DNA of 64,000 nt from an uncultured delta proteobacterium (GCA_963775425.1 CAVZJB010000017.1:32001-96000); one strand, 5' to 3'; counted from the stretch's first letter, positions 1-64,000 are shown. Translations and numbers: made by a program. The notes: a model not told the origin generated them from the letters alone.

Positions 1-609
1 GTGCCCCGGGTCGACGTGCGCCACCGCGCGGAGCGTCGGCCCGTCGTCGACCCACTCGAGCACGCACGCGCGCGCCGTCCCTGCCACGCACGCCCGCGCC
101 GCGGCGACCAGCGTCCCCTCCCCGCCGCGCGCCTGCGGAAACGCATCGACGAGGCGCGCCATCAGGCGCTGCCACGTGTCGGCCGCGCGGTCCTCGGCAC
201 GGTGGCCCGCCGGCGGCGCCGCGCCCTCCCCGCCGCGCGGGAGCCCGACGACGCGCGCGATGGCCGCCAACAAGGCGTCTGCGCCGAGCGGCTTGCGCAT
301 GCTGCCGATGACGCCGGCGGCCCCGCGCGCCGCCTCCGTGACGCCGTCGTCGTCGCCCGAGACGAGGAACGTAGGGATGTTCGCCGCCCCGGGGAGCTGC
401 GCCTTGTGTTCGAGAACCTCGACGCCGCTCATGCCGGGGAGGGACAGGTCGAGCAGCACCAACGCGGGCCGCGGCTCAGCCGAGAGGGCTTCGAGGGCTT
501 CGCGCCCGTCGCCCGCCGTGACGACGCGATAGCCCTCCGCGCGCACCAGCCCGGCGAGCGCGTCGAGGCAGTCCGGATCGTCTTCGACAATCAGAATTCC
601 GTCAGCCAT
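1..609 (-). CDS. Response regulator receiver protein with C-terminal extension (partial, runs off window start)
   Basis: Manual translation from ATG 609: MADGILIVEDDPD...ALVLLDLSLPGMSG...FLVSG...MRKP. No stop before position 1, so it is absent from the ORF track. Lies 8 bp downstream of the kinase. Confidence 0.85.
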   Translation of the reverse strand, partial: MADGILIVEDDPDCLDALAGLVRAEGYRVVTAGDGREALEALSAEPRPALVLLDLSLPGMSGVEVLEHKAQLPGAANIPTFLVSGDDDGVTEAARGAAGVIGSMRKPLGADALLAAIARVVGLPRGGEGAAPPAGHRAEDRAADTWQRLMARLVDAFPQARGGEGTLVAAARACVAGTARACVLEWVDDGPTLRAVAHVDPGH

Positions 610-617
610 GACACCAC

Positions 618-2843
618 TCAAGCGGCGCTTTCGCCCGAGGCGGGAGGGAGCGCCGCCGACGACGACGACGCATCCCCGATGGAGGGGAGCCGCAGCGCCA
701 GCATGTTCCCGGCGGCGGAGCCGGGCTCGAGCGAGATGTCGCCTTCGATGGCGCGCGCGATGTCACGAATGACGAAGAGCCCCAGGCCGGAGCCGGCCCC
801 GCCGGACCAGCGCAGGTCCTGCGACGACGAGATGGGCTCGAACAGCTCCGCCGAGCGCTCCGGCGGGATGCGCTCGCCGCCGTCGCTCACGGTGAGCACG
901 TGCACGCCGTCCTTCACTGCGATGTCGATGGACACGGTGCCGCGCTCCGTGATCTGCACCGCGCGCCCGACGAGGTTCGCCATGATGAGGCCGACCAGCC
1001 GCGGATCGTTCGAGAGGGGCGCCACGCCGCCCGGCGGCGTGCGCACCTCGAGGAGGATCTTCTTTCGCTGCGCGTAGTCCTGGATCTCGTTGACCACCTC
1101 GCCGACGAGGTGGGGCAAGTCGAACGACTCGACGGAGCGCGTGCAGCGGCCGCTCTCGACGCGCGCCCACTCGAGGATGGTGTCGACGAGATGCACCAGG
1201 CGCTGCGACGAGCGCCGGATGCGGTCGAAGCACTCGCGCAGCTTGGGGGACGCCGCCACGTCGTTGTCGCGCAGCAACAGGTGGATGAGGAGCTGCATGG
1301 CGGTGACCGGCGTGCGCAGCTCGTGCGACACCATGCGCAGGAAGTTCGACTTGGTGCGCGACGCGCTCTCCGCGAGATCGCGCGCGACGCGCACCTGCTC
1401 GAGGGCGGTGCGGAGCTCGCGCTGATGGCGAGCGACGCTCGACGCGAGCTTGAGCGGATCGGTCTCGTGGTGCAGCGAGACGCTGTTGAGCACGTCGATG
1501 GTCTGTTTGGCGGTGATGAGGTTCGTGATGCGCGCGTGCGCCTCCTGAAGCAGGAACGGCTTGCGCAGGACGTCCTGAACGCCGGCCTCGAGCAGGCGCA
1601 CCTGCTCCATCGGATCGTCGGTGCCGGTGAGGACGAGGATGGGGATCTCCGAGAGCGCGGGCTGCGCGCGCAGCAGCCGAATCATCTCCTCTCCGCCCAT
1701 CCTGGGCATGTTGAGATCCGTGACAATCAGATCGGGCTCGAGCTCCTGCGCTTTCTTGAAACCGTCCAACCCGTCGAACGCGGACGCGGTGTCGTAGGTG
1801 CGCCGCAGGGACTCCACGAGGATGCGCTGCACGGACGCGCAGTCCTCGACGACGAGGACCAACGCGCGGTCGCTCTTGCGCTCCGTGAGCGTGCGCAGCT
1901 CCGCCTCGCGCAACAGCTCGGACGCGGCCACCTGCGCGACCTTGGCCGCCATGCCGTCGTCGGGCCGCGCGCCCGCGCCGACCTCCATGCCCTCCGCCGC
2001 CCAGCGCGGCACGCGGACCTTGAACACTGCGCCGCGCCCGGCGGCGCCCGTGGCGGTGAGCGTGCCCCCATGAAGCGCCATGAGGTCGCGCGAGCGGCCG
2101 AGGGTGAGCCCGACGCCGTTCATGTCGACGAAGATGCTGCGATCGATCTGGCGTGTGTGGTCGAAGACCGCCTCGCGTTGCGTGCTGGCGATGCCGGGCC
2201 CGCTGTCGGTGACGGTGATGACCACCTCGTCATCGAACGCGTCTTCCTCGAGGTTGACGACAATCTCGCCGTCCTCCGGCGTGTACTTGAAGGCGTTGAA
2301 CAAGAGATTGCACAGGACGCTGCGCATCTTTGTCTCATCGATGTCGACGATGAGGCGCGGGGGGAGCTCCTGGCGATAGGTCACGCGCCGCTCGCCGGCG
2401 AGCTTCTCGAAGTGCAAGCACACGTCGCGCGTGAGCGCCGACAAATCGATGCGGCCGAGCTCGAGGGCGAGCTCTTCCTTGGCGAGCCCGCGGCCGGCGA
2501 CGGGACGCCCGAGGTTCTCGAGCACGGTGCGCACCGTCCGCAGCACGGTGCGCAAGGCGAGCCGTTGCCGCTTGGTGAGCTCCACGTTCCGCTCGTCGGC
2601 GATCACCATGAGCGCGCGGCGCAGCGCCGACGTCGCGCGCTCGAACTGCGCGCGCATATCGGCGTCGAGGGCGCGCACCCCTTCGAGAAGGATCTCCAGC
2701 TCCTCGTGGCGTGGGTAGAGCCCCGCTTGTTTGCCGCCCGTGAGCCGATCGTGCGCCGCCCGCAGCAGCTCCGGGAGCCCGCGCTCCACGCCGCCGCGCT
2801 CGATGGGGTCATTGCTTGCTTTCACCTGGGACAGTTCCGCCAT
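618..2843 (-). CDS. Hybrid histidine kinase (HATPase - REC - HisKA - HATPase)
   Basis: NLLFNAFKYT and DSGPGI; REC VVED...TDLNMP...LRKP; H-box VSHELRTP; GSGLGL. Start placed at ATG 2843. Confidence 0.9.
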   Translation of the reverse strand: MAELSQVKASNDPIERGGVERGLPELLRAAHDRLTGGKQAGLYPRHEELEILLEGVRALDADMRAQFERATSALRRALMVIADERNVELTKRQRLALRTVLRTVRTVLENLGRPVAGRGLAKEELALELGRIDLSALTRDVCLHFEKLAGERRVTYRQELPPRLIVDIDETKMRSVLCNLLFNAFKYTPEDGEIVVNLEEDAFDDEVVITVTDSGPGIASTQREAVFDHTRQIDRSIFVDMNGVGLTLGRSRDLMALHGGTLTATGAAGRGAVFKVRVPRWAAEGMEVGAGARPDDGMAAKVAQVAASELLREAELRTLTERKSDRALVLVVEDCASVQRILVESLRRTYDTASAFDGLDGFKKAQELEPDLIVTDLNMPRMGGEEMIRLLRAQPALSEIPILVLTGTDDPMEQVRLLEAGVQDVLRKPFLLQEAHARITNLITAKQTIDVLNSVSLHHETDPLKLASSVARHQRELRTALEQVRVARDLAESASRTKSNFLRMVSHELRTPVTAMQLLIHLLLRDNDVAASPKLRECFDRIRRSSQRLVHLVDTILEWARVESGRCTRSVESFDLPHLVGEVVNEIQDYAQRKKILLEVRTPPGGVAPLSNDPRLVGLIMANLVGRAVQITERGTVSIDIAVKDGVHVLTVSDGGERIPPERSAELFEPISSSQDLRWSGGAGSGLGLFVIRDIARAIEGDISLEPGSAAGNMLALRLPSIGDASSSSAALPPASGESAA

Positions 2844-2961
2844 CGAGGACTCCGCGTACGGCTGCGCGCGCGGATTGCTCGCACCGAACGCGGGGCCATT
2901 TTTGCACGAAGGGCGCCAGAAGTTGCCCACCGATGAGACGTCTCGTCGACGAGCATGGCGC

Positions 2962-2974
2962 TGCATCGATTGCA
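2962..2974. promoter_or_regulatory. Candidate enhancer-binding-protein site TGCA-N5-TGCA
   Basis: TGCATCGATTGCA about 70 bp upstream of the sigma-54 motif; the same pattern recurs at 3583-3595. Confidence 0.45.
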
Positions 2975-3045
2975 CTCGGGTCACGGGTCAAAGCCGGCAA
3001 TCCGCAAATGCCGACGGCGCGCGCCGGATCTTCCGCCCCGGCGGC

Positions 3046-3061
3046 TGGCTCGGCTGTTGCT
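3046..3061 (+). promoter_or_regulatory. Sigma-54 (-24/-12) promoter
   Basis: TGGCTCGGCTGTTGCT versus consensus TGGCACG-N4-TTGCW; GG-N10-GC spacing; upstream of an operon that encodes a sigma-54 activator. Confidence 0.75.
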
Positions 3062-3109
3062 ATTTCGCCAGAGGTACGGCGCCCGGGTGACGTCACCGAG
3101 AGGACCCTG

Positions 3110-3571
3110 ATGCAAGCTCCCGACACCGAGCGGGGACGAGAGACAAACGACCTCGGGGACAACGACGAGTCGTTCTACGAGGGGGAACGTCGCCCCCTGA
3201 TCCTCCTCGCGGAGGACGACATCGATGTACAAGCCGCGCTCGCGGAGTTCCTCGAGCTCTCCGGCTACGAGGTCATCGCCGTGAGCAACGGCTCCGACAT
3301 GCTGGACGCCCTCGCCTCCGCGGCCGCCAGCGAGGACCGCGAGGTCGACCTCATCATCACCGACGTCCGCATGCCCGGCTTCAACGGCCTGTCCATCGCC
3401 GAGGAGCTGCGTGCAGACGGCTGGAAGCAGCCGATCATCATCATCTCGGCCTTCGGCGACGAGGTCATCAAGGAGCGCATCCGGCGCCTCGGCGGGAGCA
3501 CCGAATTCTTCCCCAAGCCCCTCGACCCGGGCCGGCTCGAGCGCGTGCTGTCCGAGCTGTGCTCCCGCTGA
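3110..3571 (+). CDS. Stand-alone response regulator (single REC domain)
   Basis: LLAEDD...IITDVRMPG...IISAFG...FPKP; GAGAGG upstream of ATG 3110. Confidence 0.9.
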   Translation: MQAPDTERGRETNDLGDNDESFYEGERRPLILLAEDDIDVQAALAEFLELSGYEVIAVSNGSDMLDALASAAASEDREVDLIITDVRMPGFNGLSIAEELRADGWKQPIIIISAFGDEVIKERIRRLGGSTEFFPKPLDPGRLERVLSELCSR

Positions 3572-3582
3572 CGGCGCGGGAC

Positions 3583-3595
3583 TGCAAAATTTGCA
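3583..3595. promoter_or_regulatory. Candidate enhancer/operator TGCA-N5-TGCA
   Basis: AT-rich near-palindrome TGCAAAATTTGCA in a GC-rich background, followed by a degenerate copy TGCTCATTCTGCG. Confidence 0.45.
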
Positions 3596-3671
3596 ATTTG
3601 CTCATTCTGCGATCGCGACGACGACGGAATGCCGTACCCTGGCAGCAACCGTCTTCGTACGAGGTCTCCGC

Positions 3672-5483
3672 GTGGCTCCCCTGACGAGAAAACCAGCGCC
3701 CGGACCGCTCCACACCCCGCCCTGGGACTCGGCGCCGCGCGTCGCGCTCGTTTCCAGGGAGCAAGACGGCGGAGAGCTTCGCGCCGCCATCGAGAACGAG
3801 GGCATGCTGGTCCGCGTCGTCGGCGACCTCATGGAGGTCCACAGCGTGGCGGCGTGGCAGCCCCACGTCGTGGTCCTCGACGTCGTCGAGGCCAACCCGG
3901 AGCTGGCCGCGTTCATGTCGCGCATCCGCTCCGCGCACCGCTGCGCCTGCGTCGTCGTCGTCGCCGAGTCCTCGGGCGAGTCTTTGACGCTGGCCGCCGA
4001 GTGCAACGCCGACGCCGTCCTCGTCCGCCCCATCGACGCCGTGAGCCTGCGCCGCAGCCTCTTGCAGGAGGCGCGCGCCACCAAGGGGCCCGCCCCCGTG
4101 CAGGTTCAGCTCCCCGCGCTCGTCGTCGGCTCCACGCCGCAGATGCGCGAGGTGTGGCGCTTCGTGCTGCGCGCGGCGCAGTCGGCGTCGTCCGTCGTCA
4201 TCACCGGTGAGACGGGCGTCGGCAAAGAGGTCATCGCGCGGGCGCTGCACCGCTTCTCGTCGCGCAAGGCCGGCCCGTTCGTCGCCGTCAACTGCGCCGC
4301 CTTGCCCGAGACGCTCATGGAGTCCGAGCTCTTCGGCTACGAGCGCGGCGCCTTCACCGGCGCCACCGCGCAGCACAAGGGCCGCTTCGAGCTCGCCGAC
4401 GGCGGCACGCTCTTCCTCGACGAGATCGGCGATCTCCCCCTGGGCGTGCAGGTGAAGCTCCTGCGCGTGCTCCAGGAACGCACCTTCGAGCGCCTCGGCG
4501 GCAGCGAGAGCATCAGCGTCGACGTGCGCGTCATCGCGGCCACGCACCGCCGGCTCGACGAGGAGGTCGAGCGCGGCCGCTTCCGCGCCGACCTCTTTTA
4601 TCGCTTGAACGTCCTGTCCACGGAGGTGCCGCCCCTGCGCGAGCGCACCGCCGACATCCTCGGCCTCTGGGACCACTTCATCGACGTCGCCGCCCAGCAG
4701 GATCGGCGCCGGCCGCCGACGTCCACGGCGGCCGTGCAGCGCATGCTCCTCCGCCATGACTGGCCCGGGAACATCCGCGAGCTCAACAACGTCGTGCAGC
4801 ACGTGATGGCGGTGTCCACCGGCGACCGCATCGTCCCCCTCGACCTGCCCGCCTACCTCTCCAAGCCGGCCCGCTCCGGCATCCCGGAGCCCTCCAAGCT
4901 CGTCGGGCGCACCATGAAGGAGATCGAGCGCGCGGCCATCCTCGAGACCTACGAGGCCCTCGGCACGGTGAAGGCCACCGCCGAGATGCTCGGCATCTCG
5001 GAGCGCAAGATCCACTACCGCCTCAAGAGCTACCGCACCGAGCACACGGCGGCGCAGGTCTCCGCCGTCGAGCGCGCCAACGTCGACGGCGAGCGCGGCC
5101 GGGCCCGCGTGCTCCTCGCGGAGGACGACGACGAGCTGCGCTGGCTGCTCACCGACGTCCTCAAGGCCGAGGGCCACGAGGTCGTCGCCGTCTCCGACGG
5201 CAGCGCGCTGCTCGCGCACCTCGGCCCGAGCCTCCTCGTGGGCCGCCGCGGCGCTCCCCCCGACATCATCATCACCGATATCCGCATGCCCGGTGCCTCG
5301 GGCCTGCAGGTGCTCGAGAAGGTCCGGGCGCGCTCCGGGGACCTCCCGGTGGTGCTCATCACGGCCTTCGGCGACGCCGACACCAAGCGCCAGGCGGATG
5401 CGCTGGGCGCCACGGCGCTGCTGAACAAGCCGCTCGACATCGACCAGCTCCAGAAGGTCGTGCGCGGCTCCGTCGTGCACTGA
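3672..5483 (+). CDS. Sigma-54-dependent activator (REC-like - AAA+ - HTH - extra C-terminal REC)
   Basis: [35 protein letters not shown], Fis-type HTH, then LAEDD...TDIRMPG...NKP. Start is uncertain (GTG 3672 after GAGGT). Confidence 0.92.
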
Positions 5484-5543
5484 GCCGCGGCAGAGTGCCC
5501 CTTCGGCCCGCCTCGTGCAGGCAGTCCTCGTCGGAGGTGAGCC

Positions 5544-5756
5544 ATGACGCACGCCGAACAGATCGACGACGAGGCCCACGCCCTGCCCGCAGCGCGCAGA
5601 GACGTCACACACGAGGTGCGCCCGGTGTGTGCCGCGTGCCGATCCCGGCTCGGGGTCAGGTACGACGACAAGCTCCCCGGTGTGCTTTTCTGCGCCGAGT
5701 GTTGGGCGCTGGCGCGCAGCGCGACGCCGGACGACGAGCTCGGCGTCGGGGACTGA
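5544..5756 (+). CDS. Small protein with two CxxC pairs (putative zinc finger)
   Basis: GGAGG RBS; CAAC...CAEC. Confidence 0.65.
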   Translation: MTHAEQIDDEAHALPAARRDVTHEVRPVCAACRSRLGVRYDDKLPGVLFCAECWALARSATPDDELGVGD

Positions 5757-5768
5757 CCCGCGCGCCGG

Positions 5769-6197
5769 CTACCGGGACCAGGGGCGCACGATGATCATGA
5801 TGACGATGCCGATCATCAGGAGCGTCGGGACCTCGTTGAGCACCCGGAAGACCTTGTGCGGCACCGCGTGCGGCGACTCGATCAGCTTCACGCGGTACCG
5901 CAGCGCGAGGACGTGCATGACGATGAGCCCCGCGACGAGCGTGAGCTTGGCGTGCATCCACGGCTGCGTGAAGTACGCCGTCTGCACCGACAACATGTAG
6001 CCGCCCGTGAGCACGGCGACGATGCCGGCCGGGTTCGTGATGGCGCGCAGGAGCCGGCGCTCCATCACCTGCAGCCGCTCCTGCACCACCTTCTCCGTCT
6101 CCATCGCGTGGTAGACGTAGAGCCGGTAGATGTAGAGCAGGCCGGCCATCCACGAGATGACGGCGACGACGTGAAGCGCCTTTACCCAGAGAAACAC
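5769..6197 (-). CDS. hemJ: Protoporphyrinogen oxidase HemJ (UPF0093 membrane protein)
   Basis: WVKALHVVAVISWMAGLLY..RLYVYH, MERRL, WMHAKL, FRVLNEVPT. Confidence 0.88.
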   Translation of the reverse strand: MFLWVKALHVVAVISWMAGLLYIYRLYVYHAMETEKVVQERLQVMERRLLRAITNPAGIVAVLTGGYMLSVQTAYFTQPWMHAKLTLVAGLIVMHVLALRYRVKLIESPHAVPHKVFRVLNEVPTLLMIGIVIMIIVRPWSR

Positions 6198-6274
6198 CGC
6201 ACAACTCCGTGTCCTGCGTCGCGCAGCCGCCGATGCGCAGCTCCGCTTTGCGCCGGCTGTCATAGCATGTCCGG

Positions 6275-7699
6275 ATGCGCGCCTCCGCGCTCCTTGTCGC
6301 CGTCGTCGCGTCCGGCGCCCCCGGGTGCACCGACGTCCCGCCCCTCGTCCTCGAGGTGGACCGCGCCACCGTCGCCGCCGACGGCGTCACGCGCGCCGTG
6401 CTCACCGCGCGCGCCCGCGACCCCATCGACGGCGCCGTGGTGCAATTCGAGAGCACCGGGGGCGCGTTGTCGTCGTCGTCGGTGCCGCTGCTCGACGGCG
6501 TGGCCCACGCGGAGCTCATCGCCCCCCTCGAGCGCGAGCTCGGCCGGCGCTCCTCGCGCGCGCTCGAGGTCACGGCGCGCGTCGTCGTTGCAGACGGCGA
6601 CGCCCTCGAGGCCGCCGTCGGCGTCACCGCGGTGCCGCCCGGGGACGGCCCGCCGCTGCTGTTCGTCGACGCCTCTCCACCCGCGGCCGTCGCCGGCGCC
6701 GGCGGCACCGTCGACATCGCCGTGCTGTCCCGGCGGGTGGCGGGAGGGACCGCCCTGTCGGTGACGAGCGTGGGCGCGTCCGTCGGCGACGCCGCCCCGG
6801 TCGTCGACGACGACGGCACCGCGCACACGCGCGTCTCGGTGCCCGACGCGGCCGTCGACGCGCGGGTGACGGTGACCGAGCCGCAAAGCGGCGTGTCCGC
6901 GTCCGTCGTGGTGCGCTTCGTCGCCGCGGGGCAGCCGCTGTACGACCTCACGGGCGCGTTCGTGCAGCTCGGGCCGGCCCGCGTGAAGCTCGCGTCGGGC
7001 GGGCTCACCCCGAACCCGCAGTGCGCGGTGGCGCCGTCGTTGATCCTCGCGCAATTCGTGCAGACCGGGCTCGACGTCGATGCCAGCTACACCACCTGTG
7101 ACGTGACGTTCCCGCCGGTGACGTCGCTCGTCGGCACCATCACCGATCGCGCCACGCCGGAGTTCTACGCGGCCATCCCCGTCGTGCACCAGACGTTCTC
7201 GCTCGACACCGGCGAGCTCGGGGCGCCGTACGCACCGCCGCCGTCGGTGGTGGTGGTGGGCGCCGACCTCGACGACCCGCAGCACGACGACCTCCCCACG
7301 GACGAAGGCGATCCCCGCGTGGTGGACGCCGACGACGACGGCGCGCCGGGCGTCACGGTGCAGAACTCCCTGGGCGGCGATCAGCACATCGTGTTCCGCA
7401 ACATCGGGTCTTCCAAGGGCGCGGTGCTCTCGTCCAACCACATCCTCGGCGACGAGCCCGGCGACCTGCTCGCCACCACCGAGACCAGCGTGTTCGGCAT
7501 CGGCGGTGCGTTCCTCCCCGACACGGCCGCGCTCGGGTCCGTGGTGGAGCTCGTGCGCATCGACGGGCGCTTCGGCGCCGTGGACGCCGACGCCGACGGT
7601 GACGGCGAGATCTCGTGCGCGGAGCTGCTCGATGTCGCCGGCGCCGTCAGCACCATCGAGGCGCCAGAGACGCCGTTCGACTGTGGGAGCGACCGATGA
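6275..7699 (+). CDS. Putative lipoprotein with Ig-like N-terminal part and acidic DxDxDG motifs
   Basis: Signal peptide ending APGC; DADDDGAPG and DADADGDGEISC. Confidence 0.7.
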   Translation: MRASALLVAVVASGAPGCTDVPPLVLEVDRATVAADGVTRAVLTARARDPIDGAVVQFESTGGALSSSSVPLLDGVAHAELIAPLERELGRRSSRALEVTARVVVADGDALEAAVGVTAVPPGDGPPLLFVDASPPAAVAGAGGTVDIAVLSRRVAGGTALSVTSVGASVGDAAPVVDDDGTAHTRVSVPDAAVDARVTVTEPQSGVSASVVVRFVAAGQPLYDLTGAFVQLGPARVKLASGGLTPNPQCAVAPSLILAQFVQTGLDVDASYTTCDVTFPPVTSLVGTITDRATPEFYAAIPVVHQTFSLDTGELGAPYAPPPSVVVVGADLDDPQHDDLPTDEGDPRVVDADDDGAPGVTVQNSLGGDQHIVFRNIGSSKGAVLSSNHILGDEPGDLLATTETSVFGIGGAFLPDTAALGSVVELVRIDGRFGAVDADADGDGEISCAELLDVAGAVSTIEAPETPFDCGSDR

Positions 7700-8091
7700 C
7701 GACGCTCGCAGCGTTGCCCGTCGTCACCGCGCGTCGTCGCGGACGAGGCGGCGCGCTCGCGCTGGCGGCGCTGGCGGCGCTGGCGGCGCTGGCGGCGTGC
7801 GCGCCGGCGCCGCGGACGGCCTCGGCCAACCAGCCGCCCGTGCCGGTCCTCGACGTCCCCGCGCAGGCGCACGCCGGCGAGAGCGTGCACGTGTCGGGCG
7901 ACGCCAGCACCGACCTCGACGGCGCGGTCAGCGACGCGTTCGTGCTCTTCGGCGACGGGGGCGACCCCGTCATCGGGTTCTCCGCCGACCACGTCTTCGC
8001 CGCGCCCGGCCTCTACCTCGTCGAGCTGTACGTCGACGACGACAAGGGCGCGACCGCGCGGGCGCGCAGCCGCATCGAGATCCTGCCGTGA
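7696..8091 (+). CDS. PKD-domain lipoprotein
   Basis: ATGA overlap with upstream gene; LAAC lipobox; STDLDG...FGDG...HVFAAPGLYLVELYVDDDKG. Confidence 0.8.
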   Translation: MTTLAALPVVTARRRGRGGALALAALAALAALAACAPAPRTASANQPPVPVLDVPAQAHAGESVHVSGDASTDLDGAVSDAFVLFGDGGDPVIGFSADHVFAAPGLYLVELYVDDDKGATARARSRIEILP

Positions 8092-8173
8092 CCCCCGCCA
8101 GGCGGCGCCGCTTTACGTGCCGGCCCAGGTCCCCGGCCGCGCTGGTCGGAGCCCCGCGCGTGCCTACGTCTTC

Positions 8174-8503
8174 ATGATGCCGCCGGTGCCGCACTGGGCC
8201 TGGACCGTCGTCGTCGTGGGCTCCGCGCTCATCGGCCTGTACGGCCTCCACCGCGTGCTGTGCTGGCTCGAGGGCCGCGGGTACGTCTACTACCGCAACG
8301 CCCGCGGCGGCGCCGGCGCCGCCCTCGCCGGCCTGGCCGAGTCGTTCCAGCCGCACGCCGCCGCACACGTCGAGGTCCAGCAGGAGCAGGAAGAGCGCCG
8401 CGACGACGACGACGACGACGAGGGCGACGGCAAAGGCGACTCCCCCCGGGTCAGCGCGCCGTCTGGCCGCGCATCTGCCCGGCGAAGGGACCGCGCCCTG
8501 TGA
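8174..8503 (+). CDS. Small membrane protein with acidic tail
   Basis: One hydrophobic segment, then LEGRGYVYYR and a poly-D tail; coding-like codon use. Confidence 0.6.
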   Translation: MMPPVPHWAWTVVVVGSALIGLYGLHRVLCWLEGRGYVYYRNARGGAGAALAGLAESFQPHAAAHVEVQQEQEERRDDDDDDEGDGKGDSPRVSAPSGRASARRRDRAL

Positions 8504-9317
8504 GGCACGCGGCGCCGCAGCGCGCGGCGAAGGCGAGCGCGTCGTCGACGGCGAGGCCGCGCGCGAGGGCGAAGGTGAGGCCGGCCGCGAAGGAGTCGCC
8601 GCAGCCGTAGGCGTCGACCGCGGGGCCGGGCAGCGGCGCGGCGGCCCAGCGCCCCGCGACCGCGTCCGCCACGGACGGCGGACGCGCCACGTAGTGGCCG
8701 CCCTGCGCGCCCTCCGTCGACGCCACGAGGCGCGGCGGCGGGACGAGCCGCTCTTGCGGCGGGGGCGGCGAGAGCGGATCGGGCTCGCCGACGTCGGCGG
8801 CGCTGCGCACGACGGCGTCGAGCTCGACGCCGGCCTCGACGAGCGTGGGCAGCACGCGCGCGGTGGCGACGAGCACCCTGGCCTTGCGCGCGCGCCGCAG
8901 CACCTCGGGCGCGCCCGCGGTGAAGTACACGGCGTCGGCGGCCTCGAGCAGCTCCCACGGGAGCGCGTCGCCGGGCTCCGGCTGGTGCCGCTCGCCGATG
9001 ATGGTGATGGTGCGCTCGGCCGCGTCGTCGACGAACACCACGCCGCGCCGCTGCGGCTCCCGGCGCCAGGCGGCCTTCACGTCGACGCCGAAGCGGGCGA
9101 GCCGCCCGGGCACCGCGCGCCCGCGCTCGTCGTCGCCGAGCGCCGTCAGGAGCGTGCACGCGCCCGCGAGCTTGGCGAGCTGCACCGCGGCGACGCCGCC
9201 GCCGCCCGCGGCTTCCTCGAACGCCCCGCGCGCGTGCATGATCTCGCCGGCCCGCGGCAGGCGCGCCACCTGGACGAACTCGATGTGCTCGACATGACCG
9301 ACGACGATTACGCGCAC
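8451..9317 (-). CDS. PfkB/ribokinase-family carbohydrate kinase
   Basis: AAGGGGVAAVQLAKL; STEGAQG; VDAYGCGDSFAAG. Confidence 0.88.
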   Translation of the reverse strand: MRVIVVGHVEHIEFVQVARLPRAGEIMHARGAFEEAAGGGGVAAVQLAKLAGACTLLTALGDDERGRAVPGRLARFGVDVKAAWRREPQRRGVVFVDDAAERTITIIGERHQPEPGDALPWELLEAADAVYFTAGAPEVLRRARKARVLVATARVLPTLVEAGVELDAVVRSAADVGEPDPLSPPPPQERLVPPPRLVASTEGAQGGHYVARPPSVADAVAGRWAAAPLPGPAVDAYGCGDSFAAGLTFALARGLAVDDALAFAARCGAACLTGRGPFAGQMRGQTAR

Positions 9318-9437
9318 GCGAGCACTGTACGACGCGGCTCGCCCGCCGGCAGCTCGCACCGCGACGAGGACGACGGCGAAGACGCGCGTGCCGGCGCCGC
9401 GGGTTGACCGGCGCGGGGGTGGGCGTAGGTTCCGCCC

Positions 9438-10994
<1,557 letters not shown>

Positions 10995-11058
10995 GCGTGC
11001 GGGTGGCCGCGCGGCTCGTGGCGCGGCGGCTCGTCCGATGACGTCGTCGCGGCGCTCG

Positions 11059-12069
11059 TCAACGCGCCGGCGGCCGCGGGACGATGATCACCGTGGCCTT
11101 GGGATGCGCGATCACCGGGAAGAGACACACGCGATCGGTGCACGCCTGGTAGCGCACGGTGCCGCGCAGCTCGAGGCGATCGGCGGCGGCGGCGGCGGCG
11201 ACGGTGAACGGCACCCGGACCACGAACTTGCCCGCGTAGACGGACACGTTGTCGCCGGCCGTCAGCGCGATCTGCGACGGCGGGTAGAGGGGCTGCTCCA
11301 GCTTCAAGCCGTCCTTGGTGGCGAAGGCGACGTCGAGCGCGAAGTACTCCGGGCGGGAGGGCTCATGCGACATCACGCGGTGCCCCGGCGCGGTCGTGAA
11401 CGTGACCGCGATGACGCCGCTGTCGCCCGGATGCACGGCGGCGCCGGCGTCGACGGCGACGCGCACCGGCTCGCGCTGCGCGCCCGAGCTCGTCAGCTCC
11501 GCGATGCGTGAAGGCGACGGCGACTCCGAGGTCAGGAGGCGCACCCGCCCCTGCGGATCCACCACGGCGGTCTCGCCCGCGTAGCGGCCGGCCTCGCCGT
11601 ACTCCTCGACGCGGACGTCGCTCAGGTGGCGCTCCCACTCCGAGGTGTCCTTGGGCGTGACGACGATGGTGATGACGCCCTGCGGCCGCGTGAGCGACGC
11701 GATCTCATCGAGGTCGCGGGCGACGTCGTTGCACGTGGGGCAATAGCCGGCGGCGAAGTGCAGCACGAGCCAGTGGCCCCGGCGGGGCCCGAGCTTCAGG
11801 TCCCCGAGCGGCAAGGGCTCCGCCGCCGTCCTTCCGCGCGTCACCGACACGGTGCCGGCCACGCCCTCGGGCGTGCCCTGGCCCGCCACCGTCGCCGCCA
11901 GCGAAGGGCCCGCGGTGTCCGCCGACGTCGTGGGACCAGGGCGCGGCAGCGGGCTCGGCGCCTCGGGCGAGCCCGGGGAAGCGCACGATGCCAGGGCCGC
12001 GACGAGCGCGCCCATGACGAGCGGATGCGAGAAGCGGGATGGGCGAGAGGCCACAGCGAGGGACGTCAT
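11059..12069 (-). CDS. Lipoprotein: redoxin (CPTC) domain fused to a DsbD N-terminal-like domain
   Basis: LASC lipobox; VLHFAAGYCPTC; C-terminal VRYQACTDRVCLFP. Confidence 0.72.
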   Translation of the reverse strand: MTSLAVASRPSRFSHPLVMGALVAALASCASPGSPEAPSPLPRPGPTTSADTAGPSLAATVAGQGTPEGVAGTVSVTRGRTAAEPLPLGDLKLGPRRGHWLVLHFAAGYCPTCNDVARDLDEIASLTRPQGVITIVVTPKDTSEWERHLSDVRVEEYGEAGRYAGETAVVDPQGRVRLLTSESPSPSRIAELTSSGAQREPVRVAVDAGAAVHPGDSGVIAVTFTTAPGHRVMSHEPSRPEYFALDVAFATKDGLKLEQPLYPPSQIALTAGDNVSVYAGKFVVRVPFTVAAAAAADRLELRGTVRYQACTDRVCLFPVIAHPKATVIIVPRPPAR

Positions 12070-12165
12070 GCACGCGTTCCGTGCCAGCGCCGTGCCCGCG
12101 GCTCCCGGGGAGTCCGGCCGGCCGTCGGCGTTGGCAGGTGGCTGAGATGCCGCTAGACGACACCG

Positions 12166-13200
12166 ATGCAGGTGTCCCTTCGCCCACAACAGGGAAGGAA
12201 GGCCGTGGCCGCGTGGCTCTTCGCGTGCGCGGGCTTCGTGCTCGCCATGGTGGTGGTCGGCGGCATCACCCGGCTCACGCGGTCGGGCCTGTCCATCGTC
12301 GAATGGAAGCCCGTCACCGGCGCCCTCCCCCCGCTGTCGCACGCCGACTGGCTCGAGGCCTTCCGCGCCTACCAGCAGTCGCCCGAGGGGCGGCTGGTCA
12401 ACCACGGCATGGACCTCGCGGCCTTCCAGCACATCTTCTTCATCGAGTGGCTGCATCGGCTGCTCGGCCGCGTCACGGGCTTCGTGGTCCTCGTGCCGTT
12501 CGTCTTCTTCGCCGCCACGCGTCGCCTCAGCGGGCGGCGCGCCGTGCGCATCCTCGGCATCTTCGCCCTCGGCGGCGTGCAGGGCTTCCTCGGCTGGTTC
12601 ATGGTGCGCAGCGGCCTCGAGAACGCGCCGCACGTGAGCCCCTACCGCCTGATGATCCACCTGGGGATGGCGCTGTTCATCTTCTCGCTGCTGCTGTGGA
12701 ACGCGTTCGACGAGAGCGCCACCGCGCGCCCCTCTTCGGTTCCTTCTCAGCTCCGGCCCTTCGCGTGGGCCACGCTCGTCGTCGTGGCGCTCACTATCGC
12801 GTGGGGCGCGATGATGGCGGGCCTGCACGCGGGCCTCGTCGCGCCCACGTTCCCGGACATCAACGGCGCCTACATCCCGGACGGCATGTTCCCCGAGCGC
12901 CCGTGGCTCGTGAACCTCGTGCACAACGCGCTCACCGTGCACTTCATCCACCGCGTGCTCGCCGGCTGCGTCGCCCTCGGCACCGCCGTCACCCTCGCCG
13001 CAGCCTTCGTCGGCCGCGCCCCGCCCGCCGCGCGCAAGGCCGCCCTCGCGCTCGCGTGCGCCGTCGTGCTTCAGGTGGTGCTCGGCGCCTTCACCGTGGT
13101 GAACCACGTGCCGGTCACGCTCGCCGCTTTGCACCAGACCAACGGCGCGCTCCTCCTCGGCTGCGCCGTCGCCCTCGTCCACGCCCTCCGCCGCGCGTAG
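12166..13200 (+). CDS. ctaA: Heme A synthase (COX15/CtaA family)
   Basis: GGITRLTRSGLSIVEW, EWLHRLLGR, GWFMVRSGL, VSPYRL..HL, HFIHR, LHQ. Confidence 0.93.
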   Translation: MQVSLRPQQGRKAVAAWLFACAGFVLAMVVVGGITRLTRSGLSIVEWKPVTGALPPLSHADWLEAFRAYQQSPEGRLVNHGMDLAAFQHIFFIEWLHRLLGRVTGFVVLVPFVFFAATRRLSGRRAVRILGIFALGGVQGFLGWFMVRSGLENAPHVSPYRLMIHLGMALFIFSLLLWNAFDESATARPSSVPSQLRPFAWATLVVVALTIAWGAMMAGLHAGLVAPTFPDINGAYIPDGMFPERPWLVNLVHNALTVHFIHRVLAGCVALGTAVTLAAAFVGRAPPAARKAALALACAVVLQVVLGAFTVVNHVPVTLAALHQTNGALLLGCAVALVHALRRA

Positions 13201-13236
13201 CGTCGCGTCACGCCGGCATCGTACGGCCGTCGGACG

Positions 13237-13860
13237 TCATGGGCAGGGCATGCCGGCGCTGACCCACGTCGAGAACGCCGCGACGAAGGCGTCGTGCGCG
13301 AGCGGAGGCGTGCTGCGCCTGCCGCCGGGGTGCCAGCCGTGGAGCACCAGCGCGTCTTCGCTCACGTGCCGCAGGAGCGCGGCGCCGTCCTTGCCGCCGT
13401 TTTGCTTTTGGTCGCGGACACCGAGGCACAGGTCGTGCGCGGACTTGCCCTCGAAGATCATCGGGTGCTCCGGCGGCGGCAGCCGCCACACGGGCGCGAC
13501 CGGCGGCGCGCCGGGGACGTCGATGACCGCCGTGGGCGTCACCCGGTGACAGGTGCGGCACGACATGCCCACCTGCTCGAGGCCGCGGCGCACCTCCATC
13601 GGGTGCCGCTCGTGGTGGTCGCCCACCATGGGCGCGTCGCCCCTGGGGTGACAGTTCACGCAGCGCGGCGACTGCAGCACGCGCGCGACGTCGAGGAACG
13701 CCTGCGCCCCGGCGCTGCGCGTGGGCGGCGGCGCGGCTTCGGCGTCTCCCGGCGCGCCGGCGAGCGCCGCCAGCGCCGCGAGCGCCGCGAGGGCCCCGGC
13801 GAAGACGGCGGGCGCGCGCGCCCTTCGATCGGCCACCGGAGGGAGCGGCCGCGCGCTCAC
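13237..13860 (-). CDS. Exported diheme c-type cytochrome associated with the molybdo-oxidoreductase
   Basis: Signal peptide; CVNCH and CRTCH; 4-nt overlap with the large subunit. Confidence 0.8.
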   Translation of the reverse strand: MSARPLPPVADRRARAPAVFAGALAALAALAALAGAPGDAEAAPPPTRSAGAQAFLDVARVLQSPRCVNCHPRGDAPMVGDHHERHPMEVRRGLEQVGMSCRTCHRVTPTAVIDVPGAPPVAPVWRLPPPEHPMIFEGKSAHDLCLGVRDQKQNGGKDGAALLRHVSEDALVLHGWHPGGRRSTPPLAHDAFVAAFSTWVSAGMPCP

Positions 13861-16112
13861 AACGACACCTCCTCGGGCTTGTCTCCGGCGAGCACGAGCG
13901 CGATGTCGGGGCCGAGCGGCAAGCGGCGCAGGCGCACCCCGGTGGCGGCGAAGAAGGCGTTTGCCAGCGCGGGCGCGAGCGGCGGCACGGCGAGCTCGCC
14001 GACGCCGGTGGGGCGGTCGCCGCTCTCGATGATGATGGTCTCGATCTTCGGCGCCGCGGGCATCCGCAGGAGCGGGAAGTCGTGGAAGTTGCTCTGGCGC
14101 ACGCGGCCGCCGTCGAAGTCGATGCGCTGCGACAGCGCCGCGGACAACCCGAAGATGACGCCGGACTCCATCTGCGCCGCGACGAGGTCGGGGTTGACGG
14201 CGACGCCGCAGTCGATGGCGGTGACGACGCGGTGCACGCGCAGCGCGCGCCCGCCAGGGTTGGCGGCGCTGCCGTCGCCGTCGATGGAGATCTCAAGCGC
14301 GTGCGCGCACACGCTGCCGAAGCACGCGTGCTGCGCGATGCCGTAGAAGCGTCCCGGCGCCGGGCCCTTCTCCCAGTCGATGCCCTTGGCCGCCGCTTCG
14401 AGCACCGCGCGGTTTCGCGGCGCGTCCTTCAAGAGCGCGCGCCGGAAGGCGTACGGATCGTGGGCGCCGAGGTGCGCGAGCTCGTCGACGAAGCCCTCGA
14501 CGACGAAGCCGTTGATGGAGTGGCCCACCGAGCGCCACGAGAACACGGGGACGCCGGGCTCGTAGACCGCGATCTCTACCTGCTCGTTCGGCACGGCGTA
14601 CGGCTTGTCCGCCGCGCCCTCCACCGCCGTCGGATCGACGACCTTGCCGTCAACGAAGAGGTCGGCGACGCCGCTCTCGATGATGTCGAGCGCCACTTGC
14701 GGGAGCATCTCGGGCGCGAACGCGCCGATGAGGTCGGCGGCGCCGGGGACGAGCGACTGGCCCGCGATGCGGTGGAACCACGCCACCGGCATGCCGTCTT
14801 CGCCGACGGCGCCGTCGACGAGCGCGAGCGACGCGGGGCGATACGTCGCGAAGCGCACGTCGTCCTCGCGGGACCACTGCACCTTCACGGGCGCGCCCAC
14901 CGCCTTGCTGATGGCGACCGCCTCGCTGATGAAGTCCGCCGCGGCGCGCCGGCCGAAGCCGCCGCCGAGGAACGTGGTGACCACCTCCACGTTGGCGTCG
15001 GGGACGCCGGCGACGCGCGCGGCGATGCCCCTCACGACGGTGGGCGATTGCGTGGGCGCCCACACCCGACAGCGGTCGCCCTGGACCCACGCGGTGGCGT
15101 TCATCGGCTCCATCGGGACGTGCGCGAGGTACGGCACCTCGTACACCGCGCGCACGCGCTTCTTGGCGCCGTCGAGCGCGCGATCCACGCGGCCCTTGGC
15201 GGTGACGATCTTGGCGTCGCGCTTGAGCATCGAGATGTGGCGCCAGCGCAGGCTCTCCGTGGAGAAGCCGGCCATGCTCCCGTCGTCCCACTTCACGTCG
15301 ACGAGCGCCGCGCCCTTCTTGGCGTGCCAGGTGCCGTCTGCGACGACGGCGACGCCCTGGGGGATCTGCACGACGTGCTTCACGCCCGGCGACGCGAGCG
15401 CCTTGTTGGCGTCGAACGACACGAGCCTTCCGCGCAGCACCGGCGAGCGCAGCACCACGGCGGTGAGCAGCCCGGGGAGCTGTACGTCGATGCCGAACAC
15501 GGCGCTGCCGTCGACCTTGGCCGGCCCGTCGAGCCGGCGCACGGACTTGCCGATCACGCCCCACGACGAGCGCTCCTTGAGGGGCACGGAGCCGACGGAC
15601 TCGTCGGCGGCGAGCGCGGCGACGTCGCCGTAGCGGAGCACGCCGAGCTTTGCGTGGTGGAGCGCGCCCGCTTTGGCGGTGACCTCCTCGACGGGGACGC
15701 CCCACTTCCGCGCCGCCGCCTTCTTCAACAGCTCGCGCGTGGTGGCGCCGGCGGTGCGGATGACGTCCCACTGCGAGGTGGTCGACATGGAGCCGCCCGT
15801 GAGCTGCACGCCGTAGGCGCCGAAGTCGACGGGCGCGAACTGCACCTGGATGCGCTCGAGGGGCACCTCGAGCTCCTCGGCGAGCATCTGCGTGTGCGAC
15901 GTGAGCACGCCCTGCCCCATCTCGGCTTGCGTGAGGGCGAACGCGACGCTGTCGTCGGCGCCGATGGACACCCACGCGTTCGGGTGGAACCCGCCCCCGA
16001 GCACCTGCACGCCCTTGGCGTGTCCGCAGCCCTCGACGAGGAACCCGACGGTGAGCCCGCCGCCGGCGGCGGCCATCACCTTCATGAACAATCGACGCGA
16101 CAGGCCGCTCAC
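13857..16112 (-). CDS. iorB: Xanthine dehydrogenase-family molybdopterin subunit (isoquinoline 1-oxidoreductase beta type), Tat-exported
   Basis: SRRLFMK Tat motif; EMGQG, TGGS, HVPMEP, GGGFGRR, WRSVG, GVGE. Confidence 0.92.
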
Positions 16113-16576
16113 CCGGCACCTCCTTCATCGTCGACGACGGAGAGGATCGCCTTCTTGATGCGACCGTACGTCCCGCAGCGGCAGAGGTTGCCGCTCAAGC
16201 AGCGGTCGATGTCGCCCTCGCCGGGGTGCGGGTTGGCGGCGAGCATGGCCGCGGCCGACATGATCTGGCCCGACTGGCAGTAGCCGCACTGGGGCACGTT
16301 TTGATCGATCCAGGCCTGCTGCAGCGGGTGGCGCTTCCCGCCCGGCGCGAGCCCCTCGATGGTGGTGACGCTGTGCCCTGCGACCTCACCGACGGGGAGG
16401 ACGCAGGAGCGCACGGCCTGACCGTCGAGGTGAACGGTGCAAGCGCCGCACAGGGCCATGCCGCAGCCGAACTTGGTGCCCGTGAGCTTCAGCGTGTCGC
16501 GCAGCACCCACAAAAGAGGCGTATCGGGCTCGACGTCGACGGTGGTCGGCTTTCCGTTGAGCGTGAACTGGACCAT
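16109..16576 (-). CDS. iorA: (2Fe-2S)-binding small subunit
   Basis: [32 protein letters not shown]. Confidence 0.95.
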
Positions 16577-16649
16577 GGCCCCATTGGTAGCACGCCGGCC
16601 CCTCACGCGTGACGCGGCGGCTGGTCCGCCGCTCGTGAGCCAGCGCCGC

Positions 16650-17621
16650 TCAGCGGCCCTCAGCGCTCAAGAGGTCCACGATGGTGACGCCAATCTGGGT
16701 GCCGCCGAACAAGCTCCCCGTGATCCGCCTGTCGAAGCGGCGCTTGGCCAGCGCGTAGCCCTCGTCGGGCAGCGGGACATAGCCGACGTCGGCGACGATG
16801 CGCGCCCCCTGATCGAGGTACGTCCTCACGAACGCCTGCACCTCGGGCCGCTCGGCGGCGCTGCGCTCGACGTAGATGAACAGCGGGCGCGACAGCGGCT
16901 CGTAGGTCGCGTCGCGCACGGTCTCCACGCTCGCGCGTACGCCGTTCACGGCGACGAGCTTGAGGCGCGCCTTGTCGTTCCAGTAGTAGGCGAGGCCGAA
17001 GAACCCGAGCGCGTCCTTGTCGCGCTCGACGCCCTCCACGAGCGCGTCGTCGTCCTCGCTGGAGAAGAAGTCCCCGCGGCTCGAGTGCTCCTCGCCGACG
17101 ATGGCGCGCGTGAAGTAGTCGTAGGTGCCCGAGTCCACGCCCGCGCCATAGAGGTGGACGCGCTCACGCGGCCACCCCGGGCGCACGTCGCTGAAATGGA
17201 GCACCTTGCCCTGCGCCGCCGGCTCCCACAGGGCCTTCAGCTCGTCCACGGTCACGTCGTCGACGAAGTCGTTCTTGGGGTTTACGACGACGGCGATGCC
17301 GTCGAACGCGATGGGCAGCTCGATGAGCTCGACGCCGCGCGCGCGGCACGCCTCCCGCTCGCGCGCGGTGATGGGGCGCGAGGCGTCGCTGATGGCGACG
17401 TCTCCGTTGCACAGCCTGCGGAAGCCACCGGCGCTGCCGGAGATGCCGATGGCGACGTCGAGGTGGCTGCGCCGGGCGACGGCCTGGCTGATGGGGAACA
17501 CCGTGCTCGAGCCGTCGACGGCGATGACGGAGCCGCCGGCGCGGTCACGACACGCCGCGAGGAGAGCCGAGGCCAGGACCGCGGCCAGGAGGGGGACGAG
17601 GAGGGCGCGACGAGCCCGCAT
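16650..17621 (-). CDS. pstS: Phosphate-binding lipoprotein PstS
   Basis: LAAC lipobox; [41 protein letters not shown]. Confidence 0.92.
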
Positions 17622-17643
17622 CCCCCGGAGATAGCGCTTCACG

Positions 17644-17670
17644 GTGTCAGCCCTGTGACGGGAGCGTGAA
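17644..17670 (-). promoter_or_regulatory. Putative Pho box upstream of pstS, embedded in the 3' end of phoR
   Basis: Minus strand TTCAC-N6-GTCAC-N6-GACAC, exact 11-bp period. Confidence 0.6.
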
Positions 17671-19395
17671 GAAGAAGATGGAGCCGCGGGGAGATGCGGG
17701 CTCGACGCCCACCTCGCCGCCCATCCCCTCCACCAGGTGCTTCACGATGGCGAGGCCGAGCCCGGTGCCGCCGACGTCGCGCGAGCGCCCGCGGTCGATG
17801 CGATAGAAGCGCTCGAAGAGCCGCGCGCGGTGCTTGGGCTCGATGCCCGGGCCGTCGTCGACGACCTCCACGCGCACCTTTCCCGCGCCGGTGCGAGCGC
17901 GCACGGTGACGTGGCCGCCTTGCGGCGTGTACTTGACCGCGTTGGCGAGGAGGTTCACCAACACCTGGTCCACCGCCTTGGCGTCGCCGACGGCGGTGAG
18001 CCGCTCGGGCACCTCCACCGTCACCTCGTGCGTGTGCTTGCCGGCGAGATCGTCGACGGCGCTCTTGCACAGCCCGCGCAGGTCGAGGGGCTCGCGCGCG
18101 AGCGGCACCTGGCCGGCCTCGATGCGCGACAGGTCGAGGAGATCGCCCACGAGGCGCGTGAGGCGATCGGCGTTCCTGTCGATGGCCTCGAGGAAGTTGC
18201 GCGAGCTGTCCCGGTCCTCGAGCCCGCCGTGCAGGAGCGTCTCCGCGCCCGCGCGGATCACGCTCACCGGCGTGCGCAGCTCGTGGGAGACGTTGCTGAC
18301 GAAGTCGCGGCGCACGCGCTCGAGCCGGCGCACCTCGCTCACGTCGTGGAGCACGATGACGGCGCCGCCCGCGCGCACCGGCGCCGCGCGGACCAGGAGC
18401 GTCCGCACCGGCGCGGGCAGCTCGAGCTCCACCGACGCCACCTCGCCCTCGCGCGCCTTGTGCGCGGCCTCGTCGAGGGCGGGCACGCGCGTGAGCTCGA
18501 CCAGCGAGCGGCCGACCCCCTCGGCGTCGACGCGCAGGAGGTCGCGCGCGGCGGCGTTGACGAGGACCACCCTGCCCTCGGCGTCGAGCCCGATGACGCC
18601 TTCGCTCATGGCCTCGAGCACCGCCGCGAAACGATCGCGCTCCGACGCCAGCGTGCCCACGGTGCGCGACAGGTCTTCGGCCAGCTTTTGCAGCGTGCCG
18701 GCGATGCCGCCGATGTCGTCGTCGTCGTCGTGGCGCATGGGCTCGCCGCCCTCGCCGCGCGCCCCGGCGAGCGCGCGCGCGTGCAACACCACCGCCCGCA
18801 ACGTGCGCGACAGGAGCTGCGAGGCGAGCGCGCTCATGACGACGGCGGCGGCGAGGCTGAGCGCGCCGGCCATGGCCAGCACGAGCCGCAGCCGCGCGAG
18901 CGCGGCGTCGACGTCGTCGTAGTTGGCGGCCACGCGGACGACGCCGCCGCCGGCGTCGTCGTCGGGGGTGCGCCAGCGCTCGGCGAGAAAGAGCGTGTCC
19001 TTTTGCGCCGCCACGCTCGGGCGTCGGGCGCGGCCACGCTGGCCGGCCAGCGCCTGGGCGACCTCTGGGCGCGCCTTGAGCACGGCGGGCGCCTCGGCGC
19101 GGGCGGTGGCGCGCGCGGAGTCGCCGACGACGGCGCCGTCGACGGCGATGAAGGTGACGCGGGCGCCGAGGGCGCCGCCGAGGGCGCCGGCGAGGGCGTC
19201 GTCGGGCGCGGCGCGCGCGGTCTCGGCGGCGACGCGGGCGGCGTCGAGCGCGTGCGACAGCTCGTCCTCGATGCGCCCCTCGATCCACCCCTTGAGCAGC
19301 CCCTGCGCCACGACGCCCGCGACGACGAGGACGACCCCGACCACGCCGAGGGAAGCGAGGAAGAGCCGGCCGCGCACCTGCAGCCGAAGCCTCAT
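17647..19395 (-). CDS. phoR: Phosphate regulon sensor kinase PhoR
   Basis: Two TM segments, HAMP/PAS-like region, RRDFVSNVSHELRTP, NAVKY, DDGPGI, RLFERFYR, GGTGLGLAIVKH. Confidence 0.92.
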   Translation of the reverse strand: MRLRLQVRGRLFLASLGVVGVVLVVAGVVAQGLLKGWIEGRIEDELSHALDAARVAAETARAAPDDALAGALGGALGARVTFIAVDGAVVGDSARATARAEAPAVLKARPEVAQALAGQRGRARRPSVAAQKDTLFLAERWRTPDDDAGGGVVRVAANYDDVDAALARLRLVLAMAGALSLAAAVVMSALASQLLSRTLRAVVLHARALAGARGEGGEPMRHDDDDDIGGIAGTLQKLAEDLSRTVGTLASERDRFAAVLEAMSEGVIGLDAEGRVVLVNAAARDLLRVDAEGVGRSLVELTRVPALDEAAHKAREGEVASVELELPAPVRTLLVRAAPVRAGGAVIVLHDVSEVRRLERVRRDFVSNVSHELRTPVSVIRAGAETLLHGGLEDRDSSRNFLEAIDRNADRLTRLVGDLLDLSRIEAGQVPLAREPLDLRGLCKSAVDDLAGKHTHEVTVEVPERLTAVGDAKAVDQVLVNLLANAVKYTPQGGHVTVRARTGAGKVRVEVVDDGPGIEPKHRARLFERFYRIDRGRSRDVGGTGLGLAIVKHLVEGMGGEVGVEPASPRGSIFFFTLPSQG

Positions 19396-20135
19396 GGGCC
19401 CTCGCGCACGTCTTCGGGGCGCTCCGCGAAGCGATAGCCGACGCCGCGCAGCGTCTCGACGTAGGCGCCGGCGGGCCCGAGCTTCTCGCGCAGCCGCTTC
19501 ACGTGGGTGTCCACGGTGCGGGTGGTGACCTCGGCGGACATGCCCCAGACGTCGTTCAGGAGGGTGTCGCGGGTCTGCACGCGGCCGCGGCGCGCGAGGA
19601 GCGTGGTGAGGAGACGAAACTCGAGCGCCGTGAGCGTGACGTCGGTGCCGTCCACGCGCACGCGGTGCGCAGCCTCGTCGACGGCGAGGCGCCCGAACAC
19701 GACGGGCCCGGTCGCGGCGGGCGCGGCCGGCGGGGCCTGCGCCGGCGCCGGCGCAGGCGCGGCCTGGGCGCGCCGGAGCACCGCCTGGATGCGCAGGACC
19801 AGCTCGCGGACGGAGAACGGCTTGACGATGTAGTCGTCGGCGCCGACCTCGAAGCCGACCACCCTGTCGATCTCCTCGCCGCGGGCGGTGAGCATGATGA
19901 CCGGGATGGAGCGCCACGCCTCGCTCTGCTTGAGGCGGCGGCAGACCTCCACGCCGGACATGTCGGGGAGCATGAGGTCGAGCAGGACCAGGGCCGGCCG
20001 CTCGTGGGTGACGATCTCGAGCGCGGCGGCGCCGGTCTCCGCGAGGCGGGTCTCGAAGCCCTCGCGCTTGAGGTTGTAGTCGACGACGGCGGCGAGATCG
20101 CGCTCGTCGTCGACGATGAGGATCAGTCCGTTCAT
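19392..20135 (-). CDS. phoB: Phosphate regulon response regulator PhoB
   Basis: REC plus winged helix; LLDLMLP, GADDYIVKPFS, RTVDTHVKRLR, TLRGVGYRF; coupled to phoR. Confidence 0.9.
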   Translation of the reverse strand: MNGLILIVDDERDLAAVVDYNLKREGFETRLAETGAAALEIVTHERPALVLLDLMLPDMSGVEVCRRLKQSEAWRSIPVIMLTARGEEIDRVVGFEVGADDYIVKPFSVRELVLRIQAVLRRAQAAPAPAPAQAPPAAPAATGPVVFGRLAVDEAAHRVRVDGTDVTLTALEFRLLTTLLARRGRVQTRDTLLNDVWGMSAEVTTRTVDTHVKRLREKLGPAGAYVETLRGVGYRFAERPEDVREGP

Positions 20136-20170
20136 CCGCCTCGCCCCATGGCCGGGATCCGACACGCCCG

Positions 20171-20190
20171 ATGTGACATGGGCGTGACGC
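20171..20190 (-). promoter_or_regulatory. Pho box upstream of phoB
   Basis: Minus strand GTCACGCCCATGTCACAT: two GTCAC units 11 bp apart. Confidence 0.65.
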
Positions 20191-20283
20191 TGACGCAACG
20201 CGCCGTAAACCGCGTCCGGACGCGCCCCGCCCGAGCCGCCGCCCGCGGGAGCCTGGCGGCGCCGGCGGGACCGTCGGGCCCCC

Positions 20284-20353
20284 CGCCCAGGGGCGGTCCG
20301 CCCCTGGGCGCGGGGCGATTTCAATCGCCGCGTACCGATTTCGTAAATCGCCC
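20284..20353. repeat. Cluster of palindromes in the phoB divergent intergenic region
   Basis: Perfect 13-1-13 palindrome at 20284-20310; GGGCGATTT...AAATCGCCC at 20313-20353 containing two internal CGATT..AATCG dyads. Confidence 0.7.
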
Positions 20354-20441
20354 GGGAGCAGTTGTCCCAATGATTGTCGCGCGACGAACGGCGTGGAACG
20401 TGATGCCTGTGCGCGCTTCGTGTGCGTACAGGAGAAAGTGC

Positions 20442-20879
20442 ATGACCCCGATCATCCGCAACCTGACCATCGCCGCCGGCTTCGCCCTCGCCCTCCCGGC
20501 GTTCGCCGACGACGACGCCGCCGCGCCGCCCACCGACGCTGCCCCGCCCGCCGCCGCCCCCGCCCCCGCCACCCCGGCCGCCGACGCCGCCGCGCCGGCG
20601 ACGCCCGCGCCCGCCAAGGGGAAGAAGGGCAAGCACAAGGGCAAGGGCAAGAAGAAGGCCCACGCCCGCAACGCCGCTCCCGGCGCCAAGGACGCCAAGG
20701 GCAAGGCCGTCGGCCCCGCCAAGGACGCCAAGAAGGACGCGACCAAGAGCGCCGCCAAGGGCGCCGCCAAAAAGCCGACGGCGGCCAAGCCGGCGAAGCC
20801 CGCCACCCCCGCGCCGGCGGCGACGCCCGACACGGACGACGGCGCGCTCCCCGACGACGACAGCACGCCGCAGGAGTAG
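20442..20879 (+). CDS. Secreted low-complexity Ala/Pro/Lys-rich protein
   Basis: AGGAG RBS; signal peptide ending PAFA; KGKKGKHKGKGKKK and AKDAKK repeats. Confidence 0.8.
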   Translation: MTPIIRNLTIAAGFALALPAFADDDAAAPPTDAAPPAAAPAPATPAADAAAPATPAPAKGKKGKHKGKGKKKAHARNAAPGAKDAKGKAVGPAKDAKKDATKSAAKGAAKKPTAAKPAKPATPAPAATPDTDDGALPDDDSTPQE

Positions 20880-20945
20880 CTCGGGGCTCGCCCCGCTTCG
20901 AACGGCCGGTGACGCGAGCGGCTCGTGGGACTATCCCGAGGCCGC

Positions 20946-21632
20946 ATGAGGACCGCTCTCGTCACCGGCGCAAACCGCGGCATCGGCCTCGAGGTCACAC
21001 GGCAGCTCGCGTCGCGCGGGCTGCGTGTGTTTCTGGGCGCGCGCGACGCCGCCGCCGGCGAAGAGGCCGCCCTCGCCCTCGTCGGCGACGGCCTCGAGGT
21101 CCACGCCGTCCCCTTGGACGTCGACGAAGACGACAGCGTCGAGGAAGCGGCGCGCGTCGTCACCGGCATGGGCCACGCCGTCGACGTCCTCGTCAACAAC
21201 GCCGGCATCGTCCGCCGCGCCGGCGTCCTCACCACCTCGTGGCAGGACTGGCGCGCGTCCCTCGAGACCAACCTCTGGGGCGCGCTGCGCACCTCGCGCG
21301 TCTTCGTCCCCGGGATGATCGAGCGCGGCTACGGACGCGTCGTCAACGTGTCGTCGGGGTTCGGCAGCTTCGGCGAGGGGCTCGAGGGCCCGGCATCGTA
21401 CTCCGTCTCCAAGGCCGCCCTCGACGCGCTCACCGTCAAGCTCGCGCAGGACGTCAGCGGCGACGTCAAGGTCAACGCGTGCTGCCCCGGGTGGGTGCGC
21501 ACGGACATGGGCGGCGCCGGCGCCGAGCGCTCCGTGGAGAGCGGCGCCGACGTCGTGGTCTGGCTCGCCACCCTCGACGACAACGGCCCGAGCGGCGGCT
21601 TCTTCCGCGATCGCGTGCGCATCCCGTGGTGA
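20946..21632 (+). CDS. Short-chain dehydrogenase/reductase (carbonyl reductase-like)
   Basis: TGANRGIG, NNAG, YSVSK, CPGWVRTDMGG. Confidence 0.93.
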   Translation: MRTALVTGANRGIGLEVTRQLASRGLRVFLGARDAAAGEEAALALVGDGLEVHAVPLDVDEDDSVEEAARVVTGMGHAVDVLVNNAGIVRRAGVLTTSWQDWRASLETNLWGALRTSRVFVPGMIERGYGRVVNVSSGFGSFGEGLEGPASYSVSKAALDALTVKLAQDVSGDVKVNACCPGWVRTDMGGAGAERSVESGADVVVWLATLDDNGPSGGFFRDRVRIPW

Positions 21633-21794
21633 CGTGATCCATCGGGATCCGCGTCATCGAGAGCGCCGCGAGTGGCGACGAGGGCTGGCCCGATGGACCG
21701 TTGATCCGAGCCACCCGGAAGGGGACGGTGCTACGGCCACACGGCGGAGCGGAAAGGAGCTCCGGCGGTGGCGACGTTGTCTAGCCTTCGCTGA

Positions 21795-22083
21795 TTCCGA
21801 GCGCCCAAGCTGAAGACCCAGGCCGTGGACGACCTCATCGGCCCCGAGCACCCGGCTCGCCTGATCGACCGTGTGCTCGGTGGGCTCGACTCAAGGCGAC
21901 AAACCTGCTGCAGAACCTCGCGAAGCTCACCGCCTGAAGGCCGCGCCGACGTCGCATCGAGGCACGTCGGCGCGCACACGACCCGCACGAACCCGCCACG
22001 TGCGCTGATAGCGGATCACAACACCGCTCGGACCCGCCGTTTCCTCACAACCTGCAGCGGCTCTTGCGCGCCGACGTGCCTCG
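21795..22083 (+). mobile_element. Probable degraded IS remnant (IS1182/IS5-like transposase N-terminus) with a 19-bp inverted repeat
   Basis: Fragment VDDLIGPEHPARLIDRVLGGLD resembles the DLxPxDHPxRxI start of these transposases; perfect inverted repeat at 21958-21976 and 22065-22083. Confidence 0.45.
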
Positions 22084-22160
22084 CCTCGTACTCCGCGCGG
22101 CGAGCCACCTTGCGGGCGGCTTCGCCGAGTGCTGCTACGAGCCCTGTTTTTCGTCAGCCT

Positions 22161-23990
22161 TCAGGCGAACGACGACGCGTGCATGATCTTGGGTGCGCGC
22201 GTGGGGTCGATCGAAAAGATGAGCGACGAGGCGTCGATCGTGTCGCCGAGGCTCACCGTGCCGCCGCTGCGATCGTGGATGCCCCGGGAGGGGACGAAGT
22301 GGACGACGGTGCCGTCGGGCGCCTGCCACCACCAACGCTCGACGATCCGGTCGCGCTCGGCGGCGCTCAAGCCGTTGGCGTGCGCCACCGCGTCGGCGAA
22401 GCGGTGCAGCGCCGCCAGCCCCGAGCCGCGCACCGAGGGCAGCACGGGCCAGATGTCGTCTTTGCTCTTGATCTCGCCGCTGTCGGCGGCGGCCTTGTTG
22501 GTGGCGAGCTGCCGCGCCTTCACCAGCGCGAGCTTCTGCCGCTCCGGGTTGACCGCGCCCGGGGTGCCGGGCCCGGACACGACGAGGTCGCCCTCGAGGC
22601 CGTGCACCTGGAGCCGCGGCAACGACAGCGCGTCGACGAGCGCGAGCGCGCCCTCGAGCATGTGCGCCGGATCCTCGGCCGCGGCGCGTGGCAGGTGGGG
22701 ATCGAGGTCGGTGCGCGAGAGCCCGCCGTCGAACAGCGAGTCGACGAACGGCGCGACCTCGACCGCGTTGAGCGCCAGCGAGTCGACGTGGCCCTTCAGC
22801 TCCCCCCACACGAGCGCCTCGTTTTCGTGGAGCTTGGGCACCACGTACTGCGCGTGGCGCAGGAGCGCCGGGTTCGCCCGCTTCATGACGTCGAGCCCAC
22901 CGGCGAGCGCGCGCGCCTCCGCGCGGGCGTCGGCGGCGCTGCCCTGCGTCAGGTAGTGAGCGCCGACGAAGAAGAACAGGTCGGTCCTCCTGGCGAGGCG
23001 TGTGAGCGCATCGTCGGAGACGCCGGCGAAGCCGGGGCGGACGTCCTTGGCCCGCGTACCGAGGATGATGCGGCCGGAGCCACCGGTGACCACGGCGACG
23101 TCGCGGCCGTTGATGCGCAGCCGCTCCCTGCCGAGCAGCGGGTAGGCGACGCCGGCGTCGTACTCGGCGCTCGCGTTCTGGCGCGCAGGCTGCTCGCCCA
23201 CCCACGTATGCGCGTCGTGGACGCTGCCGTCGCGCGCGGCGGCGCGCACGCCGGGGGCGAAGCGGTCGGCGATGCCCGGTGGCAGCGGGTCGGCGGAGAA
23301 GAAGGTGGCGTCGACGCCGGCGGCGCACGCGAGGTTGGCCGCGAACGCGCCGGCGCCGCCCATGGCGCGCCGGACCGCGACGCCGCCGCCCGCAAGCGTG
23401 CCGTCGAGCCACGCCGCGAGCTTGGGCTCGAGGGCGAGCTGCTTGGACGCGCCGGCGCCGAGCGCGAGCTGGCGGACGAGAGAGGCGACGAGCTCCACCG
23501 GCGTCCGCGGCCGGTCGAAGGCGACGTCGCCGTGGCCCGGGCCCTCGTCGATGGCCTTCAGGAGCGCCGCGTCGTCGCCGCAGGCGTGCGCGAGGAGATC
23601 GAGCGTCTTTGGATCGAGCGACAGCTTGGCGTCGACGACGCGCGTGAAGCCGAACAGATCGCTTTGCCGGGCGGGGACGAGCGCGGCGGCTTGCTCGGAG
23701 AAGCGCACGGCGCGCTCCATGTCCGCCGCGGAGACGCGGGGGTCCGCGCCCTTGCCGGCGGCCAGCTCGGCGTCCTGCACCTTCTTGGCGACGTCGCCCT
23801 CGATGGAGACGCCGAGCTGGAGCGTGTGTGCCACCAGCTCGCGCGCGGAGGCGCGCTTGGCCTCGGCGGAGAGGGACGGCGGCGGCGTCTTCTGCCACGC
23901 CGTCGTCGCCAGAGGGGGATCCACCAGCGCCTCCGGCGAAGCCGGGCCGGAGGTCTCGACGACCGTCCCGCTCGCTCGCTTCACCCACAT
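22161..23990 (-). CDS. ADP-dependent glucokinase/phosphofructokinase family protein with N-terminal extension
   Basis: FGFTRVVDA, MGGAGAFAAN, NXXE motif (LNAVE), TVSLGDTI (GxGD-like). Confidence 0.78.
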   Translation of the reverse strand: MWVKRASGTVVETSGPASPEALVDPPLATTAWQKTPPPSLSAEAKRASARELVAHTLQLGVSIEGDVAKKVQDAELAAGKGADPRVSAADMERAVRFSEQAAALVPARQSDLFGFTRVVDAKLSLDPKTLDLLAHACGDDAALLKAIDEGPGHGDVAFDRPRTPVELVASLVRQLALGAGASKQLALEPKLAAWLDGTLAGGGVAVRRAMGGAGAFAANLACAAGVDATFFSADPLPPGIADRFAPGVRAAARDGSVHDAHTWVGEQPARQNASAEYDAGVAYPLLGRERLRINGRDVAVVTGGSGRIILGTRAKDVRPGFAGVSDDALTRLARRTDLFFFVGAHYLTQGSAADARAEARALAGGLDVMKRANPALLRHAQYVVPKLHENEALVWGELKGHVDSLALNAVEVAPFVDSLFDGGLSRTDLDPHLPRAAAEDPAHMLEGALALVDALSLPRLQVHGLEGDLVVSGPGTPGAVNPERQKLALVKARQLATNKAAADSGEIKSKDDIWPVLPSVRGSGLAALHRFADAVAHANGLSAAERDRIVERWWWQAPDGTVVHFVPSRGIHDRSGGTVSLGDTIDASSLIFSIDPTRAPKIMHASSFA

Positions 23991-24027
23991 GGAGGCGTCT
24001 CTCCCCGCAACCTTCACCTCGCGAAGT

Positions 24028-24471
24028 CTAGTCGATTTTGATGTCGGTGGACTTCGCGGGCGTCGTCCCCGTCTTCGGCACCAGGACGTTCAGGGTGCCG
24101 TCCTTGTACGTCGCCGTCACCTTGTCTGCGTTGACCGCGCTCGGGAGCGTGAAGCTCCGCTCGAACCGGCCGTAGCTCCGCTCCACGCGGTGCCACTTCT
24201 TGTTCTTCTCCTCCTGCTCCTGGCGCCGCTCCCCGGAGACGGTGAGCACGCCTTCGTCGATGCTGACCTTCACGTCCTCCTTCTTCACGCCGGGCAGCTC
24301 GGCGTGGATGCTGTATGCCTCCGGCGTCTCCGCGATGTCGACGGCGGGCGACCACTCGGTGCGCGTCAACGACTCACGGAACGCGGGTACGAACGGCGCG
24401 GCGAACGCGCTCGCGACACGCCGCTGCATGTCCTCGATCTCACGAAACGGATCCCAGCGAACCAGTGCCAT
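24028..24471 (-). CDS. Small heat-shock protein (Hsp20/alpha-crystallin)
   Basis: MALVRWDPFRE, PAVDIAET, ELPG, ERSYGRFERSF, YKDGTL; AAGGAGG RBS. Confidence 0.95.
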   Translation of the reverse strand: MALVRWDPFREIEDMQRRVASAFAAPFVPAFRESLTRTEWSPAVDIAETPEAYSIHAELPGVKKEDVKVSIDEGVLTVSGERRQEQEEKNKKWHRVERSYGRFERSFTLPSAVNADKVTATYKDGTLNVLVPKTGTTPAKSTDIKID

Positions 24472-24535
24472 GACATCCTCCTTCGCAATGCGCACCGAAG
24501 GCACGCATCGCCCATGCCCGTCCGCTCCCGCGTCA

Positions 24536-25288
24536 TTGCGCCGCCCCCGGGCGCCGGCGCCGGGCGGCTGCGCACACGCCCCCGGCCCGCGGTGCCTTTT
24601 CGCGCTCGCCGCCGCCGTCGTCGTCGTCGTCGCCTCGTCGACGGCGTGCGCGGGCGCGCAGAAGAAGAAGATCAAGCTGCCGCAGGTGGACCCGGGCCAG
24701 GTGCTCATCGACAAGCTCGAGACGCGGCTGATGCGCGCCAGGACGGTGCACATCGTCGCCAGCTCCACGGCGTCGGGCGCGGTGAACGCGGCGCTCGACA
24801 GCGAGCTGTTCCTCGGGGAGGGCCAACGCGCACGGCTTGACGTGCACGGCACGTTCGAGGGACGCCCGGTGACGACGTGGTTCGTGTGCGACGGCGAGTC
24901 GATGCAGGTGCGCGGCCGGGGCGCCGTACCGTCGGCCCCCGAGGTGCGCGACGCCCTCGTCATCGGCCTGGTGCGCATGGGGCTGTTGCACAACGCCGCC
25001 CTCCTCGTCGGCGGCGCCGCCCCCGACCACGCCGCCGGCGGCGTGCGCGGCTGGGTGAAAGCCGAGCGTCCGCGCTCGCGCGAGCCCGCCACGGACATCG
25101 CCTACGACGTCGTCGTGAAGCACGACGTGCTGGGCGAGGCCGTGCTCTCGCTCTCCGCCGAGGAAGAGCCCGTCGCGCGCACGGCGGAGATGCACTTCGA
25201 AGAGGGCGACATGAAGTCCACGGAGAAATTCACCGTCGTCGAGCTCGACGCGCCCGTCGACGACGCCGTCTTCTCGCTGGCGCCCTGA
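24536..25288 (+). CDS. Putative lipoprotein, unknown function (start uncertain)
   Basis: Hydrophobic stretch ending STAC; C-terminal APVDDAVFSL recalls LolA-like folds. Confidence 0.6.
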   Translation: MRRPRAPAPGGCAHAPGPRCLFALAAAVVVVVASSTACAGAQKKKIKLPQVDPGQVLIDKLETRLMRARTVHIVASSTASGAVNAALDSELFLGEGQRARLDVHGTFEGRPVTTWFVCDGESMQVRGRGAVPSAPEVRDALVIGLVRMGLLHNAALLVGGAAPDHAAGGVRGWVKAERPRSREPATDIAYDVVVKHDVLGEAVLSLSAEEEPVARTAEMHFEEGDMKSTEKFTVVELDAPVDDAVFSLAP

Positions 25289-25315
25289 CGGGCTCGCGGC
25301 AGAGACGGCGCGCGC

Positions 25316-26581
25316 TCAGTGCGCCATGTCGCGCCAGGCGCGAGAGAGCGTCTCGCGGTCGTCTGGGTGGGAGATGCCGATGAGGGCGTCGGCGCGCTCG
25401 TGCAGCGTGCGGCCGAACAAGTCCACGGCGCCGTGCTCGGTGACCACCCAGTGCACGTGCGCGCGCGTGGTGACGACGCCGGCGCCGTCCTTGAGGAGCG
25501 GGACGACGCGCGGCTTGCCGTCCCTGGTGCGCGACGGCAACGCGAGGATGGGCTTGCCGTCGGGCGACATGGCGGCGCCGCGGAGGAAGTCCATCTGCCC
25601 TCCGACGCCGGAGATGACGCGGGAGCCCACCGAGTCCGCGCACACCTGCCCGGTGAGGTCGATCTCCACCGCGGAGTTGATGGCCGTGACCTTGGGGTTT
25701 CGCGCGATGACGTTGGGGCTGTTGACGTAGGCACAGTCGAGCAGCGCGATGGCGGGGTTGTCGTCGACGGCGTCGTACAGCGCGGTGCTCCCCACCACGA
25801 AGCTCGCGATGGTCTTTCCCGGGTGGACCTTTTTGCGCGAGTTGTCGACGGCGCCGTTTCTGAGCAGCGGCAGGAGCCCGTCCGAGAACATCTCGCTGTG
25901 CACGCCGAGGTGACGGTGGTCGTGGAGCGCCGCCAGCACCGCGTCGGGGATGGCGCCGATGCCGAGCTGCAGCGTGGCGCCGTCCTCGACGAGGCCGGCC
26001 ACGTGGCGCCCGATGGCGCGCTCCACGTCGGAGAGCGGGCGCGGTGGCAGGTCGGGCAGCGCGTGGTCCACCTCGACGAAGCGCGCGATGCGGTCGACGT
26101 GCACGAAGCCGTCGCCGTGCACGCGCGGCATGCGCGCGTTCACCTCGGCGAGGATGACGTTGGCCGTGTCCACCGCCGCGCGCGTCACGTCCACCGACGT
26201 GCCGAGCGAGCACCAGCCGTGCGCGTCGGGCGGCGAGACCTGCACCAGCGCCACGTCGAGCGGACGGCGCCCGGAGCGGAACAGCGCGGGGATCTCGGAG
26301 AGGAAGCACGGCAGGTAGTCGACGCGCGCGCCGTCCAACCTGCCGCGCATGTTCTCGCCGACGAAGAGGTTGGCGACGCGGAAGCTCGACGCGTTGGCCT
26401 TGTCTGCCCACGACGGCGGCCCGATGGTGTGCAGGTGCAACAGCTCGACGTCGGCGAGCCGCGGCGCCTGCGCCACCAGCGCGTCGAGCAAGCGGCGCGG
26501 CGTGGCCGCCGCCCCGTGCACGAACACGCGATTCCCGCTCTCGACGAGCTCGACGACGTCTTCCGCCGATCCGACCCTCAT
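25316..26581 (-). CDS. Acetyl-CoA hydrolase/4-hydroxybutyrate CoA-transferase family
   Basis: LQLGIGAIP, GVHSEM, INSAVEIDLTGQV, SGVGGQMDF, VVTEHG. Confidence 0.93.
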   Translation of the reverse strand: MRVGSAEDVVELVESGNRVFVHGAAATPRRLLDALVAQAPRLADVELLHLHTIGPPSWADKANASSFRVANLFVGENMRGRLDGARVDYLPCFLSEIPALFRSGRRPLDVALVQVSPPDAHGWCSLGTSVDVTRAAVDTANVILAEVNARMPRVHGDGFVHVDRIARFVEVDHALPDLPPRPLSDVERAIGRHVAGLVEDGATLQLGIGAIPDAVLAALHDHRHLGVHSEMFSDGLLPLLRNGAVDNSRKKVHPGKTIASFVVGSTALYDAVDDNPAIALLDCAYVNSPNVIARNPKVTAINSAVEIDLTGQVCADSVGSRVISGVGGQMDFLRGAAMSPDGKPILALPSRTRDGKPRVVPLLKDGAGVVTTRAHVHWVVTEHGAVDLFGRTLHERADALIGISHPDDRETLSRAWRDMAH

Positions 26582-26612
26582 GCCCTGCTCCTTGCGCGAT
26601 CGCCCGCGGCGT

Positions 26613-27086
26613 TCAGTGGGCGCGGACGATGGTCACGGGGCGCGCCGCTTCCTTGGCCACGCGCTCGGCGACCGAGCCGAGCACGAGGTGCTCGAGCCCC
26701 TTCCTGCCGTGCGTGCCGACGACGATGTGGTCGGCGTCGAGGCGGTCGGCCTCGTCGAGGATGCCCTTGGCGGGGTCCTTGGAGGGGACGACGTCGACGT
26801 CGACCTCGAGCTTCGGGTGCAGCTCCTTGAGGCGCGCGGCGACGCCGGCGAGCTTGTCGCGCAGGGTCTCCTCGAGGTTGTAGGTCTCCTCGCCCCACGC
26901 CTCCTCGGCGCGGAGCACGAGCGCGGGGTGCACGTGCAGGAGGACCACCTTGCCGCCGAGGCGCTCGACGACACGCGCGGCCTCCTCGATGGCGACGTCG
27001 CTGCACGGCGAAAAGTCATGCGCCACGATCCAGGTCTCGACGCGGGCGGGGGTAGAAGTCGGGTTCGAAGAAGAGCTTGCAACCAT
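26613..27086 (-). CDS. Universal stress protein
   Basis: VAHDFSPCS, IVVGTHGRKGLEHLVLGSVAERV; AGGAGG RBS. Confidence 0.92.
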   Translation of the reverse strand: MVASSSSNPTSTPARVETWIVAHDFSPCSDVAIEEAARVVERLGGKVVLLHVHPALVLRAEEAWGEETYNLEETLRDKLAGVAARLKELHPKLEVDVDVVPSKDPAKGILDEADRLDADHIVVGTHGRKGLEHLVLGSVAERVAKEAARPVTIVRAH

Positions 27087-27251
27087 TGGGTGCCTCCTGT
27101 GCCCCCATAAGCGCAAAGGCCGTGCCCGGGTGTTCGTACGGCCCCATGCGGCGTTTCTCGCCCGGCCTGTGTGCGATGTCGCACCCCCTGTGCGATCCCG
27201 CCCGGTTGAAGAACAGGCGGAGGCCGCTCGTCTCGGTCTAGCTTGAACGCC

Positions 27252-28031
27252 ATGCGCCCCCTCGCGCTCCTCCTCCTCGCCGCCGTCGCCTTCGCGAGCG
27301 CACCCGCCGCCGCGCGCGTCCTCGAGCCCGCGCACCAGCGCGTCGAGGCGCCCGTGAGGGTCGCCGTGCTGGTCCCTCCGCCCAAGCACCCGCCCCGCCG
27401 CCGCCCGGCGCCCGATCGACGGACACGGCCCGTCGTGCGCAAGGCGAGCCCCGCCACCGCCGGCCTCGCCGCCGCCGCCGGCGCGGGCGGCGCCGCGCTC
27501 ATCGGCGGCAGCGCCGTCGGCATCTCCGCGCTCGTGCTCCTCGGCGCGTTCGGCACCCCGACGCTGCCGGTGACCGTCACCGCCGCCGTCGTCGCCATCG
27601 CCGTCGGCCTCGCCACGCCCATCCTCGTCGGCATCGCCGGCGGCGGCGCGGTCTTGTTGATGGATCCGCGCACCAAGCCAGGCGAGTGGTCGAGCCTGAT
27701 GCAGTGCGCGACGTCCGGGTGTTGCGTCGGCTTCGACCTCGTCGGCGGGACCGTCCTCGGCGGCGTGTGCGGAAACGCCGCGCCGCAGCTCCCCGGCGGC
27801 AAGATCCCGGGCGTGCCCGGGCCCGACCAGCCGGCCGAGTGGACCGCGGCGGCCGGCATCGGCGGCTTCTTGAGCGGCGCCGTGATCGGCGGCCTGCTCG
27901 GCTGGTCGGTGGCGCCCGCGCCCGACAATCCCTGGGTCCCCATCACCGTCGGCGCCATCGGCGGCAGCGTGCTCGGCGCCGCCGTGCTCGCGGGCGCGGG
28001 CGCGGGGCTCGCCGAGGTCGTCCGCCGCTGA
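27252..28031 (+). CDS. Hypothetical Gly/Ala-rich membrane protein
   Basis: Signal peptide, several Gly-zipper-like hydrophobic segments, Cys cluster. Confidence 0.6.
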   Translation: MRPLALLLLAAVAFASAPAAARVLEPAHQRVEAPVRVAVLVPPPKHPPRRRPAPDRRTRPVVRKASPATAGLAAAAGAGGAALIGGSAVGISALVLLGAFGTPTLPVTVTAAVVAIAVGLATPILVGIAGGGAVLLMDPRTKPGEWSSLMQCATSGCCVGFDLVGGTVLGGVCGNAAPQLPGGKIPGVPGPDQPAEWTAAAGIGGFLSGAVIGGLLGWSVAPAPDNPWVPITVGAIGGSVLGAAVLAGAGAGLAEVVRR

Positions 28032-28076
28032 AGCCCCCACTGGCGCCACGTCGTGGAATGCGGCATGCGCCCCCCC

Positions 28077-29921
28077 ATGCCACCGACGAAGAACGCCGCC
28101 CTCCTCGCCTGGGTCGACTCGGCCCAGAAGCTCTGCAAACCCGAATCCGTCATGTGGTGCGACGGCTCGCAAGCCGAGTACGACAAGCTCTGCGCGCGGA
28201 TGGTGGACGCGGGGACGCTCATCAAGCTGAACCCGGACAAGAGGCCCAACAGCTTCCTCGCGCGCTCGGATCCGAAGGACGTCGCGCGCGTCGAGGACCG
28301 CACCTTCATCTGCTCCGCGAGCCGCATCGACGCCGGCCCCACCAACAACTGGATGGCGCCGGGCGACATGAAGAAGAAGCTGAATGGATTGTTCGACGGC
28401 TGCATGGCGGGCCGCACCATGTACGTGGTGCCGTTCTCCATGGGCCCGCTCGGCTCCCCCATCGCGCACATCGGCGTGCAGATCACGGACTCGCCGTACG
28501 CCGTCGCCAACATGCGCATCATGACGCGCATGGGCCAGGGCGCCCTCGACGTCCTCGGCGCCGACGGCGCCTTCGTCCCCTGCCTGCACTCCGTGGGCAA
28601 GCCGCTCAAGCCCGGCGACAAGGACGTCGTGTGGCCGTGCAACCCCGACAACATCACCATCGCGCACTTCCCGGAGGACCGCGCCATCTGGAGCTTCGGC
28701 TCCGGCTACGGCGGCAACGCGCTGCTCGGCAAGAAGTGCTTCGCGCTGCGCATCGCGAGCGTGATGGGCCGCGACGAGGGGTGGCTCGCCGAGCACATGC
28801 TCATCCTCGGCGTCGAGAACCCGCAGGGTGAAAAGACGTACGTGGGCGCGGCGTTCCCGTCGGCTTGCGGCAAGACCAACTTCGCCATGCTCGTGCCGCC
28901 CAAGGGCTTCGACGGCTGGAAGGTGTGGACCGTCGGCGACGACATCGCCTGGATCAAGCCCGGCAAGGACGGGAAGCTCTACGCCATCAACCCCGAGGCG
29001 GGCTTCTTCGGCGTCGCGCCGGGCACCGGCGTAAAGACCAACCCCAACGCCATGGCCACGCTCACCAAGAACTGCATCTTCACCAACGTCGCCCTCACCG
29101 ACGACGGCGACGTGTGGTGGGAAGGCATGACCGACGACCCGCCGGCGCATTGCATCGACTGGCAGGGCAACGAGTGGACGCCGTCGTCGAAGAGCAAGGC
29201 CGCTCACCCGAACGCGCGCTTCACCGCGCCGGTGTCGCAGTGCCCGTCGGTGGATCCCAAGTGGGAGGACCCCGCCGGCGTGCCCATCAGCGCGTTCATC
29301 TTCGGTGGGCGCATGTCCAGGGACCAGCCGCTGGTCTACCAGGCCTTCAACTGGACCCACGGCGTCTACCTCGCGGCCACCATGGGCTCCGAGGCCACGG
29401 CGGCGGCGGTGGGCCAGGCGGCGATGCGGCGCGACCCGTTCGCGATGCTCCCGTTTTGCGGCTACAACATGGCCGACTACTTCAACCACTGGTTGAACGT
29501 CGGCCGCCGCATCCCCAACCCGCCGCGCATCTTCCGCGTGAACTGGTTCCGCAAGGACCAAAACGGCAAGTTCATCTGGCCGGGCTACGGCGAGAACATG
29601 CGCGTGTTGAAGTGGATCGTCGATCGCGTCACCGGCAAGGGCTACGGCATCGAGAGCCCGCTCGGCTGGATGCCGCGCCACGAGGACATCCACTGGGACG
29701 GCCTGTCCTTCGACAAGGAGAAGTTCCAGGAGCTCATGGCCGTCACGCGCTCGTCGGGCACCGACGAGGCGCACGCCCACGAGGAGCTCTTCGACCGCTT
29801 CTTCGACCGGCTGCCGAAGGAGTTCATCTACGAGCGCGAGCTCCTGCGCTCCCGCCTGTGGCGCTCCCCCGATCGCTGGGAGCTCGTGAGCGACGCCCAG
29901 GCCCTGCCCGGCGGCCTCTGA
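28077..29921 (+). CDS. pckG: Phosphoenolpyruvate carboxykinase (GTP)
   Basis: [48 protein letters not shown]. Confidence 0.97.
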
Positions 29922-29943
29922 TCCCGACGCGGGGCGATGACCG

Positions 29944-31410
29944 TCAGTCGCTCGCCGCCTCGAGCTGCACGGGCCCGGTGAAGCGCCCGTCTTTGAGCGC
30001 CGCGCCGCCCATGTCGACGGGGCTGTCCGGGGGCGCCGGCAGCTTCGTCTTCGCGAGCGCGTCGACGAGACACTTCTTCAGCCTGGCAGGCGCGTCCGGC
30101 TCGAGCACCGTGACCTTCGTCGGGGGCCCGCCTCCCTTGCGAAGCTCCACGCGCACCCAGGCTTGGGAAAGCGAGCCGGCAAACGCACGGCAGCCGTCGC
30201 CGACGCCGTCGAACGCAGACGCGACGCCGCGCTGGAAGGCGAACACGTCGGCGAGCCCGGGAGGGACCTCCCCGCCGTCGTTGTCGACGTCGCCGAGCTC
30301 CAGCACAGGATCCGACACGTCCTGAAGCTCCTGGTCCACCGCCCGCCGCAGCGCCCGGACCTGCTCGCCCTCACCGGGCGCGGGCTTGGCGTAGCGCTCG
30401 CGGTCCGCGGTGAATTCGGCGCGGGCGTCGTCGTCGGGCGCGCGCGCGACCGCCTTGTCGACGGCGGCGAGGGCGCCGCGCACATCGCCGCGCGCGTGGA
30501 GCGCCTCGGCGAGCGCCGCGAAGCCGCGCGACGCCCGCGGCTCGAGCGCGATGAGCCGCCGGGCCGCGCGTTCGGCGGCGTCGACGGCGCCGCCCGCGGC
30601 GGCGACGCCCGCGGCGGTCTCGAGCCTGTCGGCGTCGTTCGCGTTGCCGGCGACGTATGCGTCCAGCGTCCGCCGGACCTCCGCCGGTGACAGCTCGCCG
30701 GAGAGCGCCGCTACCTGCGCCGCGGTCTCTGCGCGAGCGGCTCTCGGATACTTCGTCGCGAACGCCGCCAGCGCCACGACGACGTCGTGGCGGCGCACCG
30801 CACCCGCGCGCTCCCAGGCGGCGTCGGCCGCCACGCCCTGAGCGCCGCTCGCGTCCGCGCGCTCGGCGCGATCGAAAAAGCCGGCGGCGGCGCTCGCCTG
30901 GTGCCGCGACGCATACCAGCGGCCCGCGGCGACGAGCGCGGCGGCGTCGTCGGGCTTCGCGTGCACGCGGGCCAGAACGTCCTGTTCGGTGAGCAACACG
31001 CCCATCGCCCGGCCGACGAACGCGACGAGCTCCGCCACGCTCATCGCGCCCCCCGCCCGCAGCCGCTCGACGCCCGCGCCGTCGACGACGACGAACGTGG
31101 GAAAGGAGCCATCGCCGAAGCGCGCCTCGGCCTCCTTGCCCGGCCCCTCCTCTGCGTCGTAGGAGACGAAGCGCACCTGCGCGAGCGCGCGACGCACCCG
31201 CGGGTCCGGCAGGACGGTCTTCTTCATCTCCTGGCACGGCTCGCACCACGACGTCGACAGCTCGAGCAGGAGCGGCGCGTGCGCCTCCCGCGCCGCGGCG
31301 ATCGCGGCGTCGACGGGAGGCGGGGCTGCGGCCGGCCCCGGCGCTCCGACGGCGAGCCCTCCGGCGGCGAGCGCGGTGTGGACAACGCTGAGTGCGGCGG
31401 CGACGAGCAT
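29944..31410 (-). CDS. Exported thioredoxin-fold plus TPR protein
   Basis: Signal peptide; SWCEPC; FPTFVV; Ala-rich TPR-like helices; TonB_C/AgmX-like C-terminus. Confidence 0.75.
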   Translation of the reverse strand: MLVAAALSVVHTALAAGGLAVGAPGPAAAPPPVDAAIAAAREAHAPLLLELSTSWCEPCQEMKKTVLPDPRVRRALAQVRFVSYDAEEGPGKEAEARFGDGSFPTFVVVDGAGVERLRAGGAMSVAELVAFVGRAMGVLLTEQDVLARVHAKPDDAAALVAAGRWYASRHQASAAAGFFDRAERADASGAQGVAADAAWERAGAVRRHDVVVALAAFATKYPRAARAETAAQVAALSGELSPAEVRRTLDAYVAGNANDADRLETAAGVAAAGGAVDAAERAARRLIALEPRASRGFAALAEALHARGDVRGALAAVDKAVARAPDDDARAEFTADRERYAKPAPGEGEQVRALRRAVDQELQDVSDPVLELGDVDNDGGEVPPGLADVFAFQRGVASAFDGVGDGCRAFAGSLSQAWVRVELRKGGGPPTKVTVLEPDAPARLKKCLVDALAKTKLPAPPDSPVDMGGAALKDGRFTGPVQLEAASD

Positions 31411-31651
31411 GCGACCTCCCTGCGCCCACGGCGACGGGCGAGGCGGGAGGCTGCCATGGAGCCCATCCGTCAGGGTGCGGATTCCGCGCCGGCTTGGCCC
31501 CGGCACAGTCGCTGCGATGCGTCGATCGATCCCGCTCTCGCACGCCCTGCAACACCTCGCGCACCTCGCCGGCGGCGCCCTCGTCGCCCTCGTCGCCCTC
31601 GGCGCCATGCTGGCCGTGGCGGCGGCCACAGCCGGCTGACGGCGTCCCGAC

Positions 31652-32149
31652 TTGTCAGCGATCGACAAGCGCGCGCTCCTCGACGAGCTCATCCGCGACG
31701 TCGCCGCGGCCCTCGAAGCCATGGAGCGCGCGGCCGACGTGGCGCACGCGGCGGCGACGCACGAAGAGATGAAGGCGGAGAACGACAAGGACACGCGCAG
31801 CATCGAGGCGGGCTACCTCGCCGGCGCCCAGTCGGCGCGCGCCGCCGAGCTCCGGCGCACGCTGGCCGCCCTGCGCGCCACCCGCCCGCGCGCGTTCGCC
31901 GACGGCGACGCCGTCGATGCCACTGCCATCGTCGAGCTCGTGGACGACGGCCCACCGGCAAAGAGGCAGCAGGTCTTCGTGTCGCCGCACGGCGGAGGCC
32001 TCAAGGCGCGCGTCGCCGGCGTCGAGGTGCAGGTGGTGACGCCGCGGTCGCCGCTCGGTGACGCGCTGATGGGCAAGCGCGCCGGCGACGTCGTGGAGCT
32101 TCACGCGGGCGGGCGCGTACGCGAGCTCGAGATCGTCTCCGTCACGTGA
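31652..32149 (+). CDS. GreA/GreB-family elongation-factor-like protein
   Basis: KAENDKDTRSIEAGYLA; VVTPRSPLGDALMGKRAGD. Confidence 0.85.
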   Translation: MSAIDKRALLDELIRDVAAALEAMERAADVAHAAATHEEMKAENDKDTRSIEAGYLAGAQSARAAELRRTLAALRATRPRAFADGDAVDATAIVELVDDGPPAKRQQVFVSPHGGGLKARVAGVEVQVVTPRSPLGDALMGKRAGDVVELHAGGRVRELEIVSVT

Positions 32150-32358
32150 GCGTGGCGCGCGAGCGCGGTCTCCCCCGAGCGCTCGGACACGTCACGGGGC
32201 GCATCGCGAGCGACACTCTCTCCGAGAGCCGCGCGTCCGTGATCGCGAGCCGCATCCGCCGCCCACGTGTCGTGCGCCGCGCTCCCCACCGTTGAAACCG
32301 AGCATGAAACGCCCCGGCCGCGCGGCCATTACAGGGCCCGGATCCATGGCGGCGCGCG

Positions 32359-33354
32359 TCACGCCGCGCCCGGCAGCGTCGACGGCAGGCCGAAGCGCGG
32401 CGCGTCGAACGGCCCGACGAACGCGTGCAGCGCGGCGGCCAGGCCGTCGTCGGCGAGCGTGAGCACCGTGAGGCCCGCGGGGTGGTACGCGCCGTCGCCG
32501 GCGCGGGCGTAGGTCGCGAACGCGGGGGCGCCGTTGGCCCGCGTGGGGACGCAGCGCACGTCGGCCATGAGCGGCGAGCGGAACAAGCCGTCGGCGAAGG
32601 CGCGCACGGCGTCGCGCCCGCGGATCCACAGCGGCATCGGCGGCATCGAGAACGCGGCGTCCGCGCGCAAGAGCGCGGCGAGGGCGCCGGCGTCGTGGGA
32701 CTCGAAGGCGCGCACGAACCTGTCGACGACGACGTCGCTCGCTTCCCGCGCCGTCGTCGTCGCGCGCTGCCCTGGCCCGCGGGCGCCCGCGGACGGCGCC
32801 GACGCGAGCGTCTCTCGCGCGCGCTGCAGAGCGCTGTTCACCGCCGGCACCGTCATCTCCAGCGCCGCGGCCGTCTCCTCCGCCGAGTAACCCGCGACGT
32901 CCTTGAGGATGAGCGCGCCTCGCTGCCGCGGCGGGAGCGTCTGCAGCGCCGCGAGGAACGCCAGGCGCACGCTCTCACGCGCGTCGATGACGGCCTCGGG
33001 CCCGGGCGCGTCGTCGACGAGGAGGTCGTCGGGGATGGGCTCGAGCCAGAGCGGCTCCGCCAACGGCGGCGGCGGCGGCGCGACGGGATCGCCGGGCTCG
33101 GTGGTCCACAGCGGCAGCGAGCGCGCCTTGCGCTTGTCGACGAGGTCGAGGCTCGTGCGCGTGGCGATGGTGTAGAGCCAGCGCCGGAACGAAGAGCGCC
33201 CCTCGAACGAGGCGAGCCCCTTCCACGCCCGCACCAGCGCCTCCTGCAACGCGTCGTCGGCGTCGGCGAGGGAGCCCGTGACGCGGTAGCAGTGCGCGAG
33301 CAGCTCGCGCCGATGGGGCTCGATGCGCGCCCGGAAGTCGGCCTGCGGATCCAC
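32359..33354 (-). CDS. ECF sigma factor with C-terminal SnoaL-like domain (SigG-like)
   Basis: HCYRVTGS..DADDALQE, WLYTIA, LPPRQR, VNSALQRAR, FSMPP, TRANG. Confidence 0.9.
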   Translation of the reverse strand: MDPQADFRARIEPHRRELLAHCYRVTGSLADADDALQEALVRAWKGLASFEGRSSFRRWLYTIATRTSLDLVDKRKARSLPLWTTEPGDPVAPPPPPLAEPLWLEPIPDDLLVDDAPGPEAVIDARESVRLAFLAALQTLPPRQRGALILKDVAGYSAEETAAALEMTVPAVNSALQRARETLASAPSAGARGPGQRATTTAREASDVVVDRFVRAFESHDAGALAALLRADAAFSMPPMPLWIRGRDAVRAFADGLFRSPLMADVRCVPTRANGAPAFATYARAGDGAYHPAGLTVLTLADDGLAAALHAFVGPFDAPRFGLPSTLPGAA

Positions 33355-33426
33355 GCCGCATCTGTCGCCGCCCCCGGGCGCGGCGTCAACCGGTGCGCGT
33401 CAGCGACCGGACGGAGCGGCCGCGCA

Positions 33427-34026
33427 CTACGGCGACGACGCGTCGACGGAGGCGCTCGCGTTCAGCACCTCGTGGGCGTCGTGGCCGCAGATGGTGCCGG
33501 AGTATTCGATGTCGACGTTGCTCTTGAACTCGTCGCCGGGGGCCTGGCCGGCGGCGGCGTTGACGTGGCCGACGACGTCGATATCGCACGTGCCGTTGGT
33601 GTCGCCGGACGACGTCACCGAGCCCTGGTACACGGTGCGCACCGCGATGGCGGCGCCGGTGTCGCTCGAGCCGGCGTCGACGGCGGCGGCGTAGTGCAGC
33701 TCGCCGTCGAGGGTGTTGTCGTCGGGCTGGCAGGCGTCGTAGCGCACGTCGTAGCCGAAGAGCGCGTTGACCGTGTTCACCAGGGAGTCGTCGACGTCGA
33801 GCTTGGCCGTGAGCGAGGCCGTGCCGCTCTTTGCGCAGTCGACGTCGAAGTCGAAGCTCGCGGTGAGCGCCTGGGACTGCGACCCCGGCGACCCGGTCCT
33901 GCCGAGGCTCCTCTGCACGCTGCCCCAGAGCCTCTGGGTGCCGGCGTCGTCGACGCCGCAGCCGGCGCCGAGAGCGGTGGTGACGATGACGGCGGTGGCG
34001 AGCGAGAACATCACGGTGCGCTTCAT
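33427..34026 (-). CDS. Putative lipoprotein
   Basis: GAGG RBS; GAGC lipobox; beta-rich with several Cys. Confidence 0.7.
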   Translation of the reverse strand: MKRTVMFSLATAVIVTTALGAGCGVDDAGTQRLWGSVQRSLGRTGSPGSQSQALTASFDFDVDCAKSGTASLTAKLDVDDSLVNTVNALFGYDVRYDACQPDDNTLDGELHYAAAVDAGSSDTGAAIAVRTVYQGSVTSSGDTNGTCDIDVVGHVNAAAGQAPGDEFKSNVDIEYSGTICGHDAHEVLNASASVDASSP

Positions 34027-34163
34027 GGATCCCTCCTCGGGAGACCGGCGACCGTAGGCGCGCTCTGCGACGACGTGGGTCGGTCGATTGACGGATGGGG
34101 GCCGTGTGACCCGCGCACGCCGGTCGAGGTCCCACGGCGCAGGCCCCCGCGGCACCTACGCGC

Positions 34164-35225
34164 ATGAATACACCGCGCGTCTTTCTCGCCACGCTCGTCC
34201 TCCTCCCGCTCGCCGGCGCCTGCGGCCCGGGGCCGGCGCCGCGCGCCGACGGGCTCCTCCCGGTGGTCTCGAACGCCGAGATCGTCCTGATGGCGCCGAC
34301 CACCGACGACGTCGGGCCGCCCGGGGCCGACGCCCCGAGCGACCTCGTGGCGATGAACCTCGACGGGACGAACCGCACGCAGCTCACCCACGACGACGCG
34401 CTCGAATTCCTGCCGCACTTCTCGCCCGACGGGACGAAGGTGCTCTACACCAAGTTCGAGACGGGCACGTACGGGACGCAGCACGCCGTCACCGACGCCG
34501 CCGTCTACGACTTCGCCACCGACAGCGAGGCGCTGTTGACCAGCCGCGGCGACGTCATGCAGCCGGTGTGGTCGCCGGACGGGTCGACCATCGCCTTCGT
34601 GGTGCCGGGCGCCCCGCGCTCGGAGCTGTGGCTGATGGACGCCGACGGCGCGAGCCCGCGCCGCATCGCTGCGTCGACGGGCGCGGACGACGATCGGATC
34701 TGGGGCGACATCGCGTGGTCGAGCGACGATTGGATCCTCTTCGTCGTCGGCGAGCAGCCAGGCGGTCCGTGCTTCAAGGTGCGCATGGACAAGATCCGCC
34801 CCGACGGCACCGAGCGCACGCGCGTGACGGACGGCGGGCCGAGCTGCACCCCGGACGGCTTCGAGCAGTCCGGGGACGCCGACCCCGGCTTCTCCGCCGA
34901 CGGCGCGACGATCTACACGTCGCGCGGCCTGCCGCAGCCGCCCGCCGGCGGCGCGGCGCCGATGACGGAGCGGAAGCTCATCGCGCTGTCGAGCGATCCG
35001 TGGACGCCGCAGAAGGTGGAGACCGACCTGAGCCTGCCTTCGGAGCCCGACTGCATCGAGGGCGTGCCGAAGGGCTCTCCCGACGGCGCGCGCATCCTCG
35101 AGCTCCGCGCGTGCTTCGACCGCCCCGGCTTCGACGCGGGCGTCTACGTCGCCCCCGCCGACGGCGCGACGCGGACGTTCGTGGCGCACGGCTTCGGCGC
35201 CGACTGGAACCCCGCCGCGCCCTGA
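34164..35225 (+). CDS. TolB-like (PD40) beta-propeller lipoprotein
   Basis: AGAC lipobox; repeats PHFSPDG, PVWSPDG, FSADG, GSPDG. Confidence 0.85.
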   Translation: MNTPRVFLATLVLLPLAGACGPGPAPRADGLLPVVSNAEIVLMAPTTDDVGPPGADAPSDLVAMNLDGTNRTQLTHDDALEFLPHFSPDGTKVLYTKFETGTYGTQHAVTDAAVYDFATDSEALLTSRGDVMQPVWSPDGSTIAFVVPGAPRSELWLMDADGASPRRIAASTGADDDRIWGDIAWSSDDWILFVVGEQPGGPCFKVRMDKIRPDGTERTRVTDGGPSCTPDGFEQSGDADPGFSADGATIYTSRGLPQPPAGGAAPMTERKLIALSSDPWTPQKVETDLSLPSEPDCIEGVPKGSPDGARILELRACFDRPGFDAGVYVAPADGATRTFVAHGFGADWNPAAP

Positions 35226-35257
35226 ACACGGCGCGCAATCCGGCCACGGCGACGCGC

Positions 35258-35330
35258 AGACATTCGCGGCGGGGCACGACGTCGTCGTCGACGACAAACA
35301 TCGTGCCGCCGTGAACGTCGTCACGCCGCT
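35258..35330. repeat. 73-bp hairpin-forming direct repeat, copy 1
   Basis: AGACATTCGCGGCGGGGCACGACGTCGTCGTC...CCGCCGTGAACGTCGTCACGCCGCT; second copy at 35649-35721. Confidence 0.9.
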
Positions 35331-35416
35331 GAGCTCAAAGGGTGACGCGCAACGTGATCCGTCGGCGCCGGCGCCTCGGCGCGGCACGGGCAGTCCATTC
35401 GCGACGTCGGCGACGA

Positions 35417-35482
35417 CCCGGCGGGGCTTCACGTCGGCTGCGTCGACGCCCCGGCGGGGCTTGACGTCGGCTGCGTCGACGC
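35417..35482. repeat. 33-bp tandem repeat x2
   Basis: CCCGGCGGGGCTT(C/G)ACGTCGGCTGCGTCGACGC twice. Confidence 0.9.
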
Positions 35483-35485
35483 CCC

Positions 35486-35573
35486 GTAGGGCGGGGGCTT
35501 GTCCCCCGTGTCGGAAGGCCAGGCGCGGACGTCGCCGGTGCCGTCCGACGCGCCCCATAAGGGGGCGCCCTAC
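35486..35573. repeat. GTAG-type REP doublet (REPIN-like)
   Basis: GTAGGGCG-GGGGCTTGTCCCCCG ... CGCCCCATAAGGGGG-CGCCCTAC: inverted GTAG ends, each with a short hairpin. Confidence 0.7.
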
Positions 35574-35648
35574 GTGCCGATGCCTGGCGCCTCGACGACG
35601 GCGGCGGCCGTCGCCCCGATGCGGGAAGGCGCCGCAGGCGCGCGGCGT

Positions 35649-35721
35649 AGACATTCGCGGCGGGGCACGACGTCGTCGTCAGCGACGAACGCCGTCCCGC
35701 CGTGAATGTCGTCACGCCGCT
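35649..35721. repeat. 73-bp hairpin-forming direct repeat, copy 2
   Basis: Near-identical to 35258-35330; stem GACATTCGCGGCGGG / CCCGCCGTGAATGTC. Confidence 0.9.
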
Positions 35722-35725
35722 CAAA

Positions 35726-36625
35726 TCAGTTGAAGGCGTAGCACTCGCCGTCGCCGGTGGACGGGTCGTAGCCGCAGAAGATGCCGTGGTCGCTGCCGCT
35801 CTCGTTGTCGATGGTGAAGACGAGCGGATAGTCAGACGTAAGACCGTCGGGATCGTCCTCGCCCTTCAACAGGGCGCGCATGGGCAACCAGGCGGCGCGG
35901 GCGTCGCGGATCTCCTGGGTGGAGGAGCCCCAGTCGCGCATGTCGGGCTTGAAGTCGCTGTCGAAGAATTCGAGCGCCTTCTGCTTCACCGCCCGGTAGG
36001 TGGCGTCGGAGAACGGCGCAGGCGCCACGATGGTGCGCCCGTCGATGGTCTTCACGAAGGCGTCGCCGGAGAAGACGTTGCTGTCGATCTTGAGCTTGAA
36101 GCCGCCCTCCGCGGCGCTGACGTCCTTCAGCTCGACGCGCGCGGCGCGGGCGAGCCCGAAGTCGTTCACGAGGGTGTCCATCACCGCGGCCTTCTCCGCG
36201 TCCGGCAGCGCCGACGGCGACGGCGGCGACGGCGGGACCTTGCCGTCGAGGACGATGCGCTTGCCGGTGATGAGCTCGTAGGCCTTGGCGGCGCGCTGGG
36301 CGGTCTCCCCGTCGACGCCCTGGAGCCGCTTGATCTCGTCCCGCGACAGGAGCGCCTTGCCCGCGCCCGTGGTCTGGTTGATGCGCGCGATGTTGCGCTT
36401 GACGACCTCGAGCGCGGCGTCGGCGGCCTCCTTGGGCACCACGTGCTTGCCGGAGCCGCTGCGCATCCGCACCGCCTCGTCCCCCTCCTTGAGGAGGGCG
36501 GAGTCCAGGTTCTTGGCCTCCGCCTTGGACAGGAACGCGTCGCCGGCGGCGGTCTTGGCGTCCTTGAGGAGGCCTGCCGAAATGGTCGTGAGGACGGTGT
36601 CGAGACGGGCGCGTGTGGTCGTCAT
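35726..36625 (-). CDS. Hypothetical protein
   Basis: Strong coding-like codon bias; duplicated LSxxE motif (FLSKAEAKNL, LLSRDEIKRL), Pro linker, acidic C-terminal domain. Confidence 0.8.
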   Translation of the reverse strand: MTTTRARLDTVLTTISAGLLKDAKTAAGDAFLSKAEAKNLDSALLKEGDEAVRMRSGSGKHVVPKEAADAALEVVKRNIARINQTTGAGKALLSRDEIKRLQGVDGETAQRAAKAYELITGKRIVLDGKVPPSPPSPSALPDAEKAAVMDTLVNDFGLARAARVELKDVSAAEGGFKLKIDSNVFSGDAFVKTIDGRTIVAPAPFSDATYRAVKQKALEFFDSDFKPDMRDWGSSTQEIRDARAAWLPMRALLKGEDDPDGLTSDYPLVFTIDNESGSDHGIFCGYDPSTGDGECYAFN

Positions 36626-36706
36626 GGGCGGTGTATCGGGCAATCCCGCGGCGAAGGTGCGAGATGTAGGACACAGGACCGAGACGGCCGACTATGCTGC
36701 GCCGCC

Positions 36707-38248
36707 ATGAAGATCCTCCTCGTCCAGCCGGCCCCGTTCGAGCCGGGCCGGCTCGGCCTCGAAAACGCATGTTGGCTGTCAGAGCCCGCCGCGCTCACGT
36801 CTCTCGCGGCCATGGTGCCCGAGCATGCGTGCGTCATCCTCGACATGCGCCTCGAGGAGGACGGGGCGTTCAACCGCACGCTCCTCGAATTCCGCCCGGA
36901 CGTGGTGGCGGCGACCTCGATGACCACCGACTGCTACCAGGCCAAGGCGCTGCTCGCCTGCGCCAAGGGCACGCTCGGCGACGGCGTGTTCACCATCGTC
37001 GGCGGCCACCACCCCACGCTCGCGCCCGCCGACTTCGAGGACGCGTGCGTCGACGCCATCTGCCTCGGCGAGGGCGAGGACACCTTCAAGGAGCTGGTGG
37101 ACCACCTCGCCGCGGGCCGCCCGCGGGACGCCCTCGACGACGTCGCCGGCCTGCGCTTCTTCGGCGCCGACGGCGCGTGGCGCACGACGCACAAGCGCGC
37201 CCAGTCCCGCGACCTCGACTCCTTCCCGCTCCCGCGCCGCGACCTCATCGCCAAGTACAGCGGCAGCTACTTCTTCATGAACGCGCGCCCCATGGCGTCG
37301 CTGTCGACGTCGCGCGGCTGCAGCTACGACTGCAACTTCTGTGCGATCTGGGAGTTCTACGAGAAGAAGACGCGCTTCCTCTCGGCCAGCAGGACGTGCG
37401 ATGCCCTCGAGACCATCGACGAGCCGTTCGTCATGTTCCTCGACGACAACTTCCTCACGCACCGCACGCGGCTCCTCGACTTGTGCGACGAGATCGAGCG
37501 GCGCGGCATCAAGAAGCTCTGGGGCACGCAAGGCCGCACCGACTTCGTCGTCAAGAACCCCGACGTGATGGCGCGCCTGCGCAAGGCGGGGCTCACGCTG
37601 CTCATCTCGGGCTACGAGACCAACGACGACCAGGGCCTCGCCGCGCTCAAGAAGGGAAACGCCGGCGACACCAACAAGTTGGCAGCCAAGATCCTGGGCG
37701 ACCTCGGCGTGCTGCAGTTCGGCATCTTCATGGTGCGGCCGGACTTCAGCCATGCGGACTTCGACTTCATGTACCGCTCCATCGATGAGATGGGCATCTG
37801 CTTCCCCATCGTCACGGTGCACACGCCCCTGCCCGGCACCCAGCTCCGGCGCGCGCTGCAAGACGAGCTGTTGACCGAGGACGTGCGGCTCTTCAATCTG
37901 CTCCACGCGGTGCGCCCGACGAGGCTGCCGCGCCGCGAGTTCTACCACCGGCTCACGGAGACCTACCGCCGGCCATGGCTGAGCAAGGCCACGCTCAAGA
38001 CGCTGCTGCGGCGGCCGGACTTCCTGCGCCTGGCGCTGCCGGCCACCATCAAGTGGGCCAAGATGATCGCCGCCTATCACCCCGTGATGACGTCGGCGGA
38101 GAGCCACCTGCGCGACGAGATCGGCATCATCCCGGAGGACCTCGTCGCGGACAACGCGCCCGAGCGCGCGCGCGACGACGCCCCGCTGCGCCGGCGTGGA
38201 GCGCTGCCGATCGTCGACGCCGTCGATGTCAGGGGGGCCGCCGAATGA
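36707..38248 (+). CDS. Cobalamin-dependent radical SAM protein 1 (HpnR-like features)
   Basis: N-terminal B12-binding region (VGGHHPT, LGEGE); SRGCSYDCNFC; DDNF; TPLPGT; LFNLLHAVRPTRLP..EFY. Confidence 0.9.
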   Translation: MKILLVQPAPFEPGRLGLENACWLSEPAALTSLAAMVPEHACVILDMRLEEDGAFNRTLLEFRPDVVAATSMTTDCYQAKALLACAKGTLGDGVFTIVGGHHPTLAPADFEDACVDAICLGEGEDTFKELVDHLAAGRPRDALDDVAGLRFFGADGAWRTTHKRAQSRDLDSFPLPRRDLIAKYSGSYFFMNARPMASLSTSRGCSYDCNFCAIWEFYEKKTRFLSASRTCDALETIDEPFVMFLDDNFLTHRTRLLDLCDEIERRGIKKLWGTQGRTDFVVKNPDVMARLRKAGLTLLISGYETNDDQGLAALKKGNAGDTNKLAAKILGDLGVLQFGIFMVRPDFSHADFDFMYRSIDEMGICFPIVTVHTPLPGTQLRRALQDELLTEDVRLFNLLHAVRPTRLPRREFYHRLTETYRRPWLSKATLKTLLRRPDFLRLALPATIKWAKMIAAYHPVMTSAESHLRDEIGIIPEDLVADNAPERARDDAPLRRRGALPIVDAVDVRGAAE

Positions 38249-39021
38249 ACGCCGCCGACTTCCTCGCCGCCCTCCGCAACGAGGTGGAGAGCCACCCGGC
38301 CGTCAACCACATGTTCCTCTGCCGGCTCGCGCACGTGCCCTTCACGCGCGAGGACTATCTGGTGACGGGGCAGCAGCACTACCCGCTCGTCGGGACGTTC
38401 ACGCGTTACCTCGAGGAGCTCTTGCTGCGGGCGCCGTCGTCGGAGGCCAAGAGCTGGATCGCCAAGGTGCTCGTCGACGAATACGGCGAGGGCTCCGAGG
38501 GCAAGGACCACCGCACGCTGTACCGCGAGTACCTCGTGGCCGCCGGCCTGCGCGGCGACACCGAGATGGACATCACGCTGCACCCGGACGTGCCCGGGTT
38601 CATCCTCGAGCACCTGCGCATCTGCCGAGAGGAGCCGTTCCTCGTCGGGCTCGGGGCCGTGGGCCCCGGCCACGAGTGGACCATCCCCAAGATGTTCCCG
38701 CCCATCATCAAGGGCCTGCGGCGCGCGGGCTTCCGCGAGGAAGAGATCCGGTACTTCACGCTGCACACGCTGCAGGACGTCGACCACGGCCGTTGGCTCG
38801 AGGAGGCGCTCCTGACGTTCGCGACGACGGCGGACGCGCGCGCAGAGATCCGCCGGGGCGCGTTGCTGTCGTTGGCGGCGCGCGAGCGCTTCTGGTCCGG
38901 CGTGCAGGACAAGGTCACGCGCTGGCGCCAACCGAACAACGCCCACATCCGGCCCCAGGCGCGCAAGGACATCCGCGCCGACATCACCCTCCGCGCGCTC
39001 CGGGATCGGATCGCCGTGTGA
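38245..39021 (+). CDS. Heme-oxygenase-like diiron enzyme (HDO; CADD/PqqC/TenA fold)
   Basis: HPAVNH; LVDEYGEG..KDH; GHE; YFTLHTLQDVDH; ATGA overlap with the upstream gene. Confidence 0.85.
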   Translation: MNAADFLAALRNEVESHPAVNHMFLCRLAHVPFTREDYLVTGQQHYPLVGTFTRYLEELLLRAPSSEAKSWIAKVLVDEYGEGSEGKDHRTLYREYLVAAGLRGDTEMDITLHPDVPGFILEHLRICREEPFLVGLGAVGPGHEWTIPKMFPPIIKGLRRAGFREEEIRYFTLHTLQDVDHGRWLEEALLTFATTADARAEIRRGALLSLAARERFWSGVQDKVTRWRQPNNAHIRPQARKDIRADITLRALRDRIAV

Positions 39022-39070
39022 GGCGCCGTGACGTCATCCGGGGCGCCCCCGGCGTCGTCGCCGGTGACGC

Positions 39071-39931
39071 TTGAAGAGGCGCGACGTGCTCCAGGGCGCC
39101 GCGGGTGTCGTCGTCGCTGCCGCGGCAGGCTGCGCGACGACGACGTCAACCGCCGCGGCGCGAGGAGGCCGCGACGACGTCCCGGTGCGGCGGGAGCGCG
39201 AGCCGCGCGACGGCGTGGTGCACATCGGCAACTCCACGCACCTCATCGTCCTCGACGGGCTGCACATCCTCACGGACCCGTGGGTGCGAGACCCGGCCGA
39301 CGCCGTCCTCCTGCATCGGGTCCCCGCCGCGCCGCTCCCGATCCACCCCGACGTCGTCCTCGTCACCCACGAGCACGAGGATCACTTCGACGAGGCGGCG
39401 CTCGCGCTCGTCGACAAAGGCGCCACCGTGGTGCTCCCCTCGTGGCTCGAGGCGCGCGCCCGCGCGCTCGGGTTCACCGACGTGCGCGGTATGAACCCGG
39501 GTGACGTCGCCGCCGACGTCCGCGGCCTGAAGCTCGAGGCCGTGCGCGCGCTCCACGACGTCGACGAGGTCGCGTTCCGCTTCGAGCGCGCCGGCCGCGC
39601 CGTCTTCTTCGGTGGCGACACCCTCCCCACGCGCGAGATCCTCGAGCTCGCCATTCGCGCGCCCGTCGACCTCGCCGTCCTCCCCGGCGACGGCGGCGCG
39701 CTCCTCGGCGAGCGCTGGGTGATGAGCCCCGCCGAGGCCGTGCGTATGGCCGAAGAATTCTCCGTGCGCGCGCCGGGCCGGGGGGCGCTGCTCACGCACC
39801 ACGAGTGCAGCGTGTCGTTCCCCTGGGGCGCCATCGTCGACGTCAAACCGCCCAACCCTGCCGACTTCCCGCCCTGGTTCCACATCCCCGTCCCCGGCGA
39901 GCGGGTGCCGTTTCCATGGAGCACTGCATGA
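39071..39931 (+). CDS. Tat-exported MBL-fold metallo-hydrolase (probable lipoprotein)
   Basis: KRRDVL twin-Arg, AAGC; LTDPW, THEHEDH, GGDT, THH. Confidence 0.85.
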   Translation: MKRRDVLQGAAGVVVAAAAGCATTTSTAAARGGRDDVPVRREREPRDGVVHIGNSTHLIVLDGLHILTDPWVRDPADAVLLHRVPAAPLPIHPDVVLVTHEHEDHFDEAALALVDKGATVVLPSWLEARARALGFTDVRGMNPGDVAADVRGLKLEAVRALHDVDEVAFRFERAGRAVFFGGDTLPTREILELAIRAPVDLAVLPGDGGALLGERWVMSPAEAVRMAEEFSVRAPGRGALLTHHECSVSFPWGAIVDVKPPNPADFPPWFHIPVPGERVPFPWSTA

Positions 39932-41574
39932 AGGTCCTGTTCGTCGCCACCAAGAAGAACGAGGACCCCACGGAGCGCGAGCTGTACGAGCTCGACTTCC
40001 TCATCGACGTCCTCGGCTACAAGCGCTCGCTCGTCGACCTCGGCATCCTCACCGCCGCCGCCGCCACCCCCGCCGGCGTCGACGTCGAGATCATCGACGA
40101 GTACGTCGACGACATCCCGTGGGACACGGACGCCGACCTCGTCGCGCTCTCCGCCAAGACGTCGTGCGCGCCGCACGCCTACGCCGTCGCCGACGAATTC
40201 CGCCGGCGCGGCAAGAAGGTGGTGATGGGCGGCATCCACGCGTCCTTGAGGACCGACGAAGCGCTCGAGCACGTGGACTTCGTGGTGCGCGGCGAGGCCG
40301 ACGTCACCTGGCCGCGCTTCGTGCAGCTCTTCATCGAGGGCAAGGCGCCGCAGGTGATGCTCGAGGACGGCTTCCCGCCCATGGACATGATCCCGATCCC
40401 GCGCTGGGAGCGGGTGCCGCACAAGGACTTCATGTTCCACCAGTTGCAGACCACCCGCGGCTGTCCGTTCATGTGCCGCTTCTGCAGCGTGCCCGACATC
40501 TCGGGCAACGACTTCCGCTTCAAGCCCATCGAGAAGATCGTCGAGGAGATCGCCGCGTTCCCGAACCCGGGACCCATCAAGAAGATGTCCAAGTCGATGT
40601 ACGTCGTCGACGACAACTTCCTGTCGCGCGTCGGCTACACCAAGGAGCTGCTCAAGGCGCTGGTGCCGCTGCGGCGACAAAAGAAGGTGCCCGACTTCTC
40701 GTGCGAGACCACGTTCAACGTGGCGCTCGACGAGGAGCTCCTCGATCTGTTGCGCGACGCCGGCTGCACCACGCTCATCATCGGCTTCGAGTCCATCAGC
40801 GAGTCCACGCTCCTGTCCATGGACAAGAAGGTGAACTTCTGCCTGCCGTACGCCGAAGGGCTGGAGCGCATCCAGCGCCGCGGCATCGCGGTGATGGCCA
40901 ACTTCATCGTGGGCTTCGACACGGACACGCTCGGCGTATTCGAAGACACCCTCCGCTTCGTCGACGACAACCTCATCACCTATCCGTTCTTCTCCATCCT
41001 CACACCCATGCCGGGCACCAAGCTCCACGACGACTACAAGGCGGCCGGGCGGCTCGATCACACAGACTGGTCCCGCTACGACACGCGCCACGTCGTCATG
41101 GAGCCGAAGCACATGACGCGCGAGCAGCTCATGGACGGCTACTGCTATCTGTACCAGGAGGCGTACGCGTCGGACCGCGCCCTGGCTCGCCTCGAGAAGT
41201 CGTGGAAGACGCACCCGCACCACGTCTCCACCGCGGTCGAGAAGTGGTTCGTGTCCATGCGCATGACGATGTCGGGGAGCTGGCGCCGCGGCTCCGCCGA
41301 CTTCCAGTCGTACCTCCACCGGGCGTGGAGCGTCATGAAGCGCTCTGAGACGTCCGACGTCGGGCAGTTGCTCTACTACTTCGACTCCGCCCACTTCTCC
41401 GACGTCATCAAGCGCTACCGCAGCGCGCGGTGGGAGGAGAACGTCGCGCTGTTCAAGGACCCGCCCGCCGTCGACGTGGTCGAGAGCGTTCCGCAGAAGA
41501 ACGCCCCCGCCGAGCTCGTGCAGCTCGGCAAGAAGCAGTGGGAGTCCGCGCGCAGCAGGCGCCGCGTGGTGTGA
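39928..41574 (+). CDS. Cobalamin-dependent radical SAM protein 2
   Basis: MGGIHAS, RGEAD; TRGCPFMCRFC; VDDNF; IGFES; TPMPGT; ATGA overlap with the upstream gene. Confidence 0.9.
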   Translation: MKVLFVATKKNEDPTERELYELDFLIDVLGYKRSLVDLGILTAAAATPAGVDVEIIDEYVDDIPWDTDADLVALSAKTSCAPHAYAVADEFRRRGKKVVMGGIHASLRTDEALEHVDFVVRGEADVTWPRFVQLFIEGKAPQVMLEDGFPPMDMIPIPRWERVPHKDFMFHQLQTTRGCPFMCRFCSVPDISGNDFRFKPIEKIVEEIAAFPNPGPIKKMSKSMYVVDDNFLSRVGYTKELLKALVPLRRQKKVPDFSCETTFNVALDEELLDLLRDAGCTTLIIGFESISESTLLSMDKKVNFCLPYAEGLERIQRRGIAVMANFIVGFDTDTLGVFEDTLRFVDDNLITYPFFSILTPMPGTKLHDDYKAAGRLDHTDWSRYDTRHVVMEPKHMTREQLMDGYCYLYQEAYASDRALARLEKSWKTHPHHVSTAVEKWFVSMRMTMSGSWRRGSADFQSYLHRAWSVMKRSETSDVGQLLYYFDSAHFSDVIKRYRSARWEENVALFKDPPAVDVVESVPQKNAPAELVQLGKKQWESARSRRRVV

Positions 41575-41591
41575 CGCGCTAGGATGCACGC

Positions 41592-42242
41592 ATGCGATGC
41601 CCTCGCTGCCGCTCGGAGCTCACCCGCATTCGCGACGTCGACGCTTGTCTGCGCTGCGGCGGCGCCTTCCTCGCGGCCGCAGCGGTCGACACCGTGCGCC
41701 GCGCCGTGGACGACGATGCCCACGCCACCGTCGAGATCGTCGAGCAGCAGGGCGGCCGGCGCAGCGTGAACACCGCCGGCGCGGCGCCGTGCCCCGGGTG
41801 CGGTGAGGCGATGCAGCGCTTCCGCGTGGGGCCCGTCGAGGTGGACACCTGCCTCGCGCACGGCTCGTGGTACGACCGCGGCGAGCTCCTCGCGGTGCGC
41901 GACGCGCTGCTCGCCGGTCTGCCGAGCGAAGAGATCGACGTCGACGCGCCCCCTGCGCAGGCGCCCGCGGCGGCGGCGGCTCGCACGTCGTCGGGCCTCG
42001 AGCTCGATCATGCGCAGCTCGAGCACGCCAAGCGCGCGCCTCCGCCGAGCCCGCGCGCCGGCGGCATCGATCCCGGCGCGCAGGCGGCCATCGCGAAGCT
42101 GCAGGCCCACGAGGCCACGGAGCGCGAGCGCGAGCGCTGGCGGCACCGGCGCCGCTGGGGCTTCGGGCGCCGGCGGATCGGTGACGATCCCCTGCGCGAC
42201 GCGGTCGACGTCGTCGACGACGTGCTCAGCGTGCTCTTTTGA
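41592..42242 (+). CDS. Double zf-TFIIB-type zinc-ribbon protein
   Basis: CPRC..CLRCGG and CPGC..DTCLAHGSWYDRGEL. Confidence 0.8.
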   Translation: MRCPRCRSELTRIRDVDACLRCGGAFLAAAAVDTVRRAVDDDAHATVEIVEQQGGRRSVNTAGAAPCPGCGEAMQRFRVGPVEVDTCLAHGSWYDRGELLAVRDALLAGLPSEEIDVDAPPAQAPAAAAARTSSGLELDHAQLEHAKRAPPPSPRAGGIDPGAQAAIAKLQAHEATERERERWRHRRRWGFGRRRIGDDPLRDAVDVVDDVLSVLF

Positions 42243-42305
42243 CGTTCGGGCCGGCGCTGTGACGCGCACGAAGAGGCCGGCGCGCGGCGCTGCTATCCTG
42301 CCGCC

Positions 42306-43001
42306 GTGGAGCTTTGCGAGTACGTCCCGGGTGCGATCTGGCTCATGCCCTATCCGATCTCGTTGGCCGGCACGCGCTTCGAGGCGCGCATGGCGATCGT
42401 GCGGCTCAGCGACGGCGCGCTCGTCGTCCACTCACCGGGTCCGCTCGACGACGCCGTTCGCGAGCAGATCCTCGGGCTCGGTCGCGTCGCCGTGATCGTG
42501 GCTCCGGGCACCCTCCACCACCTCCATCTGGCGGCGTGCCAGCGCGCGTTCCCGAACGCGGAGACGTGGATCTGCCCCGGCGTCGAGCGCAAGCAGCCGG
42601 CGCTTCACTTCGACGGCGTCCTCGGCGAGCAACTGCCACCGTCGATGAGCGCCGACTTCGAGCAGGCGCTGGTGCGCGGCCGGGCGATCGCGGAGGTGGC
42701 GCTGCTGCACCGGTCGAGCGGCACGCTCCTGCTGGTCGATCTCCTCGAGCGATTCGGCGACCACACGCCCAACCTCAACTGGATGCTGCGCGCCCTCTGG
42801 AAGCTCCTCGGCACCTGGAACCGGCCCACGGTGGCGCCCGAGTACCGCTTCGGCGGCTTTTCGGATCGGGCGGCTGCGCGCGCCGCGCTCGAGCGCATCC
42901 TCGGGTGGGACTTCGAGCGGGTGCTGATCGCACACGGCGACCTCGTCGAGCGCGATGCCAAGGACGTGCTCCGGCGAGCATGGCGCGCGACGCTCGCTTG
43001 A
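42306..43001 (+). CDS. DUF4336-like protein
   Basis: RMAIVRLSDGALVVHSP, APGTLHHL, GTLLLVD, WDFERVLIAHG. Confidence 0.8.
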   Translation: MELCEYVPGAIWLMPYPISLAGTRFEARMAIVRLSDGALVVHSPGPLDDAVREQILGLGRVAVIVAPGTLHHLHLAACQRAFPNAETWICPGVERKQPALHFDGVLGEQLPPSMSADFEQALVRGRAIAEVALLHRSSGTLLLVDLLERFGDHTPNLNWMLRALWKLLGTWNRPTVAPEYRFGGFSDRAAARAALERILGWDFERVLIAHGDLVERDAKDVLRRAWRATLA

Positions 43002-43028
43002 TGGAGCTCGCGGGCCGGAGGGTCGCGC

Positions 43029-44036
43029 TCATGGAGCGGACGCTCGCTCCTCGTTCGGGCGCGCGTGCGCGAGGAACGCGAGACGATCGATGTGCGCGTC
43101 CATGGCGGCGGCGTCGCCGGTGCGCGCGACGTCGTCGAGGCCGCGGTACAGCTCGAGCACGAACGCGGCGACGTCGAACGCGCCGGTGTCATCGAAGCCC
43201 TCCCAGTCGAGGTGGTCGGCGGGGACGCAGCCGAGGAACGTCGCGTAGCGCATCGACCTCGTCGGGACGACGCCGTCGTGGGAGACGTCGCCCCAGGACG
43301 CGCGGATCATCGCGGCCCCGAACACGAGCAGCGGGTGCATCTCGTCGGTGACGGTGGGCGCGCTCCAGCGGCCGCCGGAGCAACTGCCGTCGACGTCCCG
43401 CCCGGTGACGCCGGCGACGGAGAAGAACGGCACCTGCGCGGGCGGCGGCGGGTGCGTCGCCGCGAAGCGCGCCATCCCGCGGCGCGACAGGTTCTCGAGC
43501 GCGCCGTCGGGGTCGGGCGCGGTGGCGTCGTCTCCTTGCGCGAGCTGCCACGTCACCCCGAGGGTATCGAGCGTGGCGCGCACGGCGGGCATGGGCCACG
43601 TGAGCGCGGTGTCCGCCACGCCCGTCCCCTGGTGCGGCGCGGCGATGGTGGCGACCACGGCGATGCGATCCGCGCCTCCCTGCGCGAGCGCCGCCCGGAC
43701 GTCGACCCCGCCTTGCGAGTGGCTGATGACCACGACCGTGCGCGCGCCCGTCCGCGCGCGCACCGCGTCGATCTGGCGGAGCAGATCGCGGCCGCGCGCG
43801 TCGCTGTCCGCCACCGGCGCGGGCGCGAGCTCCGTGACGTCGACGCCGGCGCCGGCGAGCGCCTCGACGATGGAGGCGGCGAAGTAGTGCTGGAGCACGC
43901 CGCTGTGCCGCTGCCCGAGGAACCCGGGCACGAGGACGAGCGGCGTGTGCGCTTCGGCGGCCGAGGCCGCGCCGCACACGAGCGCGCACGCGTGGAACAC
44001 GAGGAGCACACCAGCCACCGGGGAGCGCGAGGTCAT
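43029..44036 (-). CDS. Secreted lipase/esterase (alpha/beta hydrolase), paralog A
   Basis: VLVPGF, SHSQGG, PHQGT, HDGVVP, ADHLD. Confidence 0.88.
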   Translation of the reverse strand: MTSRSPVAGVLLVFHACALVCGAASAAEAHTPLVLVPGFLGQRHSGVLQHYFAASIVEALAGAGVDVTELAPAPVADSDARGRDLLRQIDAVRARTGARTVVVISHSQGGVDVRAALAQGGADRIAVVATIAAPHQGTGVADTALTWPMPAVRATLDTLGVTWQLAQGDDATAPDPDGALENLSRRGMARFAATHPPPPAQVPFFSVAGVTGRDVDGSCSGGRWSAPTVTDEMHPLLVFGAAMIRASWGDVSHDGVVPTRSMRYATFLGCVPADHLDWEGFDDTGAFDVAAFVLELYRGLDDVARTGDAAAMDAHIDRLAFLAHARPNEERASAP

Positions 44037-44118
44037 GCCCGGCGCGTGGCAAGCGCCGCGCCAGGCGCCCGGTGACCGCGTTCACACAGCGGAGGCGCTC
44101 GTGCCCCGTATCCCTCCC

Positions 44119-44394
44119 ATGAACATCAGGGCCCACGGACCGCGCCTCGCCGACGACGACACGAGCTCCGGGGCGGCGCCGGGCCCGGGCCGCGCCCGCG
44201 TGGTGTTTCGCGGCGGAAACATCGCCAAGATCGACGGGGCGGCCGTCCGCGCCGATCAGCGACCGGAGGGAGCGGCCGCGCCTGATCAGCGACCGGAGGG
44301 AGCGGCCGCGCCTGATCAGCGCGCCTTCCAGGATCCCATGGGCGAGGTCACCACGCCGCTCACCGTCCCCGCCGGGCCCGCGTCCGCCCCCTGA
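44119..44394 (+). CDS. Possible small ORF containing a 30-bp repeat
   Basis: Open frame in the gap between the lipases; overlaps the run-on tail of paralog B; no clear RBS. Confidence 0.35.
   Translation: MNIRAHGPRLADDDTSSGAAPGPGRARVVFRGGNIAKIDGAAVRADQRPEGAAAPDQRPEGAAAPDQRAFQDPMGEVTTPLTVPAGPASAP
44254..44321. repeat. 30-bp tandem repeat, about 2.3 copies
   Basis: GATCAGCGACCGGAGGGAGCGGCCGCGCCT x2 plus GATCAGCG. Confidence 0.9.
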
Positions 44395-45428
44395 GCGAGC
44401 CGCCGCTGTTCGCGTCGCGCCGCGCCGCCGGCGGGCCTTCGCTCGACGGGGACGGCGTGGGCGAGGCGCGCGAGCGCGGGGACGTGGGCGTCCATCGCGC
44501 CCGCGTCGCCCTGCTCCTCGACGTCGCGCATGCCGCGCCACAGCTCGACGAGGAACCCGAGATCGTCAAAGCGCACGGAGTCGCCGGCGTCGCTGTCGCC
44601 GAGCGACCAGCCCATCCAGTCGACGTGGTCGCCGGGGACGCACCCGAGGAAGGTGCCGAAGCGCATGCTGTTGGTGGGGACGACGCCGTCGTCGCTCTCC
44701 TCGCCGCCCCTGGCGCGGATGAGGAGGTGGGCCGGGAGGAAGAGCGGGTGCAGCGAGTCGACGCCCGCCGGCTCGCCCCACTTGCCGCCGTGCACGCATG
44801 CGCCGTCGACGTCGCCGCCGCTCACCGACGCCACGGAGAAGAACGGGACGCCGCCGGTGCCCGGGTACCTCTCGTTGAAGCGCGCGCTCCCCGCACGCGA
44901 GAGATCCGCGAGCGCCCCCGCGACGTCCGCGGCGCGATGGCGCTGGTGCTGCTCGTACTCCCACGTGGCCTGCACGCGGGCGAGCGCGGCCTCGACGAGG
45001 ACGCGGGGCATCCAGGCGGCGGCGGCGTCGGCGAGGTCCGTGCCGTGGTGCGGCGTGGCGAGCGTGACGACGACGGCGACCTTGTCCGCCCACCCGGAGG
45101 CGAGCGCCACGCGGACGTCGAGGCCACCCTGCGAGTGCGCGATGATCGCGACCTTGTCCGCGTGCGTGCGCAGGAGCACGTCGTCGATGGCGCGCCCGAC
45201 GGCGGCGCCGCGCGCTTCGCTCGACGCGATGGGCGGCGGCGCCATGGCATAGACGTCGGCGCCCGCGTCCTCGAGCGCCTCGCGCAAGCCCTGGAAGTAC
45301 GGGCCCACGGTCTCGATGTCGCGCCACCCCATGAAGCCCGGCACGAGCAGCACCGGCGACGCCGCGCGCGCCGGCGCCGGCGCGAGCGCGGCGACGACGA
45401 CGAGCACGACGAGAGTGACGCGCGCCAT
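44316..45428 (-). CDS. Secreted lipase/esterase (alpha/beta hydrolase), paralog B
   Basis: [31 protein letters not shown]. Confidence 0.88.
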
Positions 45429-45493
45429 CCCCGCATCGTAGTCGGCCGCGCGCGCGGGCGGGGGACCCGCGCGCCCCCGCCCGGCCGCGCGGA

Positions 45494-47161
45494 TCACCCG
45501 ATGTCGAGGAGCGTCGGCTCGTACCCCTCGGGCGCCTGGAAGCCGAGCAGGTTGAGCACGGTGGCGGCGACGTTGGCGAGGCCGGGGACGGCGAGGTCCT
45601 TGCGCAGGCGCACCGACGGCAACAGCCCGGGGCCCGCCAGGGCGAACGGCACCGGGGCCAGCGTGTGCGACGTGCGCGGCAGGACGTTCCCCTGGCCGTC
45701 GCGCAGGGGGACGCCCAGCTTGTCGCGCAGCGCCATGTCGTCGGCGTTTCCGTGGTCGGCCGTGACGGCGATGACGCCGCCGGTCTCGCGGGTGGCGTCG
45801 ATCAACCTGCCGAGCGCGGCGTCCACGGCCTCGACCGCCTTGATGGTGGCCGCGAGCATGCCGGTGTGCCCCACCATGTCGCCGTTGGCGAAGTTCACGC
45901 GCAGCAGGTCGAACTTGCCGCTCTTCATCGCGGCGATCGTGGCGTCGGCGATCTCCGGCGCCTTCATCGCGGGCCTGTCCTCGAAGGGTGGCGCGTTCGA
46001 GGGGATCTCCCGGTACGTCTCGAGCGCGTCGTCGAAGCGTCCGGAGCGGTTGCCGTTCCAGAAGTACGTGACGTGCCCGAACTTCTGCGTCTCACTGCAC
46101 GCGAAGGTGCGCACCTTCATGTGCGCCAGGTACTCGCCGCTCGTGCCCTCGATGACCGGCGGCTCCACCAGGTACGTCTTCGGGATGTGGAGGTCGCCGT
46201 CGTACTCCATCATCCCGGCGTAGACGACCTTGGGACGGCGCACGCGATCGAACGGCTTGAAGTCGTCCTCCTCGAACGCGCGCGAGATCTCGATGGCGCG
46301 GTCGCCGCGGAAGTTGACGAACAGCACGCCGTCGCCGTCGACGATGCGGCCCACCGGCTCGCCGCCGTCGGCGACCACGAACGCCGGCAGGTTCTGATCG
46401 GAGATGCCGGGCTTGTCCTTGCGGAACGCATCGATTGCCGCGCGCGCCGACGGGAACGTCCTCGCGTCGCCGAGCACGTGCGCCTTCCAGCCGCGCTCGA
46501 CGATGGACCAATCGCTCTCGTAGCGATCCATCGTGACCAGCATGCGGCCGCCGCCGGAGGCGATGCGCGCGTCGACCGGAGCGCCGTCGGGCCCCCGGAG
46601 CTTCGCGAGGTGCGCCTCGAGCTCCTCGACGTACTTGTGCGCGCTCCCGTCGGGGACGTCGCGGCCGTCGAGGAGCACATGAAAGCGCAGGCGCTTGGCG
46701 CCGCGGGCGACGGCGCCGTCGACGACGCCGAGGATCTGGTCGAGGCGCGAGTGCACGCCGCCGTCGGACAGCAGCCCGATGAAGTGGAGCGTGCCGCCGG
46801 CGGCGAAAGCGCCCTGCAGCTTCTTGAACCCCTTGCCCTCGAACAGCGCGCCGGTCTCAAGGGCGGTGTCGACGAGGCTCGCGCCCTGCAGCACGATGCG
46901 GCCGCTGCCGAGGGCGTTGTGCCCGACCTCGCTGTTGCCCATGTCGTCGTCGGTGGGCAGGCCCACCGCGGTGCCGTGCGCCTTGAGCTTCATGGAGCGC
47001 GCGCCGTCCTGCAGGAGCGCGTCGAGGTGCGGGGTCTTGGCCTGCGCCACCGCGTCGAACGCGTCGCCGCTGCCGATCCCGACGCCGTCCATGACGACGA
47101 TGAGCACGGGGCCCTGCGGCTTCTTCAGGCGGGGGTGCGGCGCGAGCGTCAAGTCGGTCAT
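45494..47161 (-). CDS. gpmI: 2,3-bisphosphoglycerate-independent phosphoglycerate mutase
   Basis: [49 protein letters not shown]. Confidence 0.96.
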
Positions 47162-47230
47162 CGGTGTCCTCGTCTCGTTCTTGCGGGCGGCAGCCTACAC
47201 GGGGGTGGCCGGGCTTGCATCGGCCGCCGC

Positions 47231-47258
47231 TTGACATACCCCCGGGGGGTATTATGTT
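47231..47258 (+). promoter_or_regulatory. Sigma-70 promoter with overlapping CsoR operator
   Basis: TTGACA-N16-TATGTT; ATACCCCCGGGGGGTAT (47236-47252) is the G/C-tract dyad typical of CsoR/RcnR; csoR is in the operon. Confidence 0.85.
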
Positions 47259-47264
47259 GTCTCC

Positions 47265-47495
47265 ATGGACACACCATTCAACCTCGCGGTGGACGGCATG
47301 CACTGCGGCGCCTGCGTGCGCCGCGTGAAGCAGGCGCTCGAGAAGGTCGACGGCGTCACCCTCGAGGACGTCGCCGTCGGCAGCGCCCGCGGGACGTTCG
47401 ACCCCGTCGCCACCGATGCCGGCGCCCTCTGCGACGCCGTGAAGGCCGCCGGATACGAGGCGCGGCCGCTGCCGCCGGGGGGCGGCGCGCCGTGA
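47265..47495 (+). CDS. copZ: Copper chaperone (HMA domain)
   Basis: GMHCGAC; VKAAGY. Confidence 0.9.
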
Positions 47496-49783
47496 ACGCT
47501 CCCGCTGGTGCCGCCCCCGTCGTCCCCGTGCCCGACGCCGCCCGGCTCCCCGTCGTCACGCTGCCGGTCGGCGGCATGACGTGCGCGGCCTGTCAGGCCC
47601 ACGTGGAGCACGCGCTCAAGGACATCCCCGGTGTGCGCGAGGCCAGCGCCAACCTGATCACGCGCACCGCCACCGTCGTCTACGACGACGCGCGCGCGTC
47701 GCTGCCGTCGCTGGTCGAGGCCGTGCGCAAGTCCGGCTACGAGGCCGACCTTCCGCGGGACCGCGCCGCCCTCCTCGAGACCCAGCGCGACGACGACCGC
47801 GCGCAGGCGCGCGAGGCGCGCTCGCTGCTCGTCCGCGCGGGGATCCTCCTCGCCGGCATGCTCGCGGTCATGGTGCTGATGCACTTCGTGCCCCGCGACG
47901 CGCTCTTCGGCGGCGCCCCCGCCGGCCTGGCGCTCCTCGCCGGCACCGTCGTCGTCGCCGGCGTCTGCGCGCACACCATCTTCTTCCGGGCGATCGCCGC
48001 GGCGCGCCGCGGGCAGACCCAGATGGACACGCTGGTCGCCCTCGGCGCCGGCGTCGCGCTCGTGGCGTCGGCCGCCGCCGTCTTGTCGCCGCGCGGCGAG
48101 GGCGACATGTACTTCCAGGGCGTGCTCGGCATCCTGGGCTTCGTCCTCCTCGGGAACGCCCTCGAGGCGCGCGCGCGACGGCGCACCACGCGCGCCCTCG
48201 TGGCGCTCGCGTCTCTCGAGGAGAAGCGCGCCCGCGTCGAGACCGACGACGGAGAGGTGCGCGACCTCGACGTCGACGAGCTCCGCCGCGGCGACGTCCT
48301 GCTCATCCGGCCCGGCGAGCGCGTACCGGCCGACGCCGAGGTGGTGGAGGGCACGAGCGACGTGGACGAGTCGATGCTCACGGGCGAGCCGATGCCCGTC
48401 GCCAAGAAGAAGGGTGACCGCGTCGTCGGCGGTACGCTCAACGCCGCGGGTGTCTTGAAGGCGCGCGTCACCGCCCTCGGCGACGACAGCGTGCTCGCGC
48501 AGATGGTCCGGCTCATGCGCGACGCGCAGGGGCGCCGCGCGCCCATCCAGCACCTCGCCGATCGCGTGAGCGCCGTGTTCGTTCCCGTCGTCATCGGCCT
48601 CTCGGCGCTCACGTTCGTCGGCTGGTGGCTCGCGGACGGCGACATCGTCCACGCCGTGCGCACCGCCGTCGCCGTGCTCGTGGTCGCGTGTCCCTGCGCC
48701 ATGGGCCTCGCGGTCCCCACCGCCGTCATGGTCGCGACGGGCAAAGCCGCCGCGCTCGGCATCGTCGTCAAGGGCGGCGACGCCCTGCAGCGCGCGGCCG
48801 CCGTCGACACCGTCGTGGTCGACAAGACCGGCACGCTGACCGTGGGAAAGCCGCGCGTGGTCGACGTCCTCGCCGCCGCCGGCGGGGACGGCGCCGCGGA
48901 CCGGGTGCTCGCGCTGGCGGCGGCGCTCGAGCGCGGCTCCGAGCACCCCCTCGCGCGCGCCGTCGTCGACGCCGCCAAGGCGCGCAAGCTCTCCGTGCCG
49001 CGCGCGCGCGACGTCGTGGTCACGCCCGGCGAAGGCGTCGCCGGCGTCGTCGACGGCAAGGCGTGTCGCGTCGGCCCCGCGCCCGTCGGGGACGGCGGGC
49101 GCGCCGGCGCCGGCGCCCCCCGCGCAGACGACGGGCTCGAGGCGCGGGCGGATCGGTTGCGCGACGAGGGCGCCACCGCGATCGCCGTCATCGAAGACGG
49201 CGCCGTCGCCGGCATCATCGGCATCGCCGACGAGGCCCGGCCGAGCGCGGCGCCCGCGGTCGCCGCGCTCCTTGCGCGAGGGCTGCGCGTCGTCATGTGC
49301 ACCGGGGACCACCGCAGGACCGCCGCTCACATCGCGAGCGGCCTCGGCATCGACGACGTGCGCGCCGGGATCTTGCCCGCCGGGAAGGTCGACGTCGTGC
49401 GCGCGCTGCAGGCCGAGGGCCGCGTCGTCGCCATGGTGGGCGACGGCATCAACGACGCCGCCGCGCTCGCGCAGGCCGACGTCGGCGTCGCGCTCGCCGG
49501 CGGCACCGACATCGCCGTCGAGGCCGCGGACATCTCGCTGGTGCGCCCCGACCTGCTCGCCGTCCCCGCGGCGCTCGCCATCGCGCGCGCCGCGCTGGCG
49601 ACGATGAAGCGCAACCTGTTTTGGGCCCTGGCCTACAACCTCGTCATGCTGCCGGTGGCCGCGGGCGCGCTCACGCCGCTCGGCGTGTCGTTCACGCCGG
49701 TGATGGCGAGCCTGGCGATGTCGCTCAGCTCGGTGAGCGTGGTGCTCTCGAGCCTCCTGTTTCGCCCGTCGAGGACACCGTGA
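47492..49783 (+). CDS. copA: Cu(+)-translocating P1B-type ATPase
   Basis: GMTCAAC, TGE, CPC, DKTGT, SEHP, GDGIND, YN, MSLSS. Confidence 0.95.
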
Positions 49784-50112
49784 AGGCGCGCCGGGCCAAG
49801 GCGCCCGACACCGACGGCAAGCCGCGGAAGGCGCACGGCGTCGACGACGACATCAAGCGGCGGAACCTCCTGCGCCTCAAGCGCATCGAGGGCCAGGTGC
49901 GCGGCATCCAGAAGATGGTCGACGACGATCGCTACTGCGTCGATATCCTCGCGCAGATCGACGCCGTGGATCAGGCGCTGCGCGGGGTCTCTCGCGAGCT
50001 GGTGAAGAACCACCTGCGTCACTGCGCGACCCACGCCCTGCAGGGCCCCGACGCCGAGCGCGACGCCTTCATCGAGGAGCTCGTCAGCGCGCTGGTGCGC
50101 CACCGCCCCTGA
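49780..50112 (+). CDS. csoR: Copper-sensing repressor CsoR
   Basis: [22 protein letters not shown]...HLRHC. Confidence 0.92.
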
Positions 50113-50203
50113 CACGCCGGATCTGTCGCGTTCTGGTGCGGTGTGCGCCGGGTCTCGGGCCGGATCCGATCCCCGGCCGAGCGTCCTGCTAGGGTGCGGG
50201 TCC

Positions 50204-50554
50204 ATGAGCCGGCAAGCGAAGATGTTCCTCGCCATGCTGACCGACGGCGCCGAGGGCCACGGCCCCCGCGCACCCGACGGCACCCCCACGGGCGCCTGGG
50301 TGTTCGTCGCTGACGGGCGCGTGCGCGCGGAAGGCGTGTTCGTCGACGGCGCGCCCGACGGCGTCTGGCGCGTCTGGGACGCCCGGGGCTTCCTGCGCTC
50401 CGAGTCCTACTGGGACGCCGGCATGCCCTGCGGCCGTTGGGTCACCTGGGACGCCGAAGGCCAGCTCGAGCGCGTCGACATCAAGGGCGCGCACCCGCGC
50501 GGCTCCCTGGTCATGCTCGCCCCCCGCCAGCCCCACGACACCCTGCCCGTCTGA
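50204..50554 (+). CDS. Small MORN-variant repeat protein
   Basis: Repeats G.W....G (GAWVF, GVWRVWD, GRWVTWD). Confidence 0.7.
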   Translation: MSRQAKMFLAMLTDGAEGHGPRAPDGTPTGAWVFVADGRVRAEGVFVDGAPDGVWRVWDARGFLRSESYWDAGMPCGRWVTWDAEGQLERVDIKGAHPRGSLVMLAPRQPHDTLPV

Positions 50555-50575
50555 CCGCTCCGGTCGCTTCACCCT

Positions 50576-51679
50576 CTACGAGGGCATGGTCGGGCCGCCG
50601 TCGATGCGGACGCCGACGTAGGACGGGAAGCGCGGGACGCCGTCGTTGGTGAGCTCCTGGTAGCGATAGGTGATGACCGCGCCGATGGGCGGCGGGCTCG
50701 CGCGCTCGGCGTCCGACAGGCCGGTGCCGACGTTGAACGTGATGCCGTTCGGCATGCGCACCACGAGCGCACCCACGCGGCCCTTGTGCTTCCCCTTGCC
50801 GGGCTCGTGGGCGATGACGGTGGCCTCGGCGTCGTGAAACGACTTCACCTTCAACAGCGACGAGCTGCGCCCCACCTCGTACGTGGAGCCCGGGCGGCGC
50901 AGCATCAGCCCCTCGCCGCCGAGAGACTCCACGCGCGCCAGCTCGGTCTTCAGGTGCGACAGCCCCGAGCAGCGCTCGTGCAGGTGGGCCTCGGCGAAGC
51001 CGAGCTTGTTCTTGCCGACGTGCTGCTCGACGTGCTTGAGCCGCTCTTCGAACGGGGACGCCAGGTGCGGCGCGTCGAACACCAGGTAGCGCACCTGCTT
51101 CCACGCGTCGCTCATGTCGCCGCGGCGCACGACGCTGATGGTCTTTTGGAACTGCTTGCGGCCGCCCCAGAGCTCTCCGTCGAGCGGCGTCTTCGGCAAG
51201 CCCTCCACGAACCAGTCCGGCGCCAGGAACGGGTTGCCGAGCCGCGAGATGAACCCGCTGCCGTCCCAATAGGCGCGCACGCCGTCGAGCTTCTCGCTCA
51301 TCCACCAGCCGACGAGGTCGACGTCGTTGGCCCACTTGTGCGCGAGCAGGAGCGGCGGCGCCTTGCCGCCGCCGGCAGTCGATCCCACATGTGCGGAACT
51401 GTTGCCGCTTGACGAGGTGGACGGCTTCGACGCTTTCGGGGTCTTCGAAGCGACGCCCCCGGCGGCGCCCGCGGAGAGCGGCACCCCGACGCGCGCGGCT
51501 TCGGCCGCCTCGCCGCGGAGCTTCTTCAAGTGTTTGCACGTGCGCCGGTCGAGCGTGCCGCCCTGGTGGCGCCACGCCGGGCAACTGCACGAGTACACGC
51601 CGCCGACGTTCTTCAGGACGTACGGGTCCCTGGCGGAGCCCTGCACCTCGACGGACTCGCCGTCGGCCAGATCAGCCAT
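50576..51679 (-). CDS. ATP-dependent DNA ligase with N-terminal SWIM zinc finger
   Basis: YSCSCPAW...TCKH; SEKLDGVRAYW; LDGELW; FD; EGLML; LLKVK; OB fold ending PRFP. Confidence 0.92.
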   Translation of the reverse strand: MADLADGESVEVQGSARDPYVLKNVGGVYSCSCPAWRHQGGTLDRRTCKHLKKLRGEAAEAARVGVPLSAGAAGGVASKTPKASKPSTSSSGNSSAHVGSTAGGGKAPPLLLAHKWANDVDLVGWWMSEKLDGVRAYWDGSGFISRLGNPFLAPDWFVEGLPKTPLDGELWGGRKQFQKTISVVRRGDMSDAWKQVRYLVFDAPHLASPFEERLKHVEQHVGKNKLGFAEAHLHERCSGLSHLKTELARVESLGGEGLMLRRPGSTYEVGRSSSLLKVKSFHDAEATVIAHEPGKGKHKGRVGALVVRMPNGITFNVGTGLSDAERASPPPIGAVITYRYQELTNDGVPRFPSYVGVRIDGGPTMPS

Positions 51680-53849
51680 GGTCTCCTCCCTCGATGGTGT
51701 ACGTGAGCCGTCCGCCGCCCTCGACGACGCGGTTCTCCTCGAACGCGTCGTGCCCGAGCACACCCTCGAGGAGCGCGTGGATCGCGGCGCGGTCGTCGGC
51801 GAACACGGTGGTGAACATCAAGCCCGCGCCTTCCTTCTGCAGGTGCGAGACCACGGCGTCCATCTGCACCGCCCACTGCGTCGGCCGCGCCGACGCGAGC
51901 AGCGCGCGCACGGTGACGCGGGCGCCGACCGGCGGGACCTCGTCGCACACGATGAACATCCCGCCCGGGCTGATGTCCGACGAGCGCGCGGCGATGTCCT
52001 TGCCCTCGTGGGTGAGGATGACGTCGGAGAAGAAGGCGCGCCGCGGGGTGCTGCGCTGATCCGCGGGCGAGGACAGCGGCGCGGCGCCGGCGAGGCCGGT
52101 GATGAGCCAGGCGTCGAGCCCACCCACGTATCCCTTGAGGTCGAGCCCGCGCACGAGGCGCGCCTCGACGTCGTCCTTGACGAGCTCGTAGGTCTCGTTG
52201 CTCACGAGCACTCCGCCCGGCGGCGCTTTGCCCTCGAGGCGTGACGCGAGGTTCACCGGGCGGCCGATGGCCGTGTACTCGAGGTGGTGGCGGCTGCCGA
52301 TGCTCCCCACGAACACCTCGCCGGTGGCCACGCCGATCCGCACCTGCAGCGGCTGCAGGCCGCGTTGCACCCAGGTCTCGCCGAGGCGCGCGGTGGCGTT
52401 CTGCATCTCGAGCGCCGCGCGCACGCAGCGGAGCGCGTGGTCCGCCTGCGGCACCGGGTCGCCGAAGAACGCCATGATGCCGTCGCCCATGATCTTGTCG
52501 ACGGTGCCTTCGCTCTTCAACAGGATGTCGACCATGGTGTCGAGGTACGTGCACAGGAGCTCGACGATGGCCTCCGCCGGCAACGTGTTGGACAGCGTGG
52601 TGTAGCCCTTGATGTCCGAAAACAGCAGGCTGATGGTCCGCGAGTGGCCGCGGATGTCGACGTCCTCGGGGTGCTCGAGGATCTTGTCGAGGATGTGCGG
52701 CGCCACATAGCGCTCGAAGGCCGCACGCAGCTTCTTCTCCTCGGAGTCGCGCATGGCGAGGTTGAGCACGGTGCCCACCACGAGCGCGCCCAGCGCCCCC
52801 GCCGTCGGCGACGCCAGCGGCAACCACACCGCGTAGGCGTACGCCCACGTCGCGAGCGCCCACAGCCCCGCCGTGGCCAGAACGGCCAGCGCGGACCCGG
52901 GCAGCGCGCGCAGCCGCGTCGCGCACAGGCCGACCGTCGACGCGAGCCACAGCGTGAGCACGAAGACCAGCCACGCCGGCGGCTCCTCGAGGACGCGATC
53001 GTTCATGAGGTTGTCGAGGAGGTTGGCGTGGACGAGCACCAGCGGGCGGTCGTCGAACAGCGGCACCGGCCCGCGGTCGCCGATGCTCTTGCTCGTCTGG
53101 CCCACGAGCACGAGCGCGCCCGTGAAGAGCCGGTCGAGGTCGATGTCGGGCTTTTGCCCGGTCTCGAGCGCCTGCTGCGCGAGGAGCACGTCGGCGAACG
53201 GCACCGTGTGGATGTGGAGCGAGCTCACGGTGCGGTAGTCGACCCACGCGCGGTCGCCGCGGCCGGGGCCGTGGGCGGGCGCGCCGCCGACGCGGGCGAC
53301 CGCGACGGCCAACGCGGGGAACGAGCGCCCCGCCGAGTCGAGCGAGAGCGGCACGGAGCGGAACACGCCGTCGACGCCGTTGTCGATCTGGACGTGGGCG
53401 CTCGAGGCGGCCGCCGACGCGAGCGCGGGGATGGGCGGCTCGATCTTCACCGAGCCGTCGGACAGCGGCGTGAGCTGCGCGGGAAATACGACGCACGCGC
53501 ACTTCCTCGCGGCGCGCGCGAGGGCGCCGTCGTTGTCCTCGTCGGTGGGGTCGAGGAAGAGGATGTCGAAGCCGACGGCGCGGGCGCCGTGCGCGCGCAC
53601 GGCGTCGATGAGCGCCGCGTGGAACGCGCGCGGCAGCGGCCACTTGCCCAGCGTGTCGAGGGTGCCGTCGTCGACCTCCACGACGACGATGTGCGGATCG
53701 AGCGGCTCTTCACCGCGGATCGCCAGCCGCGCGTCCAGCGTCTGCTGCTCGAAGCGCGCGAAGACGCCGGCGGCGGCGGCGGCGAACACGACGACGCCGA
53801 CGATGGCCCCCGCGGGTGCGCCCGACCATTTTCGCCAACGGTTCGCCAT
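51672..53849 (-). CDS. CHASE2-domain class III adenylate cyclase with C-terminal PilZ domain
   Basis: WPLPR, VGFDILF, DGVFR, HANLLDN; three TM segments; FSDIKGYT, DKIMGDG, YTAIG..VNLASRLE; QRSTPR...DISPGG. Confidence 0.92.
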   Translation of the reverse strand: MANRWRKWSGAPAGAIVGVVVFAAAAAGVFARFEQQTLDARLAIRGEEPLDPHIVVVEVDDGTLDTLGKWPLPRAFHAALIDAVRAHGARAVGFDILFLDPTDEDNDGALARAARKCACVVFPAQLTPLSDGSVKIEPPIPALASAAASSAHVQIDNGVDGVFRSVPLSLDSAGRSFPALAVAVARVGGAPAHGPGRGDRAWVDYRTVSSLHIHTVPFADVLLAQQALETGQKPDIDLDRLFTGALVLVGQTSKSIGDRGPVPLFDDRPLVLVHANLLDNLMNDRVLEEPPAWLVFVLTLWLASTVGLCATRLRALPGSALAVLATAGLWALATWAYAYAVWLPLASPTAGALGALVVGTVLNLAMRDSEEKKLRAAFERYVAPHILDKILEHPEDVDIRGHSRTISLLFSDIKGYTTLSNTLPAEAIVELLCTYLDTMVDILLKSEGTVDKIMGDGIMAFFGDPVPQADHALRCVRAALEMQNATARLGETWVQRGLQPLQVRIGVATGEVFVGSIGSRHHLEYTAIGRPVNLASRLEGKAPPGGVLVSNETYELVKDDVEARLVRGLDLKGYVGGLDAWLITGLAGAAPLSSPADQRSTPRRAFFSDVILTHEGKDIAARSSDISPGGMFIVCDEVPPVGARVTVRALLASARPTQWAVQMDAVVSHLQKEGAGLMFTTVFADDRAAIHALLEGVLGHDAFEENRVVEGGGRLTYTIEGGDHG

Positions 53850-53930
53850 CGCCCGCGACAGTAGCACCCGCCCGGGTGACGGCGGACCGCTTTGCCGGCG
53901 GCTCCAGGCCGCGGCCCCGGCCGCGCCCGG

Positions 53931-56867
53931 CTACATCCAGCGCAACAGCTCCGCCGTGCGCAGCTTCGATCGTGCGTCGTCGCCGCGGCGGGCGCCCGAG
54001 GGCAGCGGGTTCTTGAAGTGGTCCGCCGCCACGGCCGTCGGCTTGCCCTTCTCCGTGGCCGCCTTCTTCTTGCGCTCGGCGAGCGCCTTGGCGAGCACGC
54101 TCTTCACGTCCTGCTCGGCGACGGTGAGCTTGCCCTCCTCGGACGCGCGCCCCGCGGGGGCGGCGACGGCCACCTTGTCCTTCTTGGGCGCGCGCTCGAA
54201 GCCGGTGGCCAGAAACGCCGAGACGCCGCCCGCCGCGAGCGCAGCGTCGAACGCCTCGACGGCCTTCTTCTCGTCGCCCGCCTGCGTGTAGGCGATGCCG
54301 AGGTTGGTGAGCACGTCGCCCCGGTGCGCGCCGGCGCCGTCCAGGATGGCGCGGTAGCCGACGACCGCCGCGGCGTGGTCGCCGGAGAGCACCGCGACGT
54401 TGGCGAGGTTGTTGCGGGCCGCGACGGAGCCCGGCTTCTTCGCGAGCGCGGCGTTCAGCACCGCGCGCGCCTTGTCGACGTCACCGCCCTTGGCGAGGAG
54501 CGCGGCGTATTCGCCGGCCTCGGGCGCGGCGGCGTTCTTCTTCACGGCCGACGCCAGCCGGAGCAGCGTGGCCTTGCGCGAGCTGTCGCGCTCCGCGACC
54601 ACCTGCCGCACCTCGTCCGCGGCGCCGTCCTTATTCGGGTCGGGCTTGGCGATGGCAAGGCCGGCCGCACGCGGGAGCGCCGCCGGCGGATAGCTCGCCC
54701 AGCCCGTGCGCGTCTCGACGACGGTGAGGCCGTCGGCGCGACTCCTGGCGGCCCGCTGCACCGTGCTCGCGCCCTCGGCCCACGCGTCGCGGAAGCTCCG
54801 GCCGAGCATGGTGGTCTCCACCGGGATGTACGCCTTGCCGTCGCGCACGATGATGCGCTTGTCGTCGAAGGTGACGCGCTCGAGCGAGTCCGCGGGCACG
54901 CCCGCGGCGACGCCGACGAGCACGTGGCCGGGCACCAGCAGGAACGCCGTCTCGACCCCCACGGCCTCGAGGAGCGACGCGTACAGCACGCTGAGGTCGT
55001 CGCAGTCGCCGGTGCGCAGGCTCAAGGTCTCGCGCGGGAATTGGACGGTGTCGAGCGTGGCGGCGTTGGCGGAGACCACCGGGTCCTTCACGTACTTGAG
55101 GTGCGCCGCGCTCATCGCCTGAAACAGCGCGATGGCCTCGTTCATCGCCGGGGGCAGCGTCTCGTCTCCGTCGACGAGGGCCGCGTGCGCGAAGTTGCGG
55201 ACGTTCTCTTCCTGCGGGGTGACGAACGCGGTGATGGGCGTGCCCTCGCTCCAATCGATGGCGCGCCGGCCGTAGACGATGAGCGGCACCACGCGGCGCG
55301 CCGTCATCTTGCCGCCGCCGACGGTGTACTCGACCACGACCTCGGCTTGCGTCGGCGTGTTCTCCTCGGTGGCGAACACGGTGGCGTTGTCGAGCGTGAT
55401 CTTGAGCGGGATGTCCTTGGCGACGCCGGGCTCGACGGTGCCGACCACGGTCTCGCTCTTGAGCTGCATGAAGCGGGGCACGTAGACGGAGACGGAGACG
55501 TCGGTGGCGGCGGCGCCCTTCTTGTCGCTGTGGCGGAGGGTGATGTGCCCGACGGGGTGCTCGGCGTAGTAGCCGAGCTTGGCCGGGAAGAGGTTTTCGA
55601 GCTTGAGGTCGTCGATGCGCAGCTCGGCCACCGGCATGTCCACCGCCGGCGCGCGCGACCTGGCCGCGGTGGCCGCGCGCGCGAGCGCCTCGTTCTTCCC
55701 GCGCGAGTGGGCGCGTGCCACGGCGGGGAGGAAACCGTCGTCGAGCTTCTTCACCACCTTGGAGACGAGCGCCGGCAGCTCGTCGAGCTCGCCGGTGCCG
55801 CTGGCGACGAAGAGCTTGCCGTGGCCACCCGGCGCCCGCGCCGTGATGCTCAGCGCCACGTTCTTGCCGGCGCCGGTGGCCTCGATGGCGAGGTCGACGT
55901 CGGCGTCGCTCTTGTTGTCGACGACGTCGAGGAAGGTGACGTTCTCGAGCTCCGCGGCGACCAGGTCGGGGAGCACGCCCTTCACCCACTGGCCGCGCGC
56001 GGCGAGCTTGACCGAGGGCGGGAGCAGGAGGGCGCCGAGCTTCACGCCCCGCTTGATGTCGTAGCGCGCCAGGATGGACGACGCCGACGTCTGCACCACC
56101 TCGAGCGGCAGCGACCCGTCCTCGAGGCTGGTGGCGAGCGACTCGGCGTCTGCGGACGACGCGAGCTCGATCTTGGTGATGCCCCGGCCCGACTGCCGCA
56201 CGGTGACGTCGCTGATGCCGCGCGCGCGCTTGAGGCCGCCCTTGAGCGCCTCGATGCTCTTTCTGTCGGGCATGCCGTGCACGACGAGGTCGATGCTCTT
56301 GGGCTTGCGCGAGAGGCTTGCCACCGAGGTCTTCACGCGCTTGGCGAGCTCATCGCCGACCGTCTTGGCCGCCTTCTGCGCCGCGCCCGCGTCGGAGAAG
56401 TCGCTGCCCTTGGCGTCCACGGAGAACGCGTCGACAATCTGGGCGGTGTCAACGCGCACCAGCTTGGCCACGGCCGCGGCGCGGTAGCCGGTCAGGCCCG
56501 CCTCCGCGATGGTGCCGATCTTGGTCATCTCGACCTGGCCGAGGATGACGACGTCGGCGTCGAGGGACGACAGCACCTCGGGGATGGAGCCCGACAGCGC
56601 CATGCTCACGGCTTGCGCCTTCCTCAGCTTCTGCGCCATCTCGCCGCTCACCAGGCGGTAGCCGTCCTTGTTGAGCGACGCCGTCAGGGCCACCTCCGCG
56701 GACGTGGTGGTGGCCTTTTTGCCGTCAACCGTCTCGTCGAGCACGACCACCACCCGCGGCAGGTCGGCGGCGCGGGCGGCGCCTCCGGCGAGCGTGGCGG
56801 CGGCGACCGCGATGGCGACGGCGAGGAACGAGCGCGGCGGCGTTTGGGGGTTGCGGGTGAGCTTCAT
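53931..56867 (-). CDS. Large secreted protein with transglutaminase-like domain and TPR repeats
   Basis: Signal peptide; LKYVKDP..VQFPRETL..GDCDD..LLEAVG..PGHV..PVETT; NNLAN and TNLGIAY TPRs. Confidence 0.82.
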   Translation of the reverse strand: MKLTRNPQTPPRSFLAVAIAVAAATLAGGAARAADLPRVVVVLDETVDGKKATTTSAEVALTASLNKDGYRLVSGEMAQKLRKAQAVSMALSGSIPEVLSSLDADVVILGQVEMTKIGTIAEAGLTGYRAAAVAKLVRVDTAQIVDAFSVDAKGSDFSDAGAAQKAAKTVGDELAKRVKTSVASLSRKPKSIDLVVHGMPDRKSIEALKGGLKRARGISDVTVRQSGRGITKIELASSADAESLATSLEDGSLPLEVVQTSASSILARYDIKRGVKLGALLLPPSVKLAARGQWVKGVLPDLVAAELENVTFLDVVDNKSDADVDLAIEATGAGKNVALSITARAPGGHGKLFVASGTGELDELPALVSKVVKKLDDGFLPAVARAHSRGKNEALARAATAARSRAPAVDMPVAELRIDDLKLENLFPAKLGYYAEHPVGHITLRHSDKKGAAATDVSVSVYVPRFMQLKSETVVGTVEPGVAKDIPLKITLDNATVFATEENTPTQAEVVVEYTVGGGKMTARRVVPLIVYGRRAIDWSEGTPITAFVTPQEENVRNFAHAALVDGDETLPPAMNEAIALFQAMSAAHLKYVKDPVVSANAATLDTVQFPRETLSLRTGDCDDLSVLYASLLEAVGVETAFLLVPGHVLVGVAAGVPADSLERVTFDDKRIIVRDGKAYIPVETTMLGRSFRDAWAEGASTVQRAARSRADGLTVVETRTGWASYPPAALPRAAGLAIAKPDPNKDGAADEVRQVVAERDSSRKATLLRLASAVKKNAAAPEAGEYAALLAKGGDVDKARAVLNAALAKKPGSVAARNNLANVAVLSGDHAAAVVGYRAILDGAGAHRGDVLTNLGIAYTQAGDEKKAVEAFDAALAAGGVSAFLATGFERAPKKDKVAVAAPAGRASEEGKLTVAEQDVKSVLAKALAERKKKAATEKGKPTAVAADHFKNPLPSGARRGDDARSKLRTAELLRWM

Positions 56868-56999
56868 GGCGCCGACGACGCTAGCACGCACCCCACCCGG
56901 GCCCGCTGTGACCGCCCTCGCCTCCGCTGTCGGGTGATGTCGCACGCGCGGGACATATCGCTTCCGCACGGGGCCACGGCGCACGCTATCGTCCGCGAA

Positions 57000-58664
57000 A
57001 TGCGACACGCCGTCTCCTTTGCCGCTCTCGGGCTGCTCGCCCTGCTCGCCGCCGACGCCGCCGCTGCGACGCCGATCACCATCGTCGGCACCTCGGACCT
57101 GCACGGCAGGGTCGAGCGCACGCCGGTGCTCGCGGGCGCGCTGACGGTGCTGCGCAAGGAGGTGAAGGACGAGGGCGGCGGCGTGGTCTTCGTCGACGCC
57201 GGCGACCTCTTCCAGGGCACGCTCGAGTCCAACCTCGTCGAGGGAAAGAGCGTGATCGCCGCGTACAACATCATCAAGCCCGCCGCGGCCGCCATCGGCA
57301 ACCACGAGTTCGACTACGGCCCCGCCGGCCCGCTCACCATCCCGCGCACCGCCAAGGACGATCCGCGCGGCGCCCTCAAGGCGCGCATCCGCGAGGCGAA
57401 GTTCCCGTTCCTCGCCGCCAACCTCATCGACGAAAAGACGGGCAAGCCCGTGGCGTGGAGGAACACCAGGCCGTCCACCATCGTCACCGTCGCAGGCGTG
57501 AAGATCGGCATCATCGGCGTCACCACCATCGAGACGCCGCACACCACCACGGCCGCCAACCTCAAGGGGCTCGAGGTGACGTCGCTGCGGGAGGCCGTGG
57601 CGCGGGAGGCTGACCGCCTGCGCAAGCGTGGGGCGGTCGCGGTGGTGCTCGCGGCCCACGCGGGCGGCGCGTGCAAGGACGTGGAGCACCACGACGACAC
57701 CTCCTCCTGCGACAAGGAGGCCGAGATCTTCACGCTCGCCACCTCGCTGCCCAAAGGCATCGTCGACGTCATCGTCGCCGCGCACACGCACCAGCAGATC
57801 GCACAGAACGTGAACGGCATCCCCGTCATCGAGTCCTGGGCCAACGGCCGCGGCTTCGGCCGCGTCGACCTCGACGTCGACCAGAAGGCGCGCACCGTGA
57901 AGGTCCTGGCCATCCACGACCCCCACGCGCTCTGCGTCGACGACAGGGCGCCGGTGTGCGTGCCCGCGGACTACGACGGCCACAAGGTCGTCCCCGACAA
58001 GCGCGTCGCCGCGGTGGTGGCCCCCTACGTGAAGGCGGCGGAGGAGGCGCGGCACAAGAAGCTCGGCGTCACCGTCATCCGCGAGGTGAAGCGCGGCTAC
58101 GACACCGAGAGCGCGCTCGGCAACCTCTTCGCCGACCTCATGCTCGACGCCGCCCACGACGCCGGCTGGCCGGCCGACGTCGCCATCATGAACGGCGGCG
58201 GCATCCGCGCGAACCTGCCCGCCGGCGACCTCACGTACGGCCAGGTGTTCGAGATGATGCCCTTCGACAACCGGTACGCGCGCATCTCGGTGACGGGGAA
58301 GATCCTGCGCGAGTGGCTCGAGTCCAACCTGGGCGTCCGCAAGGGCGGCATCCTCTCCGTGGCGGGCGTGGTCGCCGACGTCTCGTGCGAAGGGAAGAAG
58401 GCGCACGTCACGCTCAAGCACCCCGACGGAAAGCCGCTCGCCGACGGCGACCACGTCGACATCGTCACCACCGACTTCCTCGCCACCGGCGGCGAAGCCA
58501 CCAAGCTCCCGCAGGGCGCGGTCACCTACGACGAGGGCGACCCCATCCGCGAGTACGTCGCGCGCGCGCTGCAGAAGCGCTTCCACTCGCTCGACGGTGA
58601 CGACGGCAGGCTCTTCGACCCGGCGCACCGACGGCTCCGACCTGGCCGCTGCAAGGCCATGTGA
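57000..58664 (+). CDS. Secreted 5'-nucleotidase/UDP-sugar hydrolase-type metallophosphoesterase
   Basis: SDLHG, DAGD, GNHEFD, AHTH, ESALGNL, NGGGIR, PFDN. Confidence 0.92.
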   Translation: MRHAVSFAALGLLALLAADAAAATPITIVGTSDLHGRVERTPVLAGALTVLRKEVKDEGGGVVFVDAGDLFQGTLESNLVEGKSVIAAYNIIKPAAAAIGNHEFDYGPAGPLTIPRTAKDDPRGALKARIREAKFPFLAANLIDEKTGKPVAWRNTRPSTIVTVAGVKIGIIGVTTIETPHTTTAANLKGLEVTSLREAVAREADRLRKRGAVAVVLAAHAGGACKDVEHHDDTSSCDKEAEIFTLATSLPKGIVDVIVAAHTHQQIAQNVNGIPVIESWANGRGFGRVDLDVDQKARTVKVLAIHDPHALCVDDRAPVCVPADYDGHKVVPDKRVAAVVAPYVKAAEEARHKKLGVTVIREVKRGYDTESALGNLFADLMLDAAHDAGWPADVAIMNGGGIRANLPAGDLTYGQVFEMMPFDNRYARISVTGKILREWLESNLGVRKGGILSVAGVVADVSCEGKKAHVTLKHPDGKPLADGDHVDIVTTDFLATGGEATKLPQGAVTYDEGDPIREYVARALQKRFHSLDGDDGRLFDPAHRRLRPGRCKAM

Positions 58665-58683
58665 CCGCCGTTGCGCGCAGCCG

Positions 58684-60483
58684 CTACTGCACCGACGACA
58701 GCGGGACCGACGCCGTGACCGTGCGCGTGCCGGGCATCGCCACCGGCTTTGCCATGTGCTCGGCCAACGACGTCGCCGCCGGGAGCGCCTCCGGGTAGCG
58801 CTCCTTCATCAGCCTCTCGAAGAAGTCGTCGAGCACCGGGAACTGGTTCACCATGGCGGTGAAGTCGTCGCGCGACATGACGAGGACGTCGACGGGCGTC
58901 GTGGCGCGGACGCTCGCCGCGCGCGGGGTGTCCTCGAGCAGCGCCTTCTCACCGAAGACGTCGCCCTTCTTGCAGGTGGCGATGGAGTGCTCGGCGGTGC
59001 CGTTCTCGGCGGGCTGGAACACCTCGACCTCGCCCGCCTTCATGATGAACAGCTCGCGACCAATCTCGTGCTTGGCGATGATGATCTCGCCGGGCTCGTA
59101 GTGGTCGACGCGCAGGCGGTCGGCGCGCATCGTCTGGATCTGCGTGATGTCCCGCGGGAAGAAGAGATCGAGGGTCCAGTCGATGGTGACGCGCAGCCGC
59201 CTCACCAGGCCGGGGAGCTTGGAGAGGTACACCGTGCGCCACGCGAACCAGGCGATGAAGCCCTTCAGGTGAATGCCCATCATGTCGGCGACGGCCTCGC
59301 GCCGGCCGAGCGACGCGAGCATCCCGAGCGCCTTGAAGTTGAACTTCTTGAGCGGCCGGCCGTCGATGCTGGCGACGATGTTGTACGCGCACGTCTTGGC
59401 CTGACGGATGGCGAACTGCGCGGTGGCCGGGCACAGGCTCTCGGGGTGGAAAGGATCGGGGACGCCGGCGTTGTCGCCGACCGCCCAGTAGCCGGGCTTG
59501 CCCGTGCAGCCGAGGGTCAGGTCGGTCTCGAACACGCCGACGGCGCGACCGTGGGACTTGCCCTCGACGAAGCCGCCCTTCTTGAGCGCCTCCTTGGCCA
59601 CGGGGTTGGCGGCGTTGCCGACGGTGCAGATGAAGGTGCGCGTGGGGAGGAACTTGCCGCTCTTGAGGTAGACACCGTGTCGCGTGGCTGCGCGCACGCG
59701 CTCCTTGAGCAGGAGCTCGACGCCGCGCTTCCTGAGCGCCTTGGTGGCGGCGGCGCCGAGGTCCGGCTTCATCTCGGGCAAGAGCACGTCACGCGAGTGG
59801 ATGAGCATCATCTTCACTTCGCTGTGCTCGATGTTGTGGAAGGACTTGATGCAGCGGTGGAGCAGCTCCGAGAGCTCACCGATGGTCTCCACGCCCGAGA
59901 AGCCGCCGCCGGCGACGACGAACGTGAGGAGCGCCTGCTTCTCGGCGGGATCGTCCTCGATGTCCGCGAGCTCGAGGCACTGGAAGACGTGGTTGCGCAG
60001 GTTGAAGGCGTCGCTCAGGTCCTTCATGGCGAGCGAGTGCTCGGAGACGCCGGGCATGGACGAAAAGTCGCTGACCTTGCCGAGGCCGAACACGAGGTGG
60101 TCGTACGGGACCTCCACGAGCTCGCGCCCCTCGCCCTGTGCGGCGAGGACCACCTTCTTTTCGCAGTCGACGCCGATCACCTTGCACCACCGGAACTGCG
60201 CGTCGGGGACGATGTCGCGGATGGGGTTGACGACGTGCGTGGCGCTGACGCCGCCGGCGGCCACCTCGGGCAGCAGCGGCTGGAAGACGAAGTAGTTCTC
60301 TTCGGACAGGAGCTCGACGTGCACGTCGCGGCGCCCACCGAGCATCTTGCTCAGGTACTTGGCGCAGTACACGCCGGCGAACCCGCCGCCCAGGATGACC
60401 ACCCGTTGCTTGGCCTCGGCGATGCGCTTCAACAGCGAAGGCGGACCCGGCTTGGCGACGGCGATGCTCGTGTGGTCGGTCAT
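58684..60483 (-). CDS. ndh: Type II NADH dehydrogenase fused to a C-terminal cyclic-nucleotide-binding domain
   Basis: GGGFAG, FQPLLPEVA, GGGFSGVE, GD, AQFAIRQA; C-terminal GEIII...GEVEV...FGEKALL...PRAASV. Confidence 0.9.
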   Translation of the reverse strand: MTDHTSIAVAKPGPPSLLKRIAEAKQRVVILGGGFAGVYCAKYLSKMLGGRRDVHVELLSEENYFVFQPLLPEVAAGGVSATHVVNPIRDIVPDAQFRWCKVIGVDCEKKVVLAAQGEGRELVEVPYDHLVFGLGKVSDFSSMPGVSEHSLAMKDLSDAFNLRNHVFQCLELADIEDDPAEKQALLTFVVAGGGFSGVETIGELSELLHRCIKSFHNIEHSEVKMMLIHSRDVLLPEMKPDLGAAATKALRKRGVELLLKERVRAATRHGVYLKSGKFLPTRTFICTVGNAANPVAKEALKKGGFVEGKSHGRAVGVFETDLTLGCTGKPGYWAVGDNAGVPDPFHPESLCPATAQFAIRQAKTCAYNIVASIDGRPLKKFNFKALGMLASLGRREAVADMMGIHLKGFIAWFAWRTVYLSKLPGLVRRLRVTIDWTLDLFFPRDITQIQTMRADRLRVDHYEPGEIIIAKHEIGRELFIMKAGEVEVFQPAENGTAEHSIATCKKGDVFGEKALLEDTPRAASVRATTPVDVLVMSRDDFTAMVNQFPVLDDFFERLMKERYPEALPAATSLAEHMAKPVAMPGTRTVTASVPLSSVQ

Positions 60484-60589
60484 GATGCGTGCCTCGATGC
60501 CGCGGACGGCGGTGAATACGGGGCGGCACGCTAGCACGTTCCTCGCGGACCGCCGTGCGGGCTCTCGCGTTCCACCGTCAGCGCTCGGT

Positions 60590-61819
60590 TCAGCCGCCGG
60601 TGTGCCGCGCCGGGCGGCGCCGTGCCCCATGCGCGAGGGCGACGATGTGCTCTTCGCGCGGCGCGCCGCCCCGCCAGTCCGGCCGCGGCGCCGACGCCGT
60701 CGCCGTCACCACGAGCCCGGCGCCGGGGGCGAGCGACGCGAGGTGCTCGTTGGCGCGCACGCGCGCGCCCCCAATCTCGCCGTCGCCGACCACGAGGAAC
60801 ACCGCGCCTTTCGGGGCGAGCGACGCCGCGAGCGCGCACAGGACGTCGAGCACCTCCTGATCCCAACGCGCGCGCGCGCCGGCCCCGGTGAGCGTGCGCC
60901 GCGCGCCGATCTCGTCGCGCATCGGGCGCGTGTCGACGCCGAGCCAGGGCGCGCGCAGGGCGTGGTGGCGCGCGTAGTCGTACGTGCCCGCATACGGAGG
61001 CGAGGTGATGACGATGTCCGCCTTGCTCGAGAGCACCCGCGGCAGGCGGCGCGCGTCGTCGAGGAACAGCTCCGGCGCGGGGCTCCGCGCGGGGCACGCC
61101 GCGGCGAGCGCGGCCCAACGCTCCACGAGCTCCGCGCCCTTTTTGTGGAAGATCTCCGTCGGCACGAAGCGGCCGATGCGACGGCCGGCGGCTTCGCGCT
61201 CGTCGGTGTCCGCCCGCTGCTTGCTCACCTTCACGACGATGGCGGACAGCACCACCTCGAGCGCCCGCCGGTCGCGCTCGTCGTCGACCGCCTCGATCTC
61301 CGCGTACAGCCCGGCGAGCTCGCGGAGCACGTGCCCCTCGAAGCGCTCCGCCTGCGCCTTCGACACAGGCGCCCGCCCCGGCGCGCGCGCGCGCACGCGC
61401 TCCTTGCTCCGCGCGACGACGTCGTCGAGCCGCGCGGTGAACGCCTCACGCGATGCGGCGTCCCGCACGTCGGCTTTCACGCGTGCGACGCGGAGCGCCA
61501 CCGGGTTCAAGTCCACGCCCGTCGACGAAAACCCGCGGCGCCGCGCCTCGACGAGCACCGTGCCGCTGCCACAAAAGGGATCCACCACGTGCGGCGTCGA
61601 CGCCGCGCCCGACGCGCCCTCGAAGGGCCACGCGTCGAGCAGCGTCGACGCCACGGCCGGGTGAAGGCGCGCGGGGTACGCGTGGAAGCCGTGCGTGAGC
61701 GTATCGGCGTCCTCGCTCGCCGCCTGATCGAGCGCCTCGAACAGCGCCGCCGCCCACCGCTGCTCGCCGCTGCGGCGCACGGGTCTTTGCAGCGACGACA
61801 GCGCGCGGCGGGTTCCCAC
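60590..61819 (-). CDS. Orphan amino-methyltransferase (N4-C/N6-A DNA MTase-like or RNA MTase)
   Basis: THGFHAYPARL, VDPFCGSGT, ITSPPY. Confidence 0.8.
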   Translation of the reverse strand: MGTRRALSSLQRPVRRSGEQRWAAALFEALDQAASEDADTLTHGFHAYPARLHPAVASTLLDAWPFEGASGAASTPHVVDPFCGSGTVLVEARRRGFSSTGVDLNPVALRVARVKADVRDAASREAFTARLDDVVARSKERVRARAPGRAPVSKAQAERFEGHVLRELAGLYAEIEAVDDERDRRALEVVLSAIVVKVSKQRADTDEREAAGRRIGRFVPTEIFHKKGAELVERWAALAAACPARSPAPELFLDDARRLPRVLSSKADIVITSPPYAGTYDYARHHALRAPWLGVDTRPMRDEIGARRTLTGAGARARWDQEVLDVLCALAASLAPKGAVFLVVGDGEIGGARVRANEHLASLAPGAGLVVTATASAPRPDWRGGAPREEHIVALAHGARRRPARHTGG

Positions 61820-61904
61820 CCCGGCATCGTCCCCGAGCCCGGCGCCGCGGGCAAGGGCGCCTCAGGTCACTTGCCGTTCGCCGCTCCGCGGGCGAAAGAG
61901 CGGC

Positions 61905-64000
61905 ATGCGCAAGCTCGCCCTCCTCGTCCTCCCCGCGCTCCTTGGCGCTTCCGCGTGCACCGTCGACCCCACCAACCCGTTCGACCCGGACACGCCGCCC
62001 GAATTCCAGCAGCGCGGCGTCGTCGAGGGGAAGATCCAGGCCGTGCGCTCGCCGGTCGACGGCGTCACCGCGGCGGGCCTGTGCGACGTCGACATCGACG
62101 GCGACCACTCCGGCTTCAGCCTCGCGCTGCGGCCCCTCGTCGACGACCCCACCCTCGGCCTTGGCGTGCAGACGGCCAAGACCAACGCCAACGGCCTCTT
62201 CCAGTTCAACAACGTGCCGCCGGGCCGCTACTCGCTCGAGGTCAGCGGGGACGGCTTCGATCTCCCTCCGCCGCGCGAGCTCACCGTCGATGTCGGCGAG
62301 ATCCTCGACGTCACGCTCTGCGCCATCAACCGCACCGGCCCGCCGCTGCCGTCGCTGGCGCCGCTGCCGTCCTTGCTCGCGGGCACCGACCCCGTCGTCG
62401 TGAGCGTGCTCGCCCCCGTGGACGGCGCCACCTACGAGGCGGTCCAGATCCCCGACGGCGCGGACCCGCTCCCGCCCGTCGCCCTCGAGACCGGCGTCGA
62501 GGGCACGGCCCCAGGCTCGGTCTCCGCGGCGTTGCCGCTCCTCGTCGGTGACGCCACACCGGCGCGGCGGCACTGGCGCATCGAGGTCACGGGCGTCGAC
62601 GCGCTCGGCAACCGCAGCGACGCCGCCGTCGCCGACATCGTGCGCGACGAGATCGCGCCCGCGCCCCCCGAGGGCATCGGCGCCACGGCCGGCCGCGACC
62701 GCGTCACCGTCACCTGGCAGCCCGCGGCGCCCACCGCCGGCGACGACGGCGCCGCCGCCTTCCTGGTCTCCTACGGCGTCGTCGCGCGCGGCCCTTCCGG
62801 CGGCTGCCCGTTCGGCGCCCCCGGCGACGGCAGCTTCGACGGCGCCGCCTTCGCCGTGGAAGGTCCGAGCCCGGTGTTCGCGCCCGGCGACGACCTCACG
62901 CTCTCCGGCCTCCTCCCCGGCACCGATCTCTTCCTCTACGTCGCCGGCGTCGACGCCGCGGGCAACGCGGGCTGCTTCTCGCCGCCGGTGAGGGCCCGCC
63001 CCGACCAGATCACGTTCGTCGCCGAAGGTCGCACGCCCGTCGACAACGCTGCCGGCAGCATCGTCGCCTCCGCGCGCGTCGACGGCGCCCTCGCCCTCGC
63101 CCGCGGCGACGGCGGGCTCACCGTGATCGATCGTCTCGGCGCCTCGCACGACCTCGGCGGCGTCGCCTTCGACGTCGCCCCCTTCGGCCGGGGCTTTGTC
63201 GCCGCGCGCGGCGCGGCCGGCGTGCGGCGCGTGCCGCTCGACGCCGACGGCGTGCCGGGCACGCCCGTCGACGTCACCACCGGTGACGACGTGCGCTCCC
63301 TCGCCGTCCGGCCCGGCCGCGTGATCCTCGGGACCGCCGTCGGCCTCCGCGTGGTCGACCTCGACGACGCCGCGAGCGCCGCCGCCGCGGACGTCGCAGA
63401 CGGCGACGGCGCCGTGGTGCGGATCTTGTCGCGCGGCGATCTGCTCGTGCTCGTTCGCGCGGGCAACGTGCCGAGCGTCGAGGTCGTTCACCGCGCCCAG
63501 CCGTTCACCGCGGTCGCCACGCGCGACGACCTGCCGAGCGCGCCGTCGGCCGCCGCCGTCCTCGACGATCAGCTCTGGCTCGGCTTCGGCGCGCTCGGTG
63601 TGCGGGCCTTCGACCTCGACGCGTGCATCGCCGGCCCGGGCTGCCTGCGCTCGCTCGCGCAGCGCGCGCTGCCGGGGAGCGCCGACGTCGTCGACCTCGT
63701 GCCGTTCGACGACGTCATGCTCGCCGCCGCGCACGGCCTCGACGGCGACAGCATCTTCGCCGTGCAAAAGAGCGCGGCGCTCACGGCGGTGGGCCGCGCC
63801 TCCCTCGACGTGGGGGACGACGTGCAGCGCATCGTCGCGTCCTCCGCCGGCGACGTGTGCGCCGTCGTCGACGGCGCCACCGACGCCGCCGTCTCGTGCT
63901 TCACGAGCGCCAGCCTCCCGCAGCCCGACGGCGAAGTGCGGCTCGCGGGCGGCCGGCGGGTGATCACCGTCCGACCCGAGGGCGCGCGCGGCCACCTGCT
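61905..64000 (+). CDS. Large surface lipoprotein with beta-sandwich and beta-propeller-like regions (partial, runs off window end)
   Basis: Manual translation MRKLALLVLPALLGASAC-TVDPTNPFDP; TNANGLFQFNNVPPGRYSL; DALGN and DAAGN motifs; no stop seen before the window end. Confidence 0.8.
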   Translation, partial: MRKLALLVLPALLGASACTVDPTNPFDPDTPPEFQQRGVVEGKIQAVRSPVDGVTAAGLCDVDIDGDHSGFSLALRPLVDDPTLGLGVQTAKTNANGLFQFNNVPPGRYSLEVSGDGFDLPPPRELTVDVGEILDVTLCAINRTGPPLPSLAPLPSLLAGTDPVVVSVLAPVDGATYEAVQIPDGADPLPPVALETGVEGTAPGSVSAALPLLVGDATPARRHWRIEVTGVDALGNRSDAAVADIVRDEIAPAPPEGIGATAGRDRVTVTWQPAAPTAGDDGAAAFLVSYGVVARGPSGGCPFGAPGDGSFDGAAFAVEGPSPVFAPGDDLTLSGLLPGTDLFLYVAGVDAAGNAGCFSPPVRARPDQITFVAEGRTPVDNAAGSIVASARVDGALALARGDGGLTVIDRLGASHDLGGVAFDVAPFGRGFVAARGAAGVRRVPLDADGVPGTPVDVTTGDDVRSLAVRPGRVILGTAVGLRVVDLDDAASAAAADVADGDGAVVRILSRGDLLVLVRAGNVPSVEVVHRAQPFTAVATRDDLPSAPSAAAVLDDQLWLGFGALGVRAFDLDACIAGPGCLRSLAQRALPGSADVVDLVPFDDVMLAAAHGLDGDSIFAVQKSAALTAVGRASLDVGDDVQRIVASSAGDVCAVVDGATDAAVSCFTSASLPQPDGEVRLAGGRRVITVRPEGARGHL

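Follow-up and report, generated by a model that had tools for sequence, protein, structure and literature searches.

A conserved module pairing a cobalamin-dependent radical SAM enzyme with a putative diiron oxidase/oxygenase in soil and marine bacteria

Four adjacent genes in a 64-kb window (the whole stretch of DNA analyzed here) belong to a conserved module. We consider it moderately likely that in this module a class-B radical SAM protein (rSAM1) and a heme-oxygenase-like diiron protein (HDO) form a two-component enzyme and a second radical SAM protein (rSAM2) acts in the same pathway. Judging from structure prediction, rSAM1 and HDO probably act as a single physical complex. This pairing, overlooked by the first-pass annotation, appears to be new: in the literature searched, we found no report of a B12-radical SAM enzyme and an HDO as a complex or a fusion.

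All four genes lie on the plus strand: rSAM1 (36707-38248, 513 aa), a class-B (cobalamin-binding) radical SAM protein; HDO (38245-39021, 258 aa), a heme-oxygenase-like diiron oxidase/oxygenase; MBL (39071-39931, 286 aa), an MBL-fold metallo-hydrolase; and rSAM2 (39928-41574, 548 aa), a second class-B radical SAM protein with a DUF4070 C-terminal domain. Reading the sequence directly, we found ATGA overlaps at the rSAM1/HDO (38245-38248) and MBL/rSAM2 (39928-39931) junctions and a 49-bp gap between HDO and MBL (39022-39070); the genes, overlaps, gap and motifs listed by the first-pass annotation were all located where it had placed them. By these overlaps HDO is translationally coupled to rSAM1, and rSAM2 is coupled to MBL. 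The start codon of MBL is TTG, the sole in-frame start 3' of the upstream stop. By codon usage, the GC3 of the four genes (0.92-0.97) is the same as that of their neighbors; they are real genes, and nothing in their composition points to recent transfer. The divergent intergenic region upstream of rSAM1 (36644..36706, 63 bp, also read directly) presumably contains its promoter; no sigma-70-like site was detected across 35600-43200. No Rfam family matched at the locus, and therefore no cobalamin riboswitch. The earlier observation that no NRPS, PKS, carrier protein or precursor peptide is adjacent was reproduced, with none among the 28 flanking ORFs scanned in the window.

Domain composition identifies rSAM1 and rSAM2 as class-B (cobalamin-dependent) radical SAM enzymes. 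The rSAM1 sequence matches B12-binding (PF02310, N-terminal, 58.3 bits, cut-off 32.1) and Radical_SAM (PF04055, 32.7 bits, cut-off 29.5), and its CxxxCxxC motif (C205/C209/C212) is invariant across 18 aligned homologues. For rSAM2, the same two families score 41.1 and 68.9 bits, respectively, DUF4070 scores 22.0 bits (cut-off 22), and the motif (C179/C183/C186) is invariant across 17 aligned homologues. These scores and cysteines bear out the CxxxCxxC motif and cobalamin-binding N-terminus that had been ascribed to both proteins. The top NCBIfam match of rSAM1 is the hopanoid C-3 methylase HpnR (TIGR04367, residues 1-420, 1e-56, 192.5 bits, cut-off 650), and no hopanoid pathway was found in the genome; as far as profile scores tell, rSAM1 is HpnR-like, but not HpnR. 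BchE (TIGR02026, cut-off 481), the second-best curated match of rSAM1 (126.7 bits), is the best one of rSAM2 (97.3 bits), followed by HpnJ (88), and was rejected as an identity for both. The best solved relative of rSAM2 is PDB 9ccb (64 bits, E 7e-17, residues 173-437), which is QCMT according to PMC12931638. While the genome holds seven B12-binding-domain matches, CobS had no match in it (94.5% complete), and B12 would therefore need to be imported.

HDO matches Haem_oxygenas_2 (PF14518, 89.9 bits, cut-off 28.9), and its AF2 model has a pLDDT of 91.4. Its fold neighbors are CADD, BesC and HrmI (TM 0.73-0.77, 20-22% identity, probability 1.00), UndA being a more distant match. Residues E79, H89, E144, H174, D178 and H181 align with the metal-ligand positions of CADD. 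In a set of 31 sequences, H174 is present in 30 and the other five residues do not vary, so that the E/H/E/H/D/H pattern reported earlier is both present and maintained across the family. We thus assign HDO, on sequence and fold, as a heme-oxygenase-like diiron oxidase/oxygenase with six putative metal ligands. A CADD-type 4-aminobenzoate synthase was considered and rejected: the TIGR04305 model scores 40.2 bits against a cut-off of 200, and the position of Tyr27, the sacrificial residue of CADD on helix 1-2, is occupied by an invariant Leu25. The BesC model scores 33 bits against a cut-off of 500. JGI labels the protein automatically as 'PqqC'. The family is compact and strongly conserved: homologues are 56-76% identical to the window's protein, and a search of 1.84 billion representatives returned only 64 at E 1e-30 or better.

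Predictions of the rSAM1-HDO complex gave ipSAE values of 0.89, 0.89 and 0.88, compared with 0.00 for the best of three controls; the runs share at least 93% of contacts, and partner pLDDT is at least 87. Of 157 solved complexes, 116 attained the mark used for ipSAE, as did 2 of 215 mismatched pairs; for alignments made in this analysis, these figures apply only roughly. The predicted interface draws on a conserved, clade-specific motif near the C-terminus of rSAM1 and, in HDO, on the conserved RWRQP region, likewise C-terminal. On rSAM1, contacts fall on B12-domain segments and on the C-terminal tail (~453-474), which bears the clade-specific SHLRDEIG motif and is predicted to touch HDO; on HDO, helix 1-2 sits within the interface. 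A natural fusion, P0131 (799 aa, source name 'B12-binding domain-containing radical SAM protein [Paraliomyxa miuraensis]'), combines an rSAM1 part (60% identity) with an HDO part (48%). In a manual count on the alignment, 29 of 42 residues in its interface segments are identical, versus 48% overall. The HDO domain of P0131 lacks H174, D178 and H181 and may, at least in this protein, be structural only. A second fusion candidate, P0128, looks like a frameshift artefact, leaving P0131 as the sole credible case.

The same data bear on a different role for HDO, namely that of an auxiliary subunit of rSAM1 (structural, redox or O2-handling) or of its protein substrate, undergoing CADD-like self-sacrifice. 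The strength of the predicted complex speaks for such a role, as does a fusion that retains the interface after losing three metal ligands, and self-sacrifice would be in line with the location of helix 1-2, Tyr27-bearing in CADD, at the interface. However, the retention of the ligands in stand-alone HDOs argues for catalysis, the invariant leucine is at odds with self-sacrifice, and the rSAM1 contacts map to B12-domain segments and the tail; we regard a purely auxiliary or self-sacrificial HDO as improbable and favor a two-component enzyme.

Comparison of related loci shows that rSAM1 and HDO constitute a near-invariant core, with rSAM2 as a partner at the genome level. Where at least 1.6 kb of upstream DNA was readable (25 loci), rSAM1 is directly upstream of HDO in 23; the other two are L008 and L038. 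L016 looks identical in sequence to L038. The four-base start/stop overlap is seen in 8 of 20 loci examined. Among 301 genomes of the phylum, HDO is found in nine, and rSAM1 orthologues in exactly the same nine. Orthologues of rSAM2 (53-78% identical) occur in eight of these nine, unlinked in two (G116 and G088), and none was found in the remaining genome, G058 (91% complete). Flanking genes differ between lineages and none is conserved; neither is any carrier, ligase, precursor or transporter gene conserved with the module. This agrees with the initial description of a stand-alone cassette, conserved and self-contained without assembly-line genes. Two loci of Acidobacteriota type (L010, L032) have a conserved ORF of ~65 aa between rSAM1 and HDO. 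The module is common to several soil and marine bacterial groups: its records, like those of the HDO homologues, are labelled Myxococcota, Acidobacteriota and Planctomycetota, and come from soil and marine metagenomes.

The third gene behaves differently. MBL is identified by its domains as an MBL-fold metallo-hydrolase (Lactamase_B_3 PF13483, 53.1 bits, cut-off 24; Lactamase_B_2 PF12706, 49.8 bits, cut-off 27), with UlaG, SaxA and NAPE-PLD as fold neighbors (18-23% identity). Its HxHxDH motif reads HEHEDH (H100-H105), and H100, H102, D104, H105, H162, D183 and H243/H244 are invariant in seven sequences. The N-terminus (KRRDVLQ...AAAGC) resembles a twin-Arg lipoprotein leader; of the motifs claimed for this protein, HxHxDH is thus secure, whereas the RR/lipobox pattern is visible by eye and scores 16.6 with TAT_signal (PF10518), below the cut-off of 22.7. 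The leader is present in three of seven MBL copies (the window's, L002 and L017), which undermines the proposal that the product is finished outside the cytoplasm. Of 15 long loci, five contain the gene itself; a pentaheme cytochrome c gene is an alternative accessory in nine loci. We therefore did not retain the four-gene set as the conserved unit: co-occurrence holds for rSAM1 and HDO and in eight of nine genomes for rSAM2, but MBL, found in one of five other module-bearing genomes and absent from most related loci, appears to be an accessory, lineage-restricted member.

A radical SAM, an HO-fold and an MBL-fold protein are also encoded by pqqABCDE (PqqE, PqqC and PqqB, respectively), and this equal triad raises the idea of a PQQ-like or RiPP pathway that turns a precursor peptide into a cofactor. 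The automatic 'PqqC' label and the ~65-aa ORF of L010 and L032 would be compatible with it. Yet the intergenic gaps at the window's locus (63, 49 and 17 bp) are too short for a precursor-peptide gene, the ORF is confined to a single lineage, none of the four proteins has a PqqD/RRE or SPASM domain, and MBL is missing from most loci. PqqC is not known to carry a metal, unlike HDO with its six retained metal ligands. We find this origin of the product very unlikely.

Equally little weight goes to the view that the four genes form a cassette tailoring a hopanoid, sterol or other triterpenoid membrane lipid, which a Tat-exported hydrolase completes outside the cytoplasm. It draws on HpnR as the best curated match of rSAM1, on the leader of the window's MBL and on an Atlas look-alike cluster, auto-named 'Hopanoid C-3 methylase family'. 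Against it, the HpnR score is below the family cut-off, and the distribution of MBL and its leader does not suit a four-gene, exported version. Moreover, in the 94.5%-complete genome the squalene/oxidosqualene cyclase model TIGR01787 had no match and PF13243 reached only 21.2 bits, and the squalene/phytoene synthase family SQS_PSY (PF00494) had no match. The triterpenoid substrate suggested by the first-pass annotation is therefore unlikely, and for this genome we discount hopanoids, sterols and carotenoids as substrates.

As the module lacks a conserved carrier, ligase, precursor or transporter, its substrate is most likely a common cell constituent. This constituent is probably lipid-soluble, with acyl lipids, prenyl lipids and quinones as candidates. 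Three weak hints point this way. For the radical SAM proteins, the nearest curated families are BchE and two enzymes of lipid metabolism, HpnR and HpnJ; fatty-acid desaturases, or a thiolase with an aldehyde dehydrogenase, adjoin the module in some loci, although these neighbors are limited to single lineages and may reflect chance synteny; and in some lineages both accessory proteins, MBL and the cytochrome, have a predicted anchor that would hold them at the membrane's outer face. A less likely product is a small soluble metabolite, such as an amino acid or nucleotide derivative that has been C-methylated and oxidized and serves as a signal, osmolyte or cofactor precursor. The closest solved relatives of HDO (CADD, BesC and HrmI) act on amino acids or protein side chains, an observation that runs against a lipid, and many characterized B12-radical SAM enzymes methylate small molecules, according to a review (PMC12931638). 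On the other hand, the module has no conserved ligase, NRPS, ATP-grasp enzyme, exporter or regulator, and a membrane-resident product better suits accessories with a predicted membrane anchor and periplasmic location in some lineages.

Family membership suggests how a module built on the rSAM1-HDO pair might operate. First, rSAM1, using SAM, a [4Fe-4S] cluster and cobalamin, would methylate or otherwise functionalize an unactivated carbon; the docked HDO, using its diiron center and O2, would then hydroxylate, desaturate or cleave the same molecule; and rSAM2 would carry out a second radical reaction. In the lineage of the window, an exported MBL lipoprotein would finally hydrolyze the product or a derivative, while in others MBL would be cytoplasmic, absent or swapped for a membrane-anchored pentaheme cytochrome c. 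A more speculative extension, which we put forward tentatively, is that rSAM1 and HDO form an obligate hybrid enzyme, in some cases as one polypeptide chain, that, together with rSAM2, builds a new membrane-resident molecule in aerobic soil and marine bacteria, such as a C-methylated hydroxylated quinone or a branched oxidized lipid, handled in some lineages by a periplasmic lipoprotein hydrolase or a membrane-anchored pentaheme cytochrome.

Few areas of new enzyme chemistry are as active as those of B12-radical SAM enzymes and HDOs. The stable pairing of an O2-sensitive radical enzyme with an O2-consuming one raises the questions of how O2 is managed and what reaction requires both chemistries. 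Because records of the module from soil and sea carry the labels Myxococcota, Acidobacteriota and Planctomycetota, its product could be a lipid, quinone or metabolite that is widespread in the environment yet unrecognized. The module lends itself to direct testing: it takes two or three genes, the predicted interface is clear, and the fused form is carried by at least one named species.

As the first-pass annotation had supposed, no described pathway with this gene combination was found in the literature. Among known systems, HpnR shares with rSAM1 the class-B architecture, in which a B12-binding domain at the N-terminus precedes the radical SAM core, but rSAM1 has its own clade-specific C-terminal tail, predicted to bind HDO, and the portion of PMC13459092 available mentions no HDO partner of HpnR. 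In contrast to the PQQ operon (PqqA-E), the locus has radical SAM proteins of B12 type rather than SPASM type, an MBL that is dispensable across lineages, and no precursor peptide or PqqD found at it. CADD (CT610), BesC and HrmI have the helical fold of HDO, and CADD residues align with its E/H/E/H/D/H pattern; the HDO family differs in its conserved C-terminal RWRQPxNxHLR extension and its obligate radical SAM neighbor, neither of which, to our knowledge, is known from these proteins. QCMT/MgmA, the best solved relative of rSAM2, is the glutamine C-methyltransferase of methyl-coenzyme M reductase, an enzyme of methane-cycling archaea; the match is only 64 bits, TIGR04014 scores 78 bits against a cut-off of 360, and the carriers of rSAM2 are bacterial. 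Finally, BchE and AcsF represent the same two chemistries, B12-radical SAM and O2-dependent diiron, respectively. These two Mg-protoporphyrin monomethyl ester cyclases, anaerobic and aerobic, respectively, are alternatives for one step, whereas rSAM1 and HDO are co-encoded and predicted to bind each other.

Four genes on the forward strand make up the cassette proposed in the first-pass annotation, namely a B12-binding radical SAM protein (rSAM1, 36707-38248), a heme-oxygenase-like diiron oxidase/oxygenase (HDO, 38245-39021), an MBL-fold metallo-hydrolase (MBL, 39071-39931) and a second B12-binding radical SAM protein (rSAM2, 39928-41574). The genes are real and lie where that annotation placed them, and both of its ATGA overlaps (38245-38248 and 39928-39931) and its 49-bp gap can be read directly from the sequence. 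All four Pfam assignments exceed the curated cut-offs, with the exception of the Tat signal of MBL (16.6 bits vs 22.7). The motifs listed there are likewise present and conserved in alignments of homologues: the cluster cysteines in rSAM1 (n=18) and rSAM2 (n=17), the six HDO residues aligned to CADD ligands (n=31), and HxHxDH in MBL (n=7). As the annotation also stated, NRPS, PKS and carrier proteins are missing from the 28 flanking window ORFs scanned; a precursor-peptide pathway is unlikely as well, as the gaps have no space for a peptide gene and no RRE or SPASM domain was found. The Rfam scan of 33000-45000 gave no cobalamin riboswitch and no other family, and promoter and terminator scans around the module (promoter: 35600-43200) gave nothing exceeding shuffled expectation. 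With codon GC3 values of 0.92-0.97, the cassette matches the neighbouring genes, so that composition gives no sign of its recent horizontal transfer. The original observation is confirmed, and its interpretation is partly right.

We compared the module with related loci recovered with the HDO query from a genome collection (17 loci, with record titles naming Myxococcota-type MAGs, Acidobacteriota and Planctomycetota) and a metagenome collection (26 loci), together with five further loci cut from genomes of the window's phylum. The tally comprises 44 HDO-bearing loci and leaves out L018, L019 (a duplicate of L002), L050 and L051; at 50% identity or above, L047-L049 carry no HDO. These loci are not all independent: L003 and L025 share an identical MBL translation, L016 and L038 give the same HDO match figures, and L004, L005, L024, L026 and L027 are close kin. 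Of the 25 loci in which 1.6 kb or more of upstream sequence can be read, 23 have rSAM1 immediately ahead of HDO, a pairing that we call obligate; the exceptions, L008 and L038, have HDO without rSAM1 directly upstream. Of all 44 loci, many of them truncated, 25 carry rSAM2. When the count is restricted to the 15 loci whose sequence extends 4 kb or more upstream and 3 kb or more downstream, rSAM1 is found in 14 and rSAM2 in six. The four-gene set does not hold as a conserved unit, since the full order of the window recurs only in L002, L006 and L029 within this tally, and MBL is dispensable.

Genes outside the module vary by lineage, and no flanking gene is conserved across lineages. The hypothetical gene upstream of the module in the window (35726-36643) has no counterpart in related loci, and none was found there for the Zn-ribbon (TFIIB-type) protein gene (41592-42242), which starts 17 bp past the rSAM2 stop, or for the DUF4336 gene that follows it (42306-43001), both in the same direction as the module. 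Further downstream are two tandem alpha/beta-hydrolase genes, 43029-44036 and 44316-45497 (minus strand), whose palmitoyl-thioesterase and PGAP1-like matches are weak, and 58684-60630 (minus strand) encodes an NDH-2-type pyridine-nucleotide oxidoreductase fused to a C-terminal cyclic-nucleotide-binding domain. In two Acidobacteriota-type loci, L010 (~7780-8000) and L032 (~5465-5680), a conserved reading frame of some 65 codons, seen only in this lineage, separates rSAM1 from HDO and ends in ...ANCANAF..NG...EH(I/L)FDK(I/L)F. The HDO frame itself is open for about 60 residues further upstream, from an in-frame Met, in L007:4950-5141, L030:3250-3453 and L009:7830-8012; this extension, which the HDO of the window does not have, fits database entries of 320-330 amino acids.

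At the genome level, a search of 301 genomes from the phylum to which the window belongs found HDO orthologues in nine, with a patchy distribution within families (3/10 in the family of the window, 5/20 in another). Orthologues of rSAM1 (49-70% identity) occur in exactly these nine genomes, and two other genomes have only 36% paralogues. Orthologues of rSAM2 (53-78% identity) occur in eight of the nine, whereas 28 other genomes, among them G195, which is flagged as unpublished and not relied on here, have only paralogues at 34-41%; no rSAM2 orthologue was found in the genome G058 (91% complete). In the genomes G116 and G088, rSAM2 co-occurs with rSAM1-HDO although it lies on a separate contig, which argues that it is a pathway partner rather than a mere neighbour. 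rSAM2 is therefore linked to the rSAM1-HDO pair at the genome level, and MBL, found in only one of five other module-bearing genomes, is not required. HDO belongs to a small, compact family. When 1.84 billion representatives were searched with a profile, 64 proteins reached E <=1e-30, and no more than about a dozen of full length reached E <=1e-75. Public names for the family are limited to “iron-containing redox enzyme family protein” and the automatic “PqqC”.

Translational coupling links rSAM1 to HDO in the window, and the rSAM1 stop and HDO start overlap by four bases in 8 of 20 loci examined. Complex prediction with user alignments gave ipSAE scores of 0.89, 0.89 and 0.88 for this pair and 0.00 for the best of three controls. 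Among solved complexes, 116 of 157 pass the mark set for the tool, as do 2 of 215 mismatched pairs; these counts are only approximate with such alignments. At least 93% of contacts were common to the runs, with a partner pLDDT of at least 87. The predicted contacts on rSAM1 involve residues 12-16, the B12-binding domain (51-60, 77-90 and 112-114), 392-394 and the C-terminal tail (453-474), and those on HDO involve 15-36, 149, 153 and 218-237. The tail lies past the HpnR-aligned part of rSAM1 (residues 1-420) and contains invariant L468, D470, E471 and G473; HDO 218-237 includes the conserved RWRQP motif of the family. The predicted interface would thus explain two conserved motifs that otherwise lack an explanation. 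A sequence search found no radical SAM/HDO complex among solved relatives of either protein, and no solved structure of this kind is known to us; the pair is therefore unlikely to have passed the mark through a memorised structure.

A search for longer proteins identified P0131 (799 aa; [quoted passage not shown]), a natural fusion of rSAM1 (60% identity, residues 24-489) and HDO (48% identity), which supports the complex independently. A caveat is that its HDO part has lost three of the six metal ligands (H174, D178 and H181 are replaced); the segments of the predicted interface are better preserved there than the remainder of the domain. Two other candidates were set aside: P0128, an rSAM1-HDO fusion with a scrambled middle, probably reflects a frameshift, and P0134, a cytochrome joined to half an HDO, is probably a frameshift or assembly artefact.

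Two kinds of accessory genes accompany the module. Among the 15 long loci, MBL is found in five and a pentaheme c-type cytochrome in three. The twin-Arg/lipobox leader described in the first-pass annotation can be seen in MBL of the window, where it scores below the Pfam Tat cut-off, and in MBL of L002 and L017, all close relatives; in L003, L006, L029 and L046 there is no leader, and the protein begins just ahead of the first beta-strand. With the leader confined to three of seven MBL copies, the putative export is a lineage trait, and the suggestion that the product is finished outside the cytoplasm does not stand for the pathway as a whole. The model of MBL (pLDDT 79.0) resembles UlaG, SaxA, NAPE-PLD and UPF0173 hydrolases, all at 18-23% identity, and we assign no function from the fold. 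The cytochrome, a protein of about 400 amino acids that carries five CxxCH motifs and a hydrophobic anchor segment at its N-terminus, lies inside or beside the module in nine loci (L004, L005, L009, L011, L024, L026, L027, L034 and L044), often between rSAM2 and rSAM1; an example is L009:4099-5370 (minus strand). Its best curated match is ExtKL (43 bits vs a cut-off of 250), and querying the window's genome with the L009 protein gave no counterpart.

In the scheme that we propose, rSAM1 would methylate its substrate by cobalamin-dependent radical chemistry, or functionalise a C-H bond in a related way, HDO bound to it would oxidise the same molecule with O2, and rSAM2 would add a second radical step; MBL, where present, might hydrolyse the product or a conjugate. 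The window's genome gave no CobS match but seven matches to B12-binding domains, among them two further large B12-domain ORFs (contigs C17 and C11), so the organism presumably imports cobalamin. Since no carrier, ligase, transporter or regulator travels with the module, its substrate should already be made by every host. There are slight hints that it is lipid-soluble: among curated families, the closest matches are lipid enzymes; in some lineages, fatty-acid desaturases (L007) or thiolase and aldehyde dehydrogenase (L021 and L022) adjoin the module; and in some, the two accessory proteins have a predicted anchor that would place them on the outer face of the membrane. The thiolase and aldehyde dehydrogenase genes (L021:11856-14579, minus strand; L022:5264-7963) are directly upstream of rSAM1-HDO and in the same direction, in two related large genomes where rSAM2 is unlinked. 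On the other hand, the closest solved relatives of HDO act on amino acids. The triterpenoid substrate suggested initially fails for the window's genome (94.5% complete), which has no TIGR01787 cyclase match, only 21 bits to PF13243 and no SQS_PSY synthase; this makes it unlikely that the module acts on hopanoids, sterols or carotenoids derived from squalene or phytoene.

Models of HpnR, BchE, HpnJ, CADD and BesC all score far below their cut-offs against the window proteins, and the solved relatives of rSAM1 (AprD4, OxsB, CysS and TokK) are all weak matches (41 bits at most). An invariant leucine of the HDO family aligns with the sacrificial tyrosine of CADD. In the open literature, covered mostly at the level of listings and abstracts, we found no paper on the combination of a B12-radical SAM protein with an HDO, in line with the initial impression that no such pathway has been described. 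Within the text available, “diiron” and “heme oxygenase” are absent from a review of B12-radical SAM enzymes (PMC12931638), as is “radical SAM” from an HDO mining study (PMC13185094); “diiron”, “heme oxygenase” and “partner” are absent from the accessible part of a review of lipid radical SAM enzymes (PMC13459092). While the component families are already known, what is new, and to our knowledge previously undescribed, is the proposed pairing of a B12-radical SAM protein with an HDO as one enzyme, in a three-enzyme module.
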